Part shown: positions 1 through 64,000 of the stretch, one piece after another | How the letters are laid out: the number at the start of each line of letters is the position of its first letter | How positions within the stretch are numbered: position 1 is the first letter of the stretch | Assembly: GCA_041175365.1 (NCBI GenBank) | Contig: JBEDFA010000023.1 | Location: 10,738 to 74,737, forward strand | Direction: 5' to 3' | Length of the DNA stretch: 64,000 nt | Source: Actinomycetota bacterium | Lineage (GTDB): Bacteria; Actinomycetota; Acidimicrobiia; Acidimicrobiales; Ilumatobacteraceae | Made by a program: the position numbers and the translations under genes | Notes under the pieces: model-generated | Databases searched by the model: none | Seen by the model: only the letters and a program-made list of their open reading frames with translations | Told to the model about the DNA's origin: nothing

Positions 1-1991
<1,991 letters not shown>

Positions 1992-1992
<1 letters not shown>

Positions 1993-2909
1993 TAGGAAAT
2001 CTTTGCGGTGGCGCCGACCCACGTGCCATACGTGGAGTTAACGCTGATGTCCGAGGAGGCCATGTAGCCAGCGAGCAATGAATCGCCGGTGCCTTCCTTC
2101 AACACATTTGCGATGGAGCCCTTCACTTCGTCATAAGGGTGGCTGAGAATGATGTGCCACCCAAAGGAGCTCTTGACGGGACCCGATGCAACACCGGCCT
2201 TTGCAGCAACTGCACCCACCATGAAGTCGCCATCAAAGCTTTCCTGTAGCGATGCAAGTGGGTTACATGCTTCTTCGCCATTTGCGAGCGAGCCGCCAGA
2301 TGTCTTGGCTGCAGGTTCGATGGACTTTGCTTTCGCAACATCTGCAAACTTTGCACCGCCGCTGATTTCCTTCAGCACCTTGTCGGCTTCAGCCTTGGTC
2401 TTCACAAGGATGTGACTGAGGCACAACACGCCAGTGGATGCAGGAATCTTGTTGTACATCTTTTCGAGGTCGCTCGCCGACGGCACTTTCATACCCGACG
2501 TGGTGAGAGATGCAAGGTTGAGATTGATGAGCAGATCCTGGAGAGGCTTTGGATAGTTCGGGAAGTTCTCATCCGCAGACGCCTGCTCTGCGACCTTTGC
2601 GCGGTTGGCAGCAGTCTCAGTGAGGTCGTACTTCTTGATGAACTGCTTGTAAGCCTCGTACTTGACCATGACCTGGATGATGGGGGTCATGTCTTCCTTG
2701 GCGATGGTGCCGTTCTGCTTGGTGAGCTGACCTGCCTCGACCAACACATCAACCAATGCGTTGAGGTCTTCTTTGGAGTAGCCCTCGCCATTCACAGTGA
2801 ATGCATCAGAGGGGGAGGAGACGACGGAAGAAGATCCGCATGCGGTCAGACCGAGAACGCTGACTGCGAGAAGGGGGAGAATGCGGCGGGTGAGGGATGT
2901 CTTGGTCAC
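1992..2909 (-). CDS. Lipoprotein parvulin-type peptidyl-prolyl isomerase (PrsA/SurA-like)
   Basis: It has a signal peptide with a lipobox (LGLTACGSS). The C-terminal parvulin signature is LSHILVKTKAEADKVLKEI..GGSL..GPVKSSFGWHIILS. Confidence 0.75.
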
Positions 2910-2918
2910 CCTTAGACC

Positions 2919-5900
2919 TTAGTGGTCGGCAGGCTCGAAGAGCTCTCGCAGTAGATCAGTCAAGACCGCTGTGGGGTTGGCGCCCCGCTTTATGGGCACG
3001 GTGAGAAGCCCCGATTGTTCCTTGAAGGTTGCGCCGGAGGCGAGTCTGCGCAACGTCATTGTCTGGCTGGCGCGCAACTGAACAGGGCTGATTCGCGCTT
3101 CGTTGCCGTTTGTCATGATCTCAGTGATTCCAATACGAATACATTCCACACGTAATGCGCCGACGGCAATGAGGGCCTGTGCGGGAGAAGGAAGAGGGCC
3201 GAAACGGTCGCGCCATTCATTCTCGATGTCAGCCAGTTCTTGTTCGGTGCGCACCGTTGCAAGTTTGCGATAGGCCTCAAGGCGCAAGTCTTCGCTTGGC
3301 ACATAGTCGTCGGGAAGGTGGGCGTCAACGGAGATGTCCACCTTTATCTCCGCGACTTCCTCCGTGCGTTCGCCCTTCATCTCGGACACTGCCTCTGTCA
3401 CCATCTGGCAATAGAGGTCGTAGCCAACAGCGGCAATGTGTCCGCTCTGTGCCTCGCCTAACAAGTTTCCTGCGCCACGAATTTCAAGGTCACGCATTGC
3501 AATCTTGAAGCCACTGCCAAGTTCGGTTGTTTCACCAATGGTGCGCAAGCGTTCGTACGCATCTTCGGAGAGCACTTTGTCTCGTGGATGGAAAAGATAT
3601 GCATATGCGCGTTGACCGCTACGACCAACACGTCCGCGCAACTGATGCATTTGTCCAAGTCCTAATAGGTCTGCACGTTCAACAACCAAGGTGTTCACCG
3701 TGGGCATGTCAATGCCGCTCTCGATGATGGTGGTGCAAACGAGAACGTCGTACAAACCTTCCCAAAAGTCCAAGACAATCTGTTCAAGTTGTGTCTCGTC
3801 CATCTGTCCATGAGCAACAGCGACGCGCGCTTCAGGAACCCATTCGCGCAACTCTGCTGCGCGCTCTTCGATGGATTGAACACGGTTGTGCACCCAGAAC
3901 ACTTGACCTTCGCGCAACAGCTCGCGGCGAATTGCTTCAATAGCGACCTGCTCGCTCTGTTCGCCGACATACGTGAGGATCGGCTGACGTTCCGCTGGTG
4001 GCGTCTGCAGTAGAGACAAATCGCGAATGCCCACAAGACTCATCTCGAGTGTTCGCGGAATAGGCGTAGCTGACATTGACAACACGTCGACGTTTGTCTT
4101 CATGCGCTTCATTGCTTCTTTGTGTTGCACACCAAAGCGTTGTTCTTCGTCAACAACGAGGAGGCCAAGATTTTTGAACTCAACGCTTTCTTGCAGCAAG
4201 CGATGTGTTCCGATGACGCAATCAATCTCGCCGGTCTTCAGTCCGGCGATGACTTTCTTTGCTTCGCCTGCGGTGAGGAATCGTGAGAGAACTTCAACTT
4301 TGATGGGATAGCCAGCGAAACGCTCCGCGAAAGTGTTGCCGTGCTGAGTGGCAAGCAAAGTTGTGGGCACAAGAACAGCGACCTGCATGCCGTCTTGGAT
4401 GGCCTTGAATGCTGCACGAACTGCAACTTCGGTTTTACCGAAACCAACGTCACCGCACACCAATCGGTCCATCGGAACGTCGCGTTCCATGTCTTCTTTG
4501 ATGGAGGCAATTGCGGACAACTGGTCGGGTGTTTCCACGAAGGGGAATGCGGATTCCATCTCGGCTTGCCAGGGAGTGTCCTCTGGGAATGCATGGCCCT
4601 TTGCGCTAACACGACGTTGATACAACAACACAAGTTCTTGCGCTACCTCGCGAACTGCAGAACGCACTTTTGATTTTGCTCGTGCGAAGTCGCTGCCACC
4701 CATACGGTGCAGTGATGGGGCTTCGCCACCGACGTATTGGCGAATGACTCCAATTTGCTCGGTTGGCACATAGAGCTTGTCGCCGCCCTTGTATGCGATC
4801 AGCAAGTAGTCGCGTTCAACGCCACCGATCGTGCGCTTGACCATTCCCTCGTACTTGCCAACACCATGATGTGCGTGCACGACATATCCGCCGGGCTGTA
4901 AGTCTTCGAAGACTGTGGTGGACGAGCGACCACGCGATGGTTTGGTGCGTCGAGTGCGACGGCGTCCACTGAGATCTGACTCAGTGATGATCGCAACTTT
5001 GGAGTTCGGCAACGACACGCCATGCGATTGCGGTGCACAGGTGACCCATGCTCCTGGTGTCGCAAGGGTGTCGGCGTCATTCGTTGCGGTGAAGTCAATG
5101 CCATGCGTACGCATGAGTTCTACAAGGCGGGTGACGGATTCGGCTGTTTCGGCGGCAACGATGATGCGCCACTTCTCAGTGAGCATCTCGTTGAGACGGC
5201 GCACAACTGATGTGGGGTCGTGAACGATGGTGCCCCACGTTGACGCGGGGATTGCAGGTCCATCGACGCTCTCGGCGCTTGGTACAAATGCGATGGTGGG
5301 CACTCGTTGATCACCAGAGAGCAAGCGATCAGTGTTGACATGTAGGCGTGGGAACGTGACTTCTGCATCACGCGCCCATGATGTTGCAAGAGCTCGTGCA
5401 AGGTCGTCTTCTTCAGCGAGTAGATCATTTGCGCGATCACTCATGCGACGAGGCTCGATCATGATGATGAGTGCATCGTCTCCGATGTGATCGGTGAGCA
5501 GTTCATCCTGCTCTGTCAGCCACGGAAGCCAACTTTCCATGCCGTCGAAGATTTGCCCTTCGGACAATCGCTCCCACTGTTCGCGGCCCCATGGTTCGGA
5601 TGCAACAAGTGTTGCTGCCTTCTCTTTGACGCCTTCGACGTAGAGAAGTTCTCGAGCGGGGAAGATAAGAGTTGTTGCAAGGTCGTCAGTACTGCGCTGA
5701 TCAGAAATCGTGAATCGTGTCAGGCGATCAATTTCGTCGCCCCACATGTCGACACGGACGGGCTCTGCGTCGGTGGCGGGGAAGATGTCGACAATTGCGC
5801 CGCGACGAGCAAATTCACCCCGGTGTTCCACCACTGTTTCGCGTCGATAACCAAAGTGCACGAGTTGTTCACACAGTTGATCGATGTCAACTGTTGTTCC

Positions 5901-6350
5901 CACGGTGATGCGAATCGGATCAGTTGTTGTGGTGCCGGGTGCAAGCTTCTGCAGCAATGCGCGGGTGCCCGCAACTATCACGGTGGGACATTCGTCCTCG
6001 TTGCGCAAACGCCACATGGTGCGCATACGTGCGCCCATGGTGTGCACTGCGGGGCTGACGCGTTCGAACGGCAATGTCTCCCATGCAGGGAAGAGTTCAA
6101 CGGATGACTCGCCAAGGAAAGCTGCAAGGTCATCGGCAACTTCTTGCGCCATCGTGCCCGTTGGCGTTGCAATCACAATCGGGCGGCGACCATTGGCACG
6201 AGTAATGCCAGCAAGAACTGCGGCGCGTGCTGCTTCGGGAACTGCAATGACAGAGTTGCGTGAACCAGCAATCGCATCAATGCCAGGTTCGTGAGATACG
6301 ACGGCGGCGAGTGATTCAAATGGGATAACTGTTTCGGTGTTCTCGCTCAC
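2919..6350 (-). CDS. mfd: Transcription-repair coupling factor
   Basis: 1143 aa. It has a CarD-like segment (GGYVVHAHHGVGKYEGM), helicase motif I GDVGFGKTEVA, motif II VVDEEQRFGV, and GRVGRS. The GTG start overlaps the pth stop (GTGA). Confidence 0.97.
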   Translation of the reverse strand: MSENTETVIPFESLAAVVSHEPGIDAIAGSRNSVIAVPEAARAAVLAGITRANGRRPIVIATPTGTMAQEVADDLAAFLGESSVELFPAWETLPFERVSPAVHTMGARMRTMWRLRNEDECPTVIVAGTRALLQKLAPGTTTTDPIRITVGTTVDIDQLCEQLVHFGYRRETVVEHRGEFARRGAIVDIFPATDAEPVRVDMWGDEIDRLTRFTISDQRSTDDLATTLIFPARELLYVEGVKEKAATLVASEPWGREQWERLSEGQIFDGMESWLPWLTEQDELLTDHIGDDALIIMIEPRRMSDRANDLLAEEDDLARALATSWARDAEVTFPRLHVNTDRLLSGDQRVPTIAFVPSAESVDGPAIPASTWGTIVHDPTSVVRRLNEMLTEKWRIIVAAETAESVTRLVELMRTHGIDFTATNDADTLATPGAWVTCAPQSHGVSLPNSKVAIITESDLSGRRRTRRTKPSRGRSSTTVFEDLQPGGYVVHAHHGVGKYEGMVKRTIGGVERDYLLIAYKGGDKLYVPTEQIGVIRQYVGGEAPSLHRMGGSDFARAKSKVRSAVREVAQELVLLYQRRVSAKGHAFPEDTPWQAEMESAFPFVETPDQLSAIASIKEDMERDVPMDRLVCGDVGFGKTEVAVRAAFKAIQDGMQVAVLVPTTLLATQHGNTFAERFAGYPIKVEVLSRFLTAGEAKKVIAGLKTGEIDCVIGTHRLLQESVEFKNLGLLVVDEEQRFGVQHKEAMKRMKTNVDVLSMSATPIPRTLEMSLVGIRDLSLLQTPPAERQPILTYVGEQSEQVAIEAIRRELLREGQVFWVHNRVQSIEERAAELREWVPEARVAVAHGQMDETQLEQIVLDFWEGLYDVLVCTTIIESGIDMPTVNTLVVERADLLGLGQMHQLRGRVGRSGQRAYAYLFHPRDKVLSEDAYERLRTIGETTELGSGFKIAMRDLEIRGAGNLLGEAQSGHIAAVGYDLYCQMVTEAVSEMKGERTEEVAEIKVDISVDAHLPDDYVPSEDLRLEAYRKLATVRTEQELADIENEWRDRFGPLPSPAQALIAVGALRVECIRIGITEIMTNGNEARISPVQLRASQTMTLRRLASGATFKEQSGLLTVPIKRGANPTAVLTDLLRELFEPADH

Positions 6351-6916
6351 CGTGCGTTGTACTCCCGCATAGCGGCGTCGAGGCCTTCTTTCATGATGCG
6401 TTCCACGGCATCACAGGCAGTCTCTACTGCGACATCAAGAATCTTGCGTTCCGCAGGGGGAATCGAAGACAACACATGGTCTGCGCCTTGTTCTTTCGAC
6501 GTTGGCTTGCCCACACCAATACGCACGCGGGCGTAATCGTTGGTGCCGATGTGCTGAGACACAGATTTCAGTCCGTTGTGTCCTGCGAGACCGCCACCCA
6601 TCTTCAACTTCACTGCACCAGGTTCAAGATCTAATTCGTCGTGAATGATGATGATGTTGGCTGCAGGAATTTTGTAGCGGCGCGCAATGGGCCCTACTGC
6701 TTCACCGGATTCATTCATCCAGGTGGTGGGAATGGCGAGGACAACTGCTTGATCGCCAATGCGGGTCTCAGCAACTTGCGCGCGATCGCGGCCCACTTTC
6801 AGAGAAACATGAAGACGTTGGGCAAGCAACTCAATCGCGTCAGTGCCCACATTGTGTCGAGTGCGGGCGTACTTCTTGCCTGGATTACCGAGTCCAACGA
6901 TGAGCGTGCGTTGCAT
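6347..6916 (-). CDS. pth: Peptidyl-tRNA hydrolase
   Basis: Track ORF 6347..6949. The signature is LIVGLGNPGKKYARTRHNVG. I placed the start at the internal ATG 6916 (MQRTLIVGLGNPG) by analogy with typical Pth N-termini, but 6949 is also possible. Confidence 0.92.
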   Translation of the reverse strand: MQRTLIVGLGNPGKKYARTRHNVGTDAIELLAQRLHVSLKVGRDRAQVAETRIGDQAVVLAIPTTWMNESGEAVGPIARRYKIPAANIIIIHDELDLEPGAVKLKMGGGLAGHNGLKSVSQHIGTNDYARVRIGVGKPTSKEQGADHVLSSIPPAERKILDVAVETACDAVERIMKEGLDAAMREYNAR

Positions 6917-6987
6917 GTCGCCCGAACGAGGTTCAGAGCGGCGCAACATAGCTAGTTAGATGTGATGACGACCCGTGGGTCGCGGCA

Positions 6988-7647
6988 TCAGGCGGTTGCT
7001 TCGGGTGCAGCTTCAGCTGCGGCAGCAGCCTGTGCAGCTTCGGTTGCAGCGCGTGAGATAAGAACTGTTGCCACTGGCATGTCGGCATCACCTGTGGCGA
7101 CAACGCCTGCAGGGAACTTGATGTCGCCCAAGCGAATCACGCTGTCGGTTGTCATCTCGGAGATGTCGATTGCAATTTCGTTAGGAACGTTTGCAGGAGT
7201 GGTACGAACTTCGATGGTGTCGACCGCTGGGTCAACAAGACCACCAGCAGAAAGAACAGCCTTTGCGGTTCCGACGAGCACCACAGGAACGCTCATCGTG
7301 ATCTGCTCTGAGAGGTCGATCTGGATGAAGTCGATGTGGGCAACGTTGCGGCGCACTGGGTGACGCTGCAATTCCTTGATGACTGCGCTGTAGTTCTTGC
7401 CATCAACGTTGAGGGTGAGGATGGTGTTTTGACCTGCAGGACCAGAGATGGCCACGCGAAGGTCGCGACGAACGACGGTGAGAGAGATGGGCTCCATGCC
7501 ATGTCCGTAGAGGACTGCTGGAATGCGATCGGCGGCGCGGAGACGACGGGAAGCTGCGCTACCTGTTTCGCGACCTACTTCGGCGGAGAGAATTGCTGTA
7601 TTCGACACGGTGAGCGAGTCTATGCCCGCTAACGCCAACTGCCACAC
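6988..7647 (-). CDS. rplY: 50S ribosomal protein L25 / general stress protein Ctc
   Basis: The motif is RRLRAADRIPAVLYGHG followed by a beta-barrel body and an Ala-rich acidic tail. The start is uncertain: the track start 7647 is a GTG and an in-frame GTG lies at 7608. Neither has a clear SD. Confidence 0.88.
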   Translation of the reverse strand: MWQLALAGIDSLTVSNTAILSAEVGRETGSAASRRLRAADRIPAVLYGHGMEPISLTVVRRDLRVAISGPAGQNTILTLNVDGKNYSAVIKELQRHPVRRNVAHIDFIQIDLSEQITMSVPVVLVGTAKAVLSAGGLVDPAVDTIEVRTTPANVPNEIAIDISEMTTDSVIRLGDIKFPAGVVATGDADMPVATVLISRAATEAAQAAAAAEAAPEATA

Positions 7648-7698
7648 GAGACGGCAAATGTGCTCGAAATCAGGGGTGAAAGACCCCTGAGGCTGGGG

Positions 7699-8715
7699 TC
7701 AGGACTGGTTTTCGCCGTTGAAGAGTTCCGAGACGCTGGTCTCGTCGAAAACGGCCGAAAGGGCATCGGCGATGATCTTGGCCACCGAGAGCACCTCGAC
7801 CTTGTCGAACATTTTGTCCGCAGCAAGGGGCAAGGTGTTGGTGAGAACGACCCGGGTGATGGGTGAGTTCGAGAGGCGCTCGACGGCGGGGTCGGACAAA
7901 ACGCCGTGTGTAGCCATGGCCCACACTTCTTTTGCTCCACGGTCGAGGAGAAGCTCAGCTGCTGAGCAGATGGTGCCACCAGTGTCGATCATGTCGTCCG
8001 TGAGGATGCAGAGACGGCCATCGATGTCACCAATGACTTCCTTTGCGATCGCAACATTCTGCGTGCCCTTTGGGCGGCGCTTGTTAATGAATGCAACGTC
8101 TGCGTTCTTGTCGGACAAGTGCTGCGCAAAACGTTCTGCAACTTTCACGCGGCCAGCATCGGGCGACACAATGACGAGATCTTGCTCTGCGTGCTGACGC
8201 ACATACTGCTCGAGTACTGGCATAGCAGTGAGGTGATCCACAGGACCAGAGAAAAAGCCTTGGATCTGGCTGCTGTGCAAGTCAATTGAAACCATGCGTG
8301 AAGCGCCTGCTGCCTTGAACATATCTGCAACAAGACGTGCAGTAATTGGCTCGCGACCTTCAGCTTTGCGGTCTTGACGTGCGTATCCGTAGAAAGGGCA
8401 CACCGCAGTAATTCGCTTTGCAGAGGCGCGTTGTGCTGCATCGATCATGATTAGTTGTTCCATGATGCTGTCGTTGATGGAACCTGCATCAGTGCCGAAG
8501 TGTGATTGCATGATGAACACATCGCCACCGCGAATGCTGTCGGAGAAGCGTGGACGAATTTCGCCGTTTGCAAACTGCACAACGTTTGCATCACCCAACG
8601 CAATGTTGAGATGTCCTGCGACTTCGTCGGCGAGCGTGGGGTGCGTCCGTCCGGTGAAAAGCGACAAGCGCTTGGTGGTGACCTTCTCCATGGAACGGTT
8701 GCTCATGAAGGTCAA
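7699..8715 (-). CDS. prs: Ribose-phosphate pyrophosphokinase
   Basis: PRPP synthetase motifs are present: FANGEIRPRF, YARQDRK, and the PRPP-binding loop LCILTDDMIDTGGT. Confidence 0.95.
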   Translation of the reverse strand: MTFMSNRSMEKVTTKRLSLFTGRTHPTLADEVAGHLNIALGDANVVQFANGEIRPRFSDSIRGGDVFIMQSHFGTDAGSINDSIMEQLIMIDAAQRASAKRITAVCPFYGYARQDRKAEGREPITARLVADMFKAAGASRMVSIDLHSSQIQGFFSGPVDHLTAMPVLEQYVRQHAEQDLVIVSPDAGRVKVAERFAQHLSDKNADVAFINKRRPKGTQNVAIAKEVIGDIDGRLCILTDDMIDTGGTICSAAELLLDRGAKEVWAMATHGVLSDPAVERLSNSPITRVVLTNTLPLAADKMFDKVEVLSVAKIIADALSAVFDETSVSELFNGENQS

Positions 8716-8803
8716 GTGTAGAACGCGGGGGCGCTGAGCCCATTGGCCACCGTGCGAGGACTGCCGCTTGGCCAGATGTGGAGGGCTACAAAGAGCCTGT
8801 TAG

Positions 8804-8875
8804 TTCCGGGAAGAGGACTCGAACCCCTATTAACGGGACCAAAACCCGCTGTCCTGCCAATTGAACGATCCCGGA
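8804..8875 (-). tRNA. tRNA-Gln (anticodon UUG)
   Basis: The minus-strand read is TCCGGGA TC GTT CAATTGGCAG GAC A GCGGG TTTTGGT CCCGT TAAT AGGGG TTCGAGT CCTCT TCCCGGA A. It folds as a cloverleaf with a 7-bp acceptor stem. The anticodon loop is TT-TTG-GT and the T-loop is TTCGAGT. CCA is not encoded. Confidence 0.85.
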
Positions 8876-8938
8876 AGGAAGTAATAACGGTAGCGGATTT
8901 TCTTTTTTCTCCATTGTCCCGATAGGTTCATATGCCTT

Positions 8939-9031
8939 ATGGGTTCTCTTATCAAGAAGCGTCGCAAGCGCATGCGCAAAAAGAAGCACAAGAAGATGCT
9001 TCGCCGCACACGCCACCAGCGTCGCAAGTAG
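8939..9031 (+). CDS. Actinobacterial 30S ribosomal mini-protein bS22 (30 aa)
   Basis: Too short for the ORF track. The reading frame ATG GGT TCT CTT ATC AAG AAG CGT CGC AAG CGC ATG ... CGC AAG TAG gives [30 protein letters not shown]. This closely matches the mycobacterial bS22 sequence as I recall it ([30 protein letters not shown]..). Confidence 0.8.
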   Translation: [30 protein letters not shown]

Positions 9032-9053
9032 CACTACAACTACACGTACAAAA

Positions 9054-9800
9054 TCATGCAACGCGTCCCGGATCGGGGCGCGTTGTCGTGTGTACCACCC
9101 CAAGTCCGGGCACCTGACCAGTGATGTCAGGGGCGTGTCCGTAGACGAACCACGTTGCTCCCGAGCCTGCCAGGAACGGCTTCTGGCCTAATGCGTCGGC
9201 GATGCGGTCATGCCACAGAGATAACTCGGGAACCGCAGCCAATGCCGCTGGCTCAAGATCGTTTCCATGGTCACCCCGTGGGCCGCCCATGGCATCCCAG
9301 GTTTTGTACACCAATGGCGTGGACACGTGTAGGGGTGGAATCAACAAAGTGATGTTTCGCGCTTCGTAGGGAAGTGGCTGAACTACTTCGCCGATGCCAG
9401 TGACCCGAGCGCGACCACCAACGAGTGAAAACGGAATATCTGCTCCGACATTGGCGGCAGCGGTGGCATCGGAGAACTTTGCCCATCGAAGAACTGCTGC
9501 AGCATCAGTGGAGCCGCCACCGAGACCGCCACCATGCGGAATGTTTTTGGTGATGTGAACATGCGCTGTGCGACCCGTGAGGGCGAGTGCTTTGGATACC
9601 AAGTTCGACTCATCAGTCGGAATGCCTTCTGCAAAAGGTCCATCAATTGTGATGAGAGTGTTGGCTGCATCTTCGATGGTGATTGCATCGGCAATATCAA
9701 GAGCAACCATTTCGGCATCGATGAGGTGGTAACCATCCGCACGTACGCCGGTGACAGTGAGTGTCAACGTGAGTTTCGCTGGCGCCTCAAGTTGAATCAC
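9054..9800 (-). CDS. ispE: 4-diphosphocytidyl-2-C-methyl-D-erythritol kinase
   Basis: It begins APAKLTLTL and has the GHMP kinase loop IPHGGGLGGGSTDAAAVL. It shows 4-nt overlap synteny with rsmA, as in other actinobacteria. Confidence 0.9.
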   Translation of the reverse strand: MIQLEAPAKLTLTLTVTGVRADGYHLIDAEMVALDIADAITIEDAANTLITIDGPFAEGIPTDESNLVSKALALTGRTAHVHITKNIPHGGGLGGGSTDAAAVLRWAKFSDATAAANVGADIPFSLVGGRARVTGIGEVVQPLPYEARNITLLIPPLHVSTPLVYKTWDAMGGPRGDHGNDLEPAALAAVPELSLWHDRIADALGQKPFLAGSGATWFVYGHAPDITGQVPGLGVVHTTTRPDPGRVA

Positions 9801-10627
9801 TGGCCAGAACCATTCACAATGCGCGCAAGTCGCATCCAGTCATGCACAGACAGCTCTTCGGCGCGCGCGGTGGGCGCAATGTCTGCTTCTTCGAATTGTT
9901 CGGGAGACACACGACCGGCGAGTGAACCGCGCAGCATTTTGCGACGCTTGGCGAAACCCATTCGAACCAATGAAAACAGTTCTTTTTGGTTGATGTGGGC
10001 ATCGATAGGTTCTTTATGTCGAACGATTTCAACGAGCGCCGAATCAACATTTGGCTTTGGAAGAAAGACTGTTGGCGGGACAATTCCTGCGATGCGCGCA
10101 GTTGCGTGGAATGCAACCTTCACGCTGAGAGCACCGTATGCCTCGGTGGAAGGTGAAGCACAAAAGCGTTCGCCGACTTCCTTTTGCACCATGACCAACA
10201 TGCGTTGGACTTGCGGAACAAAGTCAAGAACATCTGCAACAAGTGGTGTCGCAACGTTGTACGGAAGGTTCGCAACGAGAGCCCACTGATCGCCGCCGAG
10301 AAGAAGTTCATTCCAATTGAGCTTCATTGCATCGGCATGCACCACGGTGATGTTGTCGATGGGATCAACATTTTCGTGCAGGAGCGGAATGAGTTGGTCG
10401 TCAACTTCTACTGCGGTGACATGCGCGCCAGTTTCGGCGAGAGCGAGAGTGAGCGACCCAAGGCCGGCTCCGATTTCAAGAACATGACCGTGGTTGTCGA
10501 TGTTGGCCAAACGTGCAATTTTGCGCACTGTGTTCGCGTCAACCACAAAATTCTGACCCAGCGCACGCTTCGCACGTAAGCCAGCGCCCTCAAGTTGGCG
10601 TGAAGCGTCAGAACGAGAAAGTGTCAC
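9797..10627 (-). CDS. rsmA: 16S rRNA (adenine1518/1519-N6)-dimethyltransferase
   Basis: The motifs are LGQNFVVD, the SAM loop VLEIGAGLGSLT, and the catalytic ANLPYNVATP. Confidence 0.93.
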   Translation of the reverse strand: MTLSRSDASRQLEGAGLRAKRALGQNFVVDANTVRKIARLANIDNHGHVLEIGAGLGSLTLALAETGAHVTAVEVDDQLIPLLHENVDPIDNITVVHADAMKLNWNELLLGGDQWALVANLPYNVATPLVADVLDFVPQVQRMLVMVQKEVGERFCASPSTEAYGALSVKVAFHATARIAGIVPPTVFLPKPNVDSALVEIVRHKEPIDAHINQKELFSLVRMGFAKRRKMLRGSLAGRVSPEQFEEADIAPTARAEELSVHDWMRLARIVNGSGQ

Positions 10628-11127
10628 CAGGTCAACTCAACAGGAAGAGGAGCATCAACGAGTTCTGCGATGGATTCAAAGATTGAAGTATTCATGATGA
10701 TGCCAAAGGTGCCAGAAGTGGGGCCGATGTTGATGTTGAGACACGTGGTCTTGTGGCCGTTGTTCAGATTCAGAATCGTGACGGTTGCACCGAGTGGTGC
10801 AGAAGTGGTGGAGCAACCATTCTTTGCAGAGTTCGGGAATCTCTTGTACGAAGCGATGACCCGTGCCATTTGGCCATCGTTATCTGCGGGGTAAGCAATT
10901 TCGCCCGAGCCATTTGGGTCCTGGCTGACAGGGCCATCGAGGTTTGCAGGTGCATCAGCAGTGCCGTCAGAGGACAAGCCAAGGTCGTACGTGGTGGTCG
11001 TGGCTTTGATGGGCTTTGCAGCGGAATCAGACGAACGTCCGCCGGCCATGAAGAGGAGGGGAATCAACACCGCCGTAGCGATGACAGCCACCGTCATGCG
11101 GTTCTTGTCGAAGCGAGTGAAATCCAT
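10624..11127 (-). CDS. Membrane-anchored RlpA-like (double-psi beta-barrel) domain protein
   Basis: It has an N-terminal TM helix, a low-complexity linker, and a C-terminal ~90 aa region that resembles the RlpA/DPBB pattern (ASY..F.....GCSTTSAPLGATVTILNLNNGHKTTCLNINIGP...IIMNTSIFESIA). The assignment is tentative. Confidence 0.5.
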   Translation of the reverse strand: MDFTRFDKNRMTVAVIATAVLIPLLFMAGGRSSDSAAKPIKATTTTYDLGLSSDGTADAPANLDGPVSQDPNGSGEIAYPADNDGQMARVIASYKRFPNSAKNGCSTTSAPLGATVTILNLNNGHKTTCLNINIGPTSGTFGIIMNTSIFESIAELVDAPLPVELTW

Positions 11128-11131
11128 CTAC

Positions 11132-11905
11132 CTATGAATGTATGCGGGGAAACGCACGAAGAGCGTTCGCAGTGGTGCGAACAGCGAAATCTGCAGCATC
11201 GTGACCGCGAAGATCAGCGATGGCAGTGCCCACAATTCCCACGTGCGCTGGTTCATTCGGGCGTCCCCGGTGTGGAACAGGTGTAAGAAACGGGCTGTCA
11301 GTCTCGACAAGGATGCGGTCAATAGGGCACAACTCGGCGGCTTCACGAAGTTCCACAGCATTCTTGAAAGTAACGATGCCGCTGAAGCTGAGATAGGCAC
11401 CACGGTCAAGACATGCACGTGCTTCGTCGGGGCCACCTGTGAAGCAATGGATGATGGTGTTCTCTGGCATGCCTTCGGCATCAAGAACGTCGAAGGTGTC
11501 TTGCCATGCATCACGTGTATGGATGACAAGAGTGAGGTCGTGTTGTTTGGCTAATGCGATCTGTTCTGCAAACGCAGGCATCTGAATTTCACGTGGTGAG
11601 TGTTCGTAGTAATAGTCGAGACCACATTCACCGATTCCGACAACGCGTGGCTGTGTAATAAAAGGAACGATTGATGCAACGCCTTGTGTTGCATCATGCG
11701 GGTGAAGACCAATGGTTGCCCACACATCGTCGTGACGAGATGCAATGTCTAATGCAGCCGCGCACGTCTCTGCGTCGCAGCCAATCACAACAAAACGTTC
11801 CACTCCAGCTTCGCGGGCGCGATTCAACGACTCATCGGAGCCGAACGCCATCTTGTCGTCATGAATGTGGCAGTGCGTATCTGTCCACCCCGTGGCGTGG
11901 CTCAT
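11132..11905 (-). CDS. tatD: TatD-family metal-dependent hydrolase
   Basis: Track ORF 11132..11998. The motifs are DTHCHIHD, VVIGCD and GECGLDYYY. I placed the start at ATG 11905, which forms an ATGA overlap with the metG stop. Confidence 0.9.
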   Translation of the reverse strand: MSHATGWTDTHCHIHDDKMAFGSDESLNRAREAGVERFVVIGCDAETCAAALDIASRHDDVWATIGLHPHDATQGVASIVPFITQPRVVGIGECGLDYYYEHSPREIQMPAFAEQIALAKQHDLTLVIHTRDAWQDTFDVLDAEGMPENTIIHCFTGGPDEARACLDRGAYLSFSGIVTFKNAVELREAAELCPIDRILVETDSPFLTPVPHRGRPNEPAHVGIVGTAIADLRGHDAADFAVRTTANALRAFPRIHS

Positions 11906-13410
11906 GAGATGGTGCGACGAGGGAAGAGCGGATCGCCCTTTTCCACTGGATGTCCAGCGACGTACTGACCCCATGAGGTGTCCGTACCAATGCGGCATGA
12001 CTCGATGTCGGAGGTCATTCCGATACGACGCCAGATTTCGCGAGCGGTATCGGGGATGGCAGGGAAAGCGAGGATGGTGACGATGCGCAATGCCTCGAGT
12101 GCGTCACCCATGACGGAGTCAACAAGTGGACCCGCTGCGACTTTCCATGGCTCGTTGTTCTCAAGGTGAGCGTTTGTTGCGCGGATGAGTTGCCACGTTG
12201 CTTCCAAGGCACGCGATGGCTGGACAACTTCCCAATGCTCAATCGTTTCTCTCACTGCCTGTTCAGCGATGGAGGCAAGAGGGCTGTCGAGATTTGGTGT
12301 GGTTCCAAGTCCGTCACACTTTTTACCCACCACTGTTGCAACGCGAGCAGCAAGGTTGCCGAGGTTGTTTGCAAGATCAGAGTTGTAACGGCTGATGAGT
12401 CCTTCGTATGTGAAGTCTCCGTCGTTGCCGTATCCGGTGTCGGACAGCACGTAATAACGGAATCCGTCAACACCGATTTCGTCAACGAGCTCAAGTGGGT
12501 TGACAACGTTGCCCGATGTCTTCGACATCTTTTCGCCACCAACAAGCAGCCATCCACCAACAGCCCAACCTTTCGGTGGCTCAATGCCAGCGGACATGAG
12601 CATTGCGGGCCAGTACACGTTGTGGAATCGGATGATGTCTTTGCCTATGACGTGATGGTTCACGGGCCACCACTTCTTGAACATTTCGTCATCTGTTCCG
12701 TAGCCAATTGCGGTGATGTAGTTAGCAAGCGCATCGAACCACACGTACGCAACATGTGACGGGTCGAAGGGAAGTGGGATACCCCACGTGAGTGTCTTGC
12801 GACTGACGGAGAAATCTTGCAGTCCCTGCTTGATGAACCCGAGAACTTCATTTACGCGGTGATCAGGCACAACGGCACCTGGGTGAGATGAATAGAAGTC
12901 AATGAGACGCTGCTCGAAGCGAGAGAGACGGAAGAAGTAGTTCTCTTCTTCGACGTGTTCGACTGGGCGCTTGTGAATCGGGCAGTTGTTGTTATCAAGT
13001 TCGTCTTCGGTGAAGTACGCCTCGCACGCCACGCAATACAAACCGCTGTACTTGTCGAGTTCGATATCGCCGGCATCAAAACATGCCTGCAACAACTTCT
13101 CGACACCAGCACGGTGACGCGGTTCGGTGGTGCGAATGAAGTCATCATTTGAGATGTTGAGGCGCTGCCAAGCTTCCTGGAAGAGAGGAGCAATGGAGTC
13201 AGTGAATTCCTGAGGTGTGGTGCCAGCGGCATCCGCAGCCTGCTGGATCTTCAGGCCATGTTCGTCGGTGCCGGTGAGGAAGTGCACGTCGTCACCCAGC
13301 AAGCGATGCCAGCGCGCAAGGGCGTCGGCAACGATGGTGCTGTACGCATGACCAAGGTGAGGCCGTGCGTTGACGTAATAGATAGGAGTGGTGAGGTAGT
13401 ACGTGCCCAC
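11902..13410 (-). CDS. metG: Methionine--tRNA ligase
   Basis: It has a HIGH-type motif (ARPHLGHAYS), a KMSKS motif (GEKMSKTSGN), and a zinc knuckle (CVACEAY..CPIHKR). Confidence 0.95.
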   Translation of the reverse strand: MGTYYLTTPIYYVNARPHLGHAYSTIVADALARWHRLLGDDVHFLTGTDEHGLKIQQAADAAGTTPQEFTDSIAPLFQEAWQRLNISNDDFIRTTEPRHRAGVEKLLQACFDAGDIELDKYSGLYCVACEAYFTEDELDNNNCPIHKRPVEHVEEENYFFRLSRFEQRLIDFYSSHPGAVVPDHRVNEVLGFIKQGLQDFSVSRKTLTWGIPLPFDPSHVAYVWFDALANYITAIGYGTDDEMFKKWWPVNHHVIGKDIIRFHNVYWPAMLMSAGIEPPKGWAVGGWLLVGGEKMSKTSGNVVNPLELVDEIGVDGFRYYVLSDTGYGNDGDFTYEGLISRYNSDLANNLGNLAARVATVVGKKCDGLGTTPNLDSPLASIAEQAVRETIEHWEVVQPSRALEATWQLIRATNAHLENNEPWKVAAGPLVDSVMGDALEALRIVTILAFPAIPDTAREIWRRIGMTSDIESCRIGTDTSWGQYVAGHPVEKGDPLFPRRTIS

Positions 13411-13484
13411 TCGTTCAGGCTACGGGACAGCGGGTGCTGGTCGTCGGTTCGTTTTCAATACGACAACTTTCGTACGCTCTTCTA

Positions 13485-14303
13485 ATGCCTTTTGAGTTCG
13501 ATATCGCGACTGCAGCCACCTCTCTCGGTGACGGGCTATACGACACTCCCATTCAAGAACGTTGGAATATTGGCCCTGGTATCGCGAATGGCGGATACCT
13601 GATGGCACTGGCAGCCAATGCCATGCGCGAAGAATGCGGACGCGCCCACCCATTGACTTTGACGGCGCATTACCTTTCGCCTGGCTCACCTGGTCCAGCG
13701 CAGACACAAACATCGGTAGTCAAGGCTGGTCGCCGTGTTGCAACGATGACGGGGTCACTCACAAGTGGCGGCAAAGAAGTCATTCGATTGCTCGGCTCTT
13801 TTGGTGATCTTGATGCGAATGAAGGTGCGCAATACAACGATCTCACGCCTCCAGATTTTCCTGCCTATGAAGATCTTGTAAAGCGGAAACCGAATCCCGA
13901 CATGCCGCCTGGATTGCATTCGCGACTTGATTCACGCATGCATCCAGAAGATGCAGTTGTGATGTCGGGTTTGCCCGATGCAAAACCAACTGGTTACCCG
14001 CTCGTGCGTACGTACTTCGCATTCGCTGATGGTCGCGAGGTGGACACACTTGCGTTGCTGCTAGCAGCTGATGCTGGTCCGCCAGTCATCTTCAACTTGT
14101 ACGGACTCATTGGTTGGGCACCCACATTGGAACTCACAGTTCATGTGCGCGCTGTGCCAGCACCTGGTCCGATTGCATGCAGGTTCTACAGCAATGTGGT
14201 GCAGGGCGGATTCTTTGAAGAGAACGGCGAGATGTGGGACTCCACCGGTCGTTTGGTGGCGATGAGCCGTCAGTTAGCGCTTTCGCCCTTGCCGCAGGCC
14301 TAG
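13485..14303 (+). CDS. Thioesterase-family (TesB-like double hotdog) protein
   Basis: Track ORF 13434..14303, with the start moved to MPFEFD. The overall pattern (GIANGGYLMALAANAM ... two halves) resembles actinobacterial acyl-CoA thioesterase-like proteins. The assignment is tentative. Confidence 0.65.
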   Translation: MPFEFDIATAATSLGDGLYDTPIQERWNIGPGIANGGYLMALAANAMREECGRAHPLTLTAHYLSPGSPGPAQTQTSVVKAGRRVATMTGSLTSGGKEVIRLLGSFGDLDANEGAQYNDLTPPDFPAYEDLVKRKPNPDMPPGLHSRLDSRMHPEDAVVMSGLPDAKPTGYPLVRTYFAFADGREVDTLALLLAADAGPPVIFNLYGLIGWAPTLELTVHVRAVPAPGPIACRFYSNVVQGGFFEENGEMWDSTGRLVAMSRQLALSPLPQA

Positions 14304-15047
14304 CGAATACGTCAATAACATCGCGACAACTGCGGCGGTGATGGTGGACGATCGGCGAATCAGCATCTTTGATCGCTGAGCGAAAATGACAACTGGCCAT
14401 CCGCGTGAACGCGAGAGCGTTGCAAGTTCTGCGTCGGGATTGACCGCCACTGCGTTGCCCACAATCTCCATCATGGGAAGATCGCTCATGGAATCGGAGT
14501 ACGACCAAGAGTGTGCAAGGTTGATGCCGCGTTGTGTTGCGAGCGTGGTGATTGCTTCGGCTTTTCCTTCGCCGTAACAGAACGGCCCATCAAGGCGCCC
14601 TGTATATACGCCATTGTCAACTTCGCCCTTTGTGCCGATGCCGCCTGTCATGCCGAGAGCAATTGCAAGTGGTTCCACTAACTCAATAGGGGAGGCCGAG
14701 ACAATCCAGGTTTCGCGACCAGCGGCATGGTGTTGATCAAGCAACGCACGAGCTTCAGGGCGAATAAGACCAAGAAGTTCCGGAAGAACAAGTTCATTTA
14801 GGCCAACGAGATCTGCCTGATTCATTCCGCCGACACGAGAAAGAATGCGATCGCGCACGCTGTGGCTGGATTCATCACTGGAACCAAAGAACTGGAACTT
14901 CAGTGCACGGACAACATCGGGGAGAAAATCTTGAATGCGGATGTAACCGGCATCACGAGCGGCACGTGCGAAGACAAATGCGGAAGAGCCGGCGATCAGC
15001 GTGCGGTCAAGGTCGAAGAATGCTGCCGTTGTTTCTGTGTTCGTCAT
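14274..15047 (-). CDS. HAD-IB family hydrolase with C-terminal membrane helix
   Basis: HAD motif I is FFDLDRTLIAGSS, and SDSMSDLPMM is motif IV-like. The tail is hydrophobic. Its 3' end overlaps the convergent thioesterase gene by 30 nt. Confidence 0.75.
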   Translation of the reverse strand: MTNTETTAAFFDLDRTLIAGSSAFVFARAARDAGYIRIQDFLPDVVRALKFQFFGSSDESSHSVRDRILSRVGGMNQADLVGLNELVLPELLGLIRPEARALLDQHHAAGRETWIVSASPIELVEPLAIALGMTGGIGTKGEVDNGVYTGRLDGPFCYGEGKAEAITTLATQRGINLAHSWSYSDSMSDLPMMEIVGNAVAVNPDAELATLSRSRGWPVVIFAQRSKMLIRRSSTITAAVVAMLLTYSLGLRQGRKR

Positions 15048-15904
15048 GATCCCACCGCGATTGCATATACGCGCTTCCGTGCGACTCCGAATGCTGCCGT
15101 CACTTCATCAATTGCATCGCGCTTGCTGAGCCCATTTGCGGTGCGTGCAGCAAGTTCACGAACAATTTCCTCATCTGTTACTTCTACCTCGGTATTGACC
15201 GCTGGCGCAATGACGATTGCGTACTCGCCGCGGGGTGCGACCGCACGGGAATGCGCCACTGCCTCGGCAAGACTTCCGCGCCACACTTCTTCGTGCATCT
15301 TGGTGAGTTCGCGAGTCAGTGCAACGCGACGATCATCTCCGCATGCTGCTGAGAGGTCAACCAAGGTCTTCTCCAAACGATGCGGAGCCTCATACAACAC
15401 CGTGGTGCGACGCTCACGTGCAACCTCGGTGAGGCGTTCACGACGTTCGGCACCACTGCGAGGCAAGAAACCATCAAACGCGATGCGGTCGGTGGGGAGC
15501 CCACTGATTGTCGCCGCGACAACAAAGGCTGCAGGACCAGGTGTTGCGTGAACGGGGTATCCGGCTGCGACAGCAGCACGCACCAAACGTTCACCCGGAT
15601 CGCTAATTGCTGGTGTGCCTGCATCGCTGATCACTGCGACGACTTCATTCGCTGAGAGCAACATCAACACTTCTTCAATGGCATCGTGCTCGGTGTGATC
15701 GTTTGTCACGATGAGACGCTCGGGTGTTGCATTGATGCGCTTCAGCAATGAACCGCTGTGCCGTGTGTCTTCGCAGCAGATCACTTTTGCAGTGCGCAAC
15801 ACAGAAACAGCGCGGGGAGATATGTCATCAAGATTCCCAATAGGCGTTGCGACAAGCCAAAGACCTGCATGCACGATGGAGGAGACATCGTCAATGTTCG
15901 ACAT
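15044..15904 (-). CDS. rsmI: 16S rRNA (cytidine1402-2'-O)-methyltransferase
   Basis: It has a tetrapyrrole-methylase fold with LWLVATPIGNLDDIS, CEDTRHS and SDAGTPAISDPG. Confidence 0.9.
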   Translation of the reverse strand: MSNIDDVSSIVHAGLWLVATPIGNLDDISPRAVSVLRTAKVICCEDTRHSGSLLKRINATPERLIVTNDHTEHDAIEEVLMLLSANEVVAVISDAGTPAISDPGERLVRAAVAAGYPVHATPGPAAFVVAATISGLPTDRIAFDGFLPRSGAERRERLTEVARERRTTVLYEAPHRLEKTLVDLSAACGDDRRVALTRELTKMHEEVWRGSLAEAVAHSRAVAPRGEYAIVIAPAVNTEVEVTDEEIVRELAARTANGLSKRDAIDEVTAAFGVARKRVYAIAVGS

Positions 15905-16244
15905 GACGCACCTCTAATGGAATTCCTGCGCACAAGTTCCAGCGTTCAAACGAGCCTGCTGCTGCTTCAACAACAAATTGCGATTGACGCTTGTTGGGGC
16001 CAACGCGCCAGGGCTTCAAGGTTTCAACATCGAGAACGATGCCTTCCGATGAGATGTATGCAACGTCAATGGGCACTTTCATACCGATGGTGTGCACCCA
16101 TGAACACGGCTGCAATACAAGAGGTTGTTCAACAGAGGTAACGCCAATGAGTCCGCGTCGGCGATCGGTACGTGAAGTGGCGAGTAGTGCTGCGGCGAGC
16201 ACCCGACCTTCGCTCACGAGCCAGACGGGTTCCATGGCTGTCAT
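15891..16244 (-). CDS. DUF192-family protein
   Basis: It shows the small beta-rich protein pattern GLIG.....L.L.PC..VHT.GM..PIDVAYI typical of DUF192/COG1430. Confidence 0.7.
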   Translation of the reverse strand: MTAMEPVWLVSEGRVLAAALLATSRTDRRRGLIGVTSVEQPLVLQPCSWVHTIGMKVPIDVAYISSEGIVLDVETLKPWRVGPNKRQSQFVVEAAAGSFERWNLCAGIPLEVRHVEH

Positions 16245-16246
16245 GG

Positions 16247-17344
16247 TTACACGTTAAAGCGGAATTCGGTGACGTCTCCGTCGATGAATTCGTATTCCTT
16301 GCCTTCGGAGCGCAGCTTGCCCGCGTCCTTTGCGGCGTTCCAGGAGCCCAACTCAATGAGTTCATCCCAGTGAATGACTTCGGCGCGAATGAAACCACGC
16401 TGAATGTCGGAGTGAATCTTTCCGGCGCAGACAGGAGCTTTGTCACCAGCATGGAAAGTCCATGCACGAGTTTCCTTTTCGCCAGTAGTGAAGTAGGTAC
16501 GCAAACCAAGCACGTGATACGCGGAACGCACCATCTTGGTGAGTGCACCTTCGCCCAGGCCAAGTGCTTCGAGCATCTCGGCACGGTCTTCGTCAGACAA
16601 TTGAGCAGCTTCTGCTTCGATCTGCACGCTCATGCCGAGCACTTCAATTTCGTGTTCTTGACGTGAGCCGGGAGGGCAAAGTTCAGAGCGAACACGCTCT
16701 TCCATTGCGGGAATTGTGTCGAGTTCGTTCTCGCCCACGTTGACAACGGCCAATACGCGACGGTTGGTGAGCAAGAAGTGAGGAGCAAGTTCTTCACGAT
16801 CTGCAGCAGACAATGCAGAGCGATAGATAGGAGTTCCTTCGGCGAGCACGTCGTATGCACGCTGCAACAATGCGGCTTCTTCTTGGTTGCCCTTATCAAC
16901 GCGTGCAGTTTTCTTTACGCGGTTGAGGCGGGTCTCGACCGTTTCGAGGTCGGCGAGTGCGAGTTCAAGCTCTACAACTCGAAGGTGTTCCAGCGGATCG
17001 TCGGGGCCAGGGACGTCGTCGTCCTTGAACGCACGGAGCACATAAACAATGGCATCGACCTCGCGGATGTTGGCGAGGAACTTGTTTCCCAAACCTTCAC
17101 CCTTGGACGCGCCTTCCACAAGACCGCCGATGTCGACCACCTGGACGGCAGCGTGGACGATGCTCTTGGTCTTCGACATCTCGGAGAGCTGGAGGAGACG
17201 GTTGTCGGGCACCTTGGCGACGCCGATGTTGGGGTCCTTCGTGGCGAAGGCATAGGGGGCAGCCAGGGCTCCACCGCCGGTGAGGGCGTTGTAGAGCGAG
17301 GACTTACCTGCATTGGGGAGACCGACGAGACCGAAACATTCCAT
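16247..17344 (-). CDS. ychF: Ribosome-binding ATPase YchF
   Basis: The P-loop is GLVGLPNAGKSSLYNALT. It also has VDIGGLVEGAS and the C-terminal TGS-like motif HSDIQRGFIRAEV. Confidence 0.95.
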   Translation of the reverse strand: MECFGLVGLPNAGKSSLYNALTGGGALAAPYAFATKDPNIGVAKVPDNRLLQLSEMSKTKSIVHAAVQVVDIGGLVEGASKGEGLGNKFLANIREVDAIVYVLRAFKDDDVPGPDDPLEHLRVVELELALADLETVETRLNRVKKTARVDKGNQEEAALLQRAYDVLAEGTPIYRSALSAADREELAPHFLLTNRRVLAVVNVGENELDTIPAMEERVRSELCPPGSRQEHEIEVLGMSVQIEAEAAQLSDEDRAEMLEALGLGEGALTKMVRSAYHVLGLRTYFTTGEKETRAWTFHAGDKAPVCAGKIHSDIQRGFIRAEVIHWDELIELGSWNAAKDAGKLRSEGKEYEFIDGDVTEFRFNV

Positions 17345-17409
17345 GAGGGGTAGGAGGCTACCTGTGTCGGTTGTTCCCTTGCCCGTGTGGGTTATGGCGG
17401 GGGTAATTG

Positions 17410-17427
17410 TTACTATGGCCGTAGTGC
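17410..17427. promoter_or_regulatory. Candidate suf operator, ACTA-N6-TAGT palindrome (site 1)
   Basis: The sequence is TTACTATGGCCGTAGTGC, 52 nt upstream of the sufB GTG. The core ACTATGGCCGTAGT differs at one central base from ACTATGGGCGTAGT at 50837-50850, upstream of sufC2. Confidence 0.5.
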
Positions 17428-17477
17428 AAATAGCCCCGGCTCACCCGCCGGACTAGTACGACAAAAGGACACTCCCC

Positions 17478-18878
17478 GTGACTTCGTTCGATCTTGACCT
17501 CAGTAAGTACAGCCTCGGATGGAGCGACGAAGTCGAATACGCCTTCGCTCCTGAGAAAGGCCTCTCCGACCGCGTGGTCGAGCAGATTTCATGGTGGAAG
17601 GGCGAGCCGAAGTGGATGACCGAATACCGTCTGCGCAGCCTTGGCATCTTTGATCGCAAGCCAATGGCCCCATGGTTTGGCGACAACATGCCAGATCTCG
17701 ACTTCCAAGACATCTTCTATTACTTGAAGCCAGCAACGGCTCAGGTGGATGAATGGGACGACCTGCCCGAGCAGATGAAGCTCACCTACGAGAAGTTGGG
17801 CATTCCCGAAGCAGAGCGCAAGTACCTCGCTGGCGTCACCGCTCAGTACGAATCAGAAGTGGTGTTCCACCGCAACCGTGAAGACCTTGAAGCGCAGGGC
17901 ATTTTGTTCTGCGACATGGATACCGCATTGCGCGAATACCCCGACCTTGTTAAGCAGTACTTCGGCAGTGTGATTCCACCTGCTGACAACAAGTTCTCCG
18001 CACTCAACACTGCAGTGTGGTCCGGTGGATCATTCATCTACGTACCACCAGGCGTTGAATGCGAAATGCCATTGCAGGCGTACTTCCGTATTAACTCGGA
18101 AAACGCTGGACAGTTCGAGCGCACGCTCATCATCGCCGACGAAGGCTCAAAGGTTCACTACATCGAAGGTTGCTCTGCACCGGTGTACACCAGCGACTCG
18201 TTGCACTCTGCTGTTGTGGAAATTGTTGTGAAGCCATCGGCTCACGTGACATACACAACGATTCAGAACTGGTCGCCAAACGTGTACAACTTGGTAACAA
18301 AGCGTGCCCGTGTTGAAGCAGAAGGCCACATGGAATGGATCGATGGCAACATTGGTTCCAAGCTCACCATGAAGTACCCAAGCGTGTACCTCGTGGGTCC
18401 AAAGGCAACAGGCGAAGTGTTGTCCGTTGCATATGCAGGCGCAGGTCAGCATCAGGACGCAGGCGCAAAGATGGTGCACGCAGCACCAGAGACATCGTCA
18501 AAGATCGTTTCGAAGTCCATCAGCAAGGACGGCGGCATCACCGCTTATCGCGGACTTGTTCGCGTGGAAGAGGGTGCCTACGGATGCAAGAGCCACGTGC
18601 AGTGCGACGCACTCATCCTTGATGGCGAGAGCGAAAGCCGCACATTCCCCTACATGGAAGTGGGCGAGAAGGACGCAGAGATCGGACACGAAGCAACCGT
18701 TTCGAAGATTGCCGATGAGCAGTTGTTCTATCTCATGAGCCGTGGCCTTACTCAGGAAGCTGCCATGAGCATGGTGGTGAACGGATTCATTGAGCCCGTG
18801 ACGCGCACATTGCCCATGGAATACGCAGTTGAGTGGAGCCGTCTCATTGAGTTGCAGATGGAAGGTTCCATCGGCTGA
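17478..18878 (+). CDS. sufB: Fe-S cluster assembly scaffold protein SufB
   Basis: 466 aa with a typical SufB sequence ([40 protein letters not shown]). It has a GTG start with AAGGA upstream. Confidence 0.95.
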
Positions 18879-19235
18879 TTGAGCCAATGGGTCTTCGTTA
18901 TGCCAATGCGAACGGAATGCAAGAACTATGAGAGCCGCACCTATGCAAATGGTGATGCGGTGCGTAAGTGCAATCTCGATCTTGCCCCCGAAGCGCCGTG
19001 GCGTTGTCCAGACCCATGCGAAGGGTACGCACGCCGTTTGGCAGATGTGGCCTGGGTGCACGGCAGTGCGATTGCACCGCCCACACCACCAGAAGTGCCT
19101 GGTTTAGATGATGGCTCCGCAGCTGCAGTACTTGATGCAGCAAGCGAAATCATCAACTCCATCAGTGCGCAAACTATTGAAGAAGTCGTAGCAGAACAGT
19201 CGAAGAAGCGTCGTTGGTGGCGCAAGAAGAAGTAG
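18879..19235 (+). CDS. Hypothetical Cys4 mini-protein with polybasic tail, embedded between sufB and sufD
   Basis: The ORF fills the whole sufB-sufD gap, running from the base after the sufB TGA to 7 nt before the sufD ATG. Its cysteine spacing is C-x15-C-x11-C-x3-C (TECKNY..RKCNL..WRCPDPCEGY). The middle is acidic and Pro-rich and the C-terminus is KKRRWWRKKK. The real start may be ATG 18900 or 18906. I recognise no family. Confidence 0.55.
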   Translation: MSQWVFVMPMRTECKNYESRTYANGDAVRKCNLDLAPEAPWRCPDPCEGYARRLADVAWVHGSAIAPPTPPEVPGLDDGSAAAVLDAASEIINSISAQTIEEVVAEQSKKRRWWRKKK

Positions 19236-19242
19236 CAGATTC

Positions 19243-20310
19243 ATGAATACAACCCCCACACTCCCCAGCACCGAAGAAGAGATCTGGCGTTACAGCCGTA
19301 TCGGTGAACTTGATCTGTCTGCGTTCGCCGCAGGCACCGCACGCACAGAGACAGTCGGTCTTGATGCAGTGCGTGTGAAGGAATCTCTCGCCGGCATCGC
19401 AATGAATGGCACGCCCGATGTGTTTGCAGAACTCAACGCGGCAAACGCAGAGACGATCTCGTTGCGCATCCCCAAGGGTGTTGCTGTTGATGGTGTCATC
19501 GAAATCATTCACCACATCGAAGCCGATGGCATTGTTGCCTATCCACGTTTGATCATTGATGCGGAGCCAGAGAGTCAAGTTACTGTCGTCGAGCGTTTCG
19601 TTTCGAATGACAATGTGAAGTCACTTGTTGTTCCTGTGCTCGAGATTCGTTCTGCTGCCAGTGCCAACGTGAACTACGTCGGTGTCAACCAATTGGGTCT
19701 TCGTACTTGGATGATTGCTCACCAACAGACGGTGGGTCATCGCGATTCGAACACTCGCCTCAACACGATTGCTCTCGGCGGCGATTACGCACGAGTGCGT
19801 GCAGAAGTGCGTTTGGTGGAGTCTGGTGCGAATGCACAGCAACTTGCGTTGTACTTCGCAAGCGGCACTCAGATGCACGACTTCCGCACCCTGCAGCGTC
19901 ACGAAGCACCACGTACCTACAGTGACCTGTTGTTCAAGGGTGCTGTTGGCGGCAGCGCACGCAGCGTGTACACCGGACTCATTCGAATTGAGAAGAACGC
20001 TGGCAAGTCCGAAGCGTTCCAGACCAACCGCAACCTCACCTTGGGTGCAGGTGCATGGGCAGAGAGCGTGCCCAACCTTGAGATTGAAACCAACGAAGTG
20101 AAGTGCAGCCATGCCAGCACCGTTGGTTCGATTGACCAGGAACAGCGGTTCTATTTGGAAAGCCGTGGCATCTCGCCAGAAGTAGCTGAACGTCTCGTGG
20201 TGTTCGGTTTCTTCAAGGATGTTCTTGATCGTTTGCCATCGAATGTGGACACCACTTCGTTGGAAGCAGAGATTGCAGAAAAGTTGCGTCGTGAAGAGGC
20301 AGCGCAGTGA
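19243..20310 (+). CDS. sufD: Fe-S cluster assembly protein SufD
   Basis: It has a SufB/D beta-helix region ending in KCSHASTVGSIDQEQRFYLESRGI. It sits downstream of sufB. Confidence 0.9.
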   Translation: MNTTPTLPSTEEEIWRYSRIGELDLSAFAAGTARTETVGLDAVRVKESLAGIAMNGTPDVFAELNAANAETISLRIPKGVAVDGVIEIIHHIEADGIVAYPRLIIDAEPESQVTVVERFVSNDNVKSLVVPVLEIRSAASANVNYVGVNQLGLRTWMIAHQQTVGHRDSNTRLNTIALGGDYARVRAEVRLVESGANAQQLALYFASGTQMHDFRTLQRHEAPRTYSDLLFKGAVGGSARSVYTGLIRIEKNAGKSEAFQTNRNLTLGAGAWAESVPNLEIETNEVKCSHASTVGSIDQEQRFYLESRGISPEVAERLVVFGFFKDVLDRLPSNVDTTSLEAEIAEKLRREEAAQ

Positions 20311-20627
20311 GCGTTGTTGCCAAGTTCGACGAACTGAAGTCTGGCGAAGCCCAGCGCGTGATGGTGGATGGCGTCGCTGTCGCTGTCGTTCGTATCGAGG
20401 ACGAAGTATTTGCTGTTGCCGACATGTGCAGCCACGCAAATGTGTCGTTGTCGGAAGGCACTGTCATGTGCGAGACCAAGCACATCGAGTGCTTCAAGCA
20501 CGGAAGTGCTTTCAGTTTGGAAACCGGCATTCCAGATGCATTGCCTGCCACAAAGCCTGTTGCAGTTTTCTCTGCATCAGTCGTTGACGGAAATGTCGTT
20601 GTTGAAACAAAGGATGGTGCGAAGTGA
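20307..20627 (+). CDS. Rieske [2Fe-2S] ferredoxin-like protein
   Basis: The Rieske ligand boxes are CSHANVSL (CxH) and CFKHGSAF (CxxH). It has 4-nt overlaps with both sufD and sufC. This position is known from other actinobacterial suf operons. Confidence 0.85.
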   Translation: MSVVAKFDELKSGEAQRVMVDGVAVAVVRIEDEVFAVADMCSHANVSLSEGTVMCETKHIECFKHGSAFSLETGIPDALPATKPVAVFSASVVDGNVVVETKDGAK

Positions 20628-21349
20628 GCACACTGAAAATCACAGGCTTGACTGCAGAAGTCGCCGATAAGCAAATTCTCAATGGCATCGACCTTGAAGT
20701 GAACTCAGGTGAAGTGCATGCCATCATGGGGCCCAACGGCGCCGGTAAGAGCACATTGTCCGCGGTCATCATGGGCAAGCCCGGATACACCGTCACTGGT
20801 GGCAGCGTCACACTCGATGGTGTTGACATGCTTGCGTTGCCAACATGGCAGCGTGCTGCGGCTGGATTGCATCTCGTGATGCAGTACCCCACAGAAGTTC
20901 CTGGCGTGCATGTTGATCAGGTGCTGGCAGAAGCTCTCACCGCACGTGGTCGTGATACGAAGGACATGGCTGCTCGCATCGCTGTTGAAGCGGGCCGCAT
21001 CAACTTTGACGCCAACCTTGTTTCGCGTGCGATGAATGTTGACCTCTCTGGTGGAGAGAAGAAGCGCAATGAAACATTGCAGTTGGGAATGCTGGAGCCG
21101 AAGTTCGCGATTCTCGACGAATTGGATTCTGGTCTCGATATTGACGCATTGCGTGACTGCGCACGCCGCGTTGAAGCTGCAACGCACGAGAACAACTTGG
21201 GTGTTCTTGCCATTACGCACTACGTACGCTTGTTGGAAGAACTCAAGCCCGACGTCGTACATATTCTCGCTGCAGGTCGCATCGTGAAGACAGGCGGCCC
21301 AGAGCTTGCCGACATTCTCGAGCGCGACGGCTACGCCGCCTTCGTTTGA
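20624..21349 (+). CDS. sufC: Fe-S cluster assembly ATPase SufC (copy 1, divergent)
   Basis: Walker A is GPNGAGKST, the ABC signature is LSGGEKKRNE, and Walker B is AILDELDSGLDIDA. It ends in the ITHY..LL motif. Confidence 0.9.
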   Translation: MSTLKITGLTAEVADKQILNGIDLEVNSGEVHAIMGPNGAGKSTLSAVIMGKPGYTVTGGSVTLDGVDMLALPTWQRAAAGLHLVMQYPTEVPGVHVDQVLAEALTARGRDTKDMAARIAVEAGRINFDANLVSRAMNVDLSGGEKKRNETLQLGMLEPKFAILDELDSGLDIDALRDCARRVEAATHENNLGVLAITHYVRLLEELKPDVVHILAAGRIVKTGGPELADILERDGYAAFV

Positions 21350-21417
21350 CTCTGACTCGTTCAGTCATTCAATAGACCTGCCGTAGGTCTAGGGTGCCCT
21401 TTGGGAAGGGGGCTCCC

Positions 21418-22662
21418 ATGACAACGTCAACTAACCGTGTGTATCTCGCTCGCGAGGGCAAATTTCCGGGCTGGTGGGTCGTTGGCGGATGTTTCGCTGT
21501 TCTGTTCTTTGGCTCGTCTTTGGGCTTTTACGGAATGGGCGTCTACCTCAATGCATTCTCGAAAGAGTTTGGTTGGAAGATTTCTTCGCTGTCCATCGCG
21601 ACGACGTTCTTCTTTCTGATCGGCGGTTTGTGGAATGTGGTCGTTGCGCGACTGATCGCAAAGTTTGATGTTCGCTACTTGATGTATGGCGGCGCAGTTG
21701 TCGGCGCCGGATCGCTGTACATGTTGGGCCATGTCACCGAGAAGTGGCATCTGTTTGTTGTGTATGCAATCTTTGCAATTGCATGGTCGTCGAGTGGGCT
21801 CACTGCTGCAACAACTGTCGTGACGAGATGGTTCCATGTGAAGCGCGCTTCGGCGATTGCGGCGGCATCATCGGGACTTTCTGTGGGCGGCATTTTGTTG
21901 ACGCCATTCGTAAAGAAGTTGATCGATGCGCAACAGATGAGCGGAGCAAGTATCTATCTTGCTCTCATTTGGCTCTTCGGAATGTCGATTCCCGCCTTCC
22001 TTCTGATTCGTCCGGATCCATTGGCCCTGAACTGGATGCCAGATGGTCAACCAAAGCCAGAAAATCACGTTTCTGATTTGCCAGGCACGTCAATGGCAGA
22101 TGCCATCCGTACAAAATTCTTTTGGGTTGTCACGATTGGCTACGTGTTGGTGATGGGTGCACAAGTGGGTGCTATCCAGCAGATCGTGAAATTGGTGGAA
22201 GAGCGCACAACACCAGGAACAGCTGCTCTTGCAACCTCTGTTTTGTCGGGCGCAAGTGTGGTGTTCCGACTTGTGGGTGGACGCATCATTCCGAAATTCC
22301 CGCTAGCGAAGTTCATGGTCTTCATTGCCGCTGTGCAGGGCTCAGCCATCATTTTGATTGGTCAGATGGAAAACACGATTCTGTTGTTTATTGCTATCGG
22401 ACTCTTCGGTGCCATGGTGGGGAACGTGCTCATGATGCAATCGTTGCTGATTGCACAGCGATTCGGCGTTAAAGATTATGCGCGAATCTCGGCGCGTTCA
22501 GGACTAGTGAGTCTTACAGGCACCGCAATCGGGCCAATTCTGATTGGCAGTATTCGTGACACTTCGGGCAACTACACAGTGCCGTACCTAGTTGCCGGCT
22601 GTATCTCCCTGGTGGGCGCACTGTTGTTTACAACAAGTGGACCAGCCGAAGTAGAAGACTAG
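21418..22662 (+). CDS. MFS transporter
   Basis: Track ORF 21394..22662. It has about 12 hydrophobic segments. I placed the start at ATG 21418, which is preceded by GAAGGGGG at SD distance. Confidence 0.85.
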   Translation: MTTSTNRVYLAREGKFPGWWVVGGCFAVLFFGSSLGFYGMGVYLNAFSKEFGWKISSLSIATTFFFLIGGLWNVVVARLIAKFDVRYLMYGGAVVGAGSLYMLGHVTEKWHLFVVYAIFAIAWSSSGLTAATTVVTRWFHVKRASAIAAASSGLSVGGILLTPFVKKLIDAQQMSGASIYLALIWLFGMSIPAFLLIRPDPLALNWMPDGQPKPENHVSDLPGTSMADAIRTKFFWVVTIGYVLVMGAQVGAIQQIVKLVEERTTPGTAALATSVLSGASVVFRLVGGRIIPKFPLAKFMVFIAAVQGSAIILIGQMENTILLFIAIGLFGAMVGNVLMMQSLLIAQRFGVKDYARISARSGLVSLTGTAIGPILIGSIRDTSGNYTVPYLVAGCISLVGALLFTTSGPAEVED

Positions 22663-23528
22663 AAAGTCATTGCGCGCAAAAGGCGAATGCGCTCTGCTGT
22701 AGCAGGGTGTGTAGAGAACAAGCGCGAGACGTCAAGTCCACCCTTCTTATGCATCTCATTGAGTGGATTGTGAATGTATGCCTGTGCTTGTGCAGGGGCT
22801 ACTTGCATTGGGTTACGTGATGCAAGAACTTCGATCTTCTCTAATGCGCTAGCGAGTGGTTCGCCCTTGCCCAGCAATTCAGCAGCACCTCGGTCGGCTT
22901 CGAATTCACGGCTACGACTGATGGCCATTTGAATCAGTCCGGCTGCCATTGGCGCGAACATGGCGACGAGCAATACGGCGAATGGATTGCCGCGATCTTC
23001 ATCGTCGCGACCACCGCTAAACATGCTGGCGAACATGGCCATCTGTGCGATAGCGGAGATGGCTGTAGCGACAGCGGCGGCAACAGAGCCGATGAGGATG
23101 TCACGGTTGCGCACGTGCATCAACTCATGCGCCATCACACCTTCGACTTCTTCACGAGTGAGTGACTGCAGAAGGCCTGTCGTTGCGCACACCACTGCAT
23201 GTTGAGGGTTGCGACCGGTAGCGAAAGCATTTGGTTGATCGCTAGGGGAGACAGCCACGCGTGGCATAGGCAAACCGGCGCGTTGGGAGAGGTCGCGAAT
23301 CATTCCGTAGAACTCGGGGTGGTCAGCTTCGGTGATGACTTGAGCTTTTGCAGAACGCAATGCCAATTTGTCGCTTGACCAGTAGGACCAACCCACCATG
23401 GCGAATGCGATGACGAGGCCGAGCATGACAGAACTGCTGCTGCCGCCACCGAGTAGCGAGGCGATGCCAACGATGAGACCGCCCAGAGCGGCGAGAAGAA
23501 TTGTTGTCTTTGCTGTGTTCTTAAACAT
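22659..23528 (-). CDS. htpX: Zinc metalloprotease HtpX
   Basis: Track ORF 22659..23738 is over-extended. The zinc motif is HELMHVRNRD, flanked by TM helices. I placed the start at ATG 23528 (MFKNTAKTT), which is preceded by AAGGAG. It lies 26 nt downstream of the ATPase stop. Confidence 0.9.
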   Translation of the reverse strand: MFKNTAKTTILLAALGGLIVGIASLLGGGSSSSVMLGLVIAFAMVGWSYWSSDKLALRSAKAQVITEADHPEFYGMIRDLSQRAGLPMPRVAVSPSDQPNAFATGRNPQHAVVCATTGLLQSLTREEVEGVMAHELMHVRNRDILIGSVAAAVATAISAIAQMAMFASMFSGGRDDEDRGNPFAVLLVAMFAPMAAGLIQMAISRSREFEADRGAAELLGKGEPLASALEKIEVLASRNPMQVAPAQAQAYIHNPLNEMHKKGGLDVSRLFSTHPATAERIRLLRAMTF

Positions 23529-23554
23529 GGTGTTCTCCTTAGTTGCTGTTCTGG

Positions 23555-26302
23555 TTATTTCTGACGACGACGAACAATGACTTTGCGAATCTCTTCCGCC
23601 CACAGCACAGATGATGCTGTTGCAATGCAGATCAACCATTGCTGTGGGGTGATGTCCCTTGTGTCGAAAAGGTTTTGCATGAACCAAACGTGTGTGACTG
23701 CAACCTGAAGTGCAAGAACAGATGCAAGTGAGATCCACAGTGCCTTGTTGGTGAAGGTCAATTTGTTGAACACACTTCTAGAATCGCTGCGAACATTCAA
23801 AATGTTGAAGAACTGGAACAACACGAATGTATTGAGACCCATCGTTCCTGCAACGGAAGCTGTGGTTGCTGCAACATGATCGCCAGGGGCGAATTCGAAG
23901 AGAAGTGTTGTCGCAATGGCCATGACAAGCGCGCTGAGTCCGACTGTGAACCACCGTTGACGAGTGAGAATCGGTTCATTTTTCGGACGTGGTGTACGTG
24001 ACATGACGGATGTTCCGCCTTGGTCGACTCCCAATGCCATTGCTGGAGGGCCATCCATGATGATGTTGACCCAGAGAATTGCGATAGCAGTGAACGGCTT
24101 GCGCTCCATGATTCCGGTGATCGAACTTGCGAGGAACACCATGGCAAAACCAAGTGTGGTGCTGAGCTGGAAGCGAACAAACTTCACGATGTTGTCGTAA
24201 ATGACTCGACCACGTTCGACCGCACCAACGATGGTCGCGAAGTTGTCGTCCGTCAGCACCATGGTGGCTGCTTCTTTGGTGACTTCGGTGCCGGTGATGC
24301 CCATGGCAACACCAATGTCGGCTTTCTTGAGTGCAGGTGCGTCGTTGACGCCGTCACCGGTCATCGCTACAACATTGCCCTTGCGTTGCAGTGCAGTGAC
24401 AAGACGAATTTTGTGAGTAGGGGAAACTCGTGCAAAGACTGAAGTGTGATCGATGATGCGTTCGAGTTCTTCTTCCGACATCAACTCAAGTTCTGCGCCA
24501 GTGACGGAACCGCCAGTGAGGCCGAGGTCGCGGCCGATAGCTGCAGCGGTAATTGCATGGTCGCCCGTAATCATCTTCACGGAGATACCGGCTCGGTGTG
24601 CGATCGCGATGGCATCGCGTGCTTCGGGACGAGGTGGGTCGATGATTCCGATGAGTGCCAGGAATGTCAACTCATGCACCAAGGAGATGGGATCTTCGGC
24701 GGAGATTTCATTCCAGGCTTCAAGGTCAAAGTCGCGGTGGGCAACAGCGAGTACGCGCAAGCCTTGTGATGCGAGACGTTCGTTGTGGGCAACAAGGTCT
24801 GCGTGGAGGTCTCCGATGGGGGCTGCCGAACCGGTGGCATCGATAGCGCGAACGGAGCGTTGCATGAGAACGTCTGGTGCACCCTTGACGAACACGCGCA
24901 CGATGTCATGTCCTTCATCAGTGGTGATTTGATGGAACGTGGCCATGAACTTATGTGCGCTATCAAATGGCACTTCAGCCAAGCGCGGACGTTGAGTGCG
25001 CATGTCGGAAACGTCAATGCCACCCTTCATGGCAAGCACGACCATGGCGCCTTCTGTGGGGTCGCCCACAAGTTCCCACTCGTTGCCTTCATCGTTGCGA
25101 ACAATGGAGTCATTGCAAAGAGCCATTGGATACAAGGCTGTGAGAAGTGCAATGGGGTCATCGCCTTGCGCGGTTTCAATCTTCCCGTCGGGGGAGTAAC
25201 CCTCGCCGGAGATGTGGTGCGACTTGTTCATGAAGACAAGTTCACGTGCAGTCATTTGATTCAAAGTGAGCGTGCCGGTCTTGTCGGAACAGATGACGCT
25301 GGTGCATCCAAGTGTCTCAACGCTCGCGAGACGCTTCACGATGGCGTTCTTTTTTGCCATTCGCGAAGTGCCGATAGCAAGAGTCACGGCCGTGACCGCA
25401 GGAAGCCCTTCAGGAATTGCGGCGGCTGCGAGTGCAACGGCGGTGAGCATCAAGTCTTGAAATTCATCACCGGAGATGAGGCCGATGATGAAGACAACGC
25501 CAACAATGACGCCCGCAAGTTTTGCAAGCGAGTGGGCGAGTGTGTCGAGTTGCTTTTGTAGAGGGGTCTTGTCGGTTTCAGTGTCCTGGAGAAGACCTGC
25601 AATGTGACCCATCTCGGTGTTCATGCCAGTGGCGGTGACGACGAATTCAGCGCGGCCTCTGGTCACGGTGGTATTCATGAACACCCCACACTTGCGATCA
25701 CCGATGGAAGCATCTGCGGCGACTGGATCGAGCGATTTTGTTGACGCGAGGCTTTCACCTGTTAGCGATGCCTCTTCCACTTCAAGGTTGACGGCAGTGA
25801 GAAGTCGTCCGTCGCCAGGGACGCGGTCGCCAGCTTCGATGAGCACGATGTCGCCGGGCACTATTTGTTCTGTTGGCACATTCTCGAGTTCGCCATTACG
25901 TCGTACACGTGCTGATGACGCGAGCATTTTCTTCAAGGCATTCAGTGACGCCTCGGCCTTGTTCTCCTGAACAAAGCCAATGATTGCGTTGATGAGAACA
26001 ACCGTCATCACAACGATGGGTGTTTTGACTTCCTTGGCGACAACAAGGCTGACCACCGCGGCAACAATCAAGATGACTGTCAGCATGTTGGTGAACTGAC
26101 CCGCGAATCGCTTCCACGCAGGAACTGCTTCTTTTTCTGCCAAGCGGTTGGGACCGAACAACATCAAACGGGCTGAAACCTCGTCAGTGTTCAAGCCATT
26201 GGTGTCGGCTTTGATCTGTTGCAGGACTTCTTCAGCAGAAAGAGCGTGAGCTACCAGCGGAGACTCTGTGAGATTTGCATGTACTGCGGGGGCAGGGAAC
26301 AT
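23555..26302 (-). CDS. P2-type cation-transporting ATPase (Ca2+/Mn2+ class)
   Basis: Track ORF 23555..26464 is over-extended. The motifs are TGES, the phosphorylation site CSDKTGTLT, KGAPD, MITGDH and TGDGVNDAPALK, plus an N-terminal Cation_ATPase_N-like segment. I placed the start at ATG 26302 (MFPAPAV), which is preceded by GAAGGA. Confidence 0.93.
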   Translation of the reverse strand: MFPAPAVHANLTESPLVAHALSAEEVLQQIKADTNGLNTDEVSARLMLFGPNRLAEKEAVPAWKRFAGQFTNMLTVILIVAAVVSLVVAKEVKTPIVVMTVVLINAIIGFVQENKAEASLNALKKMLASSARVRRNGELENVPTEQIVPGDIVLIEAGDRVPGDGRLLTAVNLEVEEASLTGESLASTKSLDPVAADASIGDRKCGVFMNTTVTRGRAEFVVTATGMNTEMGHIAGLLQDTETDKTPLQKQLDTLAHSLAKLAGVIVGVVFIIGLISGDEFQDLMLTAVALAAAAIPEGLPAVTAVTLAIGTSRMAKKNAIVKRLASVETLGCTSVICSDKTGTLTLNQMTARELVFMNKSHHISGEGYSPDGKIETAQGDDPIALLTALYPMALCNDSIVRNDEGNEWELVGDPTEGAMVVLAMKGGIDVSDMRTQRPRLAEVPFDSAHKFMATFHQITTDEGHDIVRVFVKGAPDVLMQRSVRAIDATGSAAPIGDLHADLVAHNERLASQGLRVLAVAHRDFDLEAWNEISAEDPISLVHELTFLALIGIIDPPRPEARDAIAIAHRAGISVKMITGDHAITAAAIGRDLGLTGGSVTGAELELMSEEELERIIDHTSVFARVSPTHKIRLVTALQRKGNVVAMTGDGVNDAPALKKADIGVAMGITGTEVTKEAATMVLTDDNFATIVGAVERGRVIYDNIVKFVRFQLSTTLGFAMVFLASSITGIMERKPFTAIAILWVNIIMDGPPAMALGVDQGGTSVMSRTPRPKNEPILTRQRWFTVGLSALVMAIATTLLFEFAPGDHVAATTASVAGTMGLNTFVLFQFFNILNVRSDSRSVFNKLTFTNKALWISLASVLALQVAVTHVWFMQNLFDTRDITPQQWLICIATASSVLWAEEIRKVIVRRRQK

Positions 26303-26309
26303 TGGTTTT

Positions 26310-26426
26310 CCTTCGGCTAGCAACGGGGCTTGGCCGAAGGTCTCTCCCAACCCTTTCGGGTTTCCGTGCCGGGCTTTTTTAACCGTACTGACGACACTGG
26401 AATTGGTAGGGATACTCCCCTTCGTG
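26310..26426 (-). promoter_or_regulatory. yybP-ykoY-like (Mn2+) riboswitch with SD-sequestering expression platform
   Basis: The minus-strand leader reads CGAAGGGGAGUAUCCC...GUCGUCAGUA...AACCCGAAAGGGUU GGGAGAGACCUUCG GCCAAGCCCCGUUGCUA GCCGAAGGAAAACCAAUG. It carries the two hallmark blocks (GGGGAGUA after the P1 5' strand and AGACC before the P1 3' strand) and a GAAA-capped hairpin, as in the Lactococcus lactis yoaB leader I recall. CCUUCG can pair either with the upstream CGAAGG (P1) or with the downstream GCCGAAGG, which contains the SD. Confidence 0.55.
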
Positions 26427-26432
26427 ATTGAA

Positions 26433-26438
26433 ATTATA
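26433..26438 (-). promoter_or_regulatory. Candidate -10 box (TATAAT) for the riboswitch-ATPase transcript
   Basis: A perfect TATAAT on the minus strand ends 6 nt upstream of the first base of the proposed P1 helix. I found no convincing -35. Confidence 0.4.
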
Positions 26439-26462
26439 GGCCCATCTCCTAATCTCACAGGC

Positions 26463-26951
26463 ATGTCAGACGAGAAAATTCACCCCAATGTGGCAAAAGT
26501 GACAGATGCTGCGCGTGCGGCTGGTCTTGAGATCACGGTGAAGAAGTTCCCCGAAGGCACAAAGACGGCGCAGGACGCGGCCACGGCCATCGGGGTCACG
26601 GTGGGGCAGATCGTGAAGAGTCTCGTCTTTGGCGTGGATGACGAAATCGTGATGGCACTCGTCAGCGGATCGAACCATTTGGATGAGAAGAAACTTGCAG
26701 CGGCTGCCGGCGGTGCGAAATGCACGCGCGTTGATGCTGATGCTGTGCGTGAGGCGACAAGCTTCCCGATTGGTGGCGTTCCACCTTTTGGTCACACAAC
26801 TCAACTGCGTGTGTTTGTTGATCCGGACTTGTTGCAGTACGACGAAGTGTGGGCTGCAGCTGGAACGTGGAACGACAACTTCGGTGCGAACCCGAATGAC
26901 ATCGTGCGCGTTGCTGGCGGCGTAGTCACCGACCTGAAGCGGTCCGAATAA
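26463..26951 (+). CDS. YbaK/EbsC-type aminoacyl-tRNA editing (deacylase) domain protein
   Basis: Track ORF 26268..26951 is over-extended, and I moved the start to MSDEKIH at 26463. The motifs are KSLVF, SG...LD.KKL and FPIGGVPPFGH. Confidence 0.85.
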   Translation: MSDEKIHPNVAKVTDAARAAGLEITVKKFPEGTKTAQDAATAIGVTVGQIVKSLVFGVDDEIVMALVSGSNHLDEKKLAAAAGGAKCTRVDADAVREATSFPIGGVPPFGHTTQLRVFVDPDLLQYDEVWAAAGTWNDNFGANPNDIVRVAGGVVTDLKRSE

Positions 26952-27545
26952 TCAGGAATTTGTCGCCCACACTTCGACGTATGGTCCATGAGTGACGTCA
27001 AAGATGCGAAAGCCTGCGGAGGCGATTGCTGTTTGGAATGAATCCTCTGGCCATGTTGTGTACCAACGCCGACCGTCGCTCTCTTCGAGCCATCCTGATT
27101 CACCTGTTGCCGGCACGCATGCATACATGAGACCATTCGGTTTCAATAAGACTTTCACGTCTCGTAGAAGGTTCTCCACCTCTGATTCCTGCAGATGAAC
27201 AAGAGATGCTTGTGCCCACATGGCATCAAAAGTGAGCGGACTGAAGAGGGAACAGATTTCTCGAATGTCTCCTGCGATGACTTCACCGTGCTGTTGCGCC
27301 ATTTCGATAAAGGCAGGATTTAGTTCGACACCAATCGGGTGATGGCCCGCCTCGGTAAAGATTCGAATGTCGCGTCCGGGTCCGCAACCGAGGTCAAGAA
27401 CTTTGGATCCTGGGGAAATCAGTGATGCAAATCGACTCGGACGGTCGAGTAGATGGGTTGCGTATTTTCTTTCGTATGCGTCTGGTTCGAGACTGTATGC
27501 CGCAACAGAAATGATGACTGGGTCATCTTGTAAATCGTCGCTCAC
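26952..27545 (-). CDS. Class I SAM-dependent methyltransferase
   Basis: The SAM-binding motif I is KVLDLGCGPGRD. The size is about 197 aa. Confidence 0.8.
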   Translation of the reverse strand: MSDDLQDDPVIISVAAYSLEPDAYERKYATHLLDRPSRFASLISPGSKVLDLGCGPGRDIRIFTEAGHHPIGVELNPAFIEMAQQHGEVIAGDIREICSLFSPLTFDAMWAQASLVHLQESEVENLLRDVKVLLKPNGLMYACVPATGESGWLEESDGRRWYTTWPEDSFQTAIASAGFRIFDVTHGPYVEVWATNS

Positions 27546-27588
27546 ATGTCAATAGTGCCATGTGGGAGAGGAAATTGTGATCAGATTT

Positions 27589-28419
27589 TCAAATATCAAC
27601 TTCGCCGGAAATGCAAGTGACGACGTTACCGCCAACCCACACGGCATTCGAATCATCGACTTCGATGTGGACAACACCGGCGTGCCCAATCGCGTTTCCT
27701 TGAGAAGCAAGGTACGGGGCAGAGAATCGACCTGAGCCGATCAACCATTGAGCAAGTGATGCGTTGAGGCTTCCCGTTACTGGATCCTCAAGAGTGATGC
27801 CATTCGATGAATAGAAGGCCCGTACCTCATACGCGAATCGTGATTCGGACGAGTGTGCTCCAGCGACACCTAATGTCAGGCGCATCGCTTTGGGTTCCAG
27901 AGCCAACACCTCCTCGGCAGAGGCGAGAAGAATGCCCAGCCAGCCTGGCCCATTGTCAATCCACGCTGCGTCAATGATGGCATCGCGATTAATACCGAGA
28001 GACTCAGCCGCTTCTCGTATCAAAGCATCGTCGACCGCTCCGCTCTTCAGCAACGGCGGCGCTGCGAAGAAAAGTGACTTGTCAACGCGGCGCACAGTGA
28101 CGTGCCCAACTCCGCATTCCTGCACGATGACGTTTTCATTTTTCGGCATACCTCCATTCGATAGCCATGCATGTGCCGAGCCAAGAGTGGGATGACCTGC
28201 AAAGGGGAGTTCTCCTGTGGGCGTGAAAATTCGGACTCTGTAATCAGCAGAGTCGTGTGTGGGAGGAAGGAGAAAGGTTGTTTCAGAAAGGTTCGTCCAC
28301 TTAGCGAATGTCTGCATGTCGTTCGCCGTCAAGCCATCGGCATCGACCACCACCGCGAGTGGATTCCCCCGATAGGGATTCTCTCCAAAGACATCGACCT
28401 GAACGAAACGCCTATTCAT
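27589..28419 (-). CDS. PhzF-family isomerase
   Basis: The N-terminus is FVQVDVFGENPYRGNPLAVV, followed by ETTFL and FAGHPTLGSAHAW, which is typical of PhzF/YddE. Confidence 0.85.
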   Translation of the reverse strand: MNRRFVQVDVFGENPYRGNPLAVVVDADGLTANDMQTFAKWTNLSETTFLLPPTHDSADYRVRIFTPTGELPFAGHPTLGSAHAWLSNGGMPKNENVIVQECGVGHVTVRRVDKSLFFAAPPLLKSGAVDDALIREAAESLGINRDAIIDAAWIDNGPGWLGILLASAEEVLALEPKAMRLTLGVAGAHSSESRFAYEVRAFYSSNGITLEDPVTGSLNASLAQWLIGSGRFSAPYLASQGNAIGHAGVVHIEVDDSNAVWVGGNVVTCISGEVDI

Positions 28420-28551
28420 GTGCTCAATTCTCGCCGATATTCACGTTGGAAGTTGGTCTCTTGGCGGTTGTTAATGCCACACCGAGTATCGTCCTTACAT
28501 CGCGTTCAACACACCAGCGATGGGAGTTGAAATTCAAGTAGGAGTACGAAA

Positions 28552-29193
28552 ATGGCAACGAAGACTTTGACCGACATCATGGGATGGCGCTACGCCACAA
28601 AGAAGATGAAGGCATCAACTCCTGTTCCTCAGGAAAAAGTTGACGCGATTATCGAGGCAGTTCGCATGGCTCCTACCTCAAGTGGTCTGCAGCCGTTTGA
28701 ACTCTTCGTTATTACAAATAATGAACTCCGTGCAGAGATCGCAAAGGCTGCAAATGGTCAGGCGCAAGTCACCGATGGTTCTCATCTTCTTGTATTTGCT
28801 GCATGGGATAACTACTCCGCTGAGCGAATCGACGAAGTTGTTGACCTCACAGTTGAGGCTCGTGGCGATATCCCAACGTTGCGTGGGTACTTCGACTTCT
28901 TGAAGGCCAACTATCTGAAGCGCGATCCAGAGGTGAACTACGCACATGCAGCTCGCCAGGCGTACATTGCTCTCGGATTTGCAATGATTGCAGCAGCTGA
29001 GCAAGAGGTCGACTGCACACCCATGGAAGGCTTCAACTCAGAAGCAGTGGATGCCATCCTCGGACTGAGAGAACGCGGATTGCGCTCAGTAGTTTTACTG
29101 CCATTGGGTTACCGCGATATAGAAGGTGACTGGTTGTTGCCAATGCCGAAGGTTCGTAAGTCTCGTGCTGCAATGGTGACCGAGCTGGCATAA
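28552..29193 (+). CDS. Nitroreductase-family NAD(P)H oxidoreductase
   Basis: The pattern is RYATKKM, APTSSGLQPFELFVI and CTPMEGF, which is typical of NfsB-like nitroreductases. Confidence 0.8.
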   Translation: MATKTLTDIMGWRYATKKMKASTPVPQEKVDAIIEAVRMAPTSSGLQPFELFVITNNELRAEIAKAANGQAQVTDGSHLLVFAAWDNYSAERIDEVVDLTVEARGDIPTLRGYFDFLKANYLKRDPEVNYAHAARQAYIALGFAMIAAAEQEVDCTPMEGFNSEAVDAILGLRERGLRSVVLLPLGYRDIEGDWLLPMPKVRKSRAAMVTELA

Positions 29194-29203
29194 GGCCGAG
29201 CCA

Positions 29204-29659
29204 ATGGAGTTCACCGTTACACCTGTCGGAGTTGTGCGTAGTACGCGCACCGAAGCAGAAGATGACCAATGGGATTCTGAAAGCTCAACTATCGAGATGC
29301 TGTCGCCCTTTGGCGAACGTGCACTTCAAGGACTTGCAGATTTCAGTCACTGCATCGTTGTGTATGTGTTTGACCGCGCATCGTGGGACGAATCCCGTAT
29401 CGCGCGTCATCCCAGAGGCAATAAAGATTGGCCAGAAGTGGGCATCTTTGCTCAACGAGCAAAAGACCGTCCAAACCGCCTCGGTGTCACGGTGTGTCAG
29501 ATCTTGGGAGTAGATGGCTCCACTGTTCGATTGAGCGGTCTTGATGCGATCGATGGAACACCAGTTGTAGATATCAAGCCATGGATGGTTGAGTTCGGTC
29601 CTCGTGGCGAAGTGGAGCAGCCGTCTTGGTCTAGCGAGTTGATGAAGGACTATTGGTAG
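29204..29659 (+). CDS. TsaA/TrmO-like SAM-dependent methyltransferase domain protein
   Basis: It has IGVVRS, RPNRLGVTVCQILGVDG..V.LSGLDAIDGTPVVDIKP, the UPF0066/YaeB signature. Confidence 0.75.
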   Translation: MEFTVTPVGVVRSTRTEAEDDQWDSESSTIEMLSPFGERALQGLADFSHCIVVYVFDRASWDESRIARHPRGNKDWPEVGIFAQRAKDRPNRLGVTVCQILGVDGSTVRLSGLDAIDGTPVVDIKPWMVEFGPRGEVEQPSWSSELMKDYW

Positions 29660-29682
29660 AGCCGGTAACGGCTTGACTTAGA

Positions 29683-30558
29683 GTGAAGTCGATGAGCGCA
29701 AGGGACAGGTTGACAACAGATCGATTGGTGCTTCGTCGATGGATTGATGACGATCGCGCACCATTTGCCGAGTTGAACGCTGACCCTGAAGTGATGCGGT
29801 ACTTCCCGCAGACAATGACTAGGGATCAATCCGATGCCATGGTTGATCGCATCGAACTTGGCTTTGAAGAGAATGGATTCGGACTCTGGGCTATTGAGAT
29901 TGAAGGACGATTTGCTGGTTTCACTGGACTGAATCGCACCACGTTTGAAACGCCAATGGGGCCCCACGTGGAGATTGGGTGGCGTCTCGCAACATGGGCA
30001 TGGGGTCAGGGATATGCAAGCGAGGCGGCAAGGTACGTTCTTGCTGAGGCTTTCGGGAGCCTCGGACTCACGGAGGTGTATTCATTCACCACTGAAACAA
30101 ACGCACCGAGTGAAGCGGTGATGAGGCGGATTGGAATGACTCGTCGACCTGATCTTGACTTTGATCATCCGAATACACCGGGATGGTGGGGTGCGAAGCA
30201 CATTGTCTATCGAGCACAACCAATGAACACGGTGGACGTCCCGACTTGCATCACGATGTACCTAGCCGCACATGATCAGCGAGATGCGATGACTGCACTT
30301 GCTCAGTTCGCAAATAATGCGTGCGTTATTGACGATGGCAAGACATACGAGGGAATCAGCGGAGTGGAAACGTTTCTGCGTAAAGCAGGTTCGGAATACA
30401 CCTACACCCGCACATTGATTTCTGCGCAAGAGATGACTGCTGAACGTTGGCGAGTGACGAACCGTCTTGAAGGAAACTTTCCCGGTGGACAAGTGGATCT
30501 GTCGTACGAGTTTGACCTTCTCGATGGTCTCATTGCTCGTCTCGTGATTGCTCCGTAA
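29683..30558 (+). CDS. GNAT N-acetyltransferase fused to an NTF2/SnoaL-like C-terminal domain
   Basis: The N-terminal ~190 aa are RimJ/L-like (TDRLVLRRW..DR..FAELNADPEVMRYF ... WGQGYASEAA). The C-terminal ~105 aa (MYLAAHDQRDAMTALAQFA..DG.TYEG) look SnoaL-like, but that domain call is tentative. Confidence 0.65.
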   Translation: MKSMSARDRLTTDRLVLRRWIDDDRAPFAELNADPEVMRYFPQTMTRDQSDAMVDRIELGFEENGFGLWAIEIEGRFAGFTGLNRTTFETPMGPHVEIGWRLATWAWGQGYASEAARYVLAEAFGSLGLTEVYSFTTETNAPSEAVMRRIGMTRRPDLDFDHPNTPGWWGAKHIVYRAQPMNTVDVPTCITMYLAAHDQRDAMTALAQFANNACVIDDGKTYEGISGVETFLRKAGSEYTYTRTLISAQEMTAERWRVTNRLEGNFPGGQVDLSYEFDLLDGLIARLVIAP

Positions 30559-30589
30559 CCGCTGTTAGTACTCCACTAGTTCGTGCCAA

Positions 30590-31150
30590 ATGGTGCGTAC
30601 ATTGTTGTTTATGGGCGATGAGATAATTCCGGACGATAAGAACTGGACGTGGGTCCTTGAGAAGCCTTGCGATGACTGCGGTTTCAGAGCATCAGAGTTT
30701 GATGTATTGAAAACTGGCAAAGCGCTTCGTGATCTGGCGTCTCGATGGGAGATAGTTCTTCAACAAAGTGGGGCAACGGTCAGGCCAAAGCCAAACGTGT
30801 GGTCACCAACGGAATACGGATGTCATGTTCGGGATGTATTCCGAAAGTTTGACGAACGATTGCAACTGATGATTGAGGAACTTGATCCTCGATTTGAAAA
30901 CTGGGATCAAGACAAGACGGCTATTGAAGATGATTATGAACATCAGAATCCTTCAGTCGTTTCCGCCGAGTTGAAGGATTCGGCTCAATTGCTTGCGCGT
31001 CGCTTTGATGCAGTGCGTTCAGATCAATGGTCACGTCGCGGATTCCGCAGCGATGGCTCGGCATTTACTGTTGCATCAATAGCTCAATATCTGATGCATG
31101 ATCCGATTCACCACTTGTGGGATGTCGGCTCAGAAGTTCCTCGGTACTGA
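30590..31150 (+). CDS. DinB-superfamily protein
   Basis: It has a predicted helical-bundle pattern with conserved His residues (..EYGCHVRD.. and ..LMHDPIHHLWD). The start could instead be ATG 30611. The assignment is tentative. Confidence 0.55.
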   Translation: MVRTLLFMGDEIIPDDKNWTWVLEKPCDDCGFRASEFDVLKTGKALRDLASRWEIVLQQSGATVRPKPNVWSPTEYGCHVRDVFRKFDERLQLMIEELDPRFENWDQDKTAIEDDYEHQNPSVVSAELKDSAQLLARRFDAVRSDQWSRRGFRSDGSAFTVASIAQYLMHDPIHHLWDVGSEVPRY

Positions 31151-31169
31151 GAGCACCTAAGGTCTTCCT

Positions 31170-31574
31170 ATGAAACAAAAACTGTCTCTTGTCACGCTGG
31201 GTGTCGCGGACCTTGAACGTTCTGTTCAGTTTTATGAATCTTTGGGATGGACGTCTCTTCATCGGGCCCCTGATGCAGATGTCGCTTTTTTTGAGATGGG
31301 TGGAGTCCATCTTTCTTTGTTTGGCCGCGAGGACCTAGCAGCAGATATCGGACGAGCGTTTGAAGCGCCAGTAAAAAACTCTGCTTTCACTCTGGCTCAT
31401 AATGAAACTTCAGAAGCAGAAGTTGATCGAGCATTTGCAGAGTTCATCGCAGCTGGTGCAACGGAAGTGAAGCACCCAGCCCCGACGGCGTGGGGCGGTT
31501 ACTCCGGTTACGTTGCTGACCCTGATGGCCACCTTTGGGAAGTGGCGTTCAATCCATTTAGTGACTGGACTTAG
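31170..31574 (+). CDS. VOC-family (glyoxalase/bleomycin-resistance) protein
   Basis: The pattern is LVTLGVADLERSVQFYE.LGW ... YVADPDGHLWEVA, which is typical of VOC proteins. Confidence 0.8.
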   Translation: MKQKLSLVTLGVADLERSVQFYESLGWTSLHRAPDADVAFFEMGGVHLSLFGREDLAADIGRAFEAPVKNSAFTLAHNETSEAEVDRAFAEFIAAGATEVKHPAPTAWGGYSGYVADPDGHLWEVAFNPFSDWT

Positions 31575-31891
31575 TCGTCCTCTGAATTTTCGATGGTGAC
31601 GGGGTAGCTGCCGCCAAGACGGAAGATGAGATCTGTCTCAACGTCACCGGCGCCGCCCGTGCGCTCGTACGTTTCAGTAGCTAGTGGTGCGTGATGGGCG
31701 CAATACATCTCCTGCGTGATGACATTTCCCGCATCATCAAGGCGCGTTGCAACGAACCGACTATCCGCGCGGCATGAAACGCATGGTGTGTATCCAACCT
31801 TCCAGATGTGCATCCAGTGTCGCTCCTCGACGAACAATCGTTGGCTGTCATCATCAGATCGGGCCTTGAACTCCGATGGGTTCGTACTCAT
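31571..31891 (-). CDS. Hypothetical protein (106 aa)
   Basis: It is the only long ORF in this slot. It overlaps the convergent VOC gene by 4 nt. It contains CVSC and a later CAHH. I recognise no family. Confidence 0.4.
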   Translation of the reverse strand: MSTNPSEFKARSDDDSQRLFVEERHWMHIWKVGYTPCVSCRADSRFVATRLDDAGNVITQEMYCAHHAPLATETYERTGGAGDVETDLIFRLGGSYPVTIENSEDD

Positions 31892-32091
31892 TGCTGGCTC
31901 CTCTTGTTGAGGACATCAAAGGCCCGGATGTTTACGCGATGCGCCTCATCCCCTTGCGGGTAGCACCGTGGCCAGGTGGCTCGGTTGCTGGATCTCCATG
32001 GGGGAGACCTCTCTTGATGTCGTTGTCAAAGTAGCTCGGGGGTGGGTCAATGTGTGGCGGCTATCTAATGTGGTCATTGTTATTTCAATAG

Positions 32092-32673
32092 ATGTGGAAG
32101 CGCAGTATGGGTATTGAATTTCGCAAGAGCGCTCATGCGGATCTGTCGCTGATCTGCAGCACATTTGCCCGATCATTCTGGGATGACCCAGTCATGCGGT
32201 GGCTCTTTCCCAGCGATGACGTCTTTCGCGACGGCTCCGTGATGCAAGGCTTCTTTCAGCGAGTGATGGCGCATGACTGCACGTTGGTGACCCCAGATGT
32301 CGCAGCATTTTCTATGTGGATTCCTCCAACAAGGCCCGAGATCGATATTGACACAGGTCCCAGCGAACCGCCCACAGAAGAGATGCTGACGAAGTTCATT
32401 GCACTAGGTGAAGCTCTTGTTGTAAACACGCCCGAAGAGCATCACTGGTATTTACAGATGGTGGGAACACATCCAGATTGGCAGCGCCGTGGCATCGGGT
32501 CGACTTTGATTCGCGAAGGACTTTCATGGGCCGAACGCGATGGAGTGGGTGTGTATCTGGAAACAGAGACAATTGAGAACGTTGCGTACTACCGACACCT
32601 TGGATTTGAGGTGCGTACCGAATGGGATGTTGCAGCCGGCGGTCCTCACATGTGGGGCATGTGGCATCATTGA
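32092..32673 (+). CDS. GNAT-family N-acetyltransferase
   Basis: The acetyl-CoA binding motif is HPDWQRRGIGSTLI, followed by YLET....NV.YYRHLGF. ATG 32107 is an alternative start. Confidence 0.75.
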   Translation: MWKRSMGIEFRKSAHADLSLICSTFARSFWDDPVMRWLFPSDDVFRDGSVMQGFFQRVMAHDCTLVTPDVAAFSMWIPPTRPEIDIDTGPSEPPTEEMLTKFIALGEALVVNTPEEHHWYLQMVGTHPDWQRRGIGSTLIREGLSWAERDGVGVYLETETIENVAYYRHLGFEVRTEWDVAAGGPHMWGMWHH

Positions 32674-32676
32674 TTT

Positions 32677-32889
32677 ATGGCTGAAGAGAAAGTGAAGGGC
32701 CCAGCGTCCTACTTCCCATCAATTGAAAAGAAGTATGGGAAGCCAATCTCGCATTGGAAATCTTTGTTGAAGAAAATGAAGGGTGCGAAGCACTCGGAGA
32801 TGGTCGCCATATTGAAAACCGAACATGAGATGGGTCATGGTCACGCGAATGCAATTGTGGCTCATTACCGAGCTGAAAACGGCTTGTAG
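32677..32889 (+). CDS. DUF4287-domain protein (70 aa)
   Basis: The pattern is SYFPSIEKKYGKPISHW ... EHEMGHGHANAIVAHY. It is a paralogue of the N-terminal domain of 34715..35269. Confidence 0.65.
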   Translation: MAEEKVKGPASYFPSIEKKYGKPISHWKSLLKKMKGAKHSEMVAILKTEHEMGHGHANAIVAHYRAENGL

Positions 32890-32909
32890 ATCAGCTTCGG
32901 AAGGCAGTC

Positions 32910-33203
32910 ATGATTCTTGAACAGGCACTGTTGTGTGTCGTCCCCGGCAGAGAGCTTGAATTTCAGGAAGCTTTCTCAGAGGCGCAACAGATCATCGAGA
33001 AGATGCCCGGATTCATCAGCCTGCGTTTGGCTCGCGGAATTGAATCATCTAGCAATTACTTGTTACTAGTTGAGTGGAACGCGTTGGAAGACCACACTGA
33101 GGGATTTCGTCGCTCGGCCGAATATCTGCGATGGAAAGAACTTCTCCATCATTTCTACGAGCCCTTTCCAGTGGTGGAGCACTTCATAGACATTGTTTGG
33201 TAA
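32910..33203 (+). CDS. Antibiotic-biosynthesis-monooxygenase (ABM/Dabb) family protein
   Basis: 97 aa with a ferredoxin-like pattern (GFISLRLARGIE..NYLLLVEWNALEDH..FR.S). Confidence 0.7.
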   Translation: MILEQALLCVVPGRELEFQEAFSEAQQIIEKMPGFISLRLARGIESSSNYLLLVEWNALEDHTEGFRRSAEYLRWKELLHHFYEPFPVVEHFIDIVW

Positions 33204-33225
33204 CTGATTTATCTATATTTGCTGG

Positions 33226-33903
33226 ATGCCAGATGACATCTCACAACCTTCTCCGCTGAGTGATCGCACCACCGTGCGACGTGGTGCAAAGCGGGCCGAA
33301 TATGGCGTCTCGCAGATGCGGGAGATTCTCAAGGCAGGAACCGTCGCGCATGTTGCGGTCAATACCGATGAGGGTCCACTTGTTCTTCCAATGGTTTACG
33401 GAATCAGTGAAGACACGTTGTACTTGCACGGGGCTTTGGCAAACTCGCTTTTGAAGGCAGGTGCGGATCATCAGATTTGTGCAACAATCACGATTCTTGA
33501 TGGACTTGTTTTCGCAAAGAGTCCATTTAGCCACTCAATGAATTATCGAAGTGTGGTGGTTCGTGGACAGGCTCGGGTCGTGTCCGAGGCGCAAGAGACT
33601 CTTCGCGCGTTGCAGCTGATGACGGACCATGTTGTTCCGACCTGGGATGTGACACGGCCATTGAATGATTCAGAGATTCGCGCAACCCGCGTCATTGCAC
33701 TTCCGTTAACGGAGATGTCTGCCAAGATTCGGAGAGGGGGCGCAATTAATGATCCAGAAGATGCGGATGCTCCGTACTGGGCGGGCCATATTCCTCTGAC
33801 GACAGTCTTTGGTGAACCGGTGCCGAATGAGGATGCGATTGGTCCGATTCCTCCGTCAATTTCGACACTGCCCGGTCACGATATTCATGCTCCTCGGCGT
33901 TAA
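33226..33903 (+). CDS. Pyridoxamine 5'-phosphate oxidase-family flavoprotein
   Basis: The pattern is G.VAHVAVNTDEGPLVLPMVYG...DTLYLHGA, typical of the Pyridox_ox_2/NimA-like group. Its stop shares the tetranucleotide TTAA with the convergent heliorhodopsin stop. Confidence 0.72.
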   Translation: MPDDISQPSPLSDRTTVRRGAKRAEYGVSQMREILKAGTVAHVAVNTDEGPLVLPMVYGISEDTLYLHGALANSLLKAGADHQICATITILDGLVFAKSPFSHSMNYRSVVVRGQARVVSEAQETLRALQLMTDHVVPTWDVTRPLNDSEIRATRVIALPLTEMSAKIRRGGAINDPEDADAPYWAGHIPLTTVFGEPVPNEDAIGPIPPSISTLPGHDIHAPRR

Positions 33904-34655
33904 ACGAGTGCGCCGGTGAAGACCTGCCACGCAAGCAGTGACTTCGCTACAAAACTCAGGATGATGTACCAACGCTCTCCATAGAGATAGTCAGCCCATT
34001 TTCCTTCCGCCTTGTACTGCTTCCATTGCACGAGAGCAAAGCAGTTGAAGAAGATGAACAGCGAAATCACAATGCCGATGACGAAGCCAGGAACAGTGGT
34101 TTCTGGTGGACCACTGGGGGACAGCATGTTGATGAAAATGGCGACCCAGGGGACTGCGCCAGCGATGCAACCGAACCAGAACGGACGCATATCGCCACTA
34201 CCTGGCTCAACGTAACGCTCTTGCAACCAGCCGAAGAGAATCATGCTGACATTCACGCCGAAGATTGCGATGAGCGCGATGTAGTCAGTGACGCCATTCA
34301 GTTGAAGAATGATGACAATCATGATGGACGATGAGAGCGAATATTCAATCCATCGGTAGATGTTGATGTGTCGCTTCAATCCGTCGACGTACTTGGGAAA
34401 GATGGGGCCAGAGCTGACGAAGAAATGGAAGAACGCCGAGAGCGCCATAAAGGCCGCAACGGTGTAGCTGATGTTCAGACTGAAGAGCTCAATAGGAGCA
34501 GCAAAGCTTCCGGTGCCAGGCGCATCCGACATGTAGGTCGCGATAACTGGCAACGATGCATCTGTGGAGAGGAAAAGAATCGCAAGAAGGGAAAACAGGT
34601 GAAGAAACCCTGCAGTCATATTCAGTTTTCGCAAGTTCTTGAATTGGATGTCCAT
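33900..34655 (-). CDS. Heliorhodopsin
   Basis: 251 aa with 7 TM segments. By eye it aligns end to end with the prototype 48C12 as I recall it. Shared blocks are FLHLF (H19), FFHFFVSSG (H77), YRWIEYSLSSSIMIV (E104), IFGVNVSMILFGWLQE, PFWFGCIAGAVPW, VPGFVIGIVISLFIFFNCFALVQ and GERWYIILSFVAKSLLAWQ (Lys238 at the Schiff-base position). An SD (AAGGA) lies 8 nt upstream. Confidence 0.93.
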   Translation of the reverse strand: MDIQFKNLRKLNMTAGFLHLFSLLAILFLSTDASLPVIATYMSDAPGTGSFAAPIELFSLNISYTVAAFMALSAFFHFFVSSGPIFPKYVDGLKRHINIYRWIEYSLSSSIMIVIILQLNGVTDYIALIAIFGVNVSMILFGWLQERYVEPGSGDMRPFWFGCIAGAVPWVAIFINMLSPSGPPETTVPGFVIGIVISLFIFFNCFALVQWKQYKAEGKWADYLYGERWYIILSFVAKSLLAWQVFTGALV

Positions 34656-34714
34656 TTCTACATCCTTTCATGAATTGCAGAGTGAATGCTTTGTTCGCTT
34701 GGCGCAGAGAGAGA

Positions 34715-35269
34715 TTAGGACAATTCGCTCAATCGATCTTTGACAATCGCACGCATGAAAGGTCCATCAACTTTCCAGTCAAACGGCACCTTAAAAGTCT
34801 TTTTATTGGATTCGTACTTCTCGAGTTTCTTAGCAAAAGTCTTCACGAAGTCCTTATTGAAAGGACCAATAGTGAGATGGTTTTTTGAAACCGAGATTCC
34901 CAGAATGTATTGGTCGTCAATCTTGAGCATCGGCTGATTCCACGCCATCACTAACTCAAGGTCCGAATATGTGGTGGTGATGCTTGCAAAGATTTCTTTG
35001 ATTTTCTTCGCTACAGCAGGGTCGAGCGTCTTGAAGAAATCGGCGGGATTAGTGAATTTCTTTGATGTGGTGGAGCCACGCACGTACATCACCAATGCAT
35101 TGGCGTGAGCTTGACTGAAGCCATGCTCTTCGCGCAGGTAGGCAATCTGTTCGGGGTACTTTGCATCACCAAGATCTCGAAGACGGTCTATCCAGATACT
35201 GATTGGTCCACCGTGCTTCTTCTCGATGAGTGGGAAGAATTTGGTCCGGTCTCCGTCGTTTGCAGGCAT
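34715..35269 (-). CDS. DUF4287 domain fused to a YdhG/DUF1801-like domain
   Basis: The N-terminus (FFPLIEKKHGGPISIW...EEHGFSQAHANALVMY) is paralogous to 32677..32889. The C-terminal ~110 aa resemble the YdhG-like fold family, but that call is tentative. Confidence 0.6.
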   Translation of the reverse strand: MPANDGDRTKFFPLIEKKHGGPISIWIDRLRDLGDAKYPEQIAYLREEHGFSQAHANALVMYVRGSTTSKKFTNPADFFKTLDPAVAKKIKEIFASITTTYSDLELVMAWNQPMLKIDDQYILGISVSKNHLTIGPFNKDFVKTFAKKLEKYESNKKTFKVPFDWKVDGPFMRAIVKDRLSELS

Positions 35270-35278
35270 AAGGAAACG

Positions 35279-35752
35279 TTAGGCAGGTTTGGTGAGGTCG
35301 GCGATGATGATCTTGCGCATCTGCATCATTGCTTGCATTGCATAGCTGGAGACTTGAGGATCGCTTGATGAAAGTGCTTGCGGTAACGCCCTGGGAATGA
35401 TTTGCCAGCTGACGCCGAACTTGTCTTTACACCAGCCGCACTGGCTTTCCGCTCCACCGTTTACAGTCAACGAATTCCAAAGATGGTCCACTTCTTCTTG
35501 TGTGTCACATGCAACCTGGAACGAGATTGCCTCGGTATGAGGGAATTGTGGTCCACCGTTGAGGCATACAAATGGCTGACCAAATATCTCAAACTCCGCC
35601 GTCAGCACCGTGCCTGCGGGCAGTTGGCTACCTTCGGGGTAGTACGAGATATTTCCCAGTTTTGATTGAGGGAAAAGAGAGACGTAGAAATTCGCAGCCT
35701 GTTCTGCTTCGCGGTCAAACCAGAGAAATGTTGTAATGCCTGAGACTGTCAT
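35279..35752 (-). CDS. PhnB/YjdN-like VOC-superfamily protein (3-demethylubiquinone-9 3-methyltransferase-domain family)
   Basis: It has ITTFLWFD..AEQAANFYVSLF ... CGWCKDKFGVSWQI, the characteristic signature of this family. Confidence 0.75.
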   Translation of the reverse strand: MTVSGITTFLWFDREAEQAANFYVSLFPQSKLGNISYYPEGSQLPAGTVLTAEFEIFGQPFVCLNGGPQFPHTEAISFQVACDTQEEVDHLWNSLTVNGGAESQCGWCKDKFGVSWQIIPRALPQALSSSDPQVSSYAMQAMMQMRKIIIADLTKPA

Positions 35753-35791
35753 TGCGCAAGTCTAGGGAGAGAAGAGGTTCCCCCTTGTTGA

Positions 35792-36451
35792 TTACGAGGC
35801 TTGAAGAAGCCCCGCAACAATGTCTGCCGCAACAGTTCGCACCGGGCGCTGTTCGCGACGCGCGATACAGCGCATCTCGTGAAAGGCCGATGGGAAATCC
35901 ATCTTGTTTCGTTCAGCAAGAATTCCTTTGGCCTGCTCAATGATGACGCGACTATCGAGAGCGCCCTGTAGCTGGGTGACAAGTGAATGTGCCTGATGAA
36001 TGCGATGGGTCTGATCAATTGTCGTTGCAGCAATATCAGCGATGCTCTGTAGCACGGCGATGGAATGTTCACCCAGTGCACTCATGCCAGTACTGGAGAG
36101 ATGGATAACGCCGAGAACTGCGCCTCGAACTCGCAGCGGAAATGAGTATTCACAAATGAGATCTCCACCATTTCCAATGACGGAGAATTCCGGTTGCAAG
36201 GTGTTAATTGCCCGTTGCGAGAGATATGGGAGCACCTCATCAATGGTGTTTGACTGTCGGTTGCTGCGGACGGTGATGGCCCGCTCGTTGCCTATGGGCA
36301 GCATCGCAATCTCGCCGGTTTCCAGCCCTGTTGCTTCCAAGCAATACGTCAACAACATGTGAAGTCCATCCGAATCAACAGATTCACAAAATATGTCTGT
36401 CATATCTGCAAACATCTCGGCGATTTCTCGTGTGTCGTTATTCAAATTCAT
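35792..36451 (-). CDS. GAF-ANTAR RNA-binding regulator
   Basis: The C-terminal ANTAR motif is LQGALDSRVIIEQAKGILAERNKMDFPSAFHEMRCIARREQRPVRTVAADIV. The N-terminal ~150 aa are GAF-like. There is no receiver domain. A GGGAGG SD lies upstream. Confidence 0.8.
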   Translation of the reverse strand: MNLNNDTREIAEMFADMTDIFCESVDSDGLHMLLTYCLEATGLETGEIAMLPIGNERAITVRSNRQSNTIDEVLPYLSQRAINTLQPEFSVIGNGGDLICEYSFPLRVRGAVLGVIHLSSTGMSALGEHSIAVLQSIADIAATTIDQTHRIHQAHSLVTQLQGALDSRVIIEQAKGILAERNKMDFPSAFHEMRCIARREQRPVRTVAADIVAGLLQAS

Positions 36452-36562
36452 GGTTGCCTCCCAATTGATCTACATCACACCTGAAAATTGATCATGAACG
36501 ACATGTCGTAAATACTGAATTGAATGAACCTTCGTACTTGTGCGAAATATTCCGTATGAAGA

Positions 36563-37672
36563 TCACTTGCGATAGTTATCTGCCTGTGAGATATAGCGCG
36601 CGTAGTTGTCGGCGCGAGCCTCGAAACGGCTAAGAGTCATGCCGTAGGTGAATTTAAATGACTCGAGGAAATCACCAGATTCGCGCATATGGGAGTAGAG
36701 AGAAATGATTTTTGTGAGACCTCCGTAATTTGCAATCAGAAGTTCCAGCGCAGCAGCTCCGCGTAGATATTCACATCCCCCGGGGAGTTCACTGTTGCCA
36801 CGAAAGGTAGTGAGTCTCGCGCTACAAGTACTTTGCCAATTAGAAAATTTGCGCAACCGAATGACATGGAAATGCATATAGGTCATTCGTCCCTTGGAGG
36901 CCTTGACGCGAGAGAGACCACTAACAATCTCAGCTAGACCTTCTCTGAACCAAGCTGGCTCATTGTCCGGAATAAAACCATCTGTCAGTCGATTTCGTGC
37001 GACGTGCGTCCACTCGTGAGCAAGGCCAGAAAGATTTCTATCAACGAGAATATAGGACGTTGCAGAAATGGGCGGCTCTGGTTTTTGCTCCATGGCACTA
37101 GTAATTGTTTGGGAAATTGATCGGACAAAGAGATAGCCCGTGAGATTGATCACTATGACACTGCGATTGCAGATTGTGGCGCCCATGATGTATGCGCCTT
37201 CATACAGTGCAAGATTTGGCTGACAGCCAAGTGCATTAACTTGGGTTCGAAGAAACTCTTGAGTTCTACCAATAATCACGACAATGGATTTTGTTGCGTC
37301 ATTAATTGGAACGGAGAGAAATGCTCGAGCAGCGTGGAAAGCTTCAATTCCCAAAGCGATGGTGGGGGAATTTGCAGCAGAAGGTTCGATCCGCCAGCGA
37401 ATGAGGTTGATGGGAGGTGGCGAGGCTGAGTCCCAATTGATTGCCAAATCTTGCAGGCGGCGAACAATATCCACTTCAGATTTTGCAAGTCTCGTGCGAA
37501 TGGGGGCTACATAAAATCCGTAAGGCGGCCGAATGGTGACAAGCTTTGTGGGTTCTAGAACCAAGGGTCGCTGTGCCTCGACAGTTCTCGGTTGTGTGTG
37601 CGCAGTTGTCGATGATGAAAAGACTGTTGTTGCGATAATTGCAGTAACTGCGACATGCCAGAACTTCTTCAT
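36563..37672 (-). CDS. Secreted protein with HExxH zinc-protease motif
   Basis: It has a signal peptide (MKKFWHVAVTAIIATTVFSSSTTAHT) and a single HEWTH motif followed by AWFREGLAE (a possible third ligand). The gene is A/T-richer than the core genes. I recognise no specific family. Confidence 0.55.
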   Translation of the reverse strand: MKKFWHVAVTAIIATTVFSSSTTAHTQPRTVEAQRPLVLEPTKLVTIRPPYGFYVAPIRTRLAKSEVDIVRRLQDLAINWDSASPPPINLIRWRIEPSAANSPTIALGIEAFHAARAFLSVPINDATKSIVVIIGRTQEFLRTQVNALGCQPNLALYEGAYIMGATICNRSVIVINLTGYLFVRSISQTITSAMEQKPEPPISATSYILVDRNLSGLAHEWTHVARNRLTDGFIPDNEPAWFREGLAEIVSGLSRVKASKGRMTYMHFHVIRLRKFSNWQSTCSARLTTFRGNSELPGGCEYLRGAAALELLIANYGGLTKIISLYSHMRESGDFLESFKFTYGMTLSRFEARADNYARYISQADNYRK

Positions 37673-37901
37673 ATTTTGAACTTACGCAACGCAAGTAAAA
37701 ATTACTGCAATGTGGTGTAGGCAGGTACTTCTGACTTCGGTGTGAGTATCTCTGTTCATTGAGTTGCGCGCCTTGTCTTTGTACTTTGCAGACGTGCATC
37801 ATTTGATGATCCACACATGACTCAGGACCAGAGTCTGTACACACAGCGCTGCGCAACCCCGGACATTCGGTTGGGCTTCCGTAACAACAAGGAAGATCAA
37901 C

Positions 37902-39776
37902 ATGAATTCGGATTTTGATTCTCGTTCCACTCATTTTGGGCGAACACTGAGGCAGCATGGTCGGAGCATGAAAGCAGCTCTCGCAGCCATCTTGGCGGTG
38001 TCGGTTGTCTTGGTGGCGAGATGGGATTCGCCTCTACAGGCTGCTGTGAAGCCTTCAGTGACGCTGGAACAGTGTGCAAACCTGACTACAACGTGTGACA
38101 CAACACATTCTTCAAATTGGCAAACAGGAAATCTGGGTACCAGTAACTCTGACTATGCGGAAGGCGACAGCGTCGCTTATCGATCAATTGCGACGAATCT
38201 TACGGTTGGACAAACGTATCGATTGCTTATCGAATGGGACACGACTCAGACTGCACACCACGCAATTGACTATCCCACGTCGTACAGCCGAACTGAAACA
38301 ACTGCTGATCCGTGTGCTGGTGTTACCTGTTCGGGTAGTGCGAATTTCTTGACGATTCCAATTGATCCGAACGTCACCTCAGCTGGAGTCACCCAACTCT
38401 CTGGTCAAAACTTCACTGTCTTTGGAGCAACGTTCCCGGCCAATGGTGTAGTGGTGAGCAACACAGGTGGAAATCTCTGTGGCACTGCAACGTGCACACT
38501 TGCTTCCAATCCTTCCGCTTACTCAGTGACAGGCACCTATGCAGGAACATCAACCGCGAGTGCGGCCGTGTACTTCACGGCGACGAATAGCACGGCAGTT
38601 CTTGCATGGGGTGGGCACATTGCCAGTCGTGTTGATTGGGGGGCAGGTAAGTCGGCATCTGCGATGGCTGGTTCCCCGTATCACATGCGTGTGATTGACT
38701 TCAATTGTTCAAACGTCGACAACTGTTCTTCAGGAAATATGGACCGTTCACTGAGTGCTGCTGCAGTGACACTGCCTGGTTCCATCACCATTGTGAAGCA
38801 AGCTACAACAAATGGCGATACATCATTCTCATTCGTAGGCGCGCCTGCACCATTGACAAGTTTCAACCTGGTGGACGATGGAACAATCGCCAATACAAAA
38901 GTGTTCTCAGGAATTACAACTTTCGGCAGTTACACGGTCTCTGAAACATCACTGGCAGGTTGGGGTCTTGACAGAGCCTCTTGCAGCGTTGCTAACCAGA
39001 CAACGGGCACCGCATCGGTCGATGGCTCTACTGCATACATCACATTGGCCGAAGGTGAGGACGTGACATGCACGTTCTATAACTCTCCATTGCCCGCGCC
39101 AGCGATGAATTTACAAAAGACCGCGAATGCGGAAAGTTATTCAGCCGTCGGCAACCAAATTACATACACCTACGTTTTGACAAACACCGGTAACACGATT
39201 TTGGGGCCAACACAGTTCAGTATTGACGATGACAAGATCAATGGGGGTGCCCCATTCGATTGTGGACCTGCTGAGACAACACTGTTGGTCGGTGAAACCG
39301 TCTCCTGTACAGCCGTCTATACAGTCACGAGCGGCGACATCGAGAATGCGTCAATCACCAATACGGCTTTCGGCTTAGTGGGTCAGCTTGTAACACCAAA
39401 TCGTCAAGTGACGATCATTTACATTCCACCAGCAACGACGACGACGTTGCCAGTTGCGACAACGACTCTGCCAATAGCAACAACTACGGTGCCGATTGCG
39501 ACAACCACAGTGCCTATCGCGACAACAACAGTGCCAGTTGCAACGACTGTGACAACACCGACCACGACAACACCAGTGGAACCGCAAGTCGTGAACCCGG
39601 ATAATCCCACGGGTACGGAAGACGTCTTAGATGTCTTGATCCCAGAAGTGCTTCCTGCTGCGGGCTGGCGAGTCGGCGGGATCACCTTGATAGCTGCTCT
39701 GATTCTGCTGCTTGGAGTAGGTGCGATGACTCTGTCATCTAACCGCCGTCAGCGCAAGAACGGAGGTCGCTCATGA
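37902..39776 (+). CDS. Cell-surface protein with SpaA-like and DUF11-like beta-sandwich domains, a Thr-rich stalk, and an LPAAG + TM + basic-tail sorting-like signal
   Basis: It has a signal/TM segment (MKAALAAILAVSVVLVA). One Ig-like domain is typical of Gram-positive surface proteins (GSITIVKQATTNGDTSFSF..GSYTVSE..GW). A second domain shows a conserved-repeat pattern (NLQKTAN...ITYTYVLTNTGNT...VSCTAVYTVT). It also has five TTT(L/V)P(V/I)A repeats. The C-terminus is LPAAG-WRVGG-ITLIAALILLLGVGAMTL-SSNRRQRK. An AAGGAAG SD precedes ATG 37902. Confidence 0.7.
   Translation: MNSDFDSRSTHFGRTLRQHGRSMKAALAAILAVSVVLVARWDSPLQAAVKPSVTLEQCANLTTTCDTTHSSNWQTGNLGTSNSDYAEGDSVAYRSIATNLTVGQTYRLLIEWDTTQTAHHAIDYPTSYSRTETTADPCAGVTCSGSANFLTIPIDPNVTSAGVTQLSGQNFTVFGATFPANGVVVSNTGGNLCGTATCTLASNPSAYSVTGTYAGTSTASAAVYFTATNSTAVLAWGGHIASRVDWGAGKSASAMAGSPYHMRVIDFNCSNVDNCSSGNMDRSLSAAAVTLPGSITIVKQATTNGDTSFSFVGAPAPLTSFNLVDDGTIANTKVFSGITTFGSYTVSETSLAGWGLDRASCSVANQTTGTASVDGSTAYITLAEGEDVTCTFYNSPLPAPAMNLQKTANAESYSAVGNQITYTYVLTNTGNTILGPTQFSIDDDKINGGAPFDCGPAETTLLVGETVSCTAVYTVTSGDIENASITNTAFGLVGQLVTPNRQVTIIYIPPATTTTLPVATTTLPIATTTVPIATTTVPIATTTVPVATTVTTPTTTTPVEPQVVNPDNPTGTEDVLDVLIPEVLPAAGWRVGGITLIAALILLLGVGAMTLSSNRRQRKNGGRS
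39432..39539 (+). repeat. Five tandem 21-24 nt coding repeats (A-T-T-T-[L/V]-P-[V/I])
   Basis: The units are gcaacgacgacgacgttgccagtt, gcgacaacgactctgccaata, gcaacaactacggtgccgatt, gcgacaaccacagtgcctatc and gcgacaacaacagtgccagtt. The peptide units are near-identical but the codons differ between units. Confidence 0.85.
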
Positions 39777-40972
39777 GAACACTGTTTTCCTCTGATGCGC
39801 CAATGCGGTTGATGCCTTGGTCTGCTTTGCATCCTTCATTAGGTGACCTGCCAAGTGTGGCGGTGATGAGCACATATCCGCCGACTCATTGCGGTCTTGC
39901 AACTTTTGCATCTGCTCTTTCGAAGGGCATGTTGGATGTTGGAGCGAGGGAAGTGGGGGTCATTGATGTCTCTGGCACGGTGGCCCCCACAACCTCCGGT
40001 CCTGTTGTTGCTTCGCTACAAGCACAGTCACCGAAGTCCCGCATTGAAGTGGCTCGAGTGATTAATGGATACGACTTCCTTTTATTGCAACATGAATTTG
40101 GAATCTTTGGCGGAGATGATGGCTGTGAGATCCTCGATGTCCTTGAAGATGTTCACGTTCCGGTTGTTGTCACTCTGCACACTGTTCCTTTGCGGCCGAC
40201 AAATGGTCAACGCAGGGTTTTGGAAGCACTGGCTGAACGCGCAGATGTATTGGTAGCGATGACCCATGTTGCACGTGATCGATTTGTAGATCTCTATGAC
40301 ATTGACAGTACAAAGGTCGCAGTGATTCCTCACGGCGCAACTCTTCCGGCGTCGTCGGGTGTGCCAGATACAGAAAACTTCACCTTCCTTACTTGGGGTC
40401 TCCTTGGGCCTGGCAAGGGAATCGAATGGATGATTGATGCAATGGCGATGGTGCCAGAACTAAAGGGTCGTATTCGTTACGTGGTCGCGGGCCAAACCCA
40501 CCCCAAGATTCTTGCGAATGATGGGGACGGCTATCGCGACATGTTGAAACGTCGTTCTCGTCTTTTGGGTGTGGAGAACATGATTGAGTTTGATGACAGT
40601 TATCGAACCCTTGATTCGTTAATTGGATTAATTACCTCTTCAACGTGTGTCGTTCTTCCATATGACTCGATTGACCAAATCACATCAGGGGTTCTGGTCG
40701 ATGCCTTGGCAGCTCGTCGTCCGGTGATTGCAACAGCATTTCCACATGCTGTGGAACTTTTGGAGGAGAAAGCGGGGCTTGTGGTCCCTCACCGTGATCC
40801 TGTCTCTCTTGCTTCGGCAATCAGAGAAGTGGTGCACTGCAAAGACAAAATTCCTCAGATGTATGACGCCACGGCGGACATTGCGAGAGAACATCGCTGG
40901 TCCGCTGTCGCCGCCAAATATTTGGAGTTCGGAAGACAATTGGTCTTGGCTGGGAACACGGTCACAACATGA
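39773..40972 (+). CDS. GT4-family (group 1) glycosyltransferase
   Basis: It has a GT-B pattern with the C-terminal sugar-nucleotide binding region (VVLPYDSIDQITSGVLVDALAARRPVIAT). The start has an ATGA overlap with the surface-protein stop, and GGAGG lies 8 nt upstream. Confidence 0.8.
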   Translation: MRTLFSSDAPMRLMPWSALHPSLGDLPSVAVMSTYPPTHCGLATFASALSKGMLDVGAREVGVIDVSGTVAPTTSGPVVASLQAQSPKSRIEVARVINGYDFLLLQHEFGIFGGDDGCEILDVLEDVHVPVVVTLHTVPLRPTNGQRRVLEALAERADVLVAMTHVARDRFVDLYDIDSTKVAVIPHGATLPASSGVPDTENFTFLTWGLLGPGKGIEWMIDAMAMVPELKGRIRYVVAGQTHPKILANDGDGYRDMLKRRSRLLGVENMIEFDDSYRTLDSLIGLITSSTCVVLPYDSIDQITSGVLVDALAARRPVIATAFPHAVELLEEKAGLVVPHRDPVSLASAIREVVHCKDKIPQMYDATADIAREHRWSAVAAKYLEFGRQLVLAGNTVTT

Positions 40973-41994
40973 CACTTCTTGAACCTCGCCAAAGCGTGGG
41001 CCTTCGTCATCTTTCACGGCTGACAGATGACCGGGGAATATTGGAACACGCCGTATATGAGCATCCACGATTTGAATATGGATACTGCACAGACGACAAC
41101 GCTCGATTACTCGTCGTTGCTGCTCGTGATAACGCTGAAAGCCCTGACTCCGTGTTGCTAGCGCGTATTGCGGCTCGATTCCTCATTGATGCTTTACGAA
41201 GTGATGGACAGATTCATAATCGAATGAGTTTTGATCGCATTTGGATTGACACGCCGAGTAGTGATGACTGTTGGGGCAGAGCCTTATGGGGATTTGGCAG
41301 CGCCGTGACCCATTCTTCGGATGGCGAGCTTCGAACGAGTTGCTACGAAGCATTCGGTGTGGGTGCACAGGCACGTTCCAATTCGTTGCGGTCCATGTGT
41401 TTTGCGCTTCTGGGTGCCGCTGAAATCGTCAAGATGGATCCATCACATGAGGGCGCACAGGCTCTGTTGTCTGATGGTGTGGCGATGTTTGCATTCCATC
41501 CCAATGGGCAGGGCGAATGGCTTTGGCCAGAACGTCGTCTCACATATGCGAATGCCTTGATCCCCGAGGCGATGTTGGCCGTTGGAGAAGCACTGGGATA
41601 CGTGCCTTTGATTCATCGTGGAACCAGGTTGCTTCACTGGCTTGTTAAACAGGAAACAGCTGGTGATCATTTTTCGGTGACGCCAGTCGGTGGGCGAGGA
41701 CCGGGAGATATAAAACCCGGATTTGATCAGCAGCCCATTGAAGTTGCTGCATTGGCAGATGCCGCTGCACGGGCTGCAGAGGTCACTGGTGATGACTATT
41801 GGGAAGAAGTAATTGACCTTGCAGTGAATTGGTTTCTAGGCAACAACGACGTCGGTCTCGCAATGATTAATTATGAGACTGGTGGCGGATATGACGGCCT
41901 GCGTCCGACCAGAGTCAACCTCAATCAAGGGGCAGAGTCCACGCTGGCAATGATCTCGACGATGCAGTATCGCTCTTCCATGTGGCTCGTGTGA
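40969..41994 (+). CDS. Conserved hypothetical protein, translationally coupled between GT4 and GH130-like genes
   Basis: It has an ATGA overlap upstream and a GTGA overlap downstream. It is a soluble 341-aa protein (LSRLTDDRGILEHA....PRFEYGYCTDDNARLL). I cannot assign a family. Confidence 0.5.
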   Translation: MTLLEPRQSVGLRHLSRLTDDRGILEHAVYEHPRFEYGYCTDDNARLLVVAARDNAESPDSVLLARIAARFLIDALRSDGQIHNRMSFDRIWIDTPSSDDCWGRALWGFGSAVTHSSDGELRTSCYEAFGVGAQARSNSLRSMCFALLGAAEIVKMDPSHEGAQALLSDGVAMFAFHPNGQGEWLWPERRLTYANALIPEAMLAVGEALGYVPLIHRGTRLLHWLVKQETAGDHFSVTPVGGRGPGDIKPGFDQQPIEVAALADAAARAAEVTGDDYWEEVIDLAVNWFLGNNDVGLAMINYETGGGYDGLRPTRVNLNQGAESTLAMISTMQYRSSMWLV

Positions 41995-43475
41995 TTGAAG
42001 TAAGGAACCACGATCCACTCGTGCGACGAACACTGCATCGTCTGACGCCTGATGCAACACGAGTTGTCTCGCGCCTCTTTGTCGCTGGACAGGAAGATTA
42101 CGGTGCTCAACAATCCCGAGCGAGTTTGGTGATTGATCGTGTGTTGAGATTGTCAGAAGAAGAGGTATGTGTCGCATTAGACGATGTTTACAATCGGTTT
42201 GTAGAGCGACATCAGGACTTAACCCATGATCTTGAGATGCATGCACATCGCGTAGCGAACCGAGTGCAGCCCGGTGTAGTTCTTTCCGAAGAGCGATGGC
42301 GCCTAATTGGTGCGCTGTTTTCCCATGAATTCTCTATTGAATCAGCGGCGCTCACTAACCCATCGATGGTGCCACACCCAGATCAAAGCAATCTTGAGGA
42401 AGGGTCCCTTCGGTTCGTCATGAGCGTGCGTTGTATCGGAGAAGGACATCGATCTTCAATCGGTTTTCGTGAAGGCATCTTTCATGCAAATGGTGAAATT
42501 GATATTGAGCCACCTGGTGATCATCCGGTTATCGGAACCCATTGGGAACCACTTCTAGAGCAGAGCAACTTCAAAGGTCTCCTGGAAGAGCTGGATGACC
42601 TAGGTGAAAATGCACGCTTTGTCATGAGTCAACTAGGGGACACCTTCACTTTGACGGAACTCAACACTGTCCTCTTTCGATTTCTTGATGATCGTGATTC
42701 GTTTCGGAATGCGGATGCGACGGTGCAACATTTCCGAATGATTGCTGAGAGGAACTATTCAGTGTCTTTCGGTGCCGAGCGAGAAATGTCCGAACGTGTT
42801 CTCTGGCCAGTGTCATATGCGGAATGGCGAGGAATGGAGGATGCACGGTTTGTGAAATTCACAAAGGAGGACGGTTCGTCTCAGTATCTGGCAACCTACA
42901 CAGCGTTTGATGGAACAAATATCTCTCAACAATTGCTGTCAACAGATGACTTCTCCGCTTTCGAGACGCACCCCATTGCTGGCAAGGCAGCTCGAGGGAA
43001 AGGGATGGCAATCTTTCCTCGCAAAATCGGTGGAATGTTTGCCGCGATGTCAAGAGCCGACAACGAATCCAACTGGGTGACTTTTTCTGACCATCTCGAC
43101 TATTGGAATGCAACTATGTCGGTTCAAATTCCATTGCGACCATGGGAGTTAATTCAAGTCGGGAATAGCGGTTCTCCCATCGAAACCGAAGCAGGATGGT
43201 TGCTCATGACCCATGCTGTGGGTCCCATGCGCACGTATTGCATTAGTGCCTCATTGCTGGATCTTGAAGACCCTGCGCGTGTGATTGGAGTTCTGGAAGA
43301 GCCGCTTCTGACTCCTCGTGTTGATGAACGAGATGGTTATGTTCCTAATGTTGTGTATTCCTGCGGTTCGATGCTCGCTGGTTCGCAATTAGTTATTCCC
43401 TATGGAATTTCAGATCATGCAATTGGGATTGGGATCGCTCAATTGGACTTGATTTTGGAACGATTGGTGAAATAG
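41982..43475 (+). CDS. GH130-like glycosidase/phosphorylase (DUF377 beta-propeller) with ~170-aa N-terminal extension
   Basis: The C-terminal ~320 aa show the GH130 pattern (GMEDARFVKF..DG...YLATYTAFDG, AIFPRKIGG.FAA.SR, GWLLMTHAVG, YVPNVVYSCG, IPYGISD). The start is probably GTG 41991, which forms a GTGA overlap. Confidence 0.72.
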   Translation: MARVIEVRNHDPLVRRTLHRLTPDATRVVSRLFVAGQEDYGAQQSRASLVIDRVLRLSEEEVCVALDDVYNRFVERHQDLTHDLEMHAHRVANRVQPGVVLSEERWRLIGALFSHEFSIESAALTNPSMVPHPDQSNLEEGSLRFVMSVRCIGEGHRSSIGFREGIFHANGEIDIEPPGDHPVIGTHWEPLLEQSNFKGLLEELDDLGENARFVMSQLGDTFTLTELNTVLFRFLDDRDSFRNADATVQHFRMIAERNYSVSFGAEREMSERVLWPVSYAEWRGMEDARFVKFTKEDGSSQYLATYTAFDGTNISQQLLSTDDFSAFETHPIAGKAARGKGMAIFPRKIGGMFAAMSRADNESNWVTFSDHLDYWNATMSVQIPLRPWELIQVGNSGSPIETEAGWLLMTHAVGPMRTYCISASLLDLEDPARVIGVLEEPLLTPRVDERDGYVPNVVYSCGSMLAGSQLVIPYGISDHAIGIGIAQLDLILERLVK

Positions 43476-43476
43476 G

Positions 43477-43514
43477 AAAGGGACGGTGAGCAATGCGCTC
43501 ACCGTCCCTTTTTT
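43477..43514 (+). terminator. Rho-independent terminator after the GH130-like gene
   Basis: The sequence is AAAGGGACGGTGAGC aatgc GCTCACCGTCCCTTT followed by more T. It is a perfect 15-bp stem with a 5-nt loop and a T tract. It starts 2 nt after the TAG stop, between convergent genes. Confidence 0.8.
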
Positions 43515-43535
43515 ACTCACCGAGGCGAGTGGCGA

Positions 43536-43952
43536 TTACTTACCGCCGAAGAGTCCACCAACAAGCTGGAGTGCATAGTCAGCTTCGGCAGATGCATTAA
43601 CCGCGAAAATGAACAATGCGCCACCGGCCATTGAGATGTTCTTCAAGAAGCCAATCATTTCCACTTGCTTGGAAGCTTCATCGGCATTCCAGAAGTCGTG
43701 CATCTTGACTGCCATTGCAACAAGCAAGACGGAAAGTACGAGTGCACCGAGGTCGGTCCACACGCCAAGAATGACGGAGAGTCCACCGAGGATGCAGAGC
43801 AAGCCCGAGAGCTGCACGGAGAGCTTTGGCATCGGCACCTTCTTGAACTGTGCATAGCCCGTCATAGCTTCTGTGTGCTTGAAGTGGTTGAGGCCGGAGC
43901 CGAGGAACATGAATGCGAACAGGATTCGACCTGCAAGAAGGACGTAGTCCAT
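43536..43952 (-). CDS. DoxX-family membrane protein
   Basis: Track ORF 43536..44003, with the start moved to MDYVLLAGRILFAFMFLGSGLNHF. It has 4 TM helices, typical of DoxX. Confidence 0.8.
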   Translation of the reverse strand: MDYVLLAGRILFAFMFLGSGLNHFKHTEAMTGYAQFKKVPMPKLSVQLSGLLCILGGLSVILGVWTDLGALVLSVLLVAMAVKMHDFWNADEASKQVEMIGFLKNISMAGGALFIFAVNASAEADYALQLVGGLFGGK

Positions 43953-43977
43953 TGGTTTCTCTCTTTCATTGGGGGAG

Positions 43978-44026
43978 ATAGTTGAGGACGCAATCATAAA
44001 CACAAAGTGGTTGCGATAGCAACTAT
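43978..44026. promoter_or_regulatory. Candidate MarR operator pair in the DoxX/MarR divergent region
   Basis: ATAGTTGaggaCGCAA (43978-43993) and its inverted copy TTGCGatagCAACTAT (44011-44026) match at 12 of 16 positions when reverse-complemented. The second copy is itself the palindrome GTTGC-gata-GCAAC. Confidence 0.45.
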
Positions 44027-44053
44027 TCCCGTTTCAGGGGTTAGATTGTCCTT

Positions 44054-44506
44054 ATGGCAACCAAGTGGCTCTCTCCTCAGGAAATGGAAGCCTGGCTTGC
44101 CTTCATTGAGACCACCGGCGATCTGATGAAGGCCATCGAGCGAGATTTGGCGCAGTACGGCCTGGATCGTGGCGATTATCAGTTGTTGGCGATTCTTTCG
44201 GAGTCTGAAGACCAGCAGATGCGCATGTGTGATCTTGCCGACCGACTTCGCCTCACCCGCAGTGGGCTGACACGCCGAATGGAAGGCGTGCTGAAGAAGA
44301 AGCTTGTTTCACGTATTCAGTCCACCGAAGATGGTCGCGTTGCATTTGCGCAATTAACCACGAAGGGTTTTGATCTTCTGAAAACTGCAGCGCCTCATCA
44401 TCTCGAAAGTGTTCGAAGCCTGATGATTGACTTGTTGTCGCCCGCCGAAATCAAAGCATTTGCAACGGGTTTCAACAAGATCTCGGCAAATCTCTCAGCC
44501 GAGTAA
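44054..44506 (+). CDS. MarR-family transcriptional regulator
   Basis: The winged-HTH pattern is YQLLAILSE....MRMCDLADRLRLTRSGLTRRMEGVLKKKLVSR..S.EDGRV. Confidence 0.9.
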   Translation: MATKWLSPQEMEAWLAFIETTGDLMKAIERDLAQYGLDRGDYQLLAILSESEDQQMRMCDLADRLRLTRSGLTRRMEGVLKKKLVSRIQSTEDGRVAFAQLTTKGFDLLKTAAPHHLESVRSLMIDLLSPAEIKAFATGFNKISANLSAE

Positions 44507-45241
44507 TTAAGCGGCGAGAGCGGCCTTTACCTCTTTGAGGCCATCAACCAAGATGGTGCGCTCTGCGTCAGACAACACTGCATACGCAGGTTCCACGATG
44601 AGGTCGGTCAAACGTTCTGCTTCCTCACGTGCCTTTGTGATTGCATCAGTAATCACTGGGGCTTCGTCTTCGGTGTAACCAAATTGCTTCCACATGTCTG
44701 GACGCTTCATGAAGTGAGCAGTCTTTGAATCAAGACCTGCAGCGCGAAGAGCAACCAGGTGGGCGCTACCGCGATATTCGCGAAGAATTGCAATGAGCTG
44801 CAATGCGCGTCCAGCGGCATCGTCGGCCAACTTCTCAGTGTTGATGGCAGCGTAAAGAGCAAGGCCATCGCCATCGGCGGCATTGTTCACCTTGTCAAGA
44901 ACTGCAACGAATGCATCAAGGTTCGAAAGGCCAGACAACTTGGCACGGCTGAGAGTTGCGCATGCGTTCATAAATGCTGTGCCAGTGACCCGTGGATCGG
45001 ATTTTGCGTTAGCGGCATCGAGAACGCTCTTGAGCAGTGCAGGCTTGAAGTAGCCAAATGCGGCTGCAACTGCTTCTGGCTCTGTGTTGCCCATCTGGCC
45101 GGCACGACCCTGAACATAAAACTCCATGCCACCAAGGCCCATGGCCTTGCCGACGCCCAATGTCTCGGGAATGAAATAGAAAGCTGCTCCGAGGTCTCCG
45201 ATGAGTGGGCAGGCTGCGTCAAGAAGTTCTTGGTTATTCAT
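44507..45241 (-). CDS. Conserved hypothetical protein (244 aa)
   Basis: It is a clean ORF with core-like composition. Its stop abuts the MarR stop. The pattern FYFIPETLGVGKAMGLGGMEFYVQGRAGQMG recurs in actinobacterial hypothetical proteins, but I cannot name a family with confidence. Confidence 0.5.
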   Translation of the reverse strand: MNNQELLDAACPLIGDLGAAFYFIPETLGVGKAMGLGGMEFYVQGRAGQMGNTEPEAVAAAFGYFKPALLKSVLDAANAKSDPRVTGTAFMNACATLSRAKLSGLSNLDAFVAVLDKVNNAADGDGLALYAAINTEKLADDAAGRALQLIAILREYRGSAHLVALRAAGLDSKTAHFMKRPDMWKQFGYTEDEAPVITDAITKAREEAERLTDLIVEPAYAVLSDAERTILVDGLKEVKAALAA

Positions 45242-45316
45242 AATGAGGCACAGTACCCAAACCAGCGAGACCTACAGTCATTGGGTGATTTCTTTGCGCT
45301 ACATGTGGTTATCTGG

Positions 45317-46198
45317 ATGTTGAAGCGTCTGGCTCCGGCCGTTTTCGTGGTGTTGTGGAGCACTGGTTTCATTGTTGCTAGGTACGGGTCCGAGGATGCA
45401 GGTCCGCTTTCATTTCTGACAGTGCGTACGGCCATCTCTGCGCTGATTCTTTGGGTAGTTGCCCGTGCCATGAAAGAACCTCGCCTCACTCGGCCTCACA
45501 TGTCGGTGCAGACAGTCACGGGTCTTGGCATTCATGCGATGTATCTCGGCGGAGTATGGGTGGCGATCGACCACGGCTTGCCCTCAGGTATAAGTGCTTT
45601 GATTGCGGCACTTCATCCTGTGGTGACCACTGTGTTGAGCCGACTGTTATTGGGAGAGGAGCTTCCTCGGCGTCGTGCGTTGGGAGTTTTGTTGGGCTTT
45701 ATCGGTGTAATTGCTGTTGTGATTGAACATGGTGGCGCAGGTGAGGGTGTCACTGGCTTCGCAATCGTTGCAATGGCTATTGCTGTTGTCGGAATGGCCG
45801 GCGGAACGTTGGTGCAACGGAAGTTCGCAGTGGGGACTCCGCTTCTGGGAGGAACTGCGATGCAGTATCTCGCTACGACTGTGGTGTTGGGGCTGCTCGC
45901 CGTCATGTGGGAAGGCTGGCAATTTGAAATCACAGCTCGAAGTGTTTTCTCACTTGCGTGGTCCGTATTGATTCTTTCGGTGGCAGCCATCTTGATCATG
46001 TTGTGGCTCTTGCATCGACAAGCTGCTGCACAGGTGAGCAGCTTGTTTTTCCTAACCCCCGCGCTGTCGACAATCGAAGGGGCATTGTTGTTTCAGGAAC
46101 GACTGCACCCATTGGCTGTTATCGGACTCGTGATTGCAGTTGTGGGCGTGTGGCTCGCTACCTCCACACCCAAAGGTGTTATTTCTCTACAAAAGTGA
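45317..46198 (+). CDS. DMT (EamA-type) transporter
   Basis: Track ORF 44759..46198 is a 5' over-extension antisense to the previous gene. The real start is ATG 45317 (MLKRLAPAVFVVLWSTGFIV). It has ten hydrophobic segments in two EamA-like halves. Confidence 0.85.
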   Translation: MLKRLAPAVFVVLWSTGFIVARYGSEDAGPLSFLTVRTAISALILWVVARAMKEPRLTRPHMSVQTVTGLGIHAMYLGGVWVAIDHGLPSGISALIAALHPVVTTVLSRLLLGEELPRRRALGVLLGFIGVIAVVIEHGGAGEGVTGFAIVAMAIAVVGMAGGTLVQRKFAVGTPLLGGTAMQYLATTVVLGLLAVMWEGWQFEITARSVFSLAWSVLILSVAAILIMLWLLHRQAAAQVSSLFFLTPALSTIEGALLFQERLHPLAVIGLVIAVVGVWLATSTPKGVISLQK

Positions 46199-47021
46199 GG
46201 TCGGGGCCGACCACGATGTCGCCAGCGAAATGTTCGGCGGCCATTGCACGCCATTCATCTTCTTGTCCTGGCTGAATTGCTGGCACGAAGTGCGTGAGCA
46301 ACAACGTCTTTACATTGCACTTTGTTGCAGTCTGAGCAGCCTGCTGCACCGTTGAGTGGTAATCGAGAATGTCCAAGAACCGTTCACCGGTTGGAACCAA
46401 TGGCGCAAAGGTGCGAACCAGGTCTTCGCGAAGAACTGTCTGTACGTAGATGTCTGCGTCTTTGCACATGTCGTACAGGCCGTCGCACGGAATCGTGTCG
46501 CCTGCAAGCGCGCCGACAACGCCCTCGTGTTCAATGCGGAATCCGACTGTTGGTGCCACGGGTCGGTGGTCAGTGGCATGGACTGACACCTTGACATCAC
46601 CAATGGTGAAAGATTCACCAGCTTCCACTTCGTGCACTTCCACCTTCATGCCGCCTGCAGCGCGTAAATCATCATGGTGATCAAGGCGGTAGGTCTCGTC
46701 CTGAGAAAGCATTGCGAGTAACCCTTCAATCATCTTTTGTGTTCCCTTGGGTCCGTAGATGGGAAGCGGTGTTGCTGCCGGTGATGAGATCCACCGTGTG
46801 GTGATGATGTCGTTGAGGTCGCAGATGTGATCGCTGTGCAGGTGCGTGAGAATCACTGCAGAAATAAATGGCGGCGGGCACATGGCACCCACGAGACGCA
46901 TGATCACACCACGGCCAGCATCGACAACAATGTTTTGTCCACCGGCCTGCACGAGGGTGGATGGTCCAGCGCATGTAGCGCTAGGGAGTGGGCTGCCGGT
47001 ACCGAGCAAGGTGATCTTCAT
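46179..47021 (-). CDS. MBL-fold metallo-hydrolase (RNase Z/BN-like)
   Basis: The motifs are MKITLLGTGSP and the metal motif LTHLHSDHICD, followed by later His/Asp ligands. Its 3' end overlaps the convergent DMT gene by 20 nt. Confidence 0.8.
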   Translation of the reverse strand: MKITLLGTGSPLPSATCAGPSTLVQAGGQNIVVDAGRGVIMRLVGAMCPPPFISAVILTHLHSDHICDLNDIITTRWISSPAATPLPIYGPKGTQKMIEGLLAMLSQDETYRLDHHDDLRAAGGMKVEVHEVEAGESFTIGDVKVSVHATDHRPVAPTVGFRIEHEGVVGALAGDTIPCDGLYDMCKDADIYVQTVLREDLVRTFAPLVPTGERFLDILDYHSTVQQAAQTATKCNVKTLLLTHFVPAIQPGQEDEWRAMAAEHFAGDIVVGPDLTFVEK

Positions 47022-47083
47022 GAGAAGAACCTAACCCTGATTGCGGAGGCAAAGTTAGAACACGGATTATTCCATCCGATGTA

Positions 47084-47635
47084 TCAACGTCCCTTTGGCT
47101 TGAACATCTCTCGGATCATGGGCTCGAAGTGAGACAACGGCGCGCTCTTGTAGTCGATGTCGAATGCGGGAGAGTCGTACTTTGCACAGAACTCTTCGGT
47201 GTATTCGAAGTATTCATGCCCGCGGAACTGTTCGCGTGCGTTCTTGTTGAGGCCGATGTAATCCCAGAAGTAATACCCCTGGAAGATTCCGTGATGTTTC
47301 ACCATCCACCAGTTGGCATCGGAAACAAAAGGCTTCAAGATGCCTGCGGCAATGTCGGGGTGATTAAACGGAGCAAGGTTGTCGCCGATGTCATGAATCA
47401 ATGCGCACATGATGTATTCAGCATCACGTCCGTCAGCTTCGGCACGCGTTGCGGTCTGCAAGCAGTGCTCAAGGCGATTAACGGGGAAGCCACCCTGATC
47501 GAGTTCAAGCATCTGCAGCTGTTGAATAACGCGGTCAGCAACCATTGCTTGTGTCTCTTGCAGACACACCATGATGTTTTGCCATTCTTCCTTTGTGGAT
47601 TCCTCGAATGACTTGAATGTTGCGCGCTCGACCAT
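47084..47635 (-). CDS. HD-domain metal-dependent hydrolase/oxygenase-like protein
   Basis: The His-Asp signature is ALIHDIGD, preceded by LEHCLQTA and followed by VKHHG. It is 183 aa. The subfamily is not resolved. Confidence 0.65.
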   Translation of the reverse strand: MVERATFKSFEESTKEEWQNIMVCLQETQAMVADRVIQQLQMLELDQGGFPVNRLEHCLQTATRAEADGRDAEYIMCALIHDIGDNLAPFNHPDIAAGILKPFVSDANWWMVKHHGIFQGYYFWDYIGLNKNAREQFRGHEYFEYTEEFCAKYDSPAFDIDYKSAPLSHFEPMIREMFKPKGR

Positions 47636-47683
47636 GGTCCCCCCTTGTTGGTAAAGAAAAACTACTACTGCGAGACGAAGATG

Positions 47684-48286
47684 TCAGCCGCGAGAACGAA
47701 CAACGGCCACAACGGAGCCGATCTTCATGTTCTCGAATACCCACTTGGCATCGGTGACCCTCATGCGGACACATCCATGCGAGACGGGGGCGATCCCGAG
47801 CGGGGTGTAAAACGGAATGTCTCCGTTCTTGGTGACCTTATATGGGATGCCGTGGAACCCGATGTTGTCACCCTGACGGCCTTTGGTAAAGCGAGTCATG
47901 AACTTCATTCGTTCATTTGGGGCTGGAGTAAAAAAAGCCTGAGCAGACTTGGAGAACACTTTGAAGGTGCCGACAGGAGTTTGGTCTTTTGCGCCTGTTG
48001 AGACGGGGAGTGTGGCGATGAGGCGACGGCTGGCTGTGTAGAAGTACGCGCGTTGCTCGCTGAGAACAATGCGAGCGAAAGCAATGTTGATGCGTTGCTT
48101 CTGTGGACCTGAGACCGGAGGTAGAGTCGATGTTGTTGTTGTCGCAATAGTCGAGGTCGCCGTGGAATCCACTGGAACCGTAGTGTCCGGCGTGGTGTCG
48201 CTAGAGCCTTCGGCATGCGCGGTCATAGCAGGCACAAGTGTGCTCACTGCAAGAACGGCAAGGGCGATACGGCGGGGGCGAATCAT
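47684..48286 (-). CDS. L,D-transpeptidase (YkuD domain)
   Basis: It has a signal peptide, a Thr-rich linker, and the catalytic motif FHGIP....G...SHGCVRM. Confidence 0.85.
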   Translation of the reverse strand: MIRPRRIALAVLAVSTLVPAMTAHAEGSSDTTPDTTVPVDSTATSTIATTTTSTLPPVSGPQKQRINIAFARIVLSEQRAYFYTASRRLIATLPVSTGAKDQTPVGTFKVFSKSAQAFFTPAPNERMKFMTRFTKGRQGDNIGFHGIPYKVTKNGDIPFYTPLGIAPVSHGCVRMRVTDAKWVFENMKIGSVVAVVRSRG

Positions 48287-48334
48287 GATGAGGAAAGGCT
48301 AGTAGTGGCACTGACCCTGCACGGGTCACTTCAC

Positions 48335-48775
48335 TTATTCAGCGGCGATGTCGAGTGCTTCGGCCAATGTGTTCCATGACAACACTGCGCACTTGATGCG
48401 CACAGGGAACTTCACGACGCCTGTGAGCGCTTCAAGATCGCCGAGTGGAGCAGATGTATCTGGCTCGCCATCTTCTTCGATGGACATCATGTGCTTGAAA
48501 CGGCTGATGAGTGCGCGAATTTCTGCAATGGGCTTGCCCTTGACTGCAGCGCTCATCATTGATGCAGAGCTTTGGCTGATGGAGCATCCCTGGCCGCTGA
48601 TCTTGATATCGGAAACCTTGTCGTCTTCGACGGCGATGAACACTTCAATCTCGTCACCACACAATGGGTTATGACCTTCGGCGCGCACTGCAGGTGGTTC
48701 AAGGGAGCCACGGTTGCGTGGGCTCTTGTAATGATCAAGAATGATTTCGCGGTAGAGGTCTTCGAGGCCGGGCAT
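48335..48775 (-). CDS. sufU: Fe-S cluster assembly sulfur-transfer protein SufU
   Basis: The motifs are LYREIILDHYKSPRN, NPLCGDEI, GQGCSISQSSASMM and VKFPVRIKCA, which are diagnostic of SufU/IscU-like proteins. Confidence 0.9.
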   Translation of the reverse strand: MPGLEDLYREIILDHYKSPRNRGSLEPPAVRAEGHNPLCGDEIEVFIAVEDDKVSDIKISGQGCSISQSSASMMSAAVKGKPIAEIRALISRFKHMMSIEEDGEPDTSAPLGDLEALTGVVKFPVRIKCAVLSWNTLAEALDIAAE

Positions 48776-48804
48776 GGTGTGTCTCCGTGTCTAGAACTAT
48801 GAGG

Positions 48805-50037
48805 CTAGAGGGTGAAGAAGTCGCCCGCGGCGGATAGCGCATCGCAAAGGGCGTCAACTTCTTGGTTGGTGTTGTACAGGTAGAAACTGGCGCGCACGGT
48901 GGCATTAGAGCCCAGCAAACGCATGAGCGGCTTGGCGCAGTGGTGTCCAGCGCGAACGCACACATTTGTTTGGTCAAGCACTTGGCTGACGTCGTGAGGA
49001 TGAACATCCCGATACGCAAAGCTAAGTGTGGCTCCGCGCACCGACACATCACGACTTCCGTGGATCACGATGTCGTCGCCAAATCGGCTGGTGAGAGTGT
49101 CCAGCGCATAGGTGGTGATGTCGATTTCGTGCTGACGAATGTTCTGCATGCCAAGTGCAGTCAAGTAATCAACTGCGGCGCTGAGACCAATGGCTTCGAT
49201 GATGGGTTGAGTGCCTGCTTCGAACTTGGCAGGAAGTTCCGCACATGTGAACCCATCAAGTTTCACGTCGGCAATCATGTTGCCGCCGCCAAGGAACGGT
49301 GGCATTGCATCGAGTAGAGATTCGCGTCCCCACAACATGCCGATGCCGGTGGGGCCGACCATCTTGTGGCTACTGAATGCGAGGAAGTCTGCGTCTAATG
49401 CCTGCACGTCGGTGGGCATGTGTGGAACTGATTGACAACCATCAACGATTGCAATCGCACCGTGCTTGTGTGCGGCTGCTACGAGCTCAGCAACAGGGTT
49501 GATTGTTCCGAGAACATTGGACATTGCGGTGAAAGAAAATGCTTTCGCGCCAGTGAGCAATGTGTCGAGATCGGAGAGGTCGAGAAGGCCGTCGGAAGTG
49601 AGTGGAACCCAACGAATGGTGAAGCCACGCTCTGCAGCAAGCATCTGCCACGGAACAATGTTTGCGTGATGTTCCATGTGCGTGAGAAGAACGACATCGC
49701 CCTTATTGAGGTTTGCGGAACCCCACGCGCGAGCAACAAGGTTGAGAGCTTCTGTTGCGTTTTTTGTGAACACCACTTCATGTGCATGCGGTGCATTGAT
49801 GAACTTGGCAACCTTGGCGCGCGCACCTTCGTACAAATCTGTTGCATGTGCAGCCATTGAGTAAGCACTGCGATTCGTCGGGCTGTATTCATGCGACATG
49901 AAATTGCTCATCGCATCGATGACCGACAAAGGCTTCTGTGAAGAGTTTGCGGAGTCGAGATACACCAGCGGCTTGCCGTTGATGACTTCTGCGAGAACAG
50001 GGAAGTCAGCGCGGATTTTCTGTACGTCGTAGCTCAC
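48805..50037 (-). CDS. sufS: Cysteine desulfurase SufS
   Basis: The motifs are the PLP-lysine motif FSSHKMVGPTGIG, the active-site loop RAGHHCAKP, and LTHMEHHANIVPW. Confidence 0.93.
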   Translation of the reverse strand: MSYDVQKIRADFPVLAEVINGKPLVYLDSANSSQKPLSVIDAMSNFMSHEYSPTNRSAYSMAAHATDLYEGARAKVAKFINAPHAHEVVFTKNATEALNLVARAWGSANLNKGDVVLLTHMEHHANIVPWQMLAAERGFTIRWVPLTSDGLLDLSDLDTLLTGAKAFSFTAMSNVLGTINPVAELVAAAHKHGAIAIVDGCQSVPHMPTDVQALDADFLAFSSHKMVGPTGIGMLWGRESLLDAMPPFLGGGNMIADVKLDGFTCAELPAKFEAGTQPIIEAIGLSAAVDYLTALGMQNIRQHEIDITTYALDTLTSRFGDDIVIHGSRDVSVRGATLSFAYRDVHPHDVSQVLDQTNVCVRAGHHCAKPLMRLLGSNATVRASFYLYNTNQEVDALCDALSAAGDFFTL

Positions 50038-50042
50038 AACGA

Positions 50043-50804
50043 TTACGCCTTGTAGGCCTCGTAGCCGTTCTTTTCAAGTTCAGCAGCAACTTCCATGCCA
50101 CCGGACTTCACGATGCGTCCGTCAATCATGATGTGTACGTGATCGGGCTGCAGTTCGTCAAGAAGGCGCTGGTAGTGCGTGATGAGAAGAATGCCCAAGT
50201 TCGGACGGTCTGCGCGAACCTCGCGAATACCTTTTGCAACGATGCGCAATGCGTCGATGTCGAGACCTGAGTCTGTTTCGTCGAGAACTGCGAACTCTGG
50301 TTCGAGCAATGCCATCTGCATGATCTCGTTGCGCTTCTTTTCGCCACCGGAGAAACCTTCGTTGAGGTAACGGTCGACGAAAGAAGAGTCCATGCCCAGA
50401 CGCTTCATCCAGTCCATGGCGGACAAACGAAGTTCAAGGACGGAGAGGTCTATTCCCTTGCGTGCCGACAAGGCCTGGCGAAGGAACTGGATGACGGAGA
50501 CTCCGGCAATTTCCTGTGGGTATTGGAAGGCGAGGAACATGCCAGCCTTGGCACGCACATCTGTGGTCCAGTCGGTGATGTTTTCGTCGTTGAGGAAAAT
50601 GTCGCCCGAGGTGACTTCGTATTCGGGAGAGGCGAGCAGTGTGCTGGCCAAGGTGGACTTGCCACAGCCATTGGGGCCCATGATGGCGTGCACTTCGCCA
50701 GCGCCCACTTTGAGAGAGAGCCCGCGAAGAATCTCGGCAGGGGTCTCGCCATCGTCAGTGACGGGGCGGGCGTGGAGGTTCTCAATACGGAAAAGTTCGC
50801 TCAC
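50043..50804 (-). CDS. sufC: Fe-S cluster assembly ATPase SufC (copy 2, canonical-looking)
   Basis: The motifs are GPNGCGKST, FLAFQYPQEIAGV, LNEGFSGGEKKRNEI, VLDETDSGLDIDAL and ITHYQRLL. It has a GTG start and lies 5 nt upstream of sufS. Confidence 0.92.
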   Translation of the reverse strand: MSELFRIENLHARPVTDDGETPAEILRGLSLKVGAGEVHAIMGPNGCGKSTLASTLLASPEYEVTSGDIFLNDENITDWTTDVRAKAGMFLAFQYPQEIAGVSVIQFLRQALSARKGIDLSVLELRLSAMDWMKRLGMDSSFVDRYLNEGFSGGEKKRNEIMQMALLEPEFAVLDETDSGLDIDALRIVAKGIREVRADRPNLGILLITHYQRLLDELQPDHVHIMIDGRIVKSGGMEVAAELEKNGYEAYKA

Positions 50805-50834
50805 GGAGCCAGTCTATTAGGGCTCGTGGGATTA

Positions 50835-50852
50835 CCACTATGGGCGTAGTGG
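50835..50852. promoter_or_regulatory. Candidate suf operator, ACTA-N6-TAGT palindrome (site 2)
   Basis: The sequence is CCACTATGGGCGTAGTGG, a perfect 6+6 inverted repeat with a 6-nt spacer. It sits in the 51-nt gap between the desaturase stop and the sufC2 start. It matches site 1 (17412-17425) at 13 of 14 core positions. Confidence 0.5.
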
Positions 50853-50855
50853 AAA

Positions 50856-51791
50856 CTACGACACAGGGGCGAGGGCTCGCCAGAGGGCGGGGTAGCTGGG
50901 GTATTCCAGCGTGTCGTCGAGGTAGTTGGCCTCGTGGAGAAGCTGGTGGTACTCGCGCAGATGGCGGAAGGGGACGCCGGCGTCGACGTGGTGCGCCATG
51001 TGAAAACCGATGTTGTAGGGCACTAAATAGAAGCGTGCAAACCAATGCTGGCGAACCGAATGGGTGGTGTAGCGACGGTCGTCGTCTTCACGAAGACCGC
51101 CATGTTCAGCAATGGACCGCAGGCGATTGATGACGCGCCACACAGTGAGATAGGGCGCTACCCACATCACGGGGTACATCCACCAATATCCGACAACAGT
51201 GAATGCTGTAGCGATGACAACTTGAACGCCGAGCATCTTCCACAACGTATTGCGCACTCGTGCGTCTGAAGAACGCAGACCTTTCATCTGATTGCGCAAC
51301 AACTTGTAACCGGTTTGCCCCGTTGCATCGCGAATGAGCTTGCGGCGCAGGCTTGCTCGACTGATGGGGTAATTGGCATACAGCGGAATGTCAGGTTCGT
51401 TCGGACCGAACTCGCGTTTATGGTGCGCCATGTGCACACGTCGGTACGCCTGTGTGCTTGTGAGCTCTGTGTATCCCAGTAACCAATTTCCCACGAAGTC
51501 ATTTGTTGCTTTATGCGTGAAGAGAAGACGATGTGCTGCTTCATGCATGAGTGATGCGAACTGCGCATGTGCACGACCCATGAGGAGAAACGCAACGACC
51601 CATGTTTCTGGACTATTGATCTTCGCTGCTGCAACCAGAATGAGAATGTTCTGTCCGTACATCCATACGACAGAGAATGCATTTTTGAACGAAGGAATTT
51701 TGCGCAGTCGTGTGCGGTCTTCTTGGGACAGTCGACCATCAAGTGCGAGGTGCGGGGTGGCGTGTGCTTCCGGCAAAACCGTCGGCGCCAT
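50856..51791 (-). CDS. Membrane fatty-acid desaturase family protein
   Basis: Track ORF 50856..52139 over-extends into the upstream gene. The three His boxes are HEAAHRL, HMAHHKRE and HMAHHVD. I set the start at ATG 51791 (MAPTVLPEAH), 19 nt after the upstream stop, but it is uncertain. Confidence 0.82.
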   Translation of the reverse strand: MAPTVLPEAHATPHLALDGRLSQEDRTRLRKIPSFKNAFSVVWMYGQNILILVAAAKINSPETWVVAFLLMGRAHAQFASLMHEAAHRLLFTHKATNDFVGNWLLGYTELTSTQAYRRVHMAHHKREFGPNEPDIPLYANYPISRASLRRKLIRDATGQTGYKLLRNQMKGLRSSDARVRNTLWKMLGVQVVIATAFTVVGYWWMYPVMWVAPYLTVWRVINRLRSIAEHGGLREDDDRRYTTHSVRQHWFARFYLVPYNIGFHMAHHVDAGVPFRHLREYHQLLHEANYLDDTLEYPSYPALWRALAPVS

Positions 51792-51810
51792 GCCGCCCAA
51801 GAAAGGGGAG

Positions 51811-52437
51811 TTACCAGCCACGATCAACCCACTCTTGAAGATGTGGACGTTCGACAGCAATCGATGTGTCAACTCCATGACCAGGAAGAACCACAGTGTT
51901 TCCGGGGAATGTGAAGAGTCTGTTGTCGAGTGACTGAATGATGGTCTCAAAACTACTGCCGGGGAAATGCGTTGCTCCCGGTCCGCCAGGAAACAACGTG
52001 TCTCCGGTGAAGAGCAGTGGAGCATCGTGCACTTTGAATGACACCGAGCCAGGCGTATGGCCGGGGTTATGAATTGCTTCGAGTCGTAACTTGCCCACTT
52101 CGATGACTTGTGTGTCCGTGATGAATACGTCGTAGCCAACGTCTTTCAACATCTCGGCGTCTTCATTCATCACTGCAACTTCGTAGCCAGCTTCACGCAT
52201 TGCGGGGACAGCTTGGATGTGATCCCAGTGGCCGTGTGTTTCTAGGACGCGACGCACACCGAGTGCTGTACATAATTCGAGTAATTGTTCGTGTTCGTTT
52301 GCGGCATCAATCAACACTGCATCGCCGGTGTGTTTGCATCGCACGATGAACACGTTGTTGGCATAAGAACCGACAACAACACGATGAACTTCGAGATTGT
52401 GATCGAAGTAGTGAAGTGTTCCCAGCGTCGAAGCCAT
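51811..52437 (-). CDS. MBL-fold hydrolase (glyoxalase II-like)
   Basis: Track ORF 51811..52632 over-extends into vapC. The metal motif is ETHGHWDHIQ, followed by HNPGHTPGS and GDTLF. I placed the start at ATG 52437 (MASTLGTLHYF). Confidence 0.8.
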   Translation of the reverse strand: MASTLGTLHYFDHNLEVHRVVVGSYANNVFIVRCKHTGDAVLIDAANEHEQLLELCTALGVRRVLETHGHWDHIQAVPAMREAGYEVAVMNEDAEMLKDVGYDVFITDTQVIEVGKLRLEAIHNPGHTPGSVSFKVHDAPLLFTGDTLFPGGPGATHFPGSSFETIIQSLDNRLFTFPGNTVVLPGHGVDTSIAVERPHLQEWVDRGW

Positions 52438-52441
52438 GTGT

Positions 52442-52846
52442 TTAGCCTGACACAACTTCGAAACCCATGGACAGTGCAACAGGAATCTGCGCGGCATCAA
52501 AGGTGACGAAGCTGACAGGTTGGGGCAATCGAGCTGCGGCAGCCAGATGCATTCCGGTGGACATGCCAACGGGCTGTTCTTGGCACAGGATGGTTGCTTC
52601 ATCCAGCAGTGCTTGGTCAAGCGGAACAACATGGAGGAAATCCCACGTATGTCTCAACATGTCTTCGAGATGTCGAATTAATACAGGTTCGTCCGTGAGG
52701 CGTGAAGCAGCAGCGATGGCCTCGCCCAATGCAACAGCGCATGCGGCCCAGGTGGTGTCATTATTCAGCGCGTCATTCACGATGTTTCGTGATGGTCCAT
52801 CGATGTGGAGAGACAGCAGTGCACTGGCATCGAGAAAAACGGTCAT
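52442..52846 (-). CDS. vapC: PIN-domain toxin VapC
   Basis: The N-terminus is VFLDASALL with acidic residues spaced as in PIN domains, and FDAAQ lies near the C-terminus. It has a 4-nt overlap with the upstream antitoxin gene. Confidence 0.8.
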   Translation of the reverse strand: MTVFLDASALLSLHIDGPSRNIVNDALNNDTTWAACAVALGEAIAAASRLTDEPVLIRHLEDMLRHTWDFLHVVPLDQALLDEATILCQEQPVGMSTGMHLAAAARLPQPVSFVTFDAAQIPVALSMGFEVVSG

Positions 52847-53118
52847 GAGCGCACCTGATTCAGTGCACGGTCGACTCGTGCTCCGGAGGACAAGAGAAGT
52901 GGGTCGTCGGGGATCCAGTCGCCACGTCGGCGAGGTGGCGCAACGGCGCCTCGGGCAATGAGGTCGGCCATGGTGACCCCAGCCATGTCGGCTGCCATAT
53001 TGCTGAGTTGGGCGACGGGTGCGCCATCGACGGTGATGATGACCCGCTCACCATGCTGGGCTCGCCGTATATAGGTGGCAAGGGCAGATCTGAATTCCCG
53101 CATTCCGACAAAGGCCAT
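52843..53118 (-). CDS. vapB: Type II antitoxin (Phd/YefM-like) VapB
   Basis: 91 aa. The N-terminus MREFRSALATYIRRAQHGERVIITVDGAPVAQL is typical of Phd/YefM-type antitoxins. It is coupled to vapC. Confidence 0.72.
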   Translation of the reverse strand: MAFVGMREFRSALATYIRRAQHGERVIITVDGAPVAQLSNMAADMAGVTMADLIARGAVAPPRRRGDWIPDDPLLLSSGARVDRALNQVRS

Positions 53119-53136
53119 GTCGACAGGCTACAGGGT

Positions 53137-53154
53137 GTGTACACCTGTGTACAC
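53137..53154. promoter_or_regulatory. Tandem palindromic operator candidate upstream of vapB
   Basis: GTGTACAC c t GTGTACAC: two perfect 8-bp palindromes with a 10-bp centre-to-centre spacing. They lie 19-36 nt upstream of the vapB ATG (53118). Confidence 0.55.
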
Positions 53155-53198
53155 GGCTCAAGTAGCGGAGGGTGATTGGGCTGGGTCAGAATGAAGCC

Positions 53199-54314
53199 AT
53201 GAATTTTGCATTTAGTGAAGAACAAGAAGAACTCCGCAAGATGGTGCGCTCGTTCCTTGAGAACAAGTCATCAGAAGAGGCAGTTCGCGAGAACATGGAA
53301 ACCGTTAATGGTTTCGACGCAGCAGTGTGGTCACAGATGGCCGGCGAAATGGCTCTTCAGGGTCTCGCTATTCCAGAAGAGTTCGGTGGCCAGGGCTACA
53401 GCTTCATCGAGCTTGGTGTAGTTCTTGAAGAAATGGGTCGCGCTCTCTTGTGTGCACCTTTCTTCTCCAGCGTTGTTCTTGCAGCAAACACACTTCTCCT
53501 CTCCGGTGACGATGCAGCAAAGAAGGCGTACCTTCCAGGCATCGCAAGCGGCGAGACAATCGCAACACTTGCAACCACCGAGCCATCAGGTCGTTGGGAC
53601 GAAGCAGGCATCACGATCGAAGCAAAGGGTGCAGGTTCTGACTTCACCATCAGCGGCACCAAGAGCTTCGTACTCGATGGTCACACCGCAAACCTCATCA
53701 TCGTTGCAGCTCGCACCGCAAAGGGTGTCAGCCTCTTCGCAGTAGAGGGCAACGCAAGCGGCCTCACACGTACAGCTCTTTCCACAATGGACCAGACACG
53801 TAAGCAAGCCAAGCTTGAGTTCAACAACACACCAGCGAAGCTCATCGGTACAGAGGGCAACGGCGGCGCAGTTCTTTCTCAGGTCATGGACCTCGCAGCA
53901 GTTGCACTTGCAGCTGAGCAGGTGGGTGGAGCTCAGAAGGTTCTCGAAATGGCAGTGCAGTACGCAAAGGATCGCATCCAGTTCGGTCGCCCCATCGGTT
54001 CGTTCCAGGCAATCAAGCACAAGTGTGCAGACATGTTGCTTGAGGTTGAGTCCGCAAAGTCCGCTGCTTACTACGGCATGTGGTGTGCAGCTGAAATGAA
54101 CGAAGAACTTCCTTCGGTCGCTTCACTTGCAAAGGCTTACTGCTCAGAGGCTTACTTCCACGCAACAGCCGAGAACATCCAGATTCACGGCGGTATTGGT
54201 TTCACCTGGGAACACCCAGCACACCTCTACTTCAAGCGTGCAAAGTCAAGCGAACTCATCTTCGGTGACCCCACCTACCACCGCGAGCTTCTTGCTCAGC
54301 GCATCGGTATCTGA
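53199..54314 (+). CDS. Acyl-CoA dehydrogenase
   Basis: Track ORF 53172..54314. The N-terminus is MNFAFSEEQEELRKMVRSF, followed by the FAD/substrate motifs and a C-terminal IHGGIGFTWEH..HLYFKRAK. Confidence 0.92.
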   Translation: MNFAFSEEQEELRKMVRSFLENKSSEEAVRENMETVNGFDAAVWSQMAGEMALQGLAIPEEFGGQGYSFIELGVVLEEMGRALLCAPFFSSVVLAANTLLLSGDDAAKKAYLPGIASGETIATLATTEPSGRWDEAGITIEAKGAGSDFTISGTKSFVLDGHTANLIIVAARTAKGVSLFAVEGNASGLTRTALSTMDQTRKQAKLEFNNTPAKLIGTEGNGGAVLSQVMDLAAVALAAEQVGGAQKVLEMAVQYAKDRIQFGRPIGSFQAIKHKCADMLLEVESAKSAAYYGMWCAAEMNEELPSVASLAKAYCSEAYFHATAENIQIHGGIGFTWEHPAHLYFKRAKSSELIFGDPTYHRELLAQRIGI

Positions 54315-54337
54315 TCACTGTTTGAAACAGATTCAAG

Positions 54338-54373
54338 AAAGAGCCCGGGCCTCGTGCCCGGGCTCTTTTGTTT
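54338..54373 (+). terminator. Rho-independent terminator after the acyl-CoA dehydrogenase gene
   Basis: AAAGAGCCCGGGC ctcgt GCCCGGGCTCTTT followed by TGTTTG. It is a perfect 13-bp GC-rich stem followed by a T-rich tract. Confidence 0.8.
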
Positions 54374-54394
54374 GTCTGGACATAGGCTGAGGAC

Positions 54395-54847
54395 ATGTCA
54401 GCAACCATCGTCGTGTTCGCAGTGATCTCAACCCTTGTTGTGTTTGCGATTGCTGCCGGAGTCATTGGTCGAGAAGCTCATCGTCTTGATGCAGTTGCAC
54501 CACGCGTGGTGTATGAAATCGATCAAGCGGTGCAGTTTGTTTCCGATGCTTTGCCAGAAGGAACGCAGGCGCGTTTGACCTCTGATGAAGTCCGCGCTTT
54601 GTTATTGGGTCATCTCAATTGGATGGCAGACCGTGATCTCATGCCCAAGGATGTGGTCGATCGCCGGCAAGACATTGAGACACCGGTCGTGGCGGATGAA
54701 ACTGCGCTCGCCGCATATTTGCTGAATGAAGCCGCAGGTCGTGGCGTGGATTTGCTGGACGACGTTGATGTGGTGTTTGTGCTGGATGCGCACAACGCGT
54801 ATCTCGCAGCAATCGGCGCAGTTGGTCCGAAGGCTGATTCGCTTTAG
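54395..54847 (+). CDS. Hypothetical membrane-anchored protein (150 aa)
   Basis: It has an N-terminal TM helix (IVVFAVISTLVVFAIAAGVIG) followed by an acidic soluble domain. I recognise no family. Confidence 0.5.
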   Translation: MSATIVVFAVISTLVVFAIAAGVIGREAHRLDAVAPRVVYEIDQAVQFVSDALPEGTQARLTSDEVRALLLGHLNWMADRDLMPKDVVDRRQDIETPVVADETALAAYLLNEAAGRGVDLLDDVDVVFVLDAHNAYLAAIGAVGPKADSL

Positions 54848-55650
54848 ATCATCATGGAGAACTGAGTGAGTACTCGGTTCGCATGATCAATGTCTCCACT
54901 GACGGAGACATTCGTTGTGACTTCATCGTATGTTGCACGTCCCGTTGCTAATTGCAGGAACGTGTCGCTGTCCGTGCTGATGTCGCAGCGGGATGTTGTC
55001 GGCAATTGATCGCTGACTTTGCCACGGCCTTCAATGATGGTGGTCGCGATAATGCGTTCTACGTGTCCAGTGACGCGAATGACAACGCATTCACCGTCGG
55101 GTGTTCCAGCACGTTTGCCGATCACAATCGGCACAGTGCGAATAAGGCGGTCAATAGTGTGTTCCGCTGAAGGTCCACTTTGATGCCCGGGCAGGCCTAG
55201 CGCACGACGCATGTCTTGTTCATGGGTCCAGCAATCAAGAATTCGAATCTGCAAGAAGTCGGCAACCGTGGACGGCCCGACAGGTGACATCACTTCACGT
55301 GCGAAATATGCATCATCCCCAGAGCGCATCTCTGAGAGACGGGCTGCAGAAATCTTGTTCCATTCCGCAAGGACCTCTGCCCCCGTAAAACTGCGCCAGT
55401 AATCAACTTCATCTTCGTTGGAGTCGCCCAGCTCATTTTTGACATGTGATTTGTCGGTGGCAACGTGCTGTGGGCGAGCAATTCCCAAGAAGTCTGATTC
55501 AAATGCCAGAAGGTGGGAAAGATTGTCTTGCACAGTCCAGTTCGGCAACTGCGTCGGTGTTTTCCACTGAGTCTCTGTCAACGCTGCGCAGAATTCGCTA
55601 ATAGAGCGCCAGGTTTCTTCGAGTTTGTCGATTGTGTCGGTCGGAATCAT
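54844..55650 (-). CDS. Mycothiol-dependent maleylpyruvate isomerase-family (DinB-like N-domain) protein
   Basis: The N-terminal pattern W....EF...L....W..PT.LP.WTV.D...HL is typical of the actinobacterial TIGR03083-type family. The assignment is from memory. Confidence 0.68.
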   Translation of the reverse strand: MIPTDTIDKLEETWRSISEFCAALTETQWKTPTQLPNWTVQDNLSHLLAFESDFLGIARPQHVATDKSHVKNELGDSNEDEVDYWRSFTGAEVLAEWNKISAARLSEMRSGDDAYFAREVMSPVGPSTVADFLQIRILDCWTHEQDMRRALGLPGHQSGPSAEHTIDRLIRTVPIVIGKRAGTPDGECVVIRVTGHVERIIATTIIEGRGKVSDQLPTTSRCDISTDSDTFLQLATGRATYDEVTTNVSVSGDIDHANRVLTQFSMMI

Positions 55651-55679
55651 CTCCGCAACCTACTGCCAAGGGAATGACT

Positions 55680-55940
55680 ATGTCGTGGCGAGGAAGGGCG
55701 ACTACCGTTAGAGCCATGGAACGCCCCGTACGGTTTGAGCACACCCGATTTCTTGGCGACAAGCGCACGCAGCTTGTGTACGACCTTGACGAATGGACCG
55801 AAGAGGCCATCATCGAAGAAATCGTGAATGAAGGCGTTGGTCTCTGTTTCGGACCTGACACCTTGGCCGAGGCCCGCAACCGTGGATACTCATTGGCAAC
55901 TGCCGGCGCTACTCGCCGTCTTCGCAAGCCCCGCGCGTAA
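55680..55940 (+). CDS. Small conserved hypothetical protein (86 aa)
   Basis: Track ORF 55632..55940 overlaps the divergent gene start. ATG 55680 lies 6-7 nt downstream of AAGGGA. The tail is basic (RRLRKPRA). I recognise no family. Confidence 0.45.
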   Translation: MSWRGRATTVRAMERPVRFEHTRFLGDKRTQLVYDLDEWTEEAIIEEIVNEGVGLCFGPDTLAEARNRGYSLATAGATRRLRKPRA

Positions 55941-55943
55941 CCA

Positions 55944-56711
55944 ATGTCCGGAGGAATGAACGGCACTTTCCGTTCTGGGCCTCTTACTCTTCACCGATAC
56001 CTTGCCGTTCCCGCAGGGCATGGTTCCTCGATGCCTGGCGTCATTTTGTGTCATGGCTTTCCCATCGGTCCTCTTGATGCGCGTCAATCAGGTGTCACCT
56101 TTCCTCAACTCATGGACCGCATGGCGAATGAATTGGGATGGGCTGCACTCACCTTTACGTTTCGTGGCTGCGGGTCTAGTGAAGGCGACTTCTCGATGCA
56201 GGGCTGGGTCGATGACCTGCGTGCAGCGATTGATCACTTAGAAGCTGAGACAAATCCAAACGGTATTTGGTTAGTGGGAACAAACACGGGCGGCGCATTG
56301 GCGCTCAGTGTTGCTGCCGATGACCCTCGTGTTCGTGGATGTGCTTTGTTGGGTGCACGTGCCGACTTTGATGATTGGGCGGGACAGCCTCGGCGATTCT
56401 TGGAACATGCTCGAGAGATCGGTGCGATTCGCAGCCCTGGGTTTCCGAAAGCATTTGACGAATGGAGCCGCGAATTACGTCGCTTCCGTCCTGTTGATGC
56501 GGCGCGCCGCTTTGCACCGCGTCCGTTGCTGGTCATGCACGGCGATGAAGACGAAAGTGTTCCTGTTGCTGACTCGCGCGTTCTTGCAGAAGCGCATGGC
56601 AGTGCAGAGTTGCGCGTGATTGCTGGTGCGGGACACCGTTTGCGTCATGACCCGCGCGCTGTTGCGGTCTTGCTCGGTTGGCTTGATCGCCAACGCGCAC
56701 TCAGCATGTAA
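55944..56711 (+). CDS. Alpha/beta hydrolase
   Basis: It has HGFP near the N-terminus, a nucleophile-elbow-like GTNTGG, and a C-terminal HGDEDESVP...AGH, which is typical of the fold. Confidence 0.75.
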   Translation: MSGGMNGTFRSGPLTLHRYLAVPAGHGSSMPGVILCHGFPIGPLDARQSGVTFPQLMDRMANELGWAALTFTFRGCGSSEGDFSMQGWVDDLRAAIDHLEAETNPNGIWLVGTNTGGALALSVAADDPRVRGCALLGARADFDDWAGQPRRFLEHAREIGAIRSPGFPKAFDEWSRELRRFRPVDAARRFAPRPLLVMHGDEDESVPVADSRVLAEAHGSAELRVIAGAGHRLRHDPRAVAVLLGWLDRQRALSM

Positions 56712-57695
56712 CTAGCTGTCGTGTCCTGCAGGGTGTGTGGAATGCCATGCGTAGGCAGTCGCGATGATGTCATCCAATGAACGCGTCGGTGACCAACCAA
56801 AGGTCTTGTTGATGAGGCTGGGGTCTGCGTAACACTCTGCGGGGTCGCCGGCGCGGCGACCAACAACTTCGTATGGCACTTTCTTGCCGGTGATTTGCTC
56901 CGTTGTTGTGATGATGTCCATCACGCTGGTGCCAAACCCAGTGCCCACATTGCACGTGATGCTTGCGCCATTGTTTTTGAGGTGGTCGAGAGCTGCCACA
57001 TGAGCGGACGCAAGATCTTCCACATGGATGTAGTCGCGCACGCCAGTGCCGTCCGGGGTGGGGAAGTCATTACCGAATACTTTGAGTGCGGGTGCATGAC
57101 CAAGAAGGGCCTTCATCACGTGCGGAATCAGGTTTTGTGAATAACGCCAATCTTCTCCGAGAGTGGAATCAGTTGTCGCGCCGGCTGCATTGAAATAGCG
57201 CAAGCACACGTGGCGCATGTTGGTAGTACGTGAATACCAGCCAAGTGTCTTTTCGATCATCAACTTGGTCTCCGCATACACGCTCTCGCAACGCGGCTCT
57301 GCATCTTCGCGAACGGGAACAGTGTCGGGTGTGCCGTACACGCCAGCAGTGGAGGAGAACACAATTCGTTCCACTCCGACACGACTCAGCGCATCAAATA
57401 ACTTCTGCGAACCGGTGACGTTGTTCTGGAAATACTTGGATGGATTCTCCATGCTTTCGCCAACGGCCTTGTACGCAGCAAAGTGAACGACTTCATCAAC
57501 ATCATGTTCACGACAAATGCGCTCAACAAGTTCAGTGTCTGCGATGTCGCCTTGTACGAAGGGAGCGTCTCCGACAGCTTTGCGGTGACCGTTCTCCAGT
57601 GTGTCCAGTACGACAACGCCACGACCTGTCGAACGAATGAGCTGAGTGGTGATCGAGCCGATGTAGCCCGCACCGCCAGTGATCAGGGTTGTCAT
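56712..57695 (-). CDS. galE: UDP-glucose 4-epimerase
   Basis: The NAD-binding motif is ITGGAGYIGS, the catalytic YAETK is present, and the RYFNAAG motif is present. Confidence 0.93.
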   Translation of the reverse strand: MTTLITGGAGYIGSITTQLIRSTGRGVVVLDTLENGHRKAVGDAPFVQGDIADTELVERICREHDVDEVVHFAAYKAVGESMENPSKYFQNNVTGSQKLFDALSRVGVERIVFSSTAGVYGTPDTVPVREDAEPRCESVYAETKLMIEKTLGWYSRTTNMRHVCLRYFNAAGATTDSTLGEDWRYSQNLIPHVMKALLGHAPALKVFGNDFPTPDGTGVRDYIHVEDLASAHVAALDHLKNNGASITCNVGTGFGTSVMDIITTTEQITGKKVPYEVVGRRAGDPAECYADPSLINKTFGWSPTRSLDDIIATAYAWHSTHPAGHDS

Positions 57696-58354
57696 TTTGA
57701 TGGCTTCTTTGCGGCGGGCTTTTGTGCTGGTGGCTTGATGACTCCAGCCTTACGCGGAGGAGTTGCTTTTGCAGGAAGCGGACGAGATTGCTTGTCGCGG
57801 TTTGCGGCTTTCTCCATCTTTTTCCATTCGCGCACTTTGATGAGCGTCTCTGGGTTTGTGATGTCAGCAACGGTGCGTGGGTTCTTGTCGCTGAAAACTC
57901 CCGCAGCCTTTTCCCAGCCCTTTGGTTGAACGCCGAAACGCTTGCCCAAGAGTGCCATGAAGATTTGTGCTTTCTCTTCGCCATATCCCGGTAGTGCACG
58001 AAGGCGTTCGAACACAACGGTTGCATCATCGGTGTCGTTCCAGATGTTCTCGCCCTTGTTCTTGTATTGGGTGGCAATGATGGCGCACATGCCATGAATG
58101 CGTTGTGCCATGGCCTTAGGGAATCGATGAATTGCTGGCTTGTCGAGGCACAGTGCCAAGAAGTCATCGGGGCTCATTGCGGCGATCTTCTTTGGGTCGA
58201 GATGGCCGAGGCGGTTCTTCAATGTGTAGGCACCGTTGAAGGCCCATTCCATCGGAACTTGCTGGTCGAGCAACATGCCGATGAGAAGCGCTGTTCCGTT
58301 CGCATTGAGAAGCGCATCTGACTCTGGAATGCCGGTGATGTAGAGAGTGCCCAT
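57692..58354 (-). CDS. HhH-GPD-type base-excision-repair-like protein with Lys/Pro/Ala-rich tail
   Basis: The pattern is LLIGMLLDQQVPMEWAF..P..L..RLG ... LPGYGEEKAQIFMALLGKR, as in actinobacterial HhH-GPD proteins. The C-terminus is KATPPRKAGVIKPPAQKPAAKKPSK. Confidence 0.72.
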   Translation of the reverse strand: MGTLYITGIPESDALLNANGTALLIGMLLDQQVPMEWAFNGAYTLKNRLGHLDPKKIAAMSPDDFLALCLDKPAIHRFPKAMAQRIHGMCAIIATQYKNKGENIWNDTDDATVVFERLRALPGYGEEKAQIFMALLGKRFGVQPKGWEKAAGVFSDKNPRTVADITNPETLIKVREWKKMEKAANRDKQSRPLPAKATPPRKAGVIKPPAQKPAAKKPSK

Positions 58355-58365
58355 GTGTGTCCTAG

Positions 58366-61074
58366 TTAATCGCGCGAGAGTCCGTGTGGCGCATCAGTAG
58401 AGATGCCGAGATCTGTAATTGCTTGAGCAATTGTGTCACTCGTAATGCCATGAGTTCCGTTTAATGCCGTGAGAACCGCCACGACAACGTGTTCGGCATC
58501 AGTCTCGAAGAATCGGCGAAGTGCATCGCGTGTATCGCTGCGACCCATGCCGTCGGTGCCGAGCGCAAGGAATGTGCGGCCGGGCAGGTAAGTAGCAATT
58601 TGTTCAGGAACAATGCGCATGAAATCGCTAACAGCAACAATGGGGGTGGATGTAGAACCCACGGCATCTTGTAGGAGGGACGTGCGTGGCGCTTCCGTAG
58701 GATGCAGGCGATTCCATCGTTCTACTTCCATGGCATCTTCACGGAGTGACTTGTACGACGTCGCCGACCACAGGTCGACAGTGATGTTGAAGCTGTCGCG
58801 CAAGATCTCGGCGGCACGTGACGCGGCAATGAAGGAAGTGCCGGAGAAGAAGATGGATGCATCAACTTCGGTGGTGTCTGTGCTGTATCGGTACAAGCCA
58901 TTGATGATGTCTTGTGGAGCAACATGTGCGGGACGTGCGGGCATCAACATGTTCTCGTTGTACAGAGTGATGTAATAAAAGATGTCCGCGGGTGATGCGC
59001 CGTACATTTTGTCGATGCCGTGCTCGATGATGGCGGCCAACTCGAACGCAAATGCAGGGTCGTATGCCTGGCATGCGGGCACTGTGCTGGCAAGCAACAA
59101 ACTGTGCCCGTCTTGGTGCTGTAAGCCTTCGCCCATCAAGGTGGTGCGTCCGGCAGTTGCGCCCATGAGGAAACCACGCGTGCGTGCATCGGCTGCTTGC
59201 CAAATGAGATCGCCCACACGTTGGAACCCGAACATGGAATAGAACGTGAAGAACGGAACCATGGGAATGCCACGTGTGGAATAACTGGTTCCAGCAGCGA
59301 TGAAGCTAGACATCGCGCCTGCTTCGGTGATGCCTTCTTCCAGAATCTGACCCTGTGCGGACTCGGCGTATGTCAACAACAAGTCGTGGTCAACAGGCTC
59401 GTACTTCTGGCCATGTGCTGCATAGATCTTTTGTTCGCGGAACAAAGAGTCCATGCCGAATGTGCGTGCTTCGTCAGGGATGATGGGAACAACACGTGAA
59501 CCGAAGTGTTCATCGCGTGCCAGATTGCGCAACATGCGAGTGAAGGCCATGGTGGTACTGACAGATTGTTCGCCCGACCCTGCGAGGAATTCCGTGAACA
59601 CTGATTCCGGAGGCAATGTGAGTGGGGAGCGCGTCCAATGCTTGCGCTCGGGAACAAAGCCATTCAATACGCGACGACGTTCCTGCATGTATTGGTATTC
59701 GACGGAATCAGGTGCTGGTCGGTAGTACGGAGGTTCCTCAGCGTCGAGTGCGCTGTCAGGAATTTCTTCATTCAGTTTGAGACGATCACGCAACGTGCGC
59801 AACTGTTCTGCATTCAGCTTCTTGATTTGATGCGTCGCGTTACGGGATTCCACTTGTGGTCCAAGTGTCCAGCCCTTGATTGTCTTGCACAGAATCGCAG
59901 TGGGCTTGCCAGAACCAAGATTGTCCGCAGCAGCTTTATACGCCGCGTACACCTTGCGATAGTCGTGACCGCCACGTGGCAAGCTGACAAGGTCTTCATC
60001 GCTGAGGTGCGCAACCATTTGCAGCAAGCGTGGATCGGACCCAAAGAAGTTCTTACGGATGTAGGCGCCGTCTTCAATGGCCATGCGCTGGAATTCTCCA
60101 TCGACAGTGGTGTTGAGTTTGTTCAACAGCAAACCATCAACGTCAGCGGCGAGTAATTCGTCCCACTTTGAACCGAGAATGACCTTGATGACATTCCAGC
60201 CGGCACCGCGGAATGTTGCTTCGAGTTCTTGAATGACTTTGCCATTACCGCGTACGGGTCCATCAAGACGTTGCAAGTTGCAGTTGACGACAAATACCAA
60301 GTTGTCGAGGTGTTCTCGTGCGGCAAGTGAAATCGAGCCAAGTGTTTCCGGCTCATCCGTTTCGCCGTCTCCCAGAAAAGTCCAGACGCGACTCATCGAG
60401 GTGTCATCAATGCCGCGGTTGTGTAAATAGCGATTGAATCGTGCGTGGTACAGCGCAGTGAGAGGGCCGAGCCCCATGGACACGGTGGGGTGTTCCCAGA
60501 ACTCCGGCATCAAGCGCGGATGTGGATAGCTCGAAAGTCCTGCACCATCGCGGCCAATCTCCCGACGGAAGTGATCCATATCGTCTTCAGAGAGGCGACC
60601 TTCTAAGAACGCGCGTGCATAGACACCTGGCGCAGCATGTCCTTGGAAGTACACGTGGTCACCCGGGGTGCCATCCGCTTTTCCGCGGAAGAAATGGTTG
60701 AAGCCCACTTCGTACAAACTTGCAGAGCTTGCAAATGTCGAAAGGTGTCCACCAATGCCTTCGGTCTCGTGATTCGCGCGCGTCACCATGACTGCTGCAT
60801 TCCATCGGATGTACGCACGGATGCGACGTTCAATGTGTTCATCACCAGGGAACCATGGTTCGTCGTCAAAAGGAATCGTGTTCACGTACGGGGTGGAAAC
60901 AGTGGCAGGGAAGCTGACGTTTGATTGTTGTGCTCGTTCAAGAAGACGCGCCAACAGATAACGAGCGCGATTCGGACCGTGTCCGGTGACAACGGAGTCG
61001 AGGGAGTCGAGCCATTCCTGTGTCTCGCCGGGATCAGTGTCGGGTAACTGATGAACGGAGTCGTCGTAGATCAC
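58366..61074 (-). CDS. aceE: Pyruvate dehydrogenase E1 component (homodimeric type)
   Basis: 902 aa. It has the N-terminal DPGETQEWLDSL, GGHLSTFASSA, a ThDP motif region (GDGETDEPE) and the C-terminal transketolase-like domains. Confidence 0.95.
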   Translation of the reverse strand: MIYDDSVHQLPDTDPGETQEWLDSLDSVVTGHGPNRARYLLARLLERAQQSNVSFPATVSTPYVNTIPFDDEPWFPGDEHIERRIRAYIRWNAAVMVTRANHETEGIGGHLSTFASSASLYEVGFNHFFRGKADGTPGDHVYFQGHAAPGVYARAFLEGRLSEDDMDHFRREIGRDGAGLSSYPHPRLMPEFWEHPTVSMGLGPLTALYHARFNRYLHNRGIDDTSMSRVWTFLGDGETDEPETLGSISLAAREHLDNLVFVVNCNLQRLDGPVRGNGKVIQELEATFRGAGWNVIKVILGSKWDELLAADVDGLLLNKLNTTVDGEFQRMAIEDGAYIRKNFFGSDPRLLQMVAHLSDEDLVSLPRGGHDYRKVYAAYKAAADNLGSGKPTAILCKTIKGWTLGPQVESRNATHQIKKLNAEQLRTLRDRLKLNEEIPDSALDAEEPPYYRPAPDSVEYQYMQERRRVLNGFVPERKHWTRSPLTLPPESVFTEFLAGSGEQSVSTTMAFTRMLRNLARDEHFGSRVVPIIPDEARTFGMDSLFREQKIYAAHGQKYEPVDHDLLLTYAESAQGQILEEGITEAGAMSSFIAAGTSYSTRGIPMVPFFTFYSMFGFQRVGDLIWQAADARTRGFLMGATAGRTTLMGEGLQHQDGHSLLLASTVPACQAYDPAFAFELAAIIEHGIDKMYGASPADIFYYITLYNENMLMPARPAHVAPQDIINGLYRYSTDTTEVDASIFFSGTSFIAASRAAEILRDSFNITVDLWSATSYKSLREDAMEVERWNRLHPTEAPRTSLLQDAVGSTSTPIVAVSDFMRIVPEQIATYLPGRTFLALGTDGMGRSDTRDALRRFFETDAEHVVVAVLTALNGTHGITSDTIAQAITDLGISTDAPHGLSRD

Positions 61075-61123
61075 GCCGACATTCTCCCACTATTGGGCGG
61101 GGATACACATTGCGCCCCCGTCC

Positions 61124-61588
61124 ATGGGGGACAATCGAAGGATGGAACATTCCGAGGACACCGTGGTTATCTACACAGACGGGGCATGTTCTGGGAACCC
61201 TGGCCCCGGTGGATGGGCCTGGGCCGTCTCGCCTGGTGGTCAGCCGCAGGCCAGCGGTGCTGAGGCTCGCAGTACGAATCAGCGCATGGAAATCATGGCT
61301 GCTTATGACGCCGTCAAGACTTTTGCCGACGATCCTCGAAAGATCATCATCGTGGCGGACTCCACTTATGTCGTGAAGTGTTTCAACGACAAGTGGTGGA
61401 AGGGCTGGCATGCCCGTGGCTGGAAGAACTCGCAGCGTCAGCCCGTTGCAAACCGCGACTTGTGGGAGCCATTCATTGATTTGGTGATTAAGCGCGGGAA
61501 CATCGAATTCACTTGGGTGAAGGGGCACAGTGGTGACCCCATGAATGATCTCGTTGATGCGTTGGCGGTTGCCCAAACCCAAGGCTGA
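61124..61588 (+). CDS. rnhA: Ribonuclease HI
   Basis: The motifs are VVIYTDGACSGNPGPGGWAW, STNQRMEI, ADSTYV and WVKGHSG.P.NDLVDALA. ATG 61142 is an alternative start. Confidence 0.9.
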   Translation: MGDNRRMEHSEDTVVIYTDGACSGNPGPGGWAWAVSPGGQPQASGAEARSTNQRMEIMAAYDAVKTFADDPRKIIIVADSTYVVKCFNDKWWKGWHARGWKNSQRQPVANRDLWEPFIDLVIKRGNIEFTWVKGHSGDPMNDLVDALAVAQTQG

Positions 61589-61645
61589 TGGGCTCTTGGG
61601 CGGTTCGGCTAGGAGCCAACGCCCTTCGTTGCGTAGCCTGACGAC

Positions 61646-62431
61646 ATGGAAATCAAAGGCGTAAGCGCAATTGTCACTGGCGGAGCATCGGGAATCGGTG
61701 CCGCCTCCGTTCGTCTCCTGGCTCAGGGTGGCGCAAAGGTCGTCATCGCCGACCTCGAGCGTCAGCGTGAAGTGGGCGAGGCCCTCGCAAAGGAAGTCGG
61801 CAATGCCGCTTTCTGCCCAGTTGACGTCACAAAGACAGAAGACATCATCAACGCAGTGGAGATGGCAAAGTCCATGGGACCACTTCGCGTTCTCGTGAAC
61901 TCCGCCGGTATTGGTGCAGCACAGCGCACCATCGGTCGCGACGGTCAGTACTCATCGGCTGCTGACATCGATCGCTTCAAGCTTGTGATCGCAATCAACT
62001 TGGTGGGCACCTTCGATGCAATCCGCATCGCAGCAACCGCCATGAGTCAGACCGAGCCTCTTGAAGATGGCGAGCGCGGCGCAATCGTGAACATCGCATC
62101 TGTTGCTGCATTCGACGGCCAGATTGGTCAGAACGCATATTCCGCATCAAAGGGTGGCGTTGTCGGTATGACATTGCCAGTCGCTCGTGACCTCGCACCT
62201 GCAGGTATCCGCGTGAATACCGTGGCTCCTGGTCTCATCGACACTCCTATCTACGGCAGCGGTGAAGCAAGCGAAGCTTTCAAAGAGCAGTTGCAGAAGG
62301 GCGTTCTCTTCCCACAGAAGTTGGGCAAGCCAGAGCAGCTCGCATCGATGGTTCTTGAGTGCGTCACGAACAGCTACATGAATGCTGAAACCATCCGCGT
62401 GGACGGTGGCATTCGTATGCCGCCTAAGTGA
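61646..62431 (+). CDS. SDR-family 3-hydroxyacyl-CoA dehydrogenase-like oxidoreductase
   Basis: The motifs are TGGASGIG, NSAGIG, and the catalytic YSASKGGV. It ends with the PGLIDTP motif. Confidence 0.88.
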   Translation: MEIKGVSAIVTGGASGIGAASVRLLAQGGAKVVIADLERQREVGEALAKEVGNAAFCPVDVTKTEDIINAVEMAKSMGPLRVLVNSAGIGAAQRTIGRDGQYSSAADIDRFKLVIAINLVGTFDAIRIAATAMSQTEPLEDGERGAIVNIASVAAFDGQIGQNAYSASKGGVVGMTLPVARDLAPAGIRVNTVAPGLIDTPIYGSGEASEAFKEQLQKGVLFPQKLGKPEQLASMVLECVTNSYMNAETIRVDGGIRMPPK

Positions 62432-63339
62432 GCATCGTTTTTCATAACGATCCGTTCACGCCGTTTGATCGGCAAGAAACACCTCTTAACGATTCCCCGG
62501 GCTTTGTCCCGGGGAATCGTCGTTCTATCGCTATTCCATCTGACCTGTTTCCCACTGCAGTGGAAGTAGTGAAATTGCGTGTCGGTGCTCGGCCACTTGA
62601 TGTGGCGCAATGGGTGTCGGCTGTCGATGACGACTGGATGCACACGATTGCGATGAAGCGCGCGTTGATTGCAGAACGCCCACAAGAAGTTATTGCGTGC
62701 GTCGAAGGTGCTGAAGAAGCATGCGAAGAAGTTGCAGCCGGAGTGCTTGCATCGATTGGTGCGAATCCTTCGATGGAATCGGGTGTTGATGCATTAGTAG
62801 ACGCTGCGCTGCAGGTCGCTGACGACTTATGCATCTTGTTGCCCGATGAGAATGGCGTCCCACGTTTGGCGGCAGCAGTGTTGTGCTCGCCGAATCGCTG
62901 GCGTCTCAGCGACAAAGTCGGTGGCACGATGGCGAGCATTCATGCGCCGGTTGCGCGATACGAAGAAGATCTCAATTCGCCTGTGAACTCGGTGATGATG
63001 CGATTGAATCCAGAGCGACCGATGTGGCGCATTAACTGGGGAATCTCAAATCACCCCGCATTGTTTCAACCGGAAATTCCGCCGGTAACGCCAGAGATGG
63101 ATGCGGCTGATATGTGGTTCCGCGTGGAATGGCAAACACTGCGTCGCTTGCCGTTGACTGGTGGCATTCTCTTCACCATCCGCACGTACGTCGAGAAGTT
63201 GTCAGACTTTATGGAACGCGATGAACCTCTTGTGCAGGACATCGCCGAACTCGTGAACAAGATCCCGGAGAATGTCGCGCAGTACAAGAGCATTGCGCCG
63301 TATCGCGAGAAGATCTTCGCGTATCTCGAAACCCGCTAG
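62428..63339 (+). CDS. DUF3445-family (heme-dependent oxidative N-demethylase-like) protein
   Basis: The pattern is LCSPNRWRLSDKVG..M..IH.PV ... RINW ... R.EWQTLRRLP..G.ILFTIR, typical of DUF3445. The assignment is from memory. Confidence 0.62.
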   Translation: MSIVFHNDPFTPFDRQETPLNDSPGFVPGNRRSIAIPSDLFPTAVEVVKLRVGARPLDVAQWVSAVDDDWMHTIAMKRALIAERPQEVIACVEGAEEACEEVAAGVLASIGANPSMESGVDALVDAALQVADDLCILLPDENGVPRLAAAVLCSPNRWRLSDKVGGTMASIHAPVARYEEDLNSPVNSVMMRLNPERPMWRINWGISNHPALFQPEIPPVTPEMDAADMWFRVEWQTLRRLPLTGGILFTIRTYVEKLSDFMERDEPLVQDIAELVNKIPENVAQYKSIAPYREKIFAYLETR

Positions 63340-63875
63340 ATACGTTGCATCGGTTGATGCGGCAAAGGCGGGAGTGATATCTCGACTGTGTCATCTATCC
63401 GTACGTTTCCGCCGTGGATGACAATGGCCATGACTCCGGCTCTTCGCTGAGGTGTGCCGTCAGCATCCTTGGGGAGGCATTGCTTCAAAAGACCCGTGCG
63501 AAATTGTTCAATCTGTTGGCACGGGTTTCGCAGACCGGTGAGCGCGATTAGAGATTCTTTGCCAATTCGCAACAATGTTCCAACTGGCAGTTCATGAAGA
63601 TTGATTCCAACAGTTGTGATGTTCTCGCCAAGATCGCCTGGTTGAATTTCGAACCCTTCGTTTGCAAGGTCAGTCAATGTCTCCAAAGGAATGAGATGGA
63701 CCTGTCGAAGATTCGGTGTGCTGGGGTCGATAGCCACACGAGAGCGATGTTTGACAGTAGGTCCCGAATGCGCATCGCCTTCGACGCCGCTGCCTGCAAT
63801 GAGAGTGAATTCATTACATGAATGCTTTGAGAAGGAATGCTCCGGCGAAAGGTGAAGATTGGAAACGTGAGCCAT
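63336..63875 (-). CDS. MOSC-domain protein
   Basis: Track ORF 63336..63938, with the start moved to ATG 63875 (MAHVSNLHLS). The pattern is G.GVEGDAH ... PGDLGENITT.GI.L..LPVGT.L.IG....ALTGLRNPC. Confidence 0.8.
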   Translation of the reverse strand: MAHVSNLHLSPEHSFSKHSCNEFTLIAGSGVEGDAHSGPTVKHRSRVAIDPSTPNLRQVHLIPLETLTDLANEGFEIQPGDLGENITTVGINLHELPVGTLLRIGKESLIALTGLRNPCQQIEQFRTGLLKQCLPKDADGTPQRRAGVMAIVIHGGNVRIDDTVEISLPPLPHQPMQRI

Positions 63876-63880
63876 GCGAA

Positions 63881-64000
63881 TCAGGTGGTGTAATCGGCGT
63901 TGATGCGCACGTAGCCGTCGGTGAGGTCGCAGCCCCACACGGTTGCTTGCGCAGTTCCGGTCTGTAGCGACACATGAATGAGCACATCGTCGCCCTTCAT
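63881..64000 (-). CDS. argJ: Glutamate N-acetyltransferase ArgJ, C-terminal end (gene continues beyond the window)
   Basis: Not in the track because it is open at the edge. The reverse complement reads ..KGDDVLIHVSLQTGTAQATVWGCDLTDGYVRINADYTT-stop. The ending WGCDL..YV.INA.Y.T is the characteristic ArgJ C-terminus. Confidence 0.72.
   Translation of the reverse strand: MKGDDVLIHVSLQTGTAQATVWGCDLTDGYVRINADYTT

What the first reader, a model, noticed from the sequence alone, without database searches (positions are those of the whole stretch)
18879..19235. Unrecognised Cys4 mini-protein with a polybasic tail inserted between sufB and sufD
Canonical actinobacterial suf operons go directly from sufB to sufD. 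Here a 357-nt ORF fills the gap exactly, from the base after the sufB TGA to 7 nt before the sufD ATG.

The product has four cysteines spaced C-x15-C-x11-C-x3-C in its first 46 residues. It has an acidic, Pro-rich middle and ends in KKRRWWRKKK. The architecture is small, has four Cys and has a basic C-terminus. This is reminiscent of the Fe-S-binding WhiB-like regulators, but the Cys spacing differs from the Wbl pattern (C-xn-C-x2-C-x5-C).

No sufR gene is adjacent to this suf operon. An Fe-S-sensing accessory or regulatory role is therefore conceivable. This is hypothesis only.
Basis: partly seen in the sequence, partly recalled or inferred. Interest (0 to 1): 0.62.

Follow-up and report, generated by a model that had tools for sequence, protein, structure and literature searches.

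The report
Unnamed four-cysteine protein inside SUF operon
The small gene between sufB and sufD is real and belongs to an unnamed four-cysteine protein family found across the class Acidimicrobiia, usually inside the operon that builds iron-sulfur clusters, so it is probably an undescribed accessory part of that machine, although its function is untested.

Summary
The Cys spacing is C-x16-C-x11-C-x3-C, not x15.

It is a real gene. dN/dS is 0.02-0.17 against relatives. There are 2,227 homologues, and every informatively named locus is Acidimicrobiia. The spacing is identical in 238 of 239 loci.

Of those 239 loci, 148 place it directly beside sufB and/or sufD. A further 22 place it near other Fe-S assembly genes. 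About 50 are unlinked and fall mainly in three clades.

No Pfam, NCBIfam, PDB-sequence or Foldseek relative was found. It is not a WhiB-like protein.

The architecture is conserved: a rigid Cys4 domain, a Pro-rich acidic linker, a conserved amphipathic helix and a basic tail with aromatic residues.

My best reading is a class-specific metal- or cluster-binding accessory subunit of the SUF scaffold. The metal, the partner and the role of the tail are inferred, not shown. A role as a DNA-binding regulator is unlikely, because a conserved palindromic operator upstream of sufB points to a separate dimeric regulator.

The parts
17410..17427 (.). Palindromic operator (GTTACTATGGCCGTAGTGCA core) upstream of sufB. 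It is the probable binding site of a separate repressor, not of the small protein.
   Evidence: The ACT-N8-AGT palindrome was found within 200 nt upstream of sufB in 57 of 107 related loci, most as TACTAT-N4-GTAGTG. A second copy lies upstream of sufC2 at 50835-50852.
17478..18878 (+). sufB, 466 aa
   Evidence: TIGR01980, 703 bits. The functional residues C254, C405, H433 and E434 (E. coli numbering) are kept. The E. coli N-terminal CxxCxxxC motif is absent.
18879..18899 (+). 21-nt sufB-X spacer. It is open and in frame here, but it is not conserved coding sequence.
   Evidence: Spacer lengths among relatives run from -1 to 121 nt in all three frames. Metatranscriptome contigs of relatives diverge here and converge again at ATGCCAATGCG.
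18900..19235 (+). Gene X: a 111-aa protein (MPMRTECK...RRWWRKKK) plus its stop codon. The alternative start is the invariant Met at 18906.
   Evidence: 2,227 homologues. dN/dS 0.02-0.17. Alignments A1 and A3.
18900..19049 (+). N-terminal Cys4 domain, residues 1-50. The Cys codons are at 18918, 18969, 19005 and 19017 (C7, C24, C36, C40).
   Evidence: Invariant residues are C7, R13, Y15, C24, A29, P30, A32, P33, W34, R35, C36, P37 and C40. The spacing is 16/11/3 in 238 of 239 loci, and 235 of 239 proteins have exactly four Cys. AF2 pLDDT is 82-86, with a beta-hairpin at 10-14 and 20-24.
19050..19115 (+). Pro-rich acidic linker, residues 51-72
   Evidence: This is the lowest-confidence stretch before the C-terminal tail (pLDDT 60-73). 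Its sequence varies but it stays Pro- and Glu-rich.
19116..19199 (+). Conserved acidic amphipathic helix, residues 73-100. The family motif is LLDxAEDIVNA.
   Evidence: L78 is invariant. A75, A81, E82, I84 and N86 are conserved in at least 90% of members. AF2 predicts a helix over 73-110 with pLDDT 85-89.
19200..19232 (+). Cationic, aromatic C-terminal tail, SKKRRWWRKKK
   Evidence: 157 of 159 relatives have an aromatic residue in the last 20 aa. The median there is 8 Lys/Arg. 104 of 159 have a WW, FF or WF pair.
19243..20310 (+). sufD, 355 aa
   Evidence: TIGR01981, 231 bits. C358 and H360 are kept.
20307..20627 (+). Rieske-type [2Fe-2S] ferredoxin. It overlaps sufD and sufC by 4 nt each.
   Evidence: PF00355, 1.1e-17.
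20624..21349 (+). sufC
   Evidence: TIGR01978, 272 bits.
48335..50804 (-). Second suf fragment in the window, sufC2-sufS-sufU. It is context, not part of the gene.
   Evidence: ABC_tran, Aminotran_5 (2.4e-136) and NifU_N. The same operator lies upstream.

Best explanation
**Shown.** Gene X is a separately translated protein of about 111 aa. It is transcribed as part of the sufB-X-sufD-Rieske-sufC operon. It belongs to an unnamed family that is restricted, as far as can be seen, to the class Acidimicrobiia. The ancestral position of the gene is the sufB-sufD slot.

**Inferred.** The rigid N-terminal C-x16-C-x11-C-x3-C domain binds a metal centre. I put an Fe-S cluster at about 50% and structural Zn at about 35%.

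The conserved amphipathic helix (LLDxAEDIVN) docks the protein onto a partner. The most likely partner is the SufB/SufD/SufC scaffold, with which it is co-produced.

The cationic Trp/Phe tail attaches it to an anionic surface. That could be the membrane, an acidic protein patch or nucleic acid.

On this reading it is a class-specific accessory subunit or adaptor of the SUF scaffold. It would help in cluster hand-off, electron hand-off or positioning. It would not be a transcription factor.
For: **The gene is real and expressed.**
- dN/dS is 0.02-0.17 with saturated dS.
- There are 2,227 homologues and 277 representatives of 50%-identity clusters.
- No promoter-like or terminator-like site flanks the gene.
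- It lies 21 nt after sufB and 7 nt before sufD, and the downstream genes overlap by 4 nt.
- Metatranscriptome contigs of 90-95% relatives cross the sufB-X and X-sufD junctions.

**Link to SUF.**
- Of 239 loci, 80 show tight sufB-X-sufD, 33 show sufB-X only and 30 show X-sufD only. When unrelated genes are inserted, X stays with one of the two partners.
- Another 22 loci lie among other Fe-S genes. Examples are sufB2-sufC2-sufD2-sufU-sufT-ApbC-Nfu-X (L092) and X convergent with sufU-sufS (L089).
- The adjacent state occurs on both sides of the family tree.

**Metal site.**
- The four Cys are invariant with fixed spacing in 238 of 239 loci, and 235 of 239 proteins have exactly four Cys.
- An invariant AP-x-APWRCP-xx-C knuckle is present.
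- The domain folds with confidence (pLDDT 82-86) only when a deep alignment is used.
- There is a local resemblance to the EKPYKCPEC zinc knuckle.

**Docking helix and tail.** Both are conserved in character.
Against: - No metal binding, interaction or phenotype has been measured.
- About 50 of 239 loci (21%), mostly in one 50-row clade plus clades of 10 and 5, have no suf gene within 4-6 kb. The function may therefore not depend on SUF in those lineages, or those copies may be paralogues.
- No structural relative was found that would support any fold-based inference.
- Only 39 of 159 genes have a Shine-Dalgarno-like sequence.
- Metatranscriptome contigs can contain DNA, and they come from relatives, not from this strain.
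Confidence: 0.55

Rival explanations
1. X is an Fe-S-sensing regulator, a functional analogue of WhiB-like proteins or a stand-in for SufR. Cluster occupancy of the Cys4 domain would report Fe-S status. The basic tail would bind DNA or the transcription machinery to tune suf expression.
For: - Four Cys plus a basic C-terminal tail resembles the overall layout of Wbl proteins.
- No sufR, Rrf2 or ArsR gene is in the window.
- A conserved operator precedes both suf loci, so some regulator is needed.
Against: - No Wbl HMM match in 149 members at E<=5, while a true WhiB of the same class scores 1.4e-14. hhalign gives 0.35%.
- X has no helix-turn-helix or other DNA-binding domain.
- The operator is a 5-N4-5 palindrome, typical of dimeric helix-turn-helix repressors.
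- SufR- and Rrf2-type regulators are present beside suf genes in the class.
- X sits mid-operon between two scaffold subunits, often overlapping the sufB stop codon (gap of -1 nt in 12 loci). It is not in the first or divergent position that iscR and sufR occupy.
Confidence: 0.13
2. X is a membrane tether. The cationic Trp/Phe tail inserts at the anionic membrane surface and brings the SUF scaffold, or a nascent cluster, next to membrane Fe-S enzymes. The Cys4 domain would be only structural and bind Zn.
For: - The tail composition is conserved: median 8 Lys/Arg, and a WW, FF or WF pair in 104 of 159.
- From my own recollection, RRWWRF-type peptides bind anionic membranes.
- Two divergent members (P0164, P0197) carry a real transmembrane helix directly after the basic stretch.
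- An MFS transporter gene repeatedly follows sufC or X.
Against: - The transmembrane variant is known from only two singleton sequences with no contig on record.
- Basic aromatic tails also bind nucleic acids or acidic protein patches.
- No hydrophobic segment exists in any of the 159 locus-derived proteins.
Confidence: 0.15
3. X is a small zinc-finger protein whose job is unrelated to Fe-S assembly. It would merely be carried in the sufB-sufD slot by inherited gene order.
For: - About 21% of loci are not linked to suf and lie in varied contexts: rph-rdgB-unknown-X, MarR/MFS, and M50 peptidase.
- There is a local match to the C2H2 zinc-knuckle sequence.
Against: - The linkage survives rearrangements on either side.
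- The linkage re-forms with different Fe-S genes: sufS-sufU, sufT-ApbC-Nfu and a second sufBC.
- The adjacent state is spread over the whole tree.
Confidence: 0.12
4. X is not an independent gene. It would be either a chance ORF or a C-terminal extension of SufB made by reading through the TGA.
For: In this window the ORF is in frame with sufB and starts on the base after its TGA.
Against: - Only 32 of 92 relatives are in frame, which is the chance expectation.
- The spacer is not conserved.
- Purifying selection is strong.
- The family also occurs away from sufB.
Confidence: 0.01

Closest known systems
WhiB-like (Wbl) [4Fe-4S] proteins of Actinomycetota (Pfam PF02467)
   Same: Both are small actinobacterial proteins with four invariant Cys near the N-terminus and a basic C-terminal tail.
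   Different: - There is no sequence or profile similarity.
- The Cys spacing is 16/11/3 rather than C-xn-C-x2-C-x5-C, and there is no GVWGG turn.
- The predicted fold is a beta-hairpin plus loops, not a helical bundle.
- X is encoded inside a biosynthetic operon.
SufR (ArsR-type Fe-S repressor of suf operons, for example M. tuberculosis Rv1460; PMC6034842)
   Same: Both are suf-linked and Cys-containing. SufR uses widely spaced single Cys to bind a cluster.
   Different: - X has no helix-turn-helix domain and is about 110 aa rather than about 210-250 aa.
- X does not match TIGR02702.
- A genuine SufR homologue exists in the class next to a second sufBC pair (L061).
Small accessory proteins of Fe-S operons (SufA/IscA A-type carriers, SufT/DUF59, SufE, IscX)
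   Same: All are small proteins co-encoded with the scaffold and needed for hand-off or regulation rather than for catalysis. X sits in the same kind of place.
   Different: X has no homology to any of them. It has a different Cys pattern and a unique linker-helix-basic-tail architecture. It is restricted to one class.
Thioredoxin-like [2Fe-2S] ferredoxins. The Cys pattern C-x(10-12)-C-x(29-34)-C-x3-C is from my own recollection.
   Same: Both have two isolated Cys followed by a C-x3-C pair.
   Different: The spacings differ (16/11/3). The X domain is only about 45 residues, too small for a thioredoxin fold. There is no HMM or fold match.
Classical C2H2 zinc-finger knuckle (TGEKPYKCPECGKSF)
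   Same: There is a local sequence match of E-A-P-W-R-C-P-x-x-C-x-x-Y to E-K-P-Y-K-C-P-E-C-G-K-S-F.
   Different: X has C-x3-C, not C-x2-C, and no His pair. The match is significant only because the target repeats. It is probably convergent.

Membership tests
WhiB-like (Wbl, PF02467) | Match to the family HMM | tested here: not met
   No hit for the window protein at E<=0.1. No hit in any of 149 members at E<=5. As a positive control, a WhiB in locus L111 of the same class scores 1.4e-14.
WhiB-like (Wbl, PF02467) | Cys motif C-xn-C-x2-C-x5-C and a G[VI]WGG turn | tested here: not met
   The spacing is C-x16-C-x11-C-x3-C in 238 of 239 loci. No GVWGG-like motif appears in the alignments. hhalign against WhiB1 gives 0.35% probability.
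WhiB-like (Wbl, PF02467) | Binds an O2/NO-sensitive [4Fe-4S] cluster and sigma-A | not testable with these tools
   This needs anaerobic purification, spectroscopy and pull-downs.
SufR / ArsR-type Fe-S regulators | Winged helix-turn-helix DNA-binding domain and a match to TIGR02702 | tested here: not met
   No NCBIfam or Pfam hit for X. A real SufR homologue in L061 scores 2.2e-27.
Component of the SUF operon (operon membership, not homology) | Same strand, tight spacing, no internal promoter or terminator, co-transcription, conserved adjacency | tested here: met
   The spacers are 21 and 7 nt. There are no promoter-like or terminator-like sites. Contigs from RNA libraries cross both junctions in relatives. 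148 of 239 loci are adjacent to sufB and/or sufD.
Physical subunit of the SufBC2D scaffold | Stable or transient binding to SufB, SufC or SufD | not testable with these tools
This needs co-purification or AlphaFold-Multimer.
A-type carriers, SufT, SufE, Nfu and IscX | Match to the respective HMMs | tested here: not met
   No family matched at E<=0.1 in Pfam or NCBIfam. No family recurs among the 149 members.
Zinc ribbon / C2H2 zinc fingers | Two CxxC knuckles (ribbon), or C-x2-4-C...H-x3-5-H (C2H2); also structural similarity | tested here: not met
   X has only one C-x3-C pair plus two single Cys, and no conserved His. Foldseek against the PDB finds nothing below E=2. There is only a local knuckle-like sequence match.

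The most novel reading that the evidence does not exclude
X is a previously unrecognised fifth protein of the actinobacterial SUF scaffold. It would carry its own Fe-S cluster on a new about 45-residue fold. It would dock on SufB/SufD through its conserved helix. It would act as the built-in cluster carrier or electron relay, possibly at the membrane through its Arg/Trp tail. This would mean that a whole bacterial class, including very abundant freshwater and marine lineages, runs a SUF machine whose composition differs from the textbook SufBC2D.
Probability: 0.3. Interest if true: 0.75.

Novelty: new variant of a known kind. Interest (0 to 1): 0.55.

Why it matters
SUF is the main or only Fe-S cluster assembly system in Actinomycetota. 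From my own knowledge, its core composition (SufB, SufC, SufD, SufS, SufU or SufE) is regarded as settled.

A rigidly conserved extra protein sits between the two scaffold subunits throughout a whole class. That class includes the abundant freshwater acIV/Ilumatobacteraceae lineage. If the protein is a scaffold partner, it would be a new component of an essential pathway.

It would also be a new small metal-binding fold, and a case of lineage-specific elaboration of Fe-S biogenesis.

It is directly testable. The protein is small. A cultured host that carries it exists (Actinospongicola halichondriae Hal317, L090). The four Cys, the helix and the tail give clear mutational targets.

Tried and rejected
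- **Wbl homology** was rejected.
- **Known families.** Pfam and NCBIfam scans of the window protein and a Pfam scan of 149 family members found nothing recurrent.
- **PDB sequence search.** The full-length profile found nothing. The N-domain profile found only a repeat-inflated local match to C2H2 knuckles.
- **Structure.** The shallow-alignment AF2 model was useless (pLDDT 49). The deep-alignment model (pLDDT 80) gave no Foldseek match in the PDB below E=2. Coordinates are not exposed, so Cys-Cys distances could not be measured.
- **SufB-X read-through fusion** was rejected, because the frame relation is random.
- **X replaces in trans the N-terminal CxxCxxxC motif of E. coli SufB.** There is no support. 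The motif is absent from this SufB. It is also absent from the proteobacterial-type second SufB in a locus where X is not between sufB and sufD.
- **X supplies missing scaffold ligands** was rejected. SufB C254, C405, H433 and E434 and SufD C358 and H360 are all present.
- **Domain fusions as a clue to function.** The long hits in the representative search look like frameshifts or chimeric gene calls.
- **The transmembrane-anchored variant** could not be placed in a genomic context.
- **A single low-GC member (P0208)** as a query for loci found nothing.
- **Literature.** No paper describing the family turned up in three searches.
- **Whole-genome questions.** I could not ask whether unlinked copies are second copies, whether SufA is absent or where the regulator is.

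Full report
**1. The observation**

The window holds an open frame at 18879..19235 on the + strand. It begins on the base after the sufB stop codon (TGA, 18876-18878). It ends 7 nt before the sufD ATG at 19243.

- sufB (TIGR01980, 703 bits)
- sufD (TIGR01981, 231 bits)
- a Rieske ferredoxin (PF00355)
- sufC (TIGR01978)
- an MFS transporter downstream
- a divergently transcribed ychF upstream

Two details need correcting.

The cysteine spacing is C-x16-C-x11-C-x3-C, not x15.

The true start is not the TTG at 18879. In alignments of relatives, conservation begins at MPMR. That is ATG 18900, and the Met at 18906 is invariant. Metatranscriptome contigs of relatives have different spacers that converge on ATGCCAATGCG. 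The protein is therefore about 111 aa.

The exact fit in frame with sufB is a coincidence. Among 92 relatives with a short spacer, 32 are in frame, 25 are in the +1 frame and 35 are in the +2 frame. Spacers range from -1 to 121 nt.

**2. Is it a gene?**

An open frame alone means little here, because antisense ORFs of 81-187 aa overlap the same interval. Conservation settles the question:
- A word-indexed search found 2,227 homologues, all unnamed or called hypothetical.
- An exhaustive HMM search found 277 representatives of 50%-identity clusters.
- Against 47 relatives, dN is 0.09-0.33 while dS is saturated. Where dS can be computed, dN/dS is 0.02-0.17.
- GC content matches the neighbouring genes.
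- No promoter-like or terminator-like site flanks the gene.
- Contigs from RNA libraries of 90-95% identical relatives run across both the sufB-X and the X-sufD junctions. They may contain DNA.

Only 39 of 159 genes have a Shine-Dalgarno-like sequence. Translation initiation is therefore probably coupled or independent of Shine-Dalgarno pairing.

**3. Who has it?**

They confirmed 563, 578 and 519 relatives.

Every informatively named locus is Acidimicrobiia. The names include Ilumatobacteraceae/acIV, Iamiaceae, Microthrixaceae, Aldehydirespiratoraceae and Rhabdothermincola. The isolate Actinospongicola halichondriae Hal317 (L090) is among them. A few MAG labels such as 'Bifidobacterium' or 'Burkholderiales' are evidently mis-assigned. 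The window's own copy is nearest to freshwater Ilumatobacteraceae.

**4. Where does it sit?**

The 239 loci break down as follows:

| Context | Loci |
|---|---|
| Tight sufB-X-sufD | 80 |
| sufB-X only | 33 |
| X-sufD only | 30 |
| Adjacent to sufB or sufD, other flank cut by a contig end | 5 |
| Other Fe-S assembly genes within 4 kb | 22 |
| No suf gene within 4-6 kb | 50 |
| Flanks too short to judge | 19 |

When unrelated genes have been inserted into the operon, X stays with sufB in some genomes and with sufD in others.

The 22 'other Fe-S' cases are informative:
- L092 has sufB2-sufC2-sufD2-sufU-sufT-ApbC/Mrp-Nfu-X.
- L089 has X convergent with sufU-sufS, next to an Rrf2 regulator.
- L061 has X-MFS-SufR-sufB2-sufC2.

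On a family tree, most of the unlinked copies form three clades, of 50, 10 and 5 rows. The suf-adjacent state is found on both sides of the tree. The sufB-sufD slot is therefore probably ancestral.

I could not tell whether the unlinked copies are relocated orthologues or extra paralogues, because whole-genome search was shut.

**5. Anatomy**

The family has a fixed four-part plan.

(i) *Residues 1-50.* The invariant residues are C7, R13, Y15, C24, A29, P30, A32, P33, W34, R35, C36, P37 and C40. The spacing is 16/11/3 in 238 of 239 loci. Exactly four Cys are present in 235 of 239. With a 149-sequence alignment, AF2 models this part at pLDDT 82-86 as a beta-hairpin (10-14 and 20-24) followed by the APWRCPxxC loop. 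With a shallow alignment it did not fold (pLDDT 49).

(ii) *A Pro-rich acidic linker.* This part has low model confidence.

(iii) *A helix with a conserved face.* The motif is LLDxAEDIVN. L78 is invariant, and A81, E82, I84 and N86 are at least 90% conserved.

(iv) *A cationic tail.* It has a median of 8 Lys/Arg in the last 20 residues. An aromatic residue is present in 157 of 159, and a WW, FF or WF pair in 104 of 159. The middle of the protein has a median net charge of -8.

**6. Comparison with known families**

- Nothing matches in Pfam or NCBIfam for the window protein. No Pfam family recurs among 149 members even at E<=5.
- PDB sequence searches found nothing for the full-length profile. 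For the N-domain profile they found only a repeat-inflated local match of EAPWRCPxxC to the EKPYKCPEC knuckle of C2H2 fingers.
- Foldseek against the PDB found nothing below E=2.
- The Wbl idea fails every testable criterion: HMM, Cys motif, turn motif and predicted fold. A genuine WhiB from the same class is detected easily, and hhalign gives 0.35%.
- The canonical actinobacterial order sufR-sufB-sufD-sufC-csd-sufU-sufT is documented for M. tuberculosis (PMC6034842, found). The insertion of X is therefore a real departure from it.

**7. Mechanism**

*Shown:* X is a selected, operon-embedded, class-wide protein with a rigid Cys4 module.

*Inferred:* the Cys4 module binds a metal.
- Two isolated Cys plus a C-x3-C pair, a Cys-Pro motif and the Fe-S operon context lean toward an Fe-S cluster.
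- The knuckle-like sequence and the very small domain keep structural Zn as a serious alternative.

*Inferred:* the conserved helix face is a docking surface. Mid-operon placement, often overlapping the sufB stop codon (gap of -1 nt in 12 loci), fits production in step with the scaffold subunits.

*Inferred:* the tail binds an anionic surface. Two divergent members have a true transmembrane helix right after the basic stretch. This hints at the membrane, but these are singletons with no genomic context.

SufB and SufD keep all their known functional residues. X is therefore an addition to the scaffold, not a replacement for a lost ligand.

A regulatory role is less likely. The conserved TACTAT-N4-GTAGTG palindrome lies upstream of sufB in many of the 57 of 107 loci that carry the looser ACT-N8-AGT pattern. 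It also lies upstream of both suf loci of this window. It looks like the site of a dimeric helix-turn-helix repressor. X has no such domain. SufR- and Rrf2-type regulators occur in the class, although none lies in this window.

**8. Relation to earlier notes of this scan**

Five first-reader notes describe the same C-x16-C-x11-C-x3-C protein between sufB and sufD in other genomes. One follow-up on a 77-residue copy reached the same view, that the family spans the class and is linked to Fe-S assembly. These are AI notes, not independent evidence. My synteny and alignment results agree with them. The palindrome note was checked and extended.

**9. Verdict**

The family is undescribed in the libraries and papers I could search. 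It is a new component and variant of a well-known system, and its biochemical role is still to be shown.

Noticed in passing
window 17410-17427 and 50835-50852; upstream of sufB in L001-L079: A palindromic operator of the form TACTAT-N4-GTAGTG is conserved. The looser ACT-N8-AGT pattern was found within 200 nt upstream of sufB in 57 of 107 related loci. It precedes both suf loci of the window. No SufR, Rrf2 or ArsR homologue lies in the window, so the regulator is encoded elsewhere.
   Followed up: partly
window 21394-22662; L002, L005-L009, L054, L061 and others: An MFS transporter (best NCBIfam matches: L-lactate and oxalate/formate antiporter types) repeatedly follows sufC, or follows X directly, in Ilumatobacteraceae loci. 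This linkage of a transporter with Fe-S assembly genes is unexplained.
   Followed up: partly
window 48335-50804 (-): The suf system of this genome is split. A second sufC, sufS and sufU form a separate cluster about 30 kb away, behind the same operator.
   Followed up: partly
L105, L114, L115 (SufB matches split by about 0.9-1.2 kb): In some Acidimicrobiia, SufB aligns in two pieces around residue 125 with about 1 kb between them. This looks like an intein insertion, as is known for mycobacterial SufB.
   Followed up: no
L054, L061, L068, L070, L078; L092, L100, L119, L160: Some lineages carry a second, proteobacterial-type sufB-sufC pair (PRK11814, 886 bits in L061) with a SufR homologue, or a full second operon sufB2-sufC2-sufD2-sufU-sufT-ApbC-Nfu. 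X lies next to these rather than between sufB and sufD.
   Followed up: partly
L162, L151 and about 16 neighbour ORFs in the 50-row unlinked clade: In the large unlinked clade, X is usually preceded by a conserved protein of about 185 aa with no Pfam family (MAVIDIAGFVADLKDHAVEHGF...). In the loci inspected (L151, L203), RNase PH- and RdgB-like genes lie further upstream (my reading of their N-terminal sequences).
   Followed up: partly
L073 and L139, downstream of X: In a 5-row unlinked clade, X lies directly upstream of a membrane M50 (site-2 protease family) peptidase.
   Followed up: no
P0164 and P0197 (representative-library sequences): Two divergent family members continue after the basic stretch into a predicted transmembrane helix (LGGIV[FY]VAVRP) and an extracytoplasmic tail. 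No contig is on record for them.
   Followed up: partly

Follow-up and report, generated by a model that had tools for sequence, protein, structure and literature searches.

A native heliorhodopsin gene of acIV Actinomycetota and its DUF4287/Fra-like neighbour

Heliorhodopsin 48C12, encoded on a freshwater actinobacterial fosmid and represented in the PDB by entries 6SU3, 6SU4 and 6UH3, reportedly does not pump ions, a finding credited to Pushkarev in 2018 and Kovalev in 2020. Three other members of the family have been described as halves of regulatory pairs, AbHeR with glutamine synthetase (PMC9529153), TfHeR with photolyase (PMC9769723) and OcHeR with the ABC exporter OmrDE (PMC11109279). 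In each pair, binding and modulation of a nearby-encoded partner are presumed to depend on light. The three papers agree with the background offered in the original prediction, namely a freshwater actinobacterial origin, an absence of ion pumping and scattered partners; its list of glutamine synthetase and photolyase was sound as far as it went, the ABC transporter being a further published partner. Glutaredoxin and other redox genes have also been recorded beside heliorhodopsins, and a sensory role in oxidative stress proposed (PMC8612252).

The heliorhodopsin considered here (HeR) is encoded in a 64-kb stretch of DNA, hereafter the window, whose relevant features are collected in Table 1. 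HeR matches the Pfam family PF18761 at 305.3 bits (cut-off 26.7), residues 8-250 spanning positions 1-242 of the 242 in the model, and the NCBIfam HeR equivalog NF038020 at 314.4 bits (cut-off 100). End-to-end matches so far above the cut-offs confirm the family originally assigned to this open reading frame. A reading as a type-1 rhodopsin was ruled out by the lack of any match to PF01036. In the PDB, HeR is connected to the 48C12 sequences 6SU3 and 6UH3 with E = 1e-91 and to TaHeR (6IS6) with E = 1e-52. The full-length alignment to 48C12 that had been claimed is indeed obtained, the two proteins belonging to the same length class and being offset by one single-residue indel, but the identity is 55.5% (137/247) and near-identity must be given up. 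The roughly 45% of residues that differ are found chiefly in TM A, the A-B loop and other loops.

Table 1. Features of the window around the heliorhodopsin gene.
Feature	Position	Strand	Basis or remark
P-type cation ATPase	23555..26464	-	other anchor of the syntenic frame
Pyridox_ox_2/FMN-binding (Nim-like) protein, 225 aa	33226..33903	+	convergent with HeR
Heliorhodopsin (HeR) CDS	33900..34655	-	ATG start, 251 aa, 7 TM
HeR-DUF4287/Fra-like spacer, 59 nt	34656..34714	-	sequence and scan
DUF4287 + YdhG/Fra-like (frataxin-like, DUF1801) protein, 184 aa	34715..35269	-	Pfam, PDB matches, AlphaFold, Foldseek
PhnB-like (Pfam 3-dmu-9_3-mt) protein, 157 aa	35279..35752	-	9 nt before the DUF4287 gene
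GAF-ANTAR regulator (RNA-binding antiterminator output domain), 219 aa	35792..36451	-	
DoxX (-) / MarR (+) divergent pair	43536..44506	.	frame marker, HeR-upstream side
sufU (NifU_N) and sufS (cysteine desulfurase)	48335..50037	-	far anchor of the syntenic frame

The putative functional residues of HeR can be placed on the 48C12 map. The Schiff-base lysine K238, within SFVAKSLLAWQ, aligns with K241 and is invariant in our alignment A1; E104 corresponds to E107, the single counterion position in TM3; and the histidine pair H19 and H77 corresponds to H23 and H80. All four residues had been named correctly beforehand, and every motif quoted with them is found in the translation. The fenestration residues F159, C163, G166, F203, N204 and A207 are identical, six out of six, to F162, C166, G169, F206, N207 and A210, and identity extends to 23 of the 23 catalytic, pocket and fenestration positions mapped. 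HeR contains seven hydrophobic segments, the loops of which carry 12 lysines and arginines on the N-terminal side versus none on the other, so that by the positive-inside rule the N-terminus is predicted to lie inside. The inverted topology suggested at the outset, with a cytoplasmic N-terminus, is therefore supported computationally, and it is shared with that predicted for 48C12. Neither the family matches, nor the alignment of K238, nor the distribution of charge speaks against the assignment, although these were the points chosen in advance as able to overturn it. Judged from its sequence, the protein is a genuine, intact heliorhodopsin.

Conservation of the fenestration has a bearing on what the protein might do. 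A 2025 preprint proposes that this outward opening recruits an exogenous xanthophyll antenna, which would make HeR a two-chromophore light harvester and not a sensor. All of the proposed carotenoid-site positions are kept in HeR and the host, to judge from the Actinomycetota/Ilumatobacteraceae MAGs that hold the identical and closest sequences, is monoderm. However, the preprint finds the motif in 91% of heliorhodopsins, so that its presence does not single out the protein in the window; the support for carotenoid binding in heliorhodopsins consists of docking in that preprint; and the absence of ion pumping in these heliorhodopsins leaves an energy-transducing output unexplained. We regard such a role as unlikely. 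Ion transport driven or gated by light, like that of the viral V2HeR3, is far less probable again. Passages in PMC11109279 and PMC12873467 cite reports of proton transport in a viral heliorhodopsin subfamily, but according to the 2025 preprint the transporting subfamily is without the fenestration motif that HeR possesses, and HeR shares with 48C12 both the overall identity given above and every pocket residue.

Relatives of HeR number more than 7300. The deposited MAG protein P0001 is 100% identical, although labelled at NCBI only as 'hypothetical protein', while P0097, labelled 'heliorhodopsin HeR [Ilumatobacteraceae bacterium]', is 92% identical; neither differs in kind from the protein in the window. 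The nearest species-level genomes are likewise acIV/Ilumatobacteraceae MAGs and, in a tree of heliorhodopsins, the acIV sequences group together. The host is thus an acIV member of the Acidimicrobiia, unlike that of 48C12. HeR is a routine orthologue of the very abundant acIV heliorhodopsin, in a family that had been sampled extensively before, and the NCBI equivalog model names it.

The base composition of the gene required some correction of the original prediction. Its GC content is 50.7% and not 55%, the individual 60-nt lines spanning 43 to 65%. The 5' end of HeR itself falls in the 300 nt where GC is lowest anywhere in the window (34601..34900, 40.7%), so there is no separate A/T-rich island nearby of the kind that had been described. 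The claim that the gene is compositionally native nevertheless stands on the basis of GC3, which is 64.7% in HeR, 59.5 +/- 3.8% in core genes and 51.0 +/- 5.7% in accessory neighbours; the low overall value is attributable to hydrophobic codons (GC2 38.9%). It could still be argued that HeR arrived recently as island cargo, or is a relic in decay without current function, since it sits in a variable stretch (27-44.5 kb) of 50.8% GC, against 54.7% elsewhere in the window, and itself has a similarly low GC content. Yet the dN/dS of 0.03-0.05 shows that the gene works, the frame is intact, all functional residues are kept, and acIV species, whose heliorhodopsins the tree unites, carry the locus at a conserved position, within a variable run of small genes of redox and detoxification type. 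We give this reading hardly any credence, its pseudogene and island-cargo versions being effectively refuted by residues, GC3 and dN/dS; by the same evidence, read from the DNA, HeR is a native, functional gene.

Pfam scans of 60 further open reading frames, which along with HeR account for virtually every plausible gene in the window, revealed no retinal or carotenoid genes (crt/blh) and no other photoreceptor in the 64 kb, in agreement with the earlier description of HeR as the sole candidate there. Heliorhodopsin loci usually have no retinal genes close by (preprint 10.1101/2021.02.16.431466). None of the published partners was seen either: the scans found no glutamine synthetase or NAD+ synthetase gene near HeR or anywhere in the 64 kb, no photolyase or DUF2238 in the window, and no genes for a heterodimeric OmrDE-like ABC exporter adjoining HeR. 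The only ABC ATPases in the window are SufC-like soluble subunits (20624..21349 and 50043..50804), 13-15 kb from HeR.

What does surround HeR is a set of genes of redox or detoxification type, encoding nitroreductase, DinB, glyoxalase, PhnB and Fra-like proteins, joined in sister species by a glutaredoxin/mycoredoxin-like CxxC protein. NCBIfam offers no names for the DUF4287, PhnB-like, ANTAR, 369-aa, 341-aa and 106-aa neighbours. On the downstream side the stop codons of HeR and the Nim-like gene overlap (TTAA, 33900-33903), leaving no room for an intergenic terminator between them. On the upstream side an AGGA Shine-Dalgarno-like motif lies about 10 nt 5' of the HeR ATG, but scanning found neither a terminator nor a sigma-70 consensus in the spacer to the DUF4287/Fra-like gene. 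Around HeR as a whole the consensus scan gave one sigma-70-like site, with 4.4 expected and with actinobacterial promoters not covered by that consensus, and terminator-like matches inside coding regions only. When the spacer was compared with those of L001, L003 and L005, loci of 93%-identical orthologues, it proved poorly conserved, with no common hairpin or motif, and we accordingly rejected a conserved leader or ANTAR target upstream of HeR. Spacers of 27-73 nt, with this one poorly conserved, are no proof of co-transcription. Conservation of the GAF-ANTAR gene upstream of HeR is confined to the clade of the window and to L033, and the PhnB-like slot varies, being occupied by a DNA_alkylation-repair gene at L001 and L002.

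The same-strand gene adjacent to HeR falls outside the ten published neighbour groups of heliorhodopsins. Its product combines an N-terminal four-helix DUF4287 domain with a C-terminal YdhG/Fra (DUF1801) domain, the latter scoring 25.0 bits with Pfam DUF1801, just below the cut-off of 27.2. Sequence matches in the PDB are to 2KL4, 2OC6 and 9T2W, with B. subtilis YdhG/Fra and the Listeria YdhG-like 'frataxin' (2OC6, 9T2W) at E = 1e-7 to 1e-9. The AlphaFold model (pLDDT 91.4) is predicted to have a YdhG-like alpha/beta fold in the C-terminal domain: Foldseek aligns its last ~110 residues with 2OC6 (TM 0.78) and 9T2W (TM 0.80) at an rmsd of 1.6-1.7 A and 21-24% identity. The DUF4287 domain is extra with respect to YdhG/Fra, and Foldseek found no structural match for it in the PDB. 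The role of YdhG/Fra in B. subtilis is in Fe-S assembly, where it stimulates cluster formation. In the literature no paper pairs heliorhodopsin with DUF4287, and a single, irrelevant one mentions DUF4287 by itself.

Gene order was compared over 10-kb flanks of the relatives' loci, the 93% orthologue P0014 taking the place of HeR and the identical P0001, whose exact sequences led to no contig. The frame sufS-sufU...MBL-EamA-MarR-DoxX...HeR...DUF4287...P-ATPase is found repeatedly in acIV, interrupted by differing insertions from one species to another, and acIV MAG loci L001 and L003-L005 share it with the window. The DoxX/MarR pair lies 9 kb from HeR in the window and 0.8-4.4 kb away in other species, the difference being due to an inserted surface-glycan cluster (SpaA/DUF7507, GT4, GH130). 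Within this frame the Fra-like gene forms the most frequent neighbour cluster of HeR in acIV. Across 69 non-Saccharibacteria loci, 22 full-length matches lie near HeR, 21 of them sharing its strand; of the 36 loci with flanks of at least 2 kb, 12 have one, or about a third of acIV loci. The gene is absent from all 13 Saccharibacteria loci.

All of the species compared come from one family, and inheritance alone may account for the gene order they have in common. We consider it probable that HeR and the Fra-like gene are neighbours for this reason only, as old residents of the variable region between suf and the P-type ATPase; the Fra-like protein would then serve SufS/SufU, as the Fe-S role of its B. 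subtilis relative and its own place in the suf-anchored frame suggest, and any partner of HeR, for instance glutamine synthetase or photolyase, would be encoded elsewhere or not exist. The recurrence of the frame with different insertions is consistent with this, as are the varying distance between the two genes (27 to 3038 nt) and the roughly two thirds of acIV HeR loci with adequate flanks that have no Fra-like gene nearby. Moreover, the Fra-like gene is kept at L085-88, where a GT2 glycosyltransferase occupies the HeR slot, and at L083, where there is no HeR within 4 kb. Two observations sit less easily with inheritance alone. The two genes have changed places in the window's clade, yet they remain adjacent (59-73 nt) and co-oriented, 13 kb from suf; and unbiased clustering makes the Fra-like gene the commonest single neighbour. 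On balance the recurrent Fra-like neighbour is an only mildly new point and hints weakly at a partner, inheritance of gene order accounting for most of the association.

Very probably, then, HeR is best understood as the native heliorhodopsin of an Ilumatobacteraceae-like member of the Acidimicrobiia, from the freshwater lineage acIV, acting as a non-pumping, light-dependent regulatory helper, with a target for which we infer a redox or iron connection. The residues of HeR predict a protonated Schiff base between all-trans-retinal and K238, for which E104 would be the only counterion and beside which H19 and H77 would lie; the lateral fenestration would provide access to the retinal pocket. 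Retinal would have to be taken up from the surroundings or made by genes in another part of the genome. By analogy with 48C12, TaHeR, AbHeR, TfHeR and OcHeR it should not pump ions; as in characterised relatives, light would lead to a long-lived intermediate and thence to a changed cytoplasmic surface, which may bind and modulate one or more soluble or membrane partners. The output, and this is the weakest step, may be an adjustment in daylight of photo-oxidative stress or of redox and iron homeostasis: HeR lies downstream of suf among small genes connected with thiol/redox chemistry, detoxification and Fe-S clusters, which makes a redox or iron output the most likely one. The co-oriented, adjacent DUF4287/Fra-like protein would be the best local candidate for a partner. 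The stronger proposal, that acIV HeR is the light input of a photo-oxidative stress and iron/Fe-S module and binds this protein when illuminated, seems to us distinctly doubtful.

The HeR gene itself adds nothing new, since public data already contain acIV orthologues in abundance and this one is picked up by standard annotation models. The value of the locus is that it offers a clean case of a native gene under strong constraint, with no published partner gene in its neighbourhood. Its recurrent redox- and iron-related neighbours (Fra-like, glutaredoxin-like, DinB, nitroreductase) fit the idea of Bulzu et al. that heliorhodopsins sense oxidative stress. Were the stronger proposal true, HeR would tune SUF iron delivery or Fe-S repair in daylight, together with the glutaredoxin/mycoredoxin-like protein in sister species, and DUF4287/Fra-like proteins would constitute a class of partner not yet described for heliorhodopsins. 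The Fra-like protein is thus a concrete partner candidate, relevant to the still-debated physiological role of the family.

The original prediction had read a heliorhodopsin gene (hereafter HeR) from the sequence alone, and its placement proved exact: the ORF begins with ATG and encodes 251 residues. The translation matches end to end the Pfam Heliorhodopsin family (PF18761; 305.3 bits, cut-off 26.7) and also the NCBIfam equivalog 'heliorhodopsin HeR' (NF038020; 314.4 bits, cut-off 100). A PDB search retrieved three sequences of the reference heliorhodopsin 48C12 (6UH3, 9LJJ, 6SU3/6SU4) at E = 1e-91, a second reference, TaHeR (6IS6/7CLJ), at E = 1e-52 and eukaryotic Cv06 (9VFC) at E = 4e-35. 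In pairwise alignment with 48C12 there is 55.5% identity (137/247) and one single-residue indel, and the key residues named earlier were all right: H19, H77, E104 and K238 correspond to H23, H80, E107 and K241. Identity extends to all 23 mapped residues of the pocket and fenestration, among them S234, R101, W102, Y105, N135, E146, Q210, Y223, E227 and W243. Membership of the heliorhodopsin family is unambiguous, and both the original observation and its interpretation hold. In a 2025 preprint, a conserved fenestration is proposed to recruit exogenous xanthophylls that serve as a second antenna; its six defining positions, kept in 91% of heliorhodopsins, are all present here.

HeR has seven hydrophobic segments, and its loops carry 12 Lys and Arg residues on the N-terminal side and none on the other, so that the positive-inside rule predicts a cytoplasmic N-terminus, the inverted heliorhodopsin orientation. 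Strong purifying selection acts on the gene (dN/dS 0.03-0.05 against four orthologues, synonymous sites being near saturation). It had been judged compositionally native from a GC content of 55%, a figure which came from one line and is unrepresentative: the gene has 50.7% GC versus 53.7% for the window, whose lowest-GC 300 nt overlap its 5' end. This low overall value results from hydrophobic codons (GC2 38.9%). The conclusion nevertheless stands on GC3 which, at 64.7%, we place within the range of housekeeping genes in the same window (59.5 +/- 3.8%) and which exceeds that of surrounding accessory genes (51.0 +/- 5.7%). HeR is a bona fide, native, functional and ordinary heliorhodopsin of acIV, a freshwater actinobacterial lineage.

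Relatives of HeR number more than 7300 at E <= 1e-10 in a word-indexed search. HeR is identical to an NCBI MAG entry labelled 'hypothetical protein' (P0001, Actinomycetota bacterium) and 92% identical to P0097, named 'heliorhodopsin HeR [Ilumatobacteraceae bacterium]'. With relatives so many and deposited proteins so close, it is a routine orthologue of a freshwater heliorhodopsin that is very abundant. Relatives are encoded by 565 stretches in a collection of species-representative genomes; the best 80 range from 93% down to 61% identity, with acIV, Ilumatobacteraceae and Acidimicrobiia MAGs in the upper ranks and mostly Saccharibacteria in the lower. The heliorhodopsins of these CPR bacteria (loci L062, L066, L068, L069, L072, L073, L075-L080, L082) are 61-66% identical to HeR and form one clade that also takes in a handful of MAGs labelled Acidimicrobiia, Burkholderiales or 'bacterium' (including L067, L070, L071, L074). 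Gene transfer involving actinobacterial hosts and their epibionts, or mis-binning, may account for this mixture.

Pfam scans covered 60 further ORFs which, with HeR, are essentially all plausible genes of the window. Housekeeping genes comprise mfd, pth, L25, prs, ksgA, tatD, metG, ychF, sufB/D/C with a Rieske protein, sufS/sufU and aceE. Between 27 and 44.5 kb, within the variable region that separates two SUF blocks some 27 kb apart, a lower-GC stretch of accessory genes holds PhzF-like, nitroreductase, TrmO, two GNAT, DinB, glyoxalase, ABM and Pyridox_ox_2 genes, HeR with its upstream neighbours, a SpaA/DUF7507-GT4-GH130 surface-glycan cluster, DoxX and MarR. As predicted, the scans found neither retinal-biosynthesis genes (crtE/B/I/Y, blh) nor another photoreceptor (type-1 rhodopsin, photolyase, BLUF, LOV, phytochrome) within the 64 kb. 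Since blh is seldom close to heliorhodopsin genes (preprint 10.1101/2021.02.16.431466), the former result is unsurprising.

Coordinates of HeR and other features of the window
Feature	Position	Strand	Remarks
SUF block	17478..21349	+	sufB, sufD, Rieske protein, sufC
106-aa ORF	31571..31891	-	no Pfam or NCBIfam match; homologues in L001/L003/L005
SAM-I/IV riboswitch	31918..32025	-	RF01725, 50.4 bits (gathering score 41.1); directly upstream of 106-aa ORF
TTAA	33900..33903		overlapping stop codons of HeR and convergent Pyridox_ox_2/Nim-like gene (+)
HeR	33900..34655	-	heliorhodopsin
Lowest-GC 300 nt	34601..34900		40.7% GC
DUF4287/DUF1801 gene	34715..35269	-	184 aa; directly upstream of HeR
PhnB-like (3-dmu-9_3-mt) gene	35279..35752	-	variable slot
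GAF-ANTAR regulator	35792..36451	-	small-molecule-sensing and RNA antiterminator domains; three genes upstream of HeR
369-aa protein	36563..37672	-	no Pfam or NCBIfam family; sole match faint, HExxH/flagellinolysin-like (E = 9e-4)
341-aa protein	40969..41994	+	no Pfam or NCBIfam family
SUF block	48335..50804	-	sufU, sufS, second SufC-like ABC ATPase

The 106-aa ORF looks like a SAM-regulated small protein. The 369- and 341-aa proteins flank the surface-glycan cluster and are kept in L001/L003/L004. Because the stop codons of HeR and its convergent neighbour overlap, there is no intergenic room for a terminator on either strand; L004 continues for just 214 nt after HeR, and as these resemble the window in sequence, it may share the arrangement. 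GAF-ANTAR is kept at this position in the window's clade and L033. The slot between it and the DUF4287/DUF1801 gene varies: the window and L004 have a PhnB-like gene there, L001/L002 a DNA_alkylation-repair gene (L001 8654..9349). This suggests cassette-like turnover of small stress genes.

The 93% orthologue in L001, on a 2.07-Mb contig, shares the upstream side (GH130, GT4, SpaA, 369-aa protein, ANTAR, one variable slot, DUF4287/DUF1801, HeR); its downstream genes, MarR-like, Sbt_1 and P-II, are unlike the window's. When ORFs from the window segment and 82 fetched loci (83 sequences) were clustered all against all without bias, the DUF4287/DUF1801 gene formed the most frequent of all neighbour clusters. 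By tblastn over the 82 loci, it is present at full length near HeR in 22 of the 69 non-Saccharibacteria loci, 21 times on the HeR strand, and in 0/13 from Saccharibacteria; the frequency is 12/36 where both flanks reach at least 2 kb and 9/23 at 3.5 kb or more. The linked loci are spread over several acIV sub-clades of the HeR tree, in which the gene lies 27-3038 nt downstream; only in the window's clade is it upstream, at 59-73 nt. Further genes that recur beside HeR encode a glutaredoxin/mycoredoxin-like CGPC protein (12 loci, in most of them 1-40 nt downstream), DinB-like proteins, nitroreductase, DUF2889, a MarR-DoxX pair and a 398-aa protein, by eye presumably similar to GH1 beta-glucosidase.

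Does this linkage indicate a partnership? A reverse test took as its starting point four orthologues of the DUF4287 gene, 61-65% identical and located on long contigs. HeR and DUF4287 are separated by 28 nt in L084, and by glutaredoxin and an opposite-strand transporter in L089-92; HeR is absent within 4 kb in L083, and L085-88 carry a sufS-sufU-IU_nuc_hydro-DUF2889-X-DUF4287 block with a GT2 glycosyltransferase instead. In this one acIV lineage GT2 (~2921..3943) occupies the exact slot of HeR in L084, between DUF2889 and DUF4287, and a second, stand-alone DUF4287 gene (70 aa) follows on the opposite strand. Each gene therefore occurs without the other. A search of all loci with the frame genes of the window revealed a conserved acIV order, sufS-sufU-(YkuD, HD-like)-MBL-EamA-MarR-DoxX-[variable]-HeR/DUF4287-[variable]-P-type ATPase, which the window keeps on the minus strand between 50 and 23.5 kb, its inserted accessory genes being more numerous than in most loci. 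The linkage is consequently in large part inherited gene order within one family, and plain synteny is a more probable explanation of the adjacency than partnership, although the swapped order with adjacency retained in the window's clade is one observation that points beyond inheritance.

The C-terminal half of the DUF4287/DUF1801 protein matches YdhG-like proteins in sequence (2KL4, 2OC6, 9T2W), and its confident AlphaFold model (pLDDT 91.4) superposes on Bacillus subtilis YdhG (TM 0.78, rmsd 1.6 A) and a Listeria YdhG-like 'frataxin' (TM 0.80); no structural match was found for the N-terminal four-helix DUF4287 domain. YdhG/Fra has a frataxin-like fold, and is reported to interact with IscU-type scaffolds and stimulate Fe-S cluster formation (PMC10855754). 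We regard the protein as a weak and rather improbable candidate partner of HeR.

Light-dependent regulation by heliorhodopsins has been proposed for glutamine synthetase (PMC9529153), for photolyase (PMC9769723) and for a multidrug ABC exporter (PMC11109279). The last study gives ten frequent neighbour groups, DUF4287/DUF1801 not among them, and none adjoins HeR. Heliorhodopsins adjoined by glutaredoxin, GSHPx, glyoxalase and catalase were described by Bulzu et al. (PMC8612252), who argued that the family has a sensory function in oxidative stress; as they required spacers <10 bp, neighbours at 27-73 nt would have gone uncounted. By analogy with characterised relatives, HeR would most likely sense light without pumping and modulate a partner on the cytoplasmic face, and the genes around it speak for a connection with redox, photo-oxidative and iron homeostasis.
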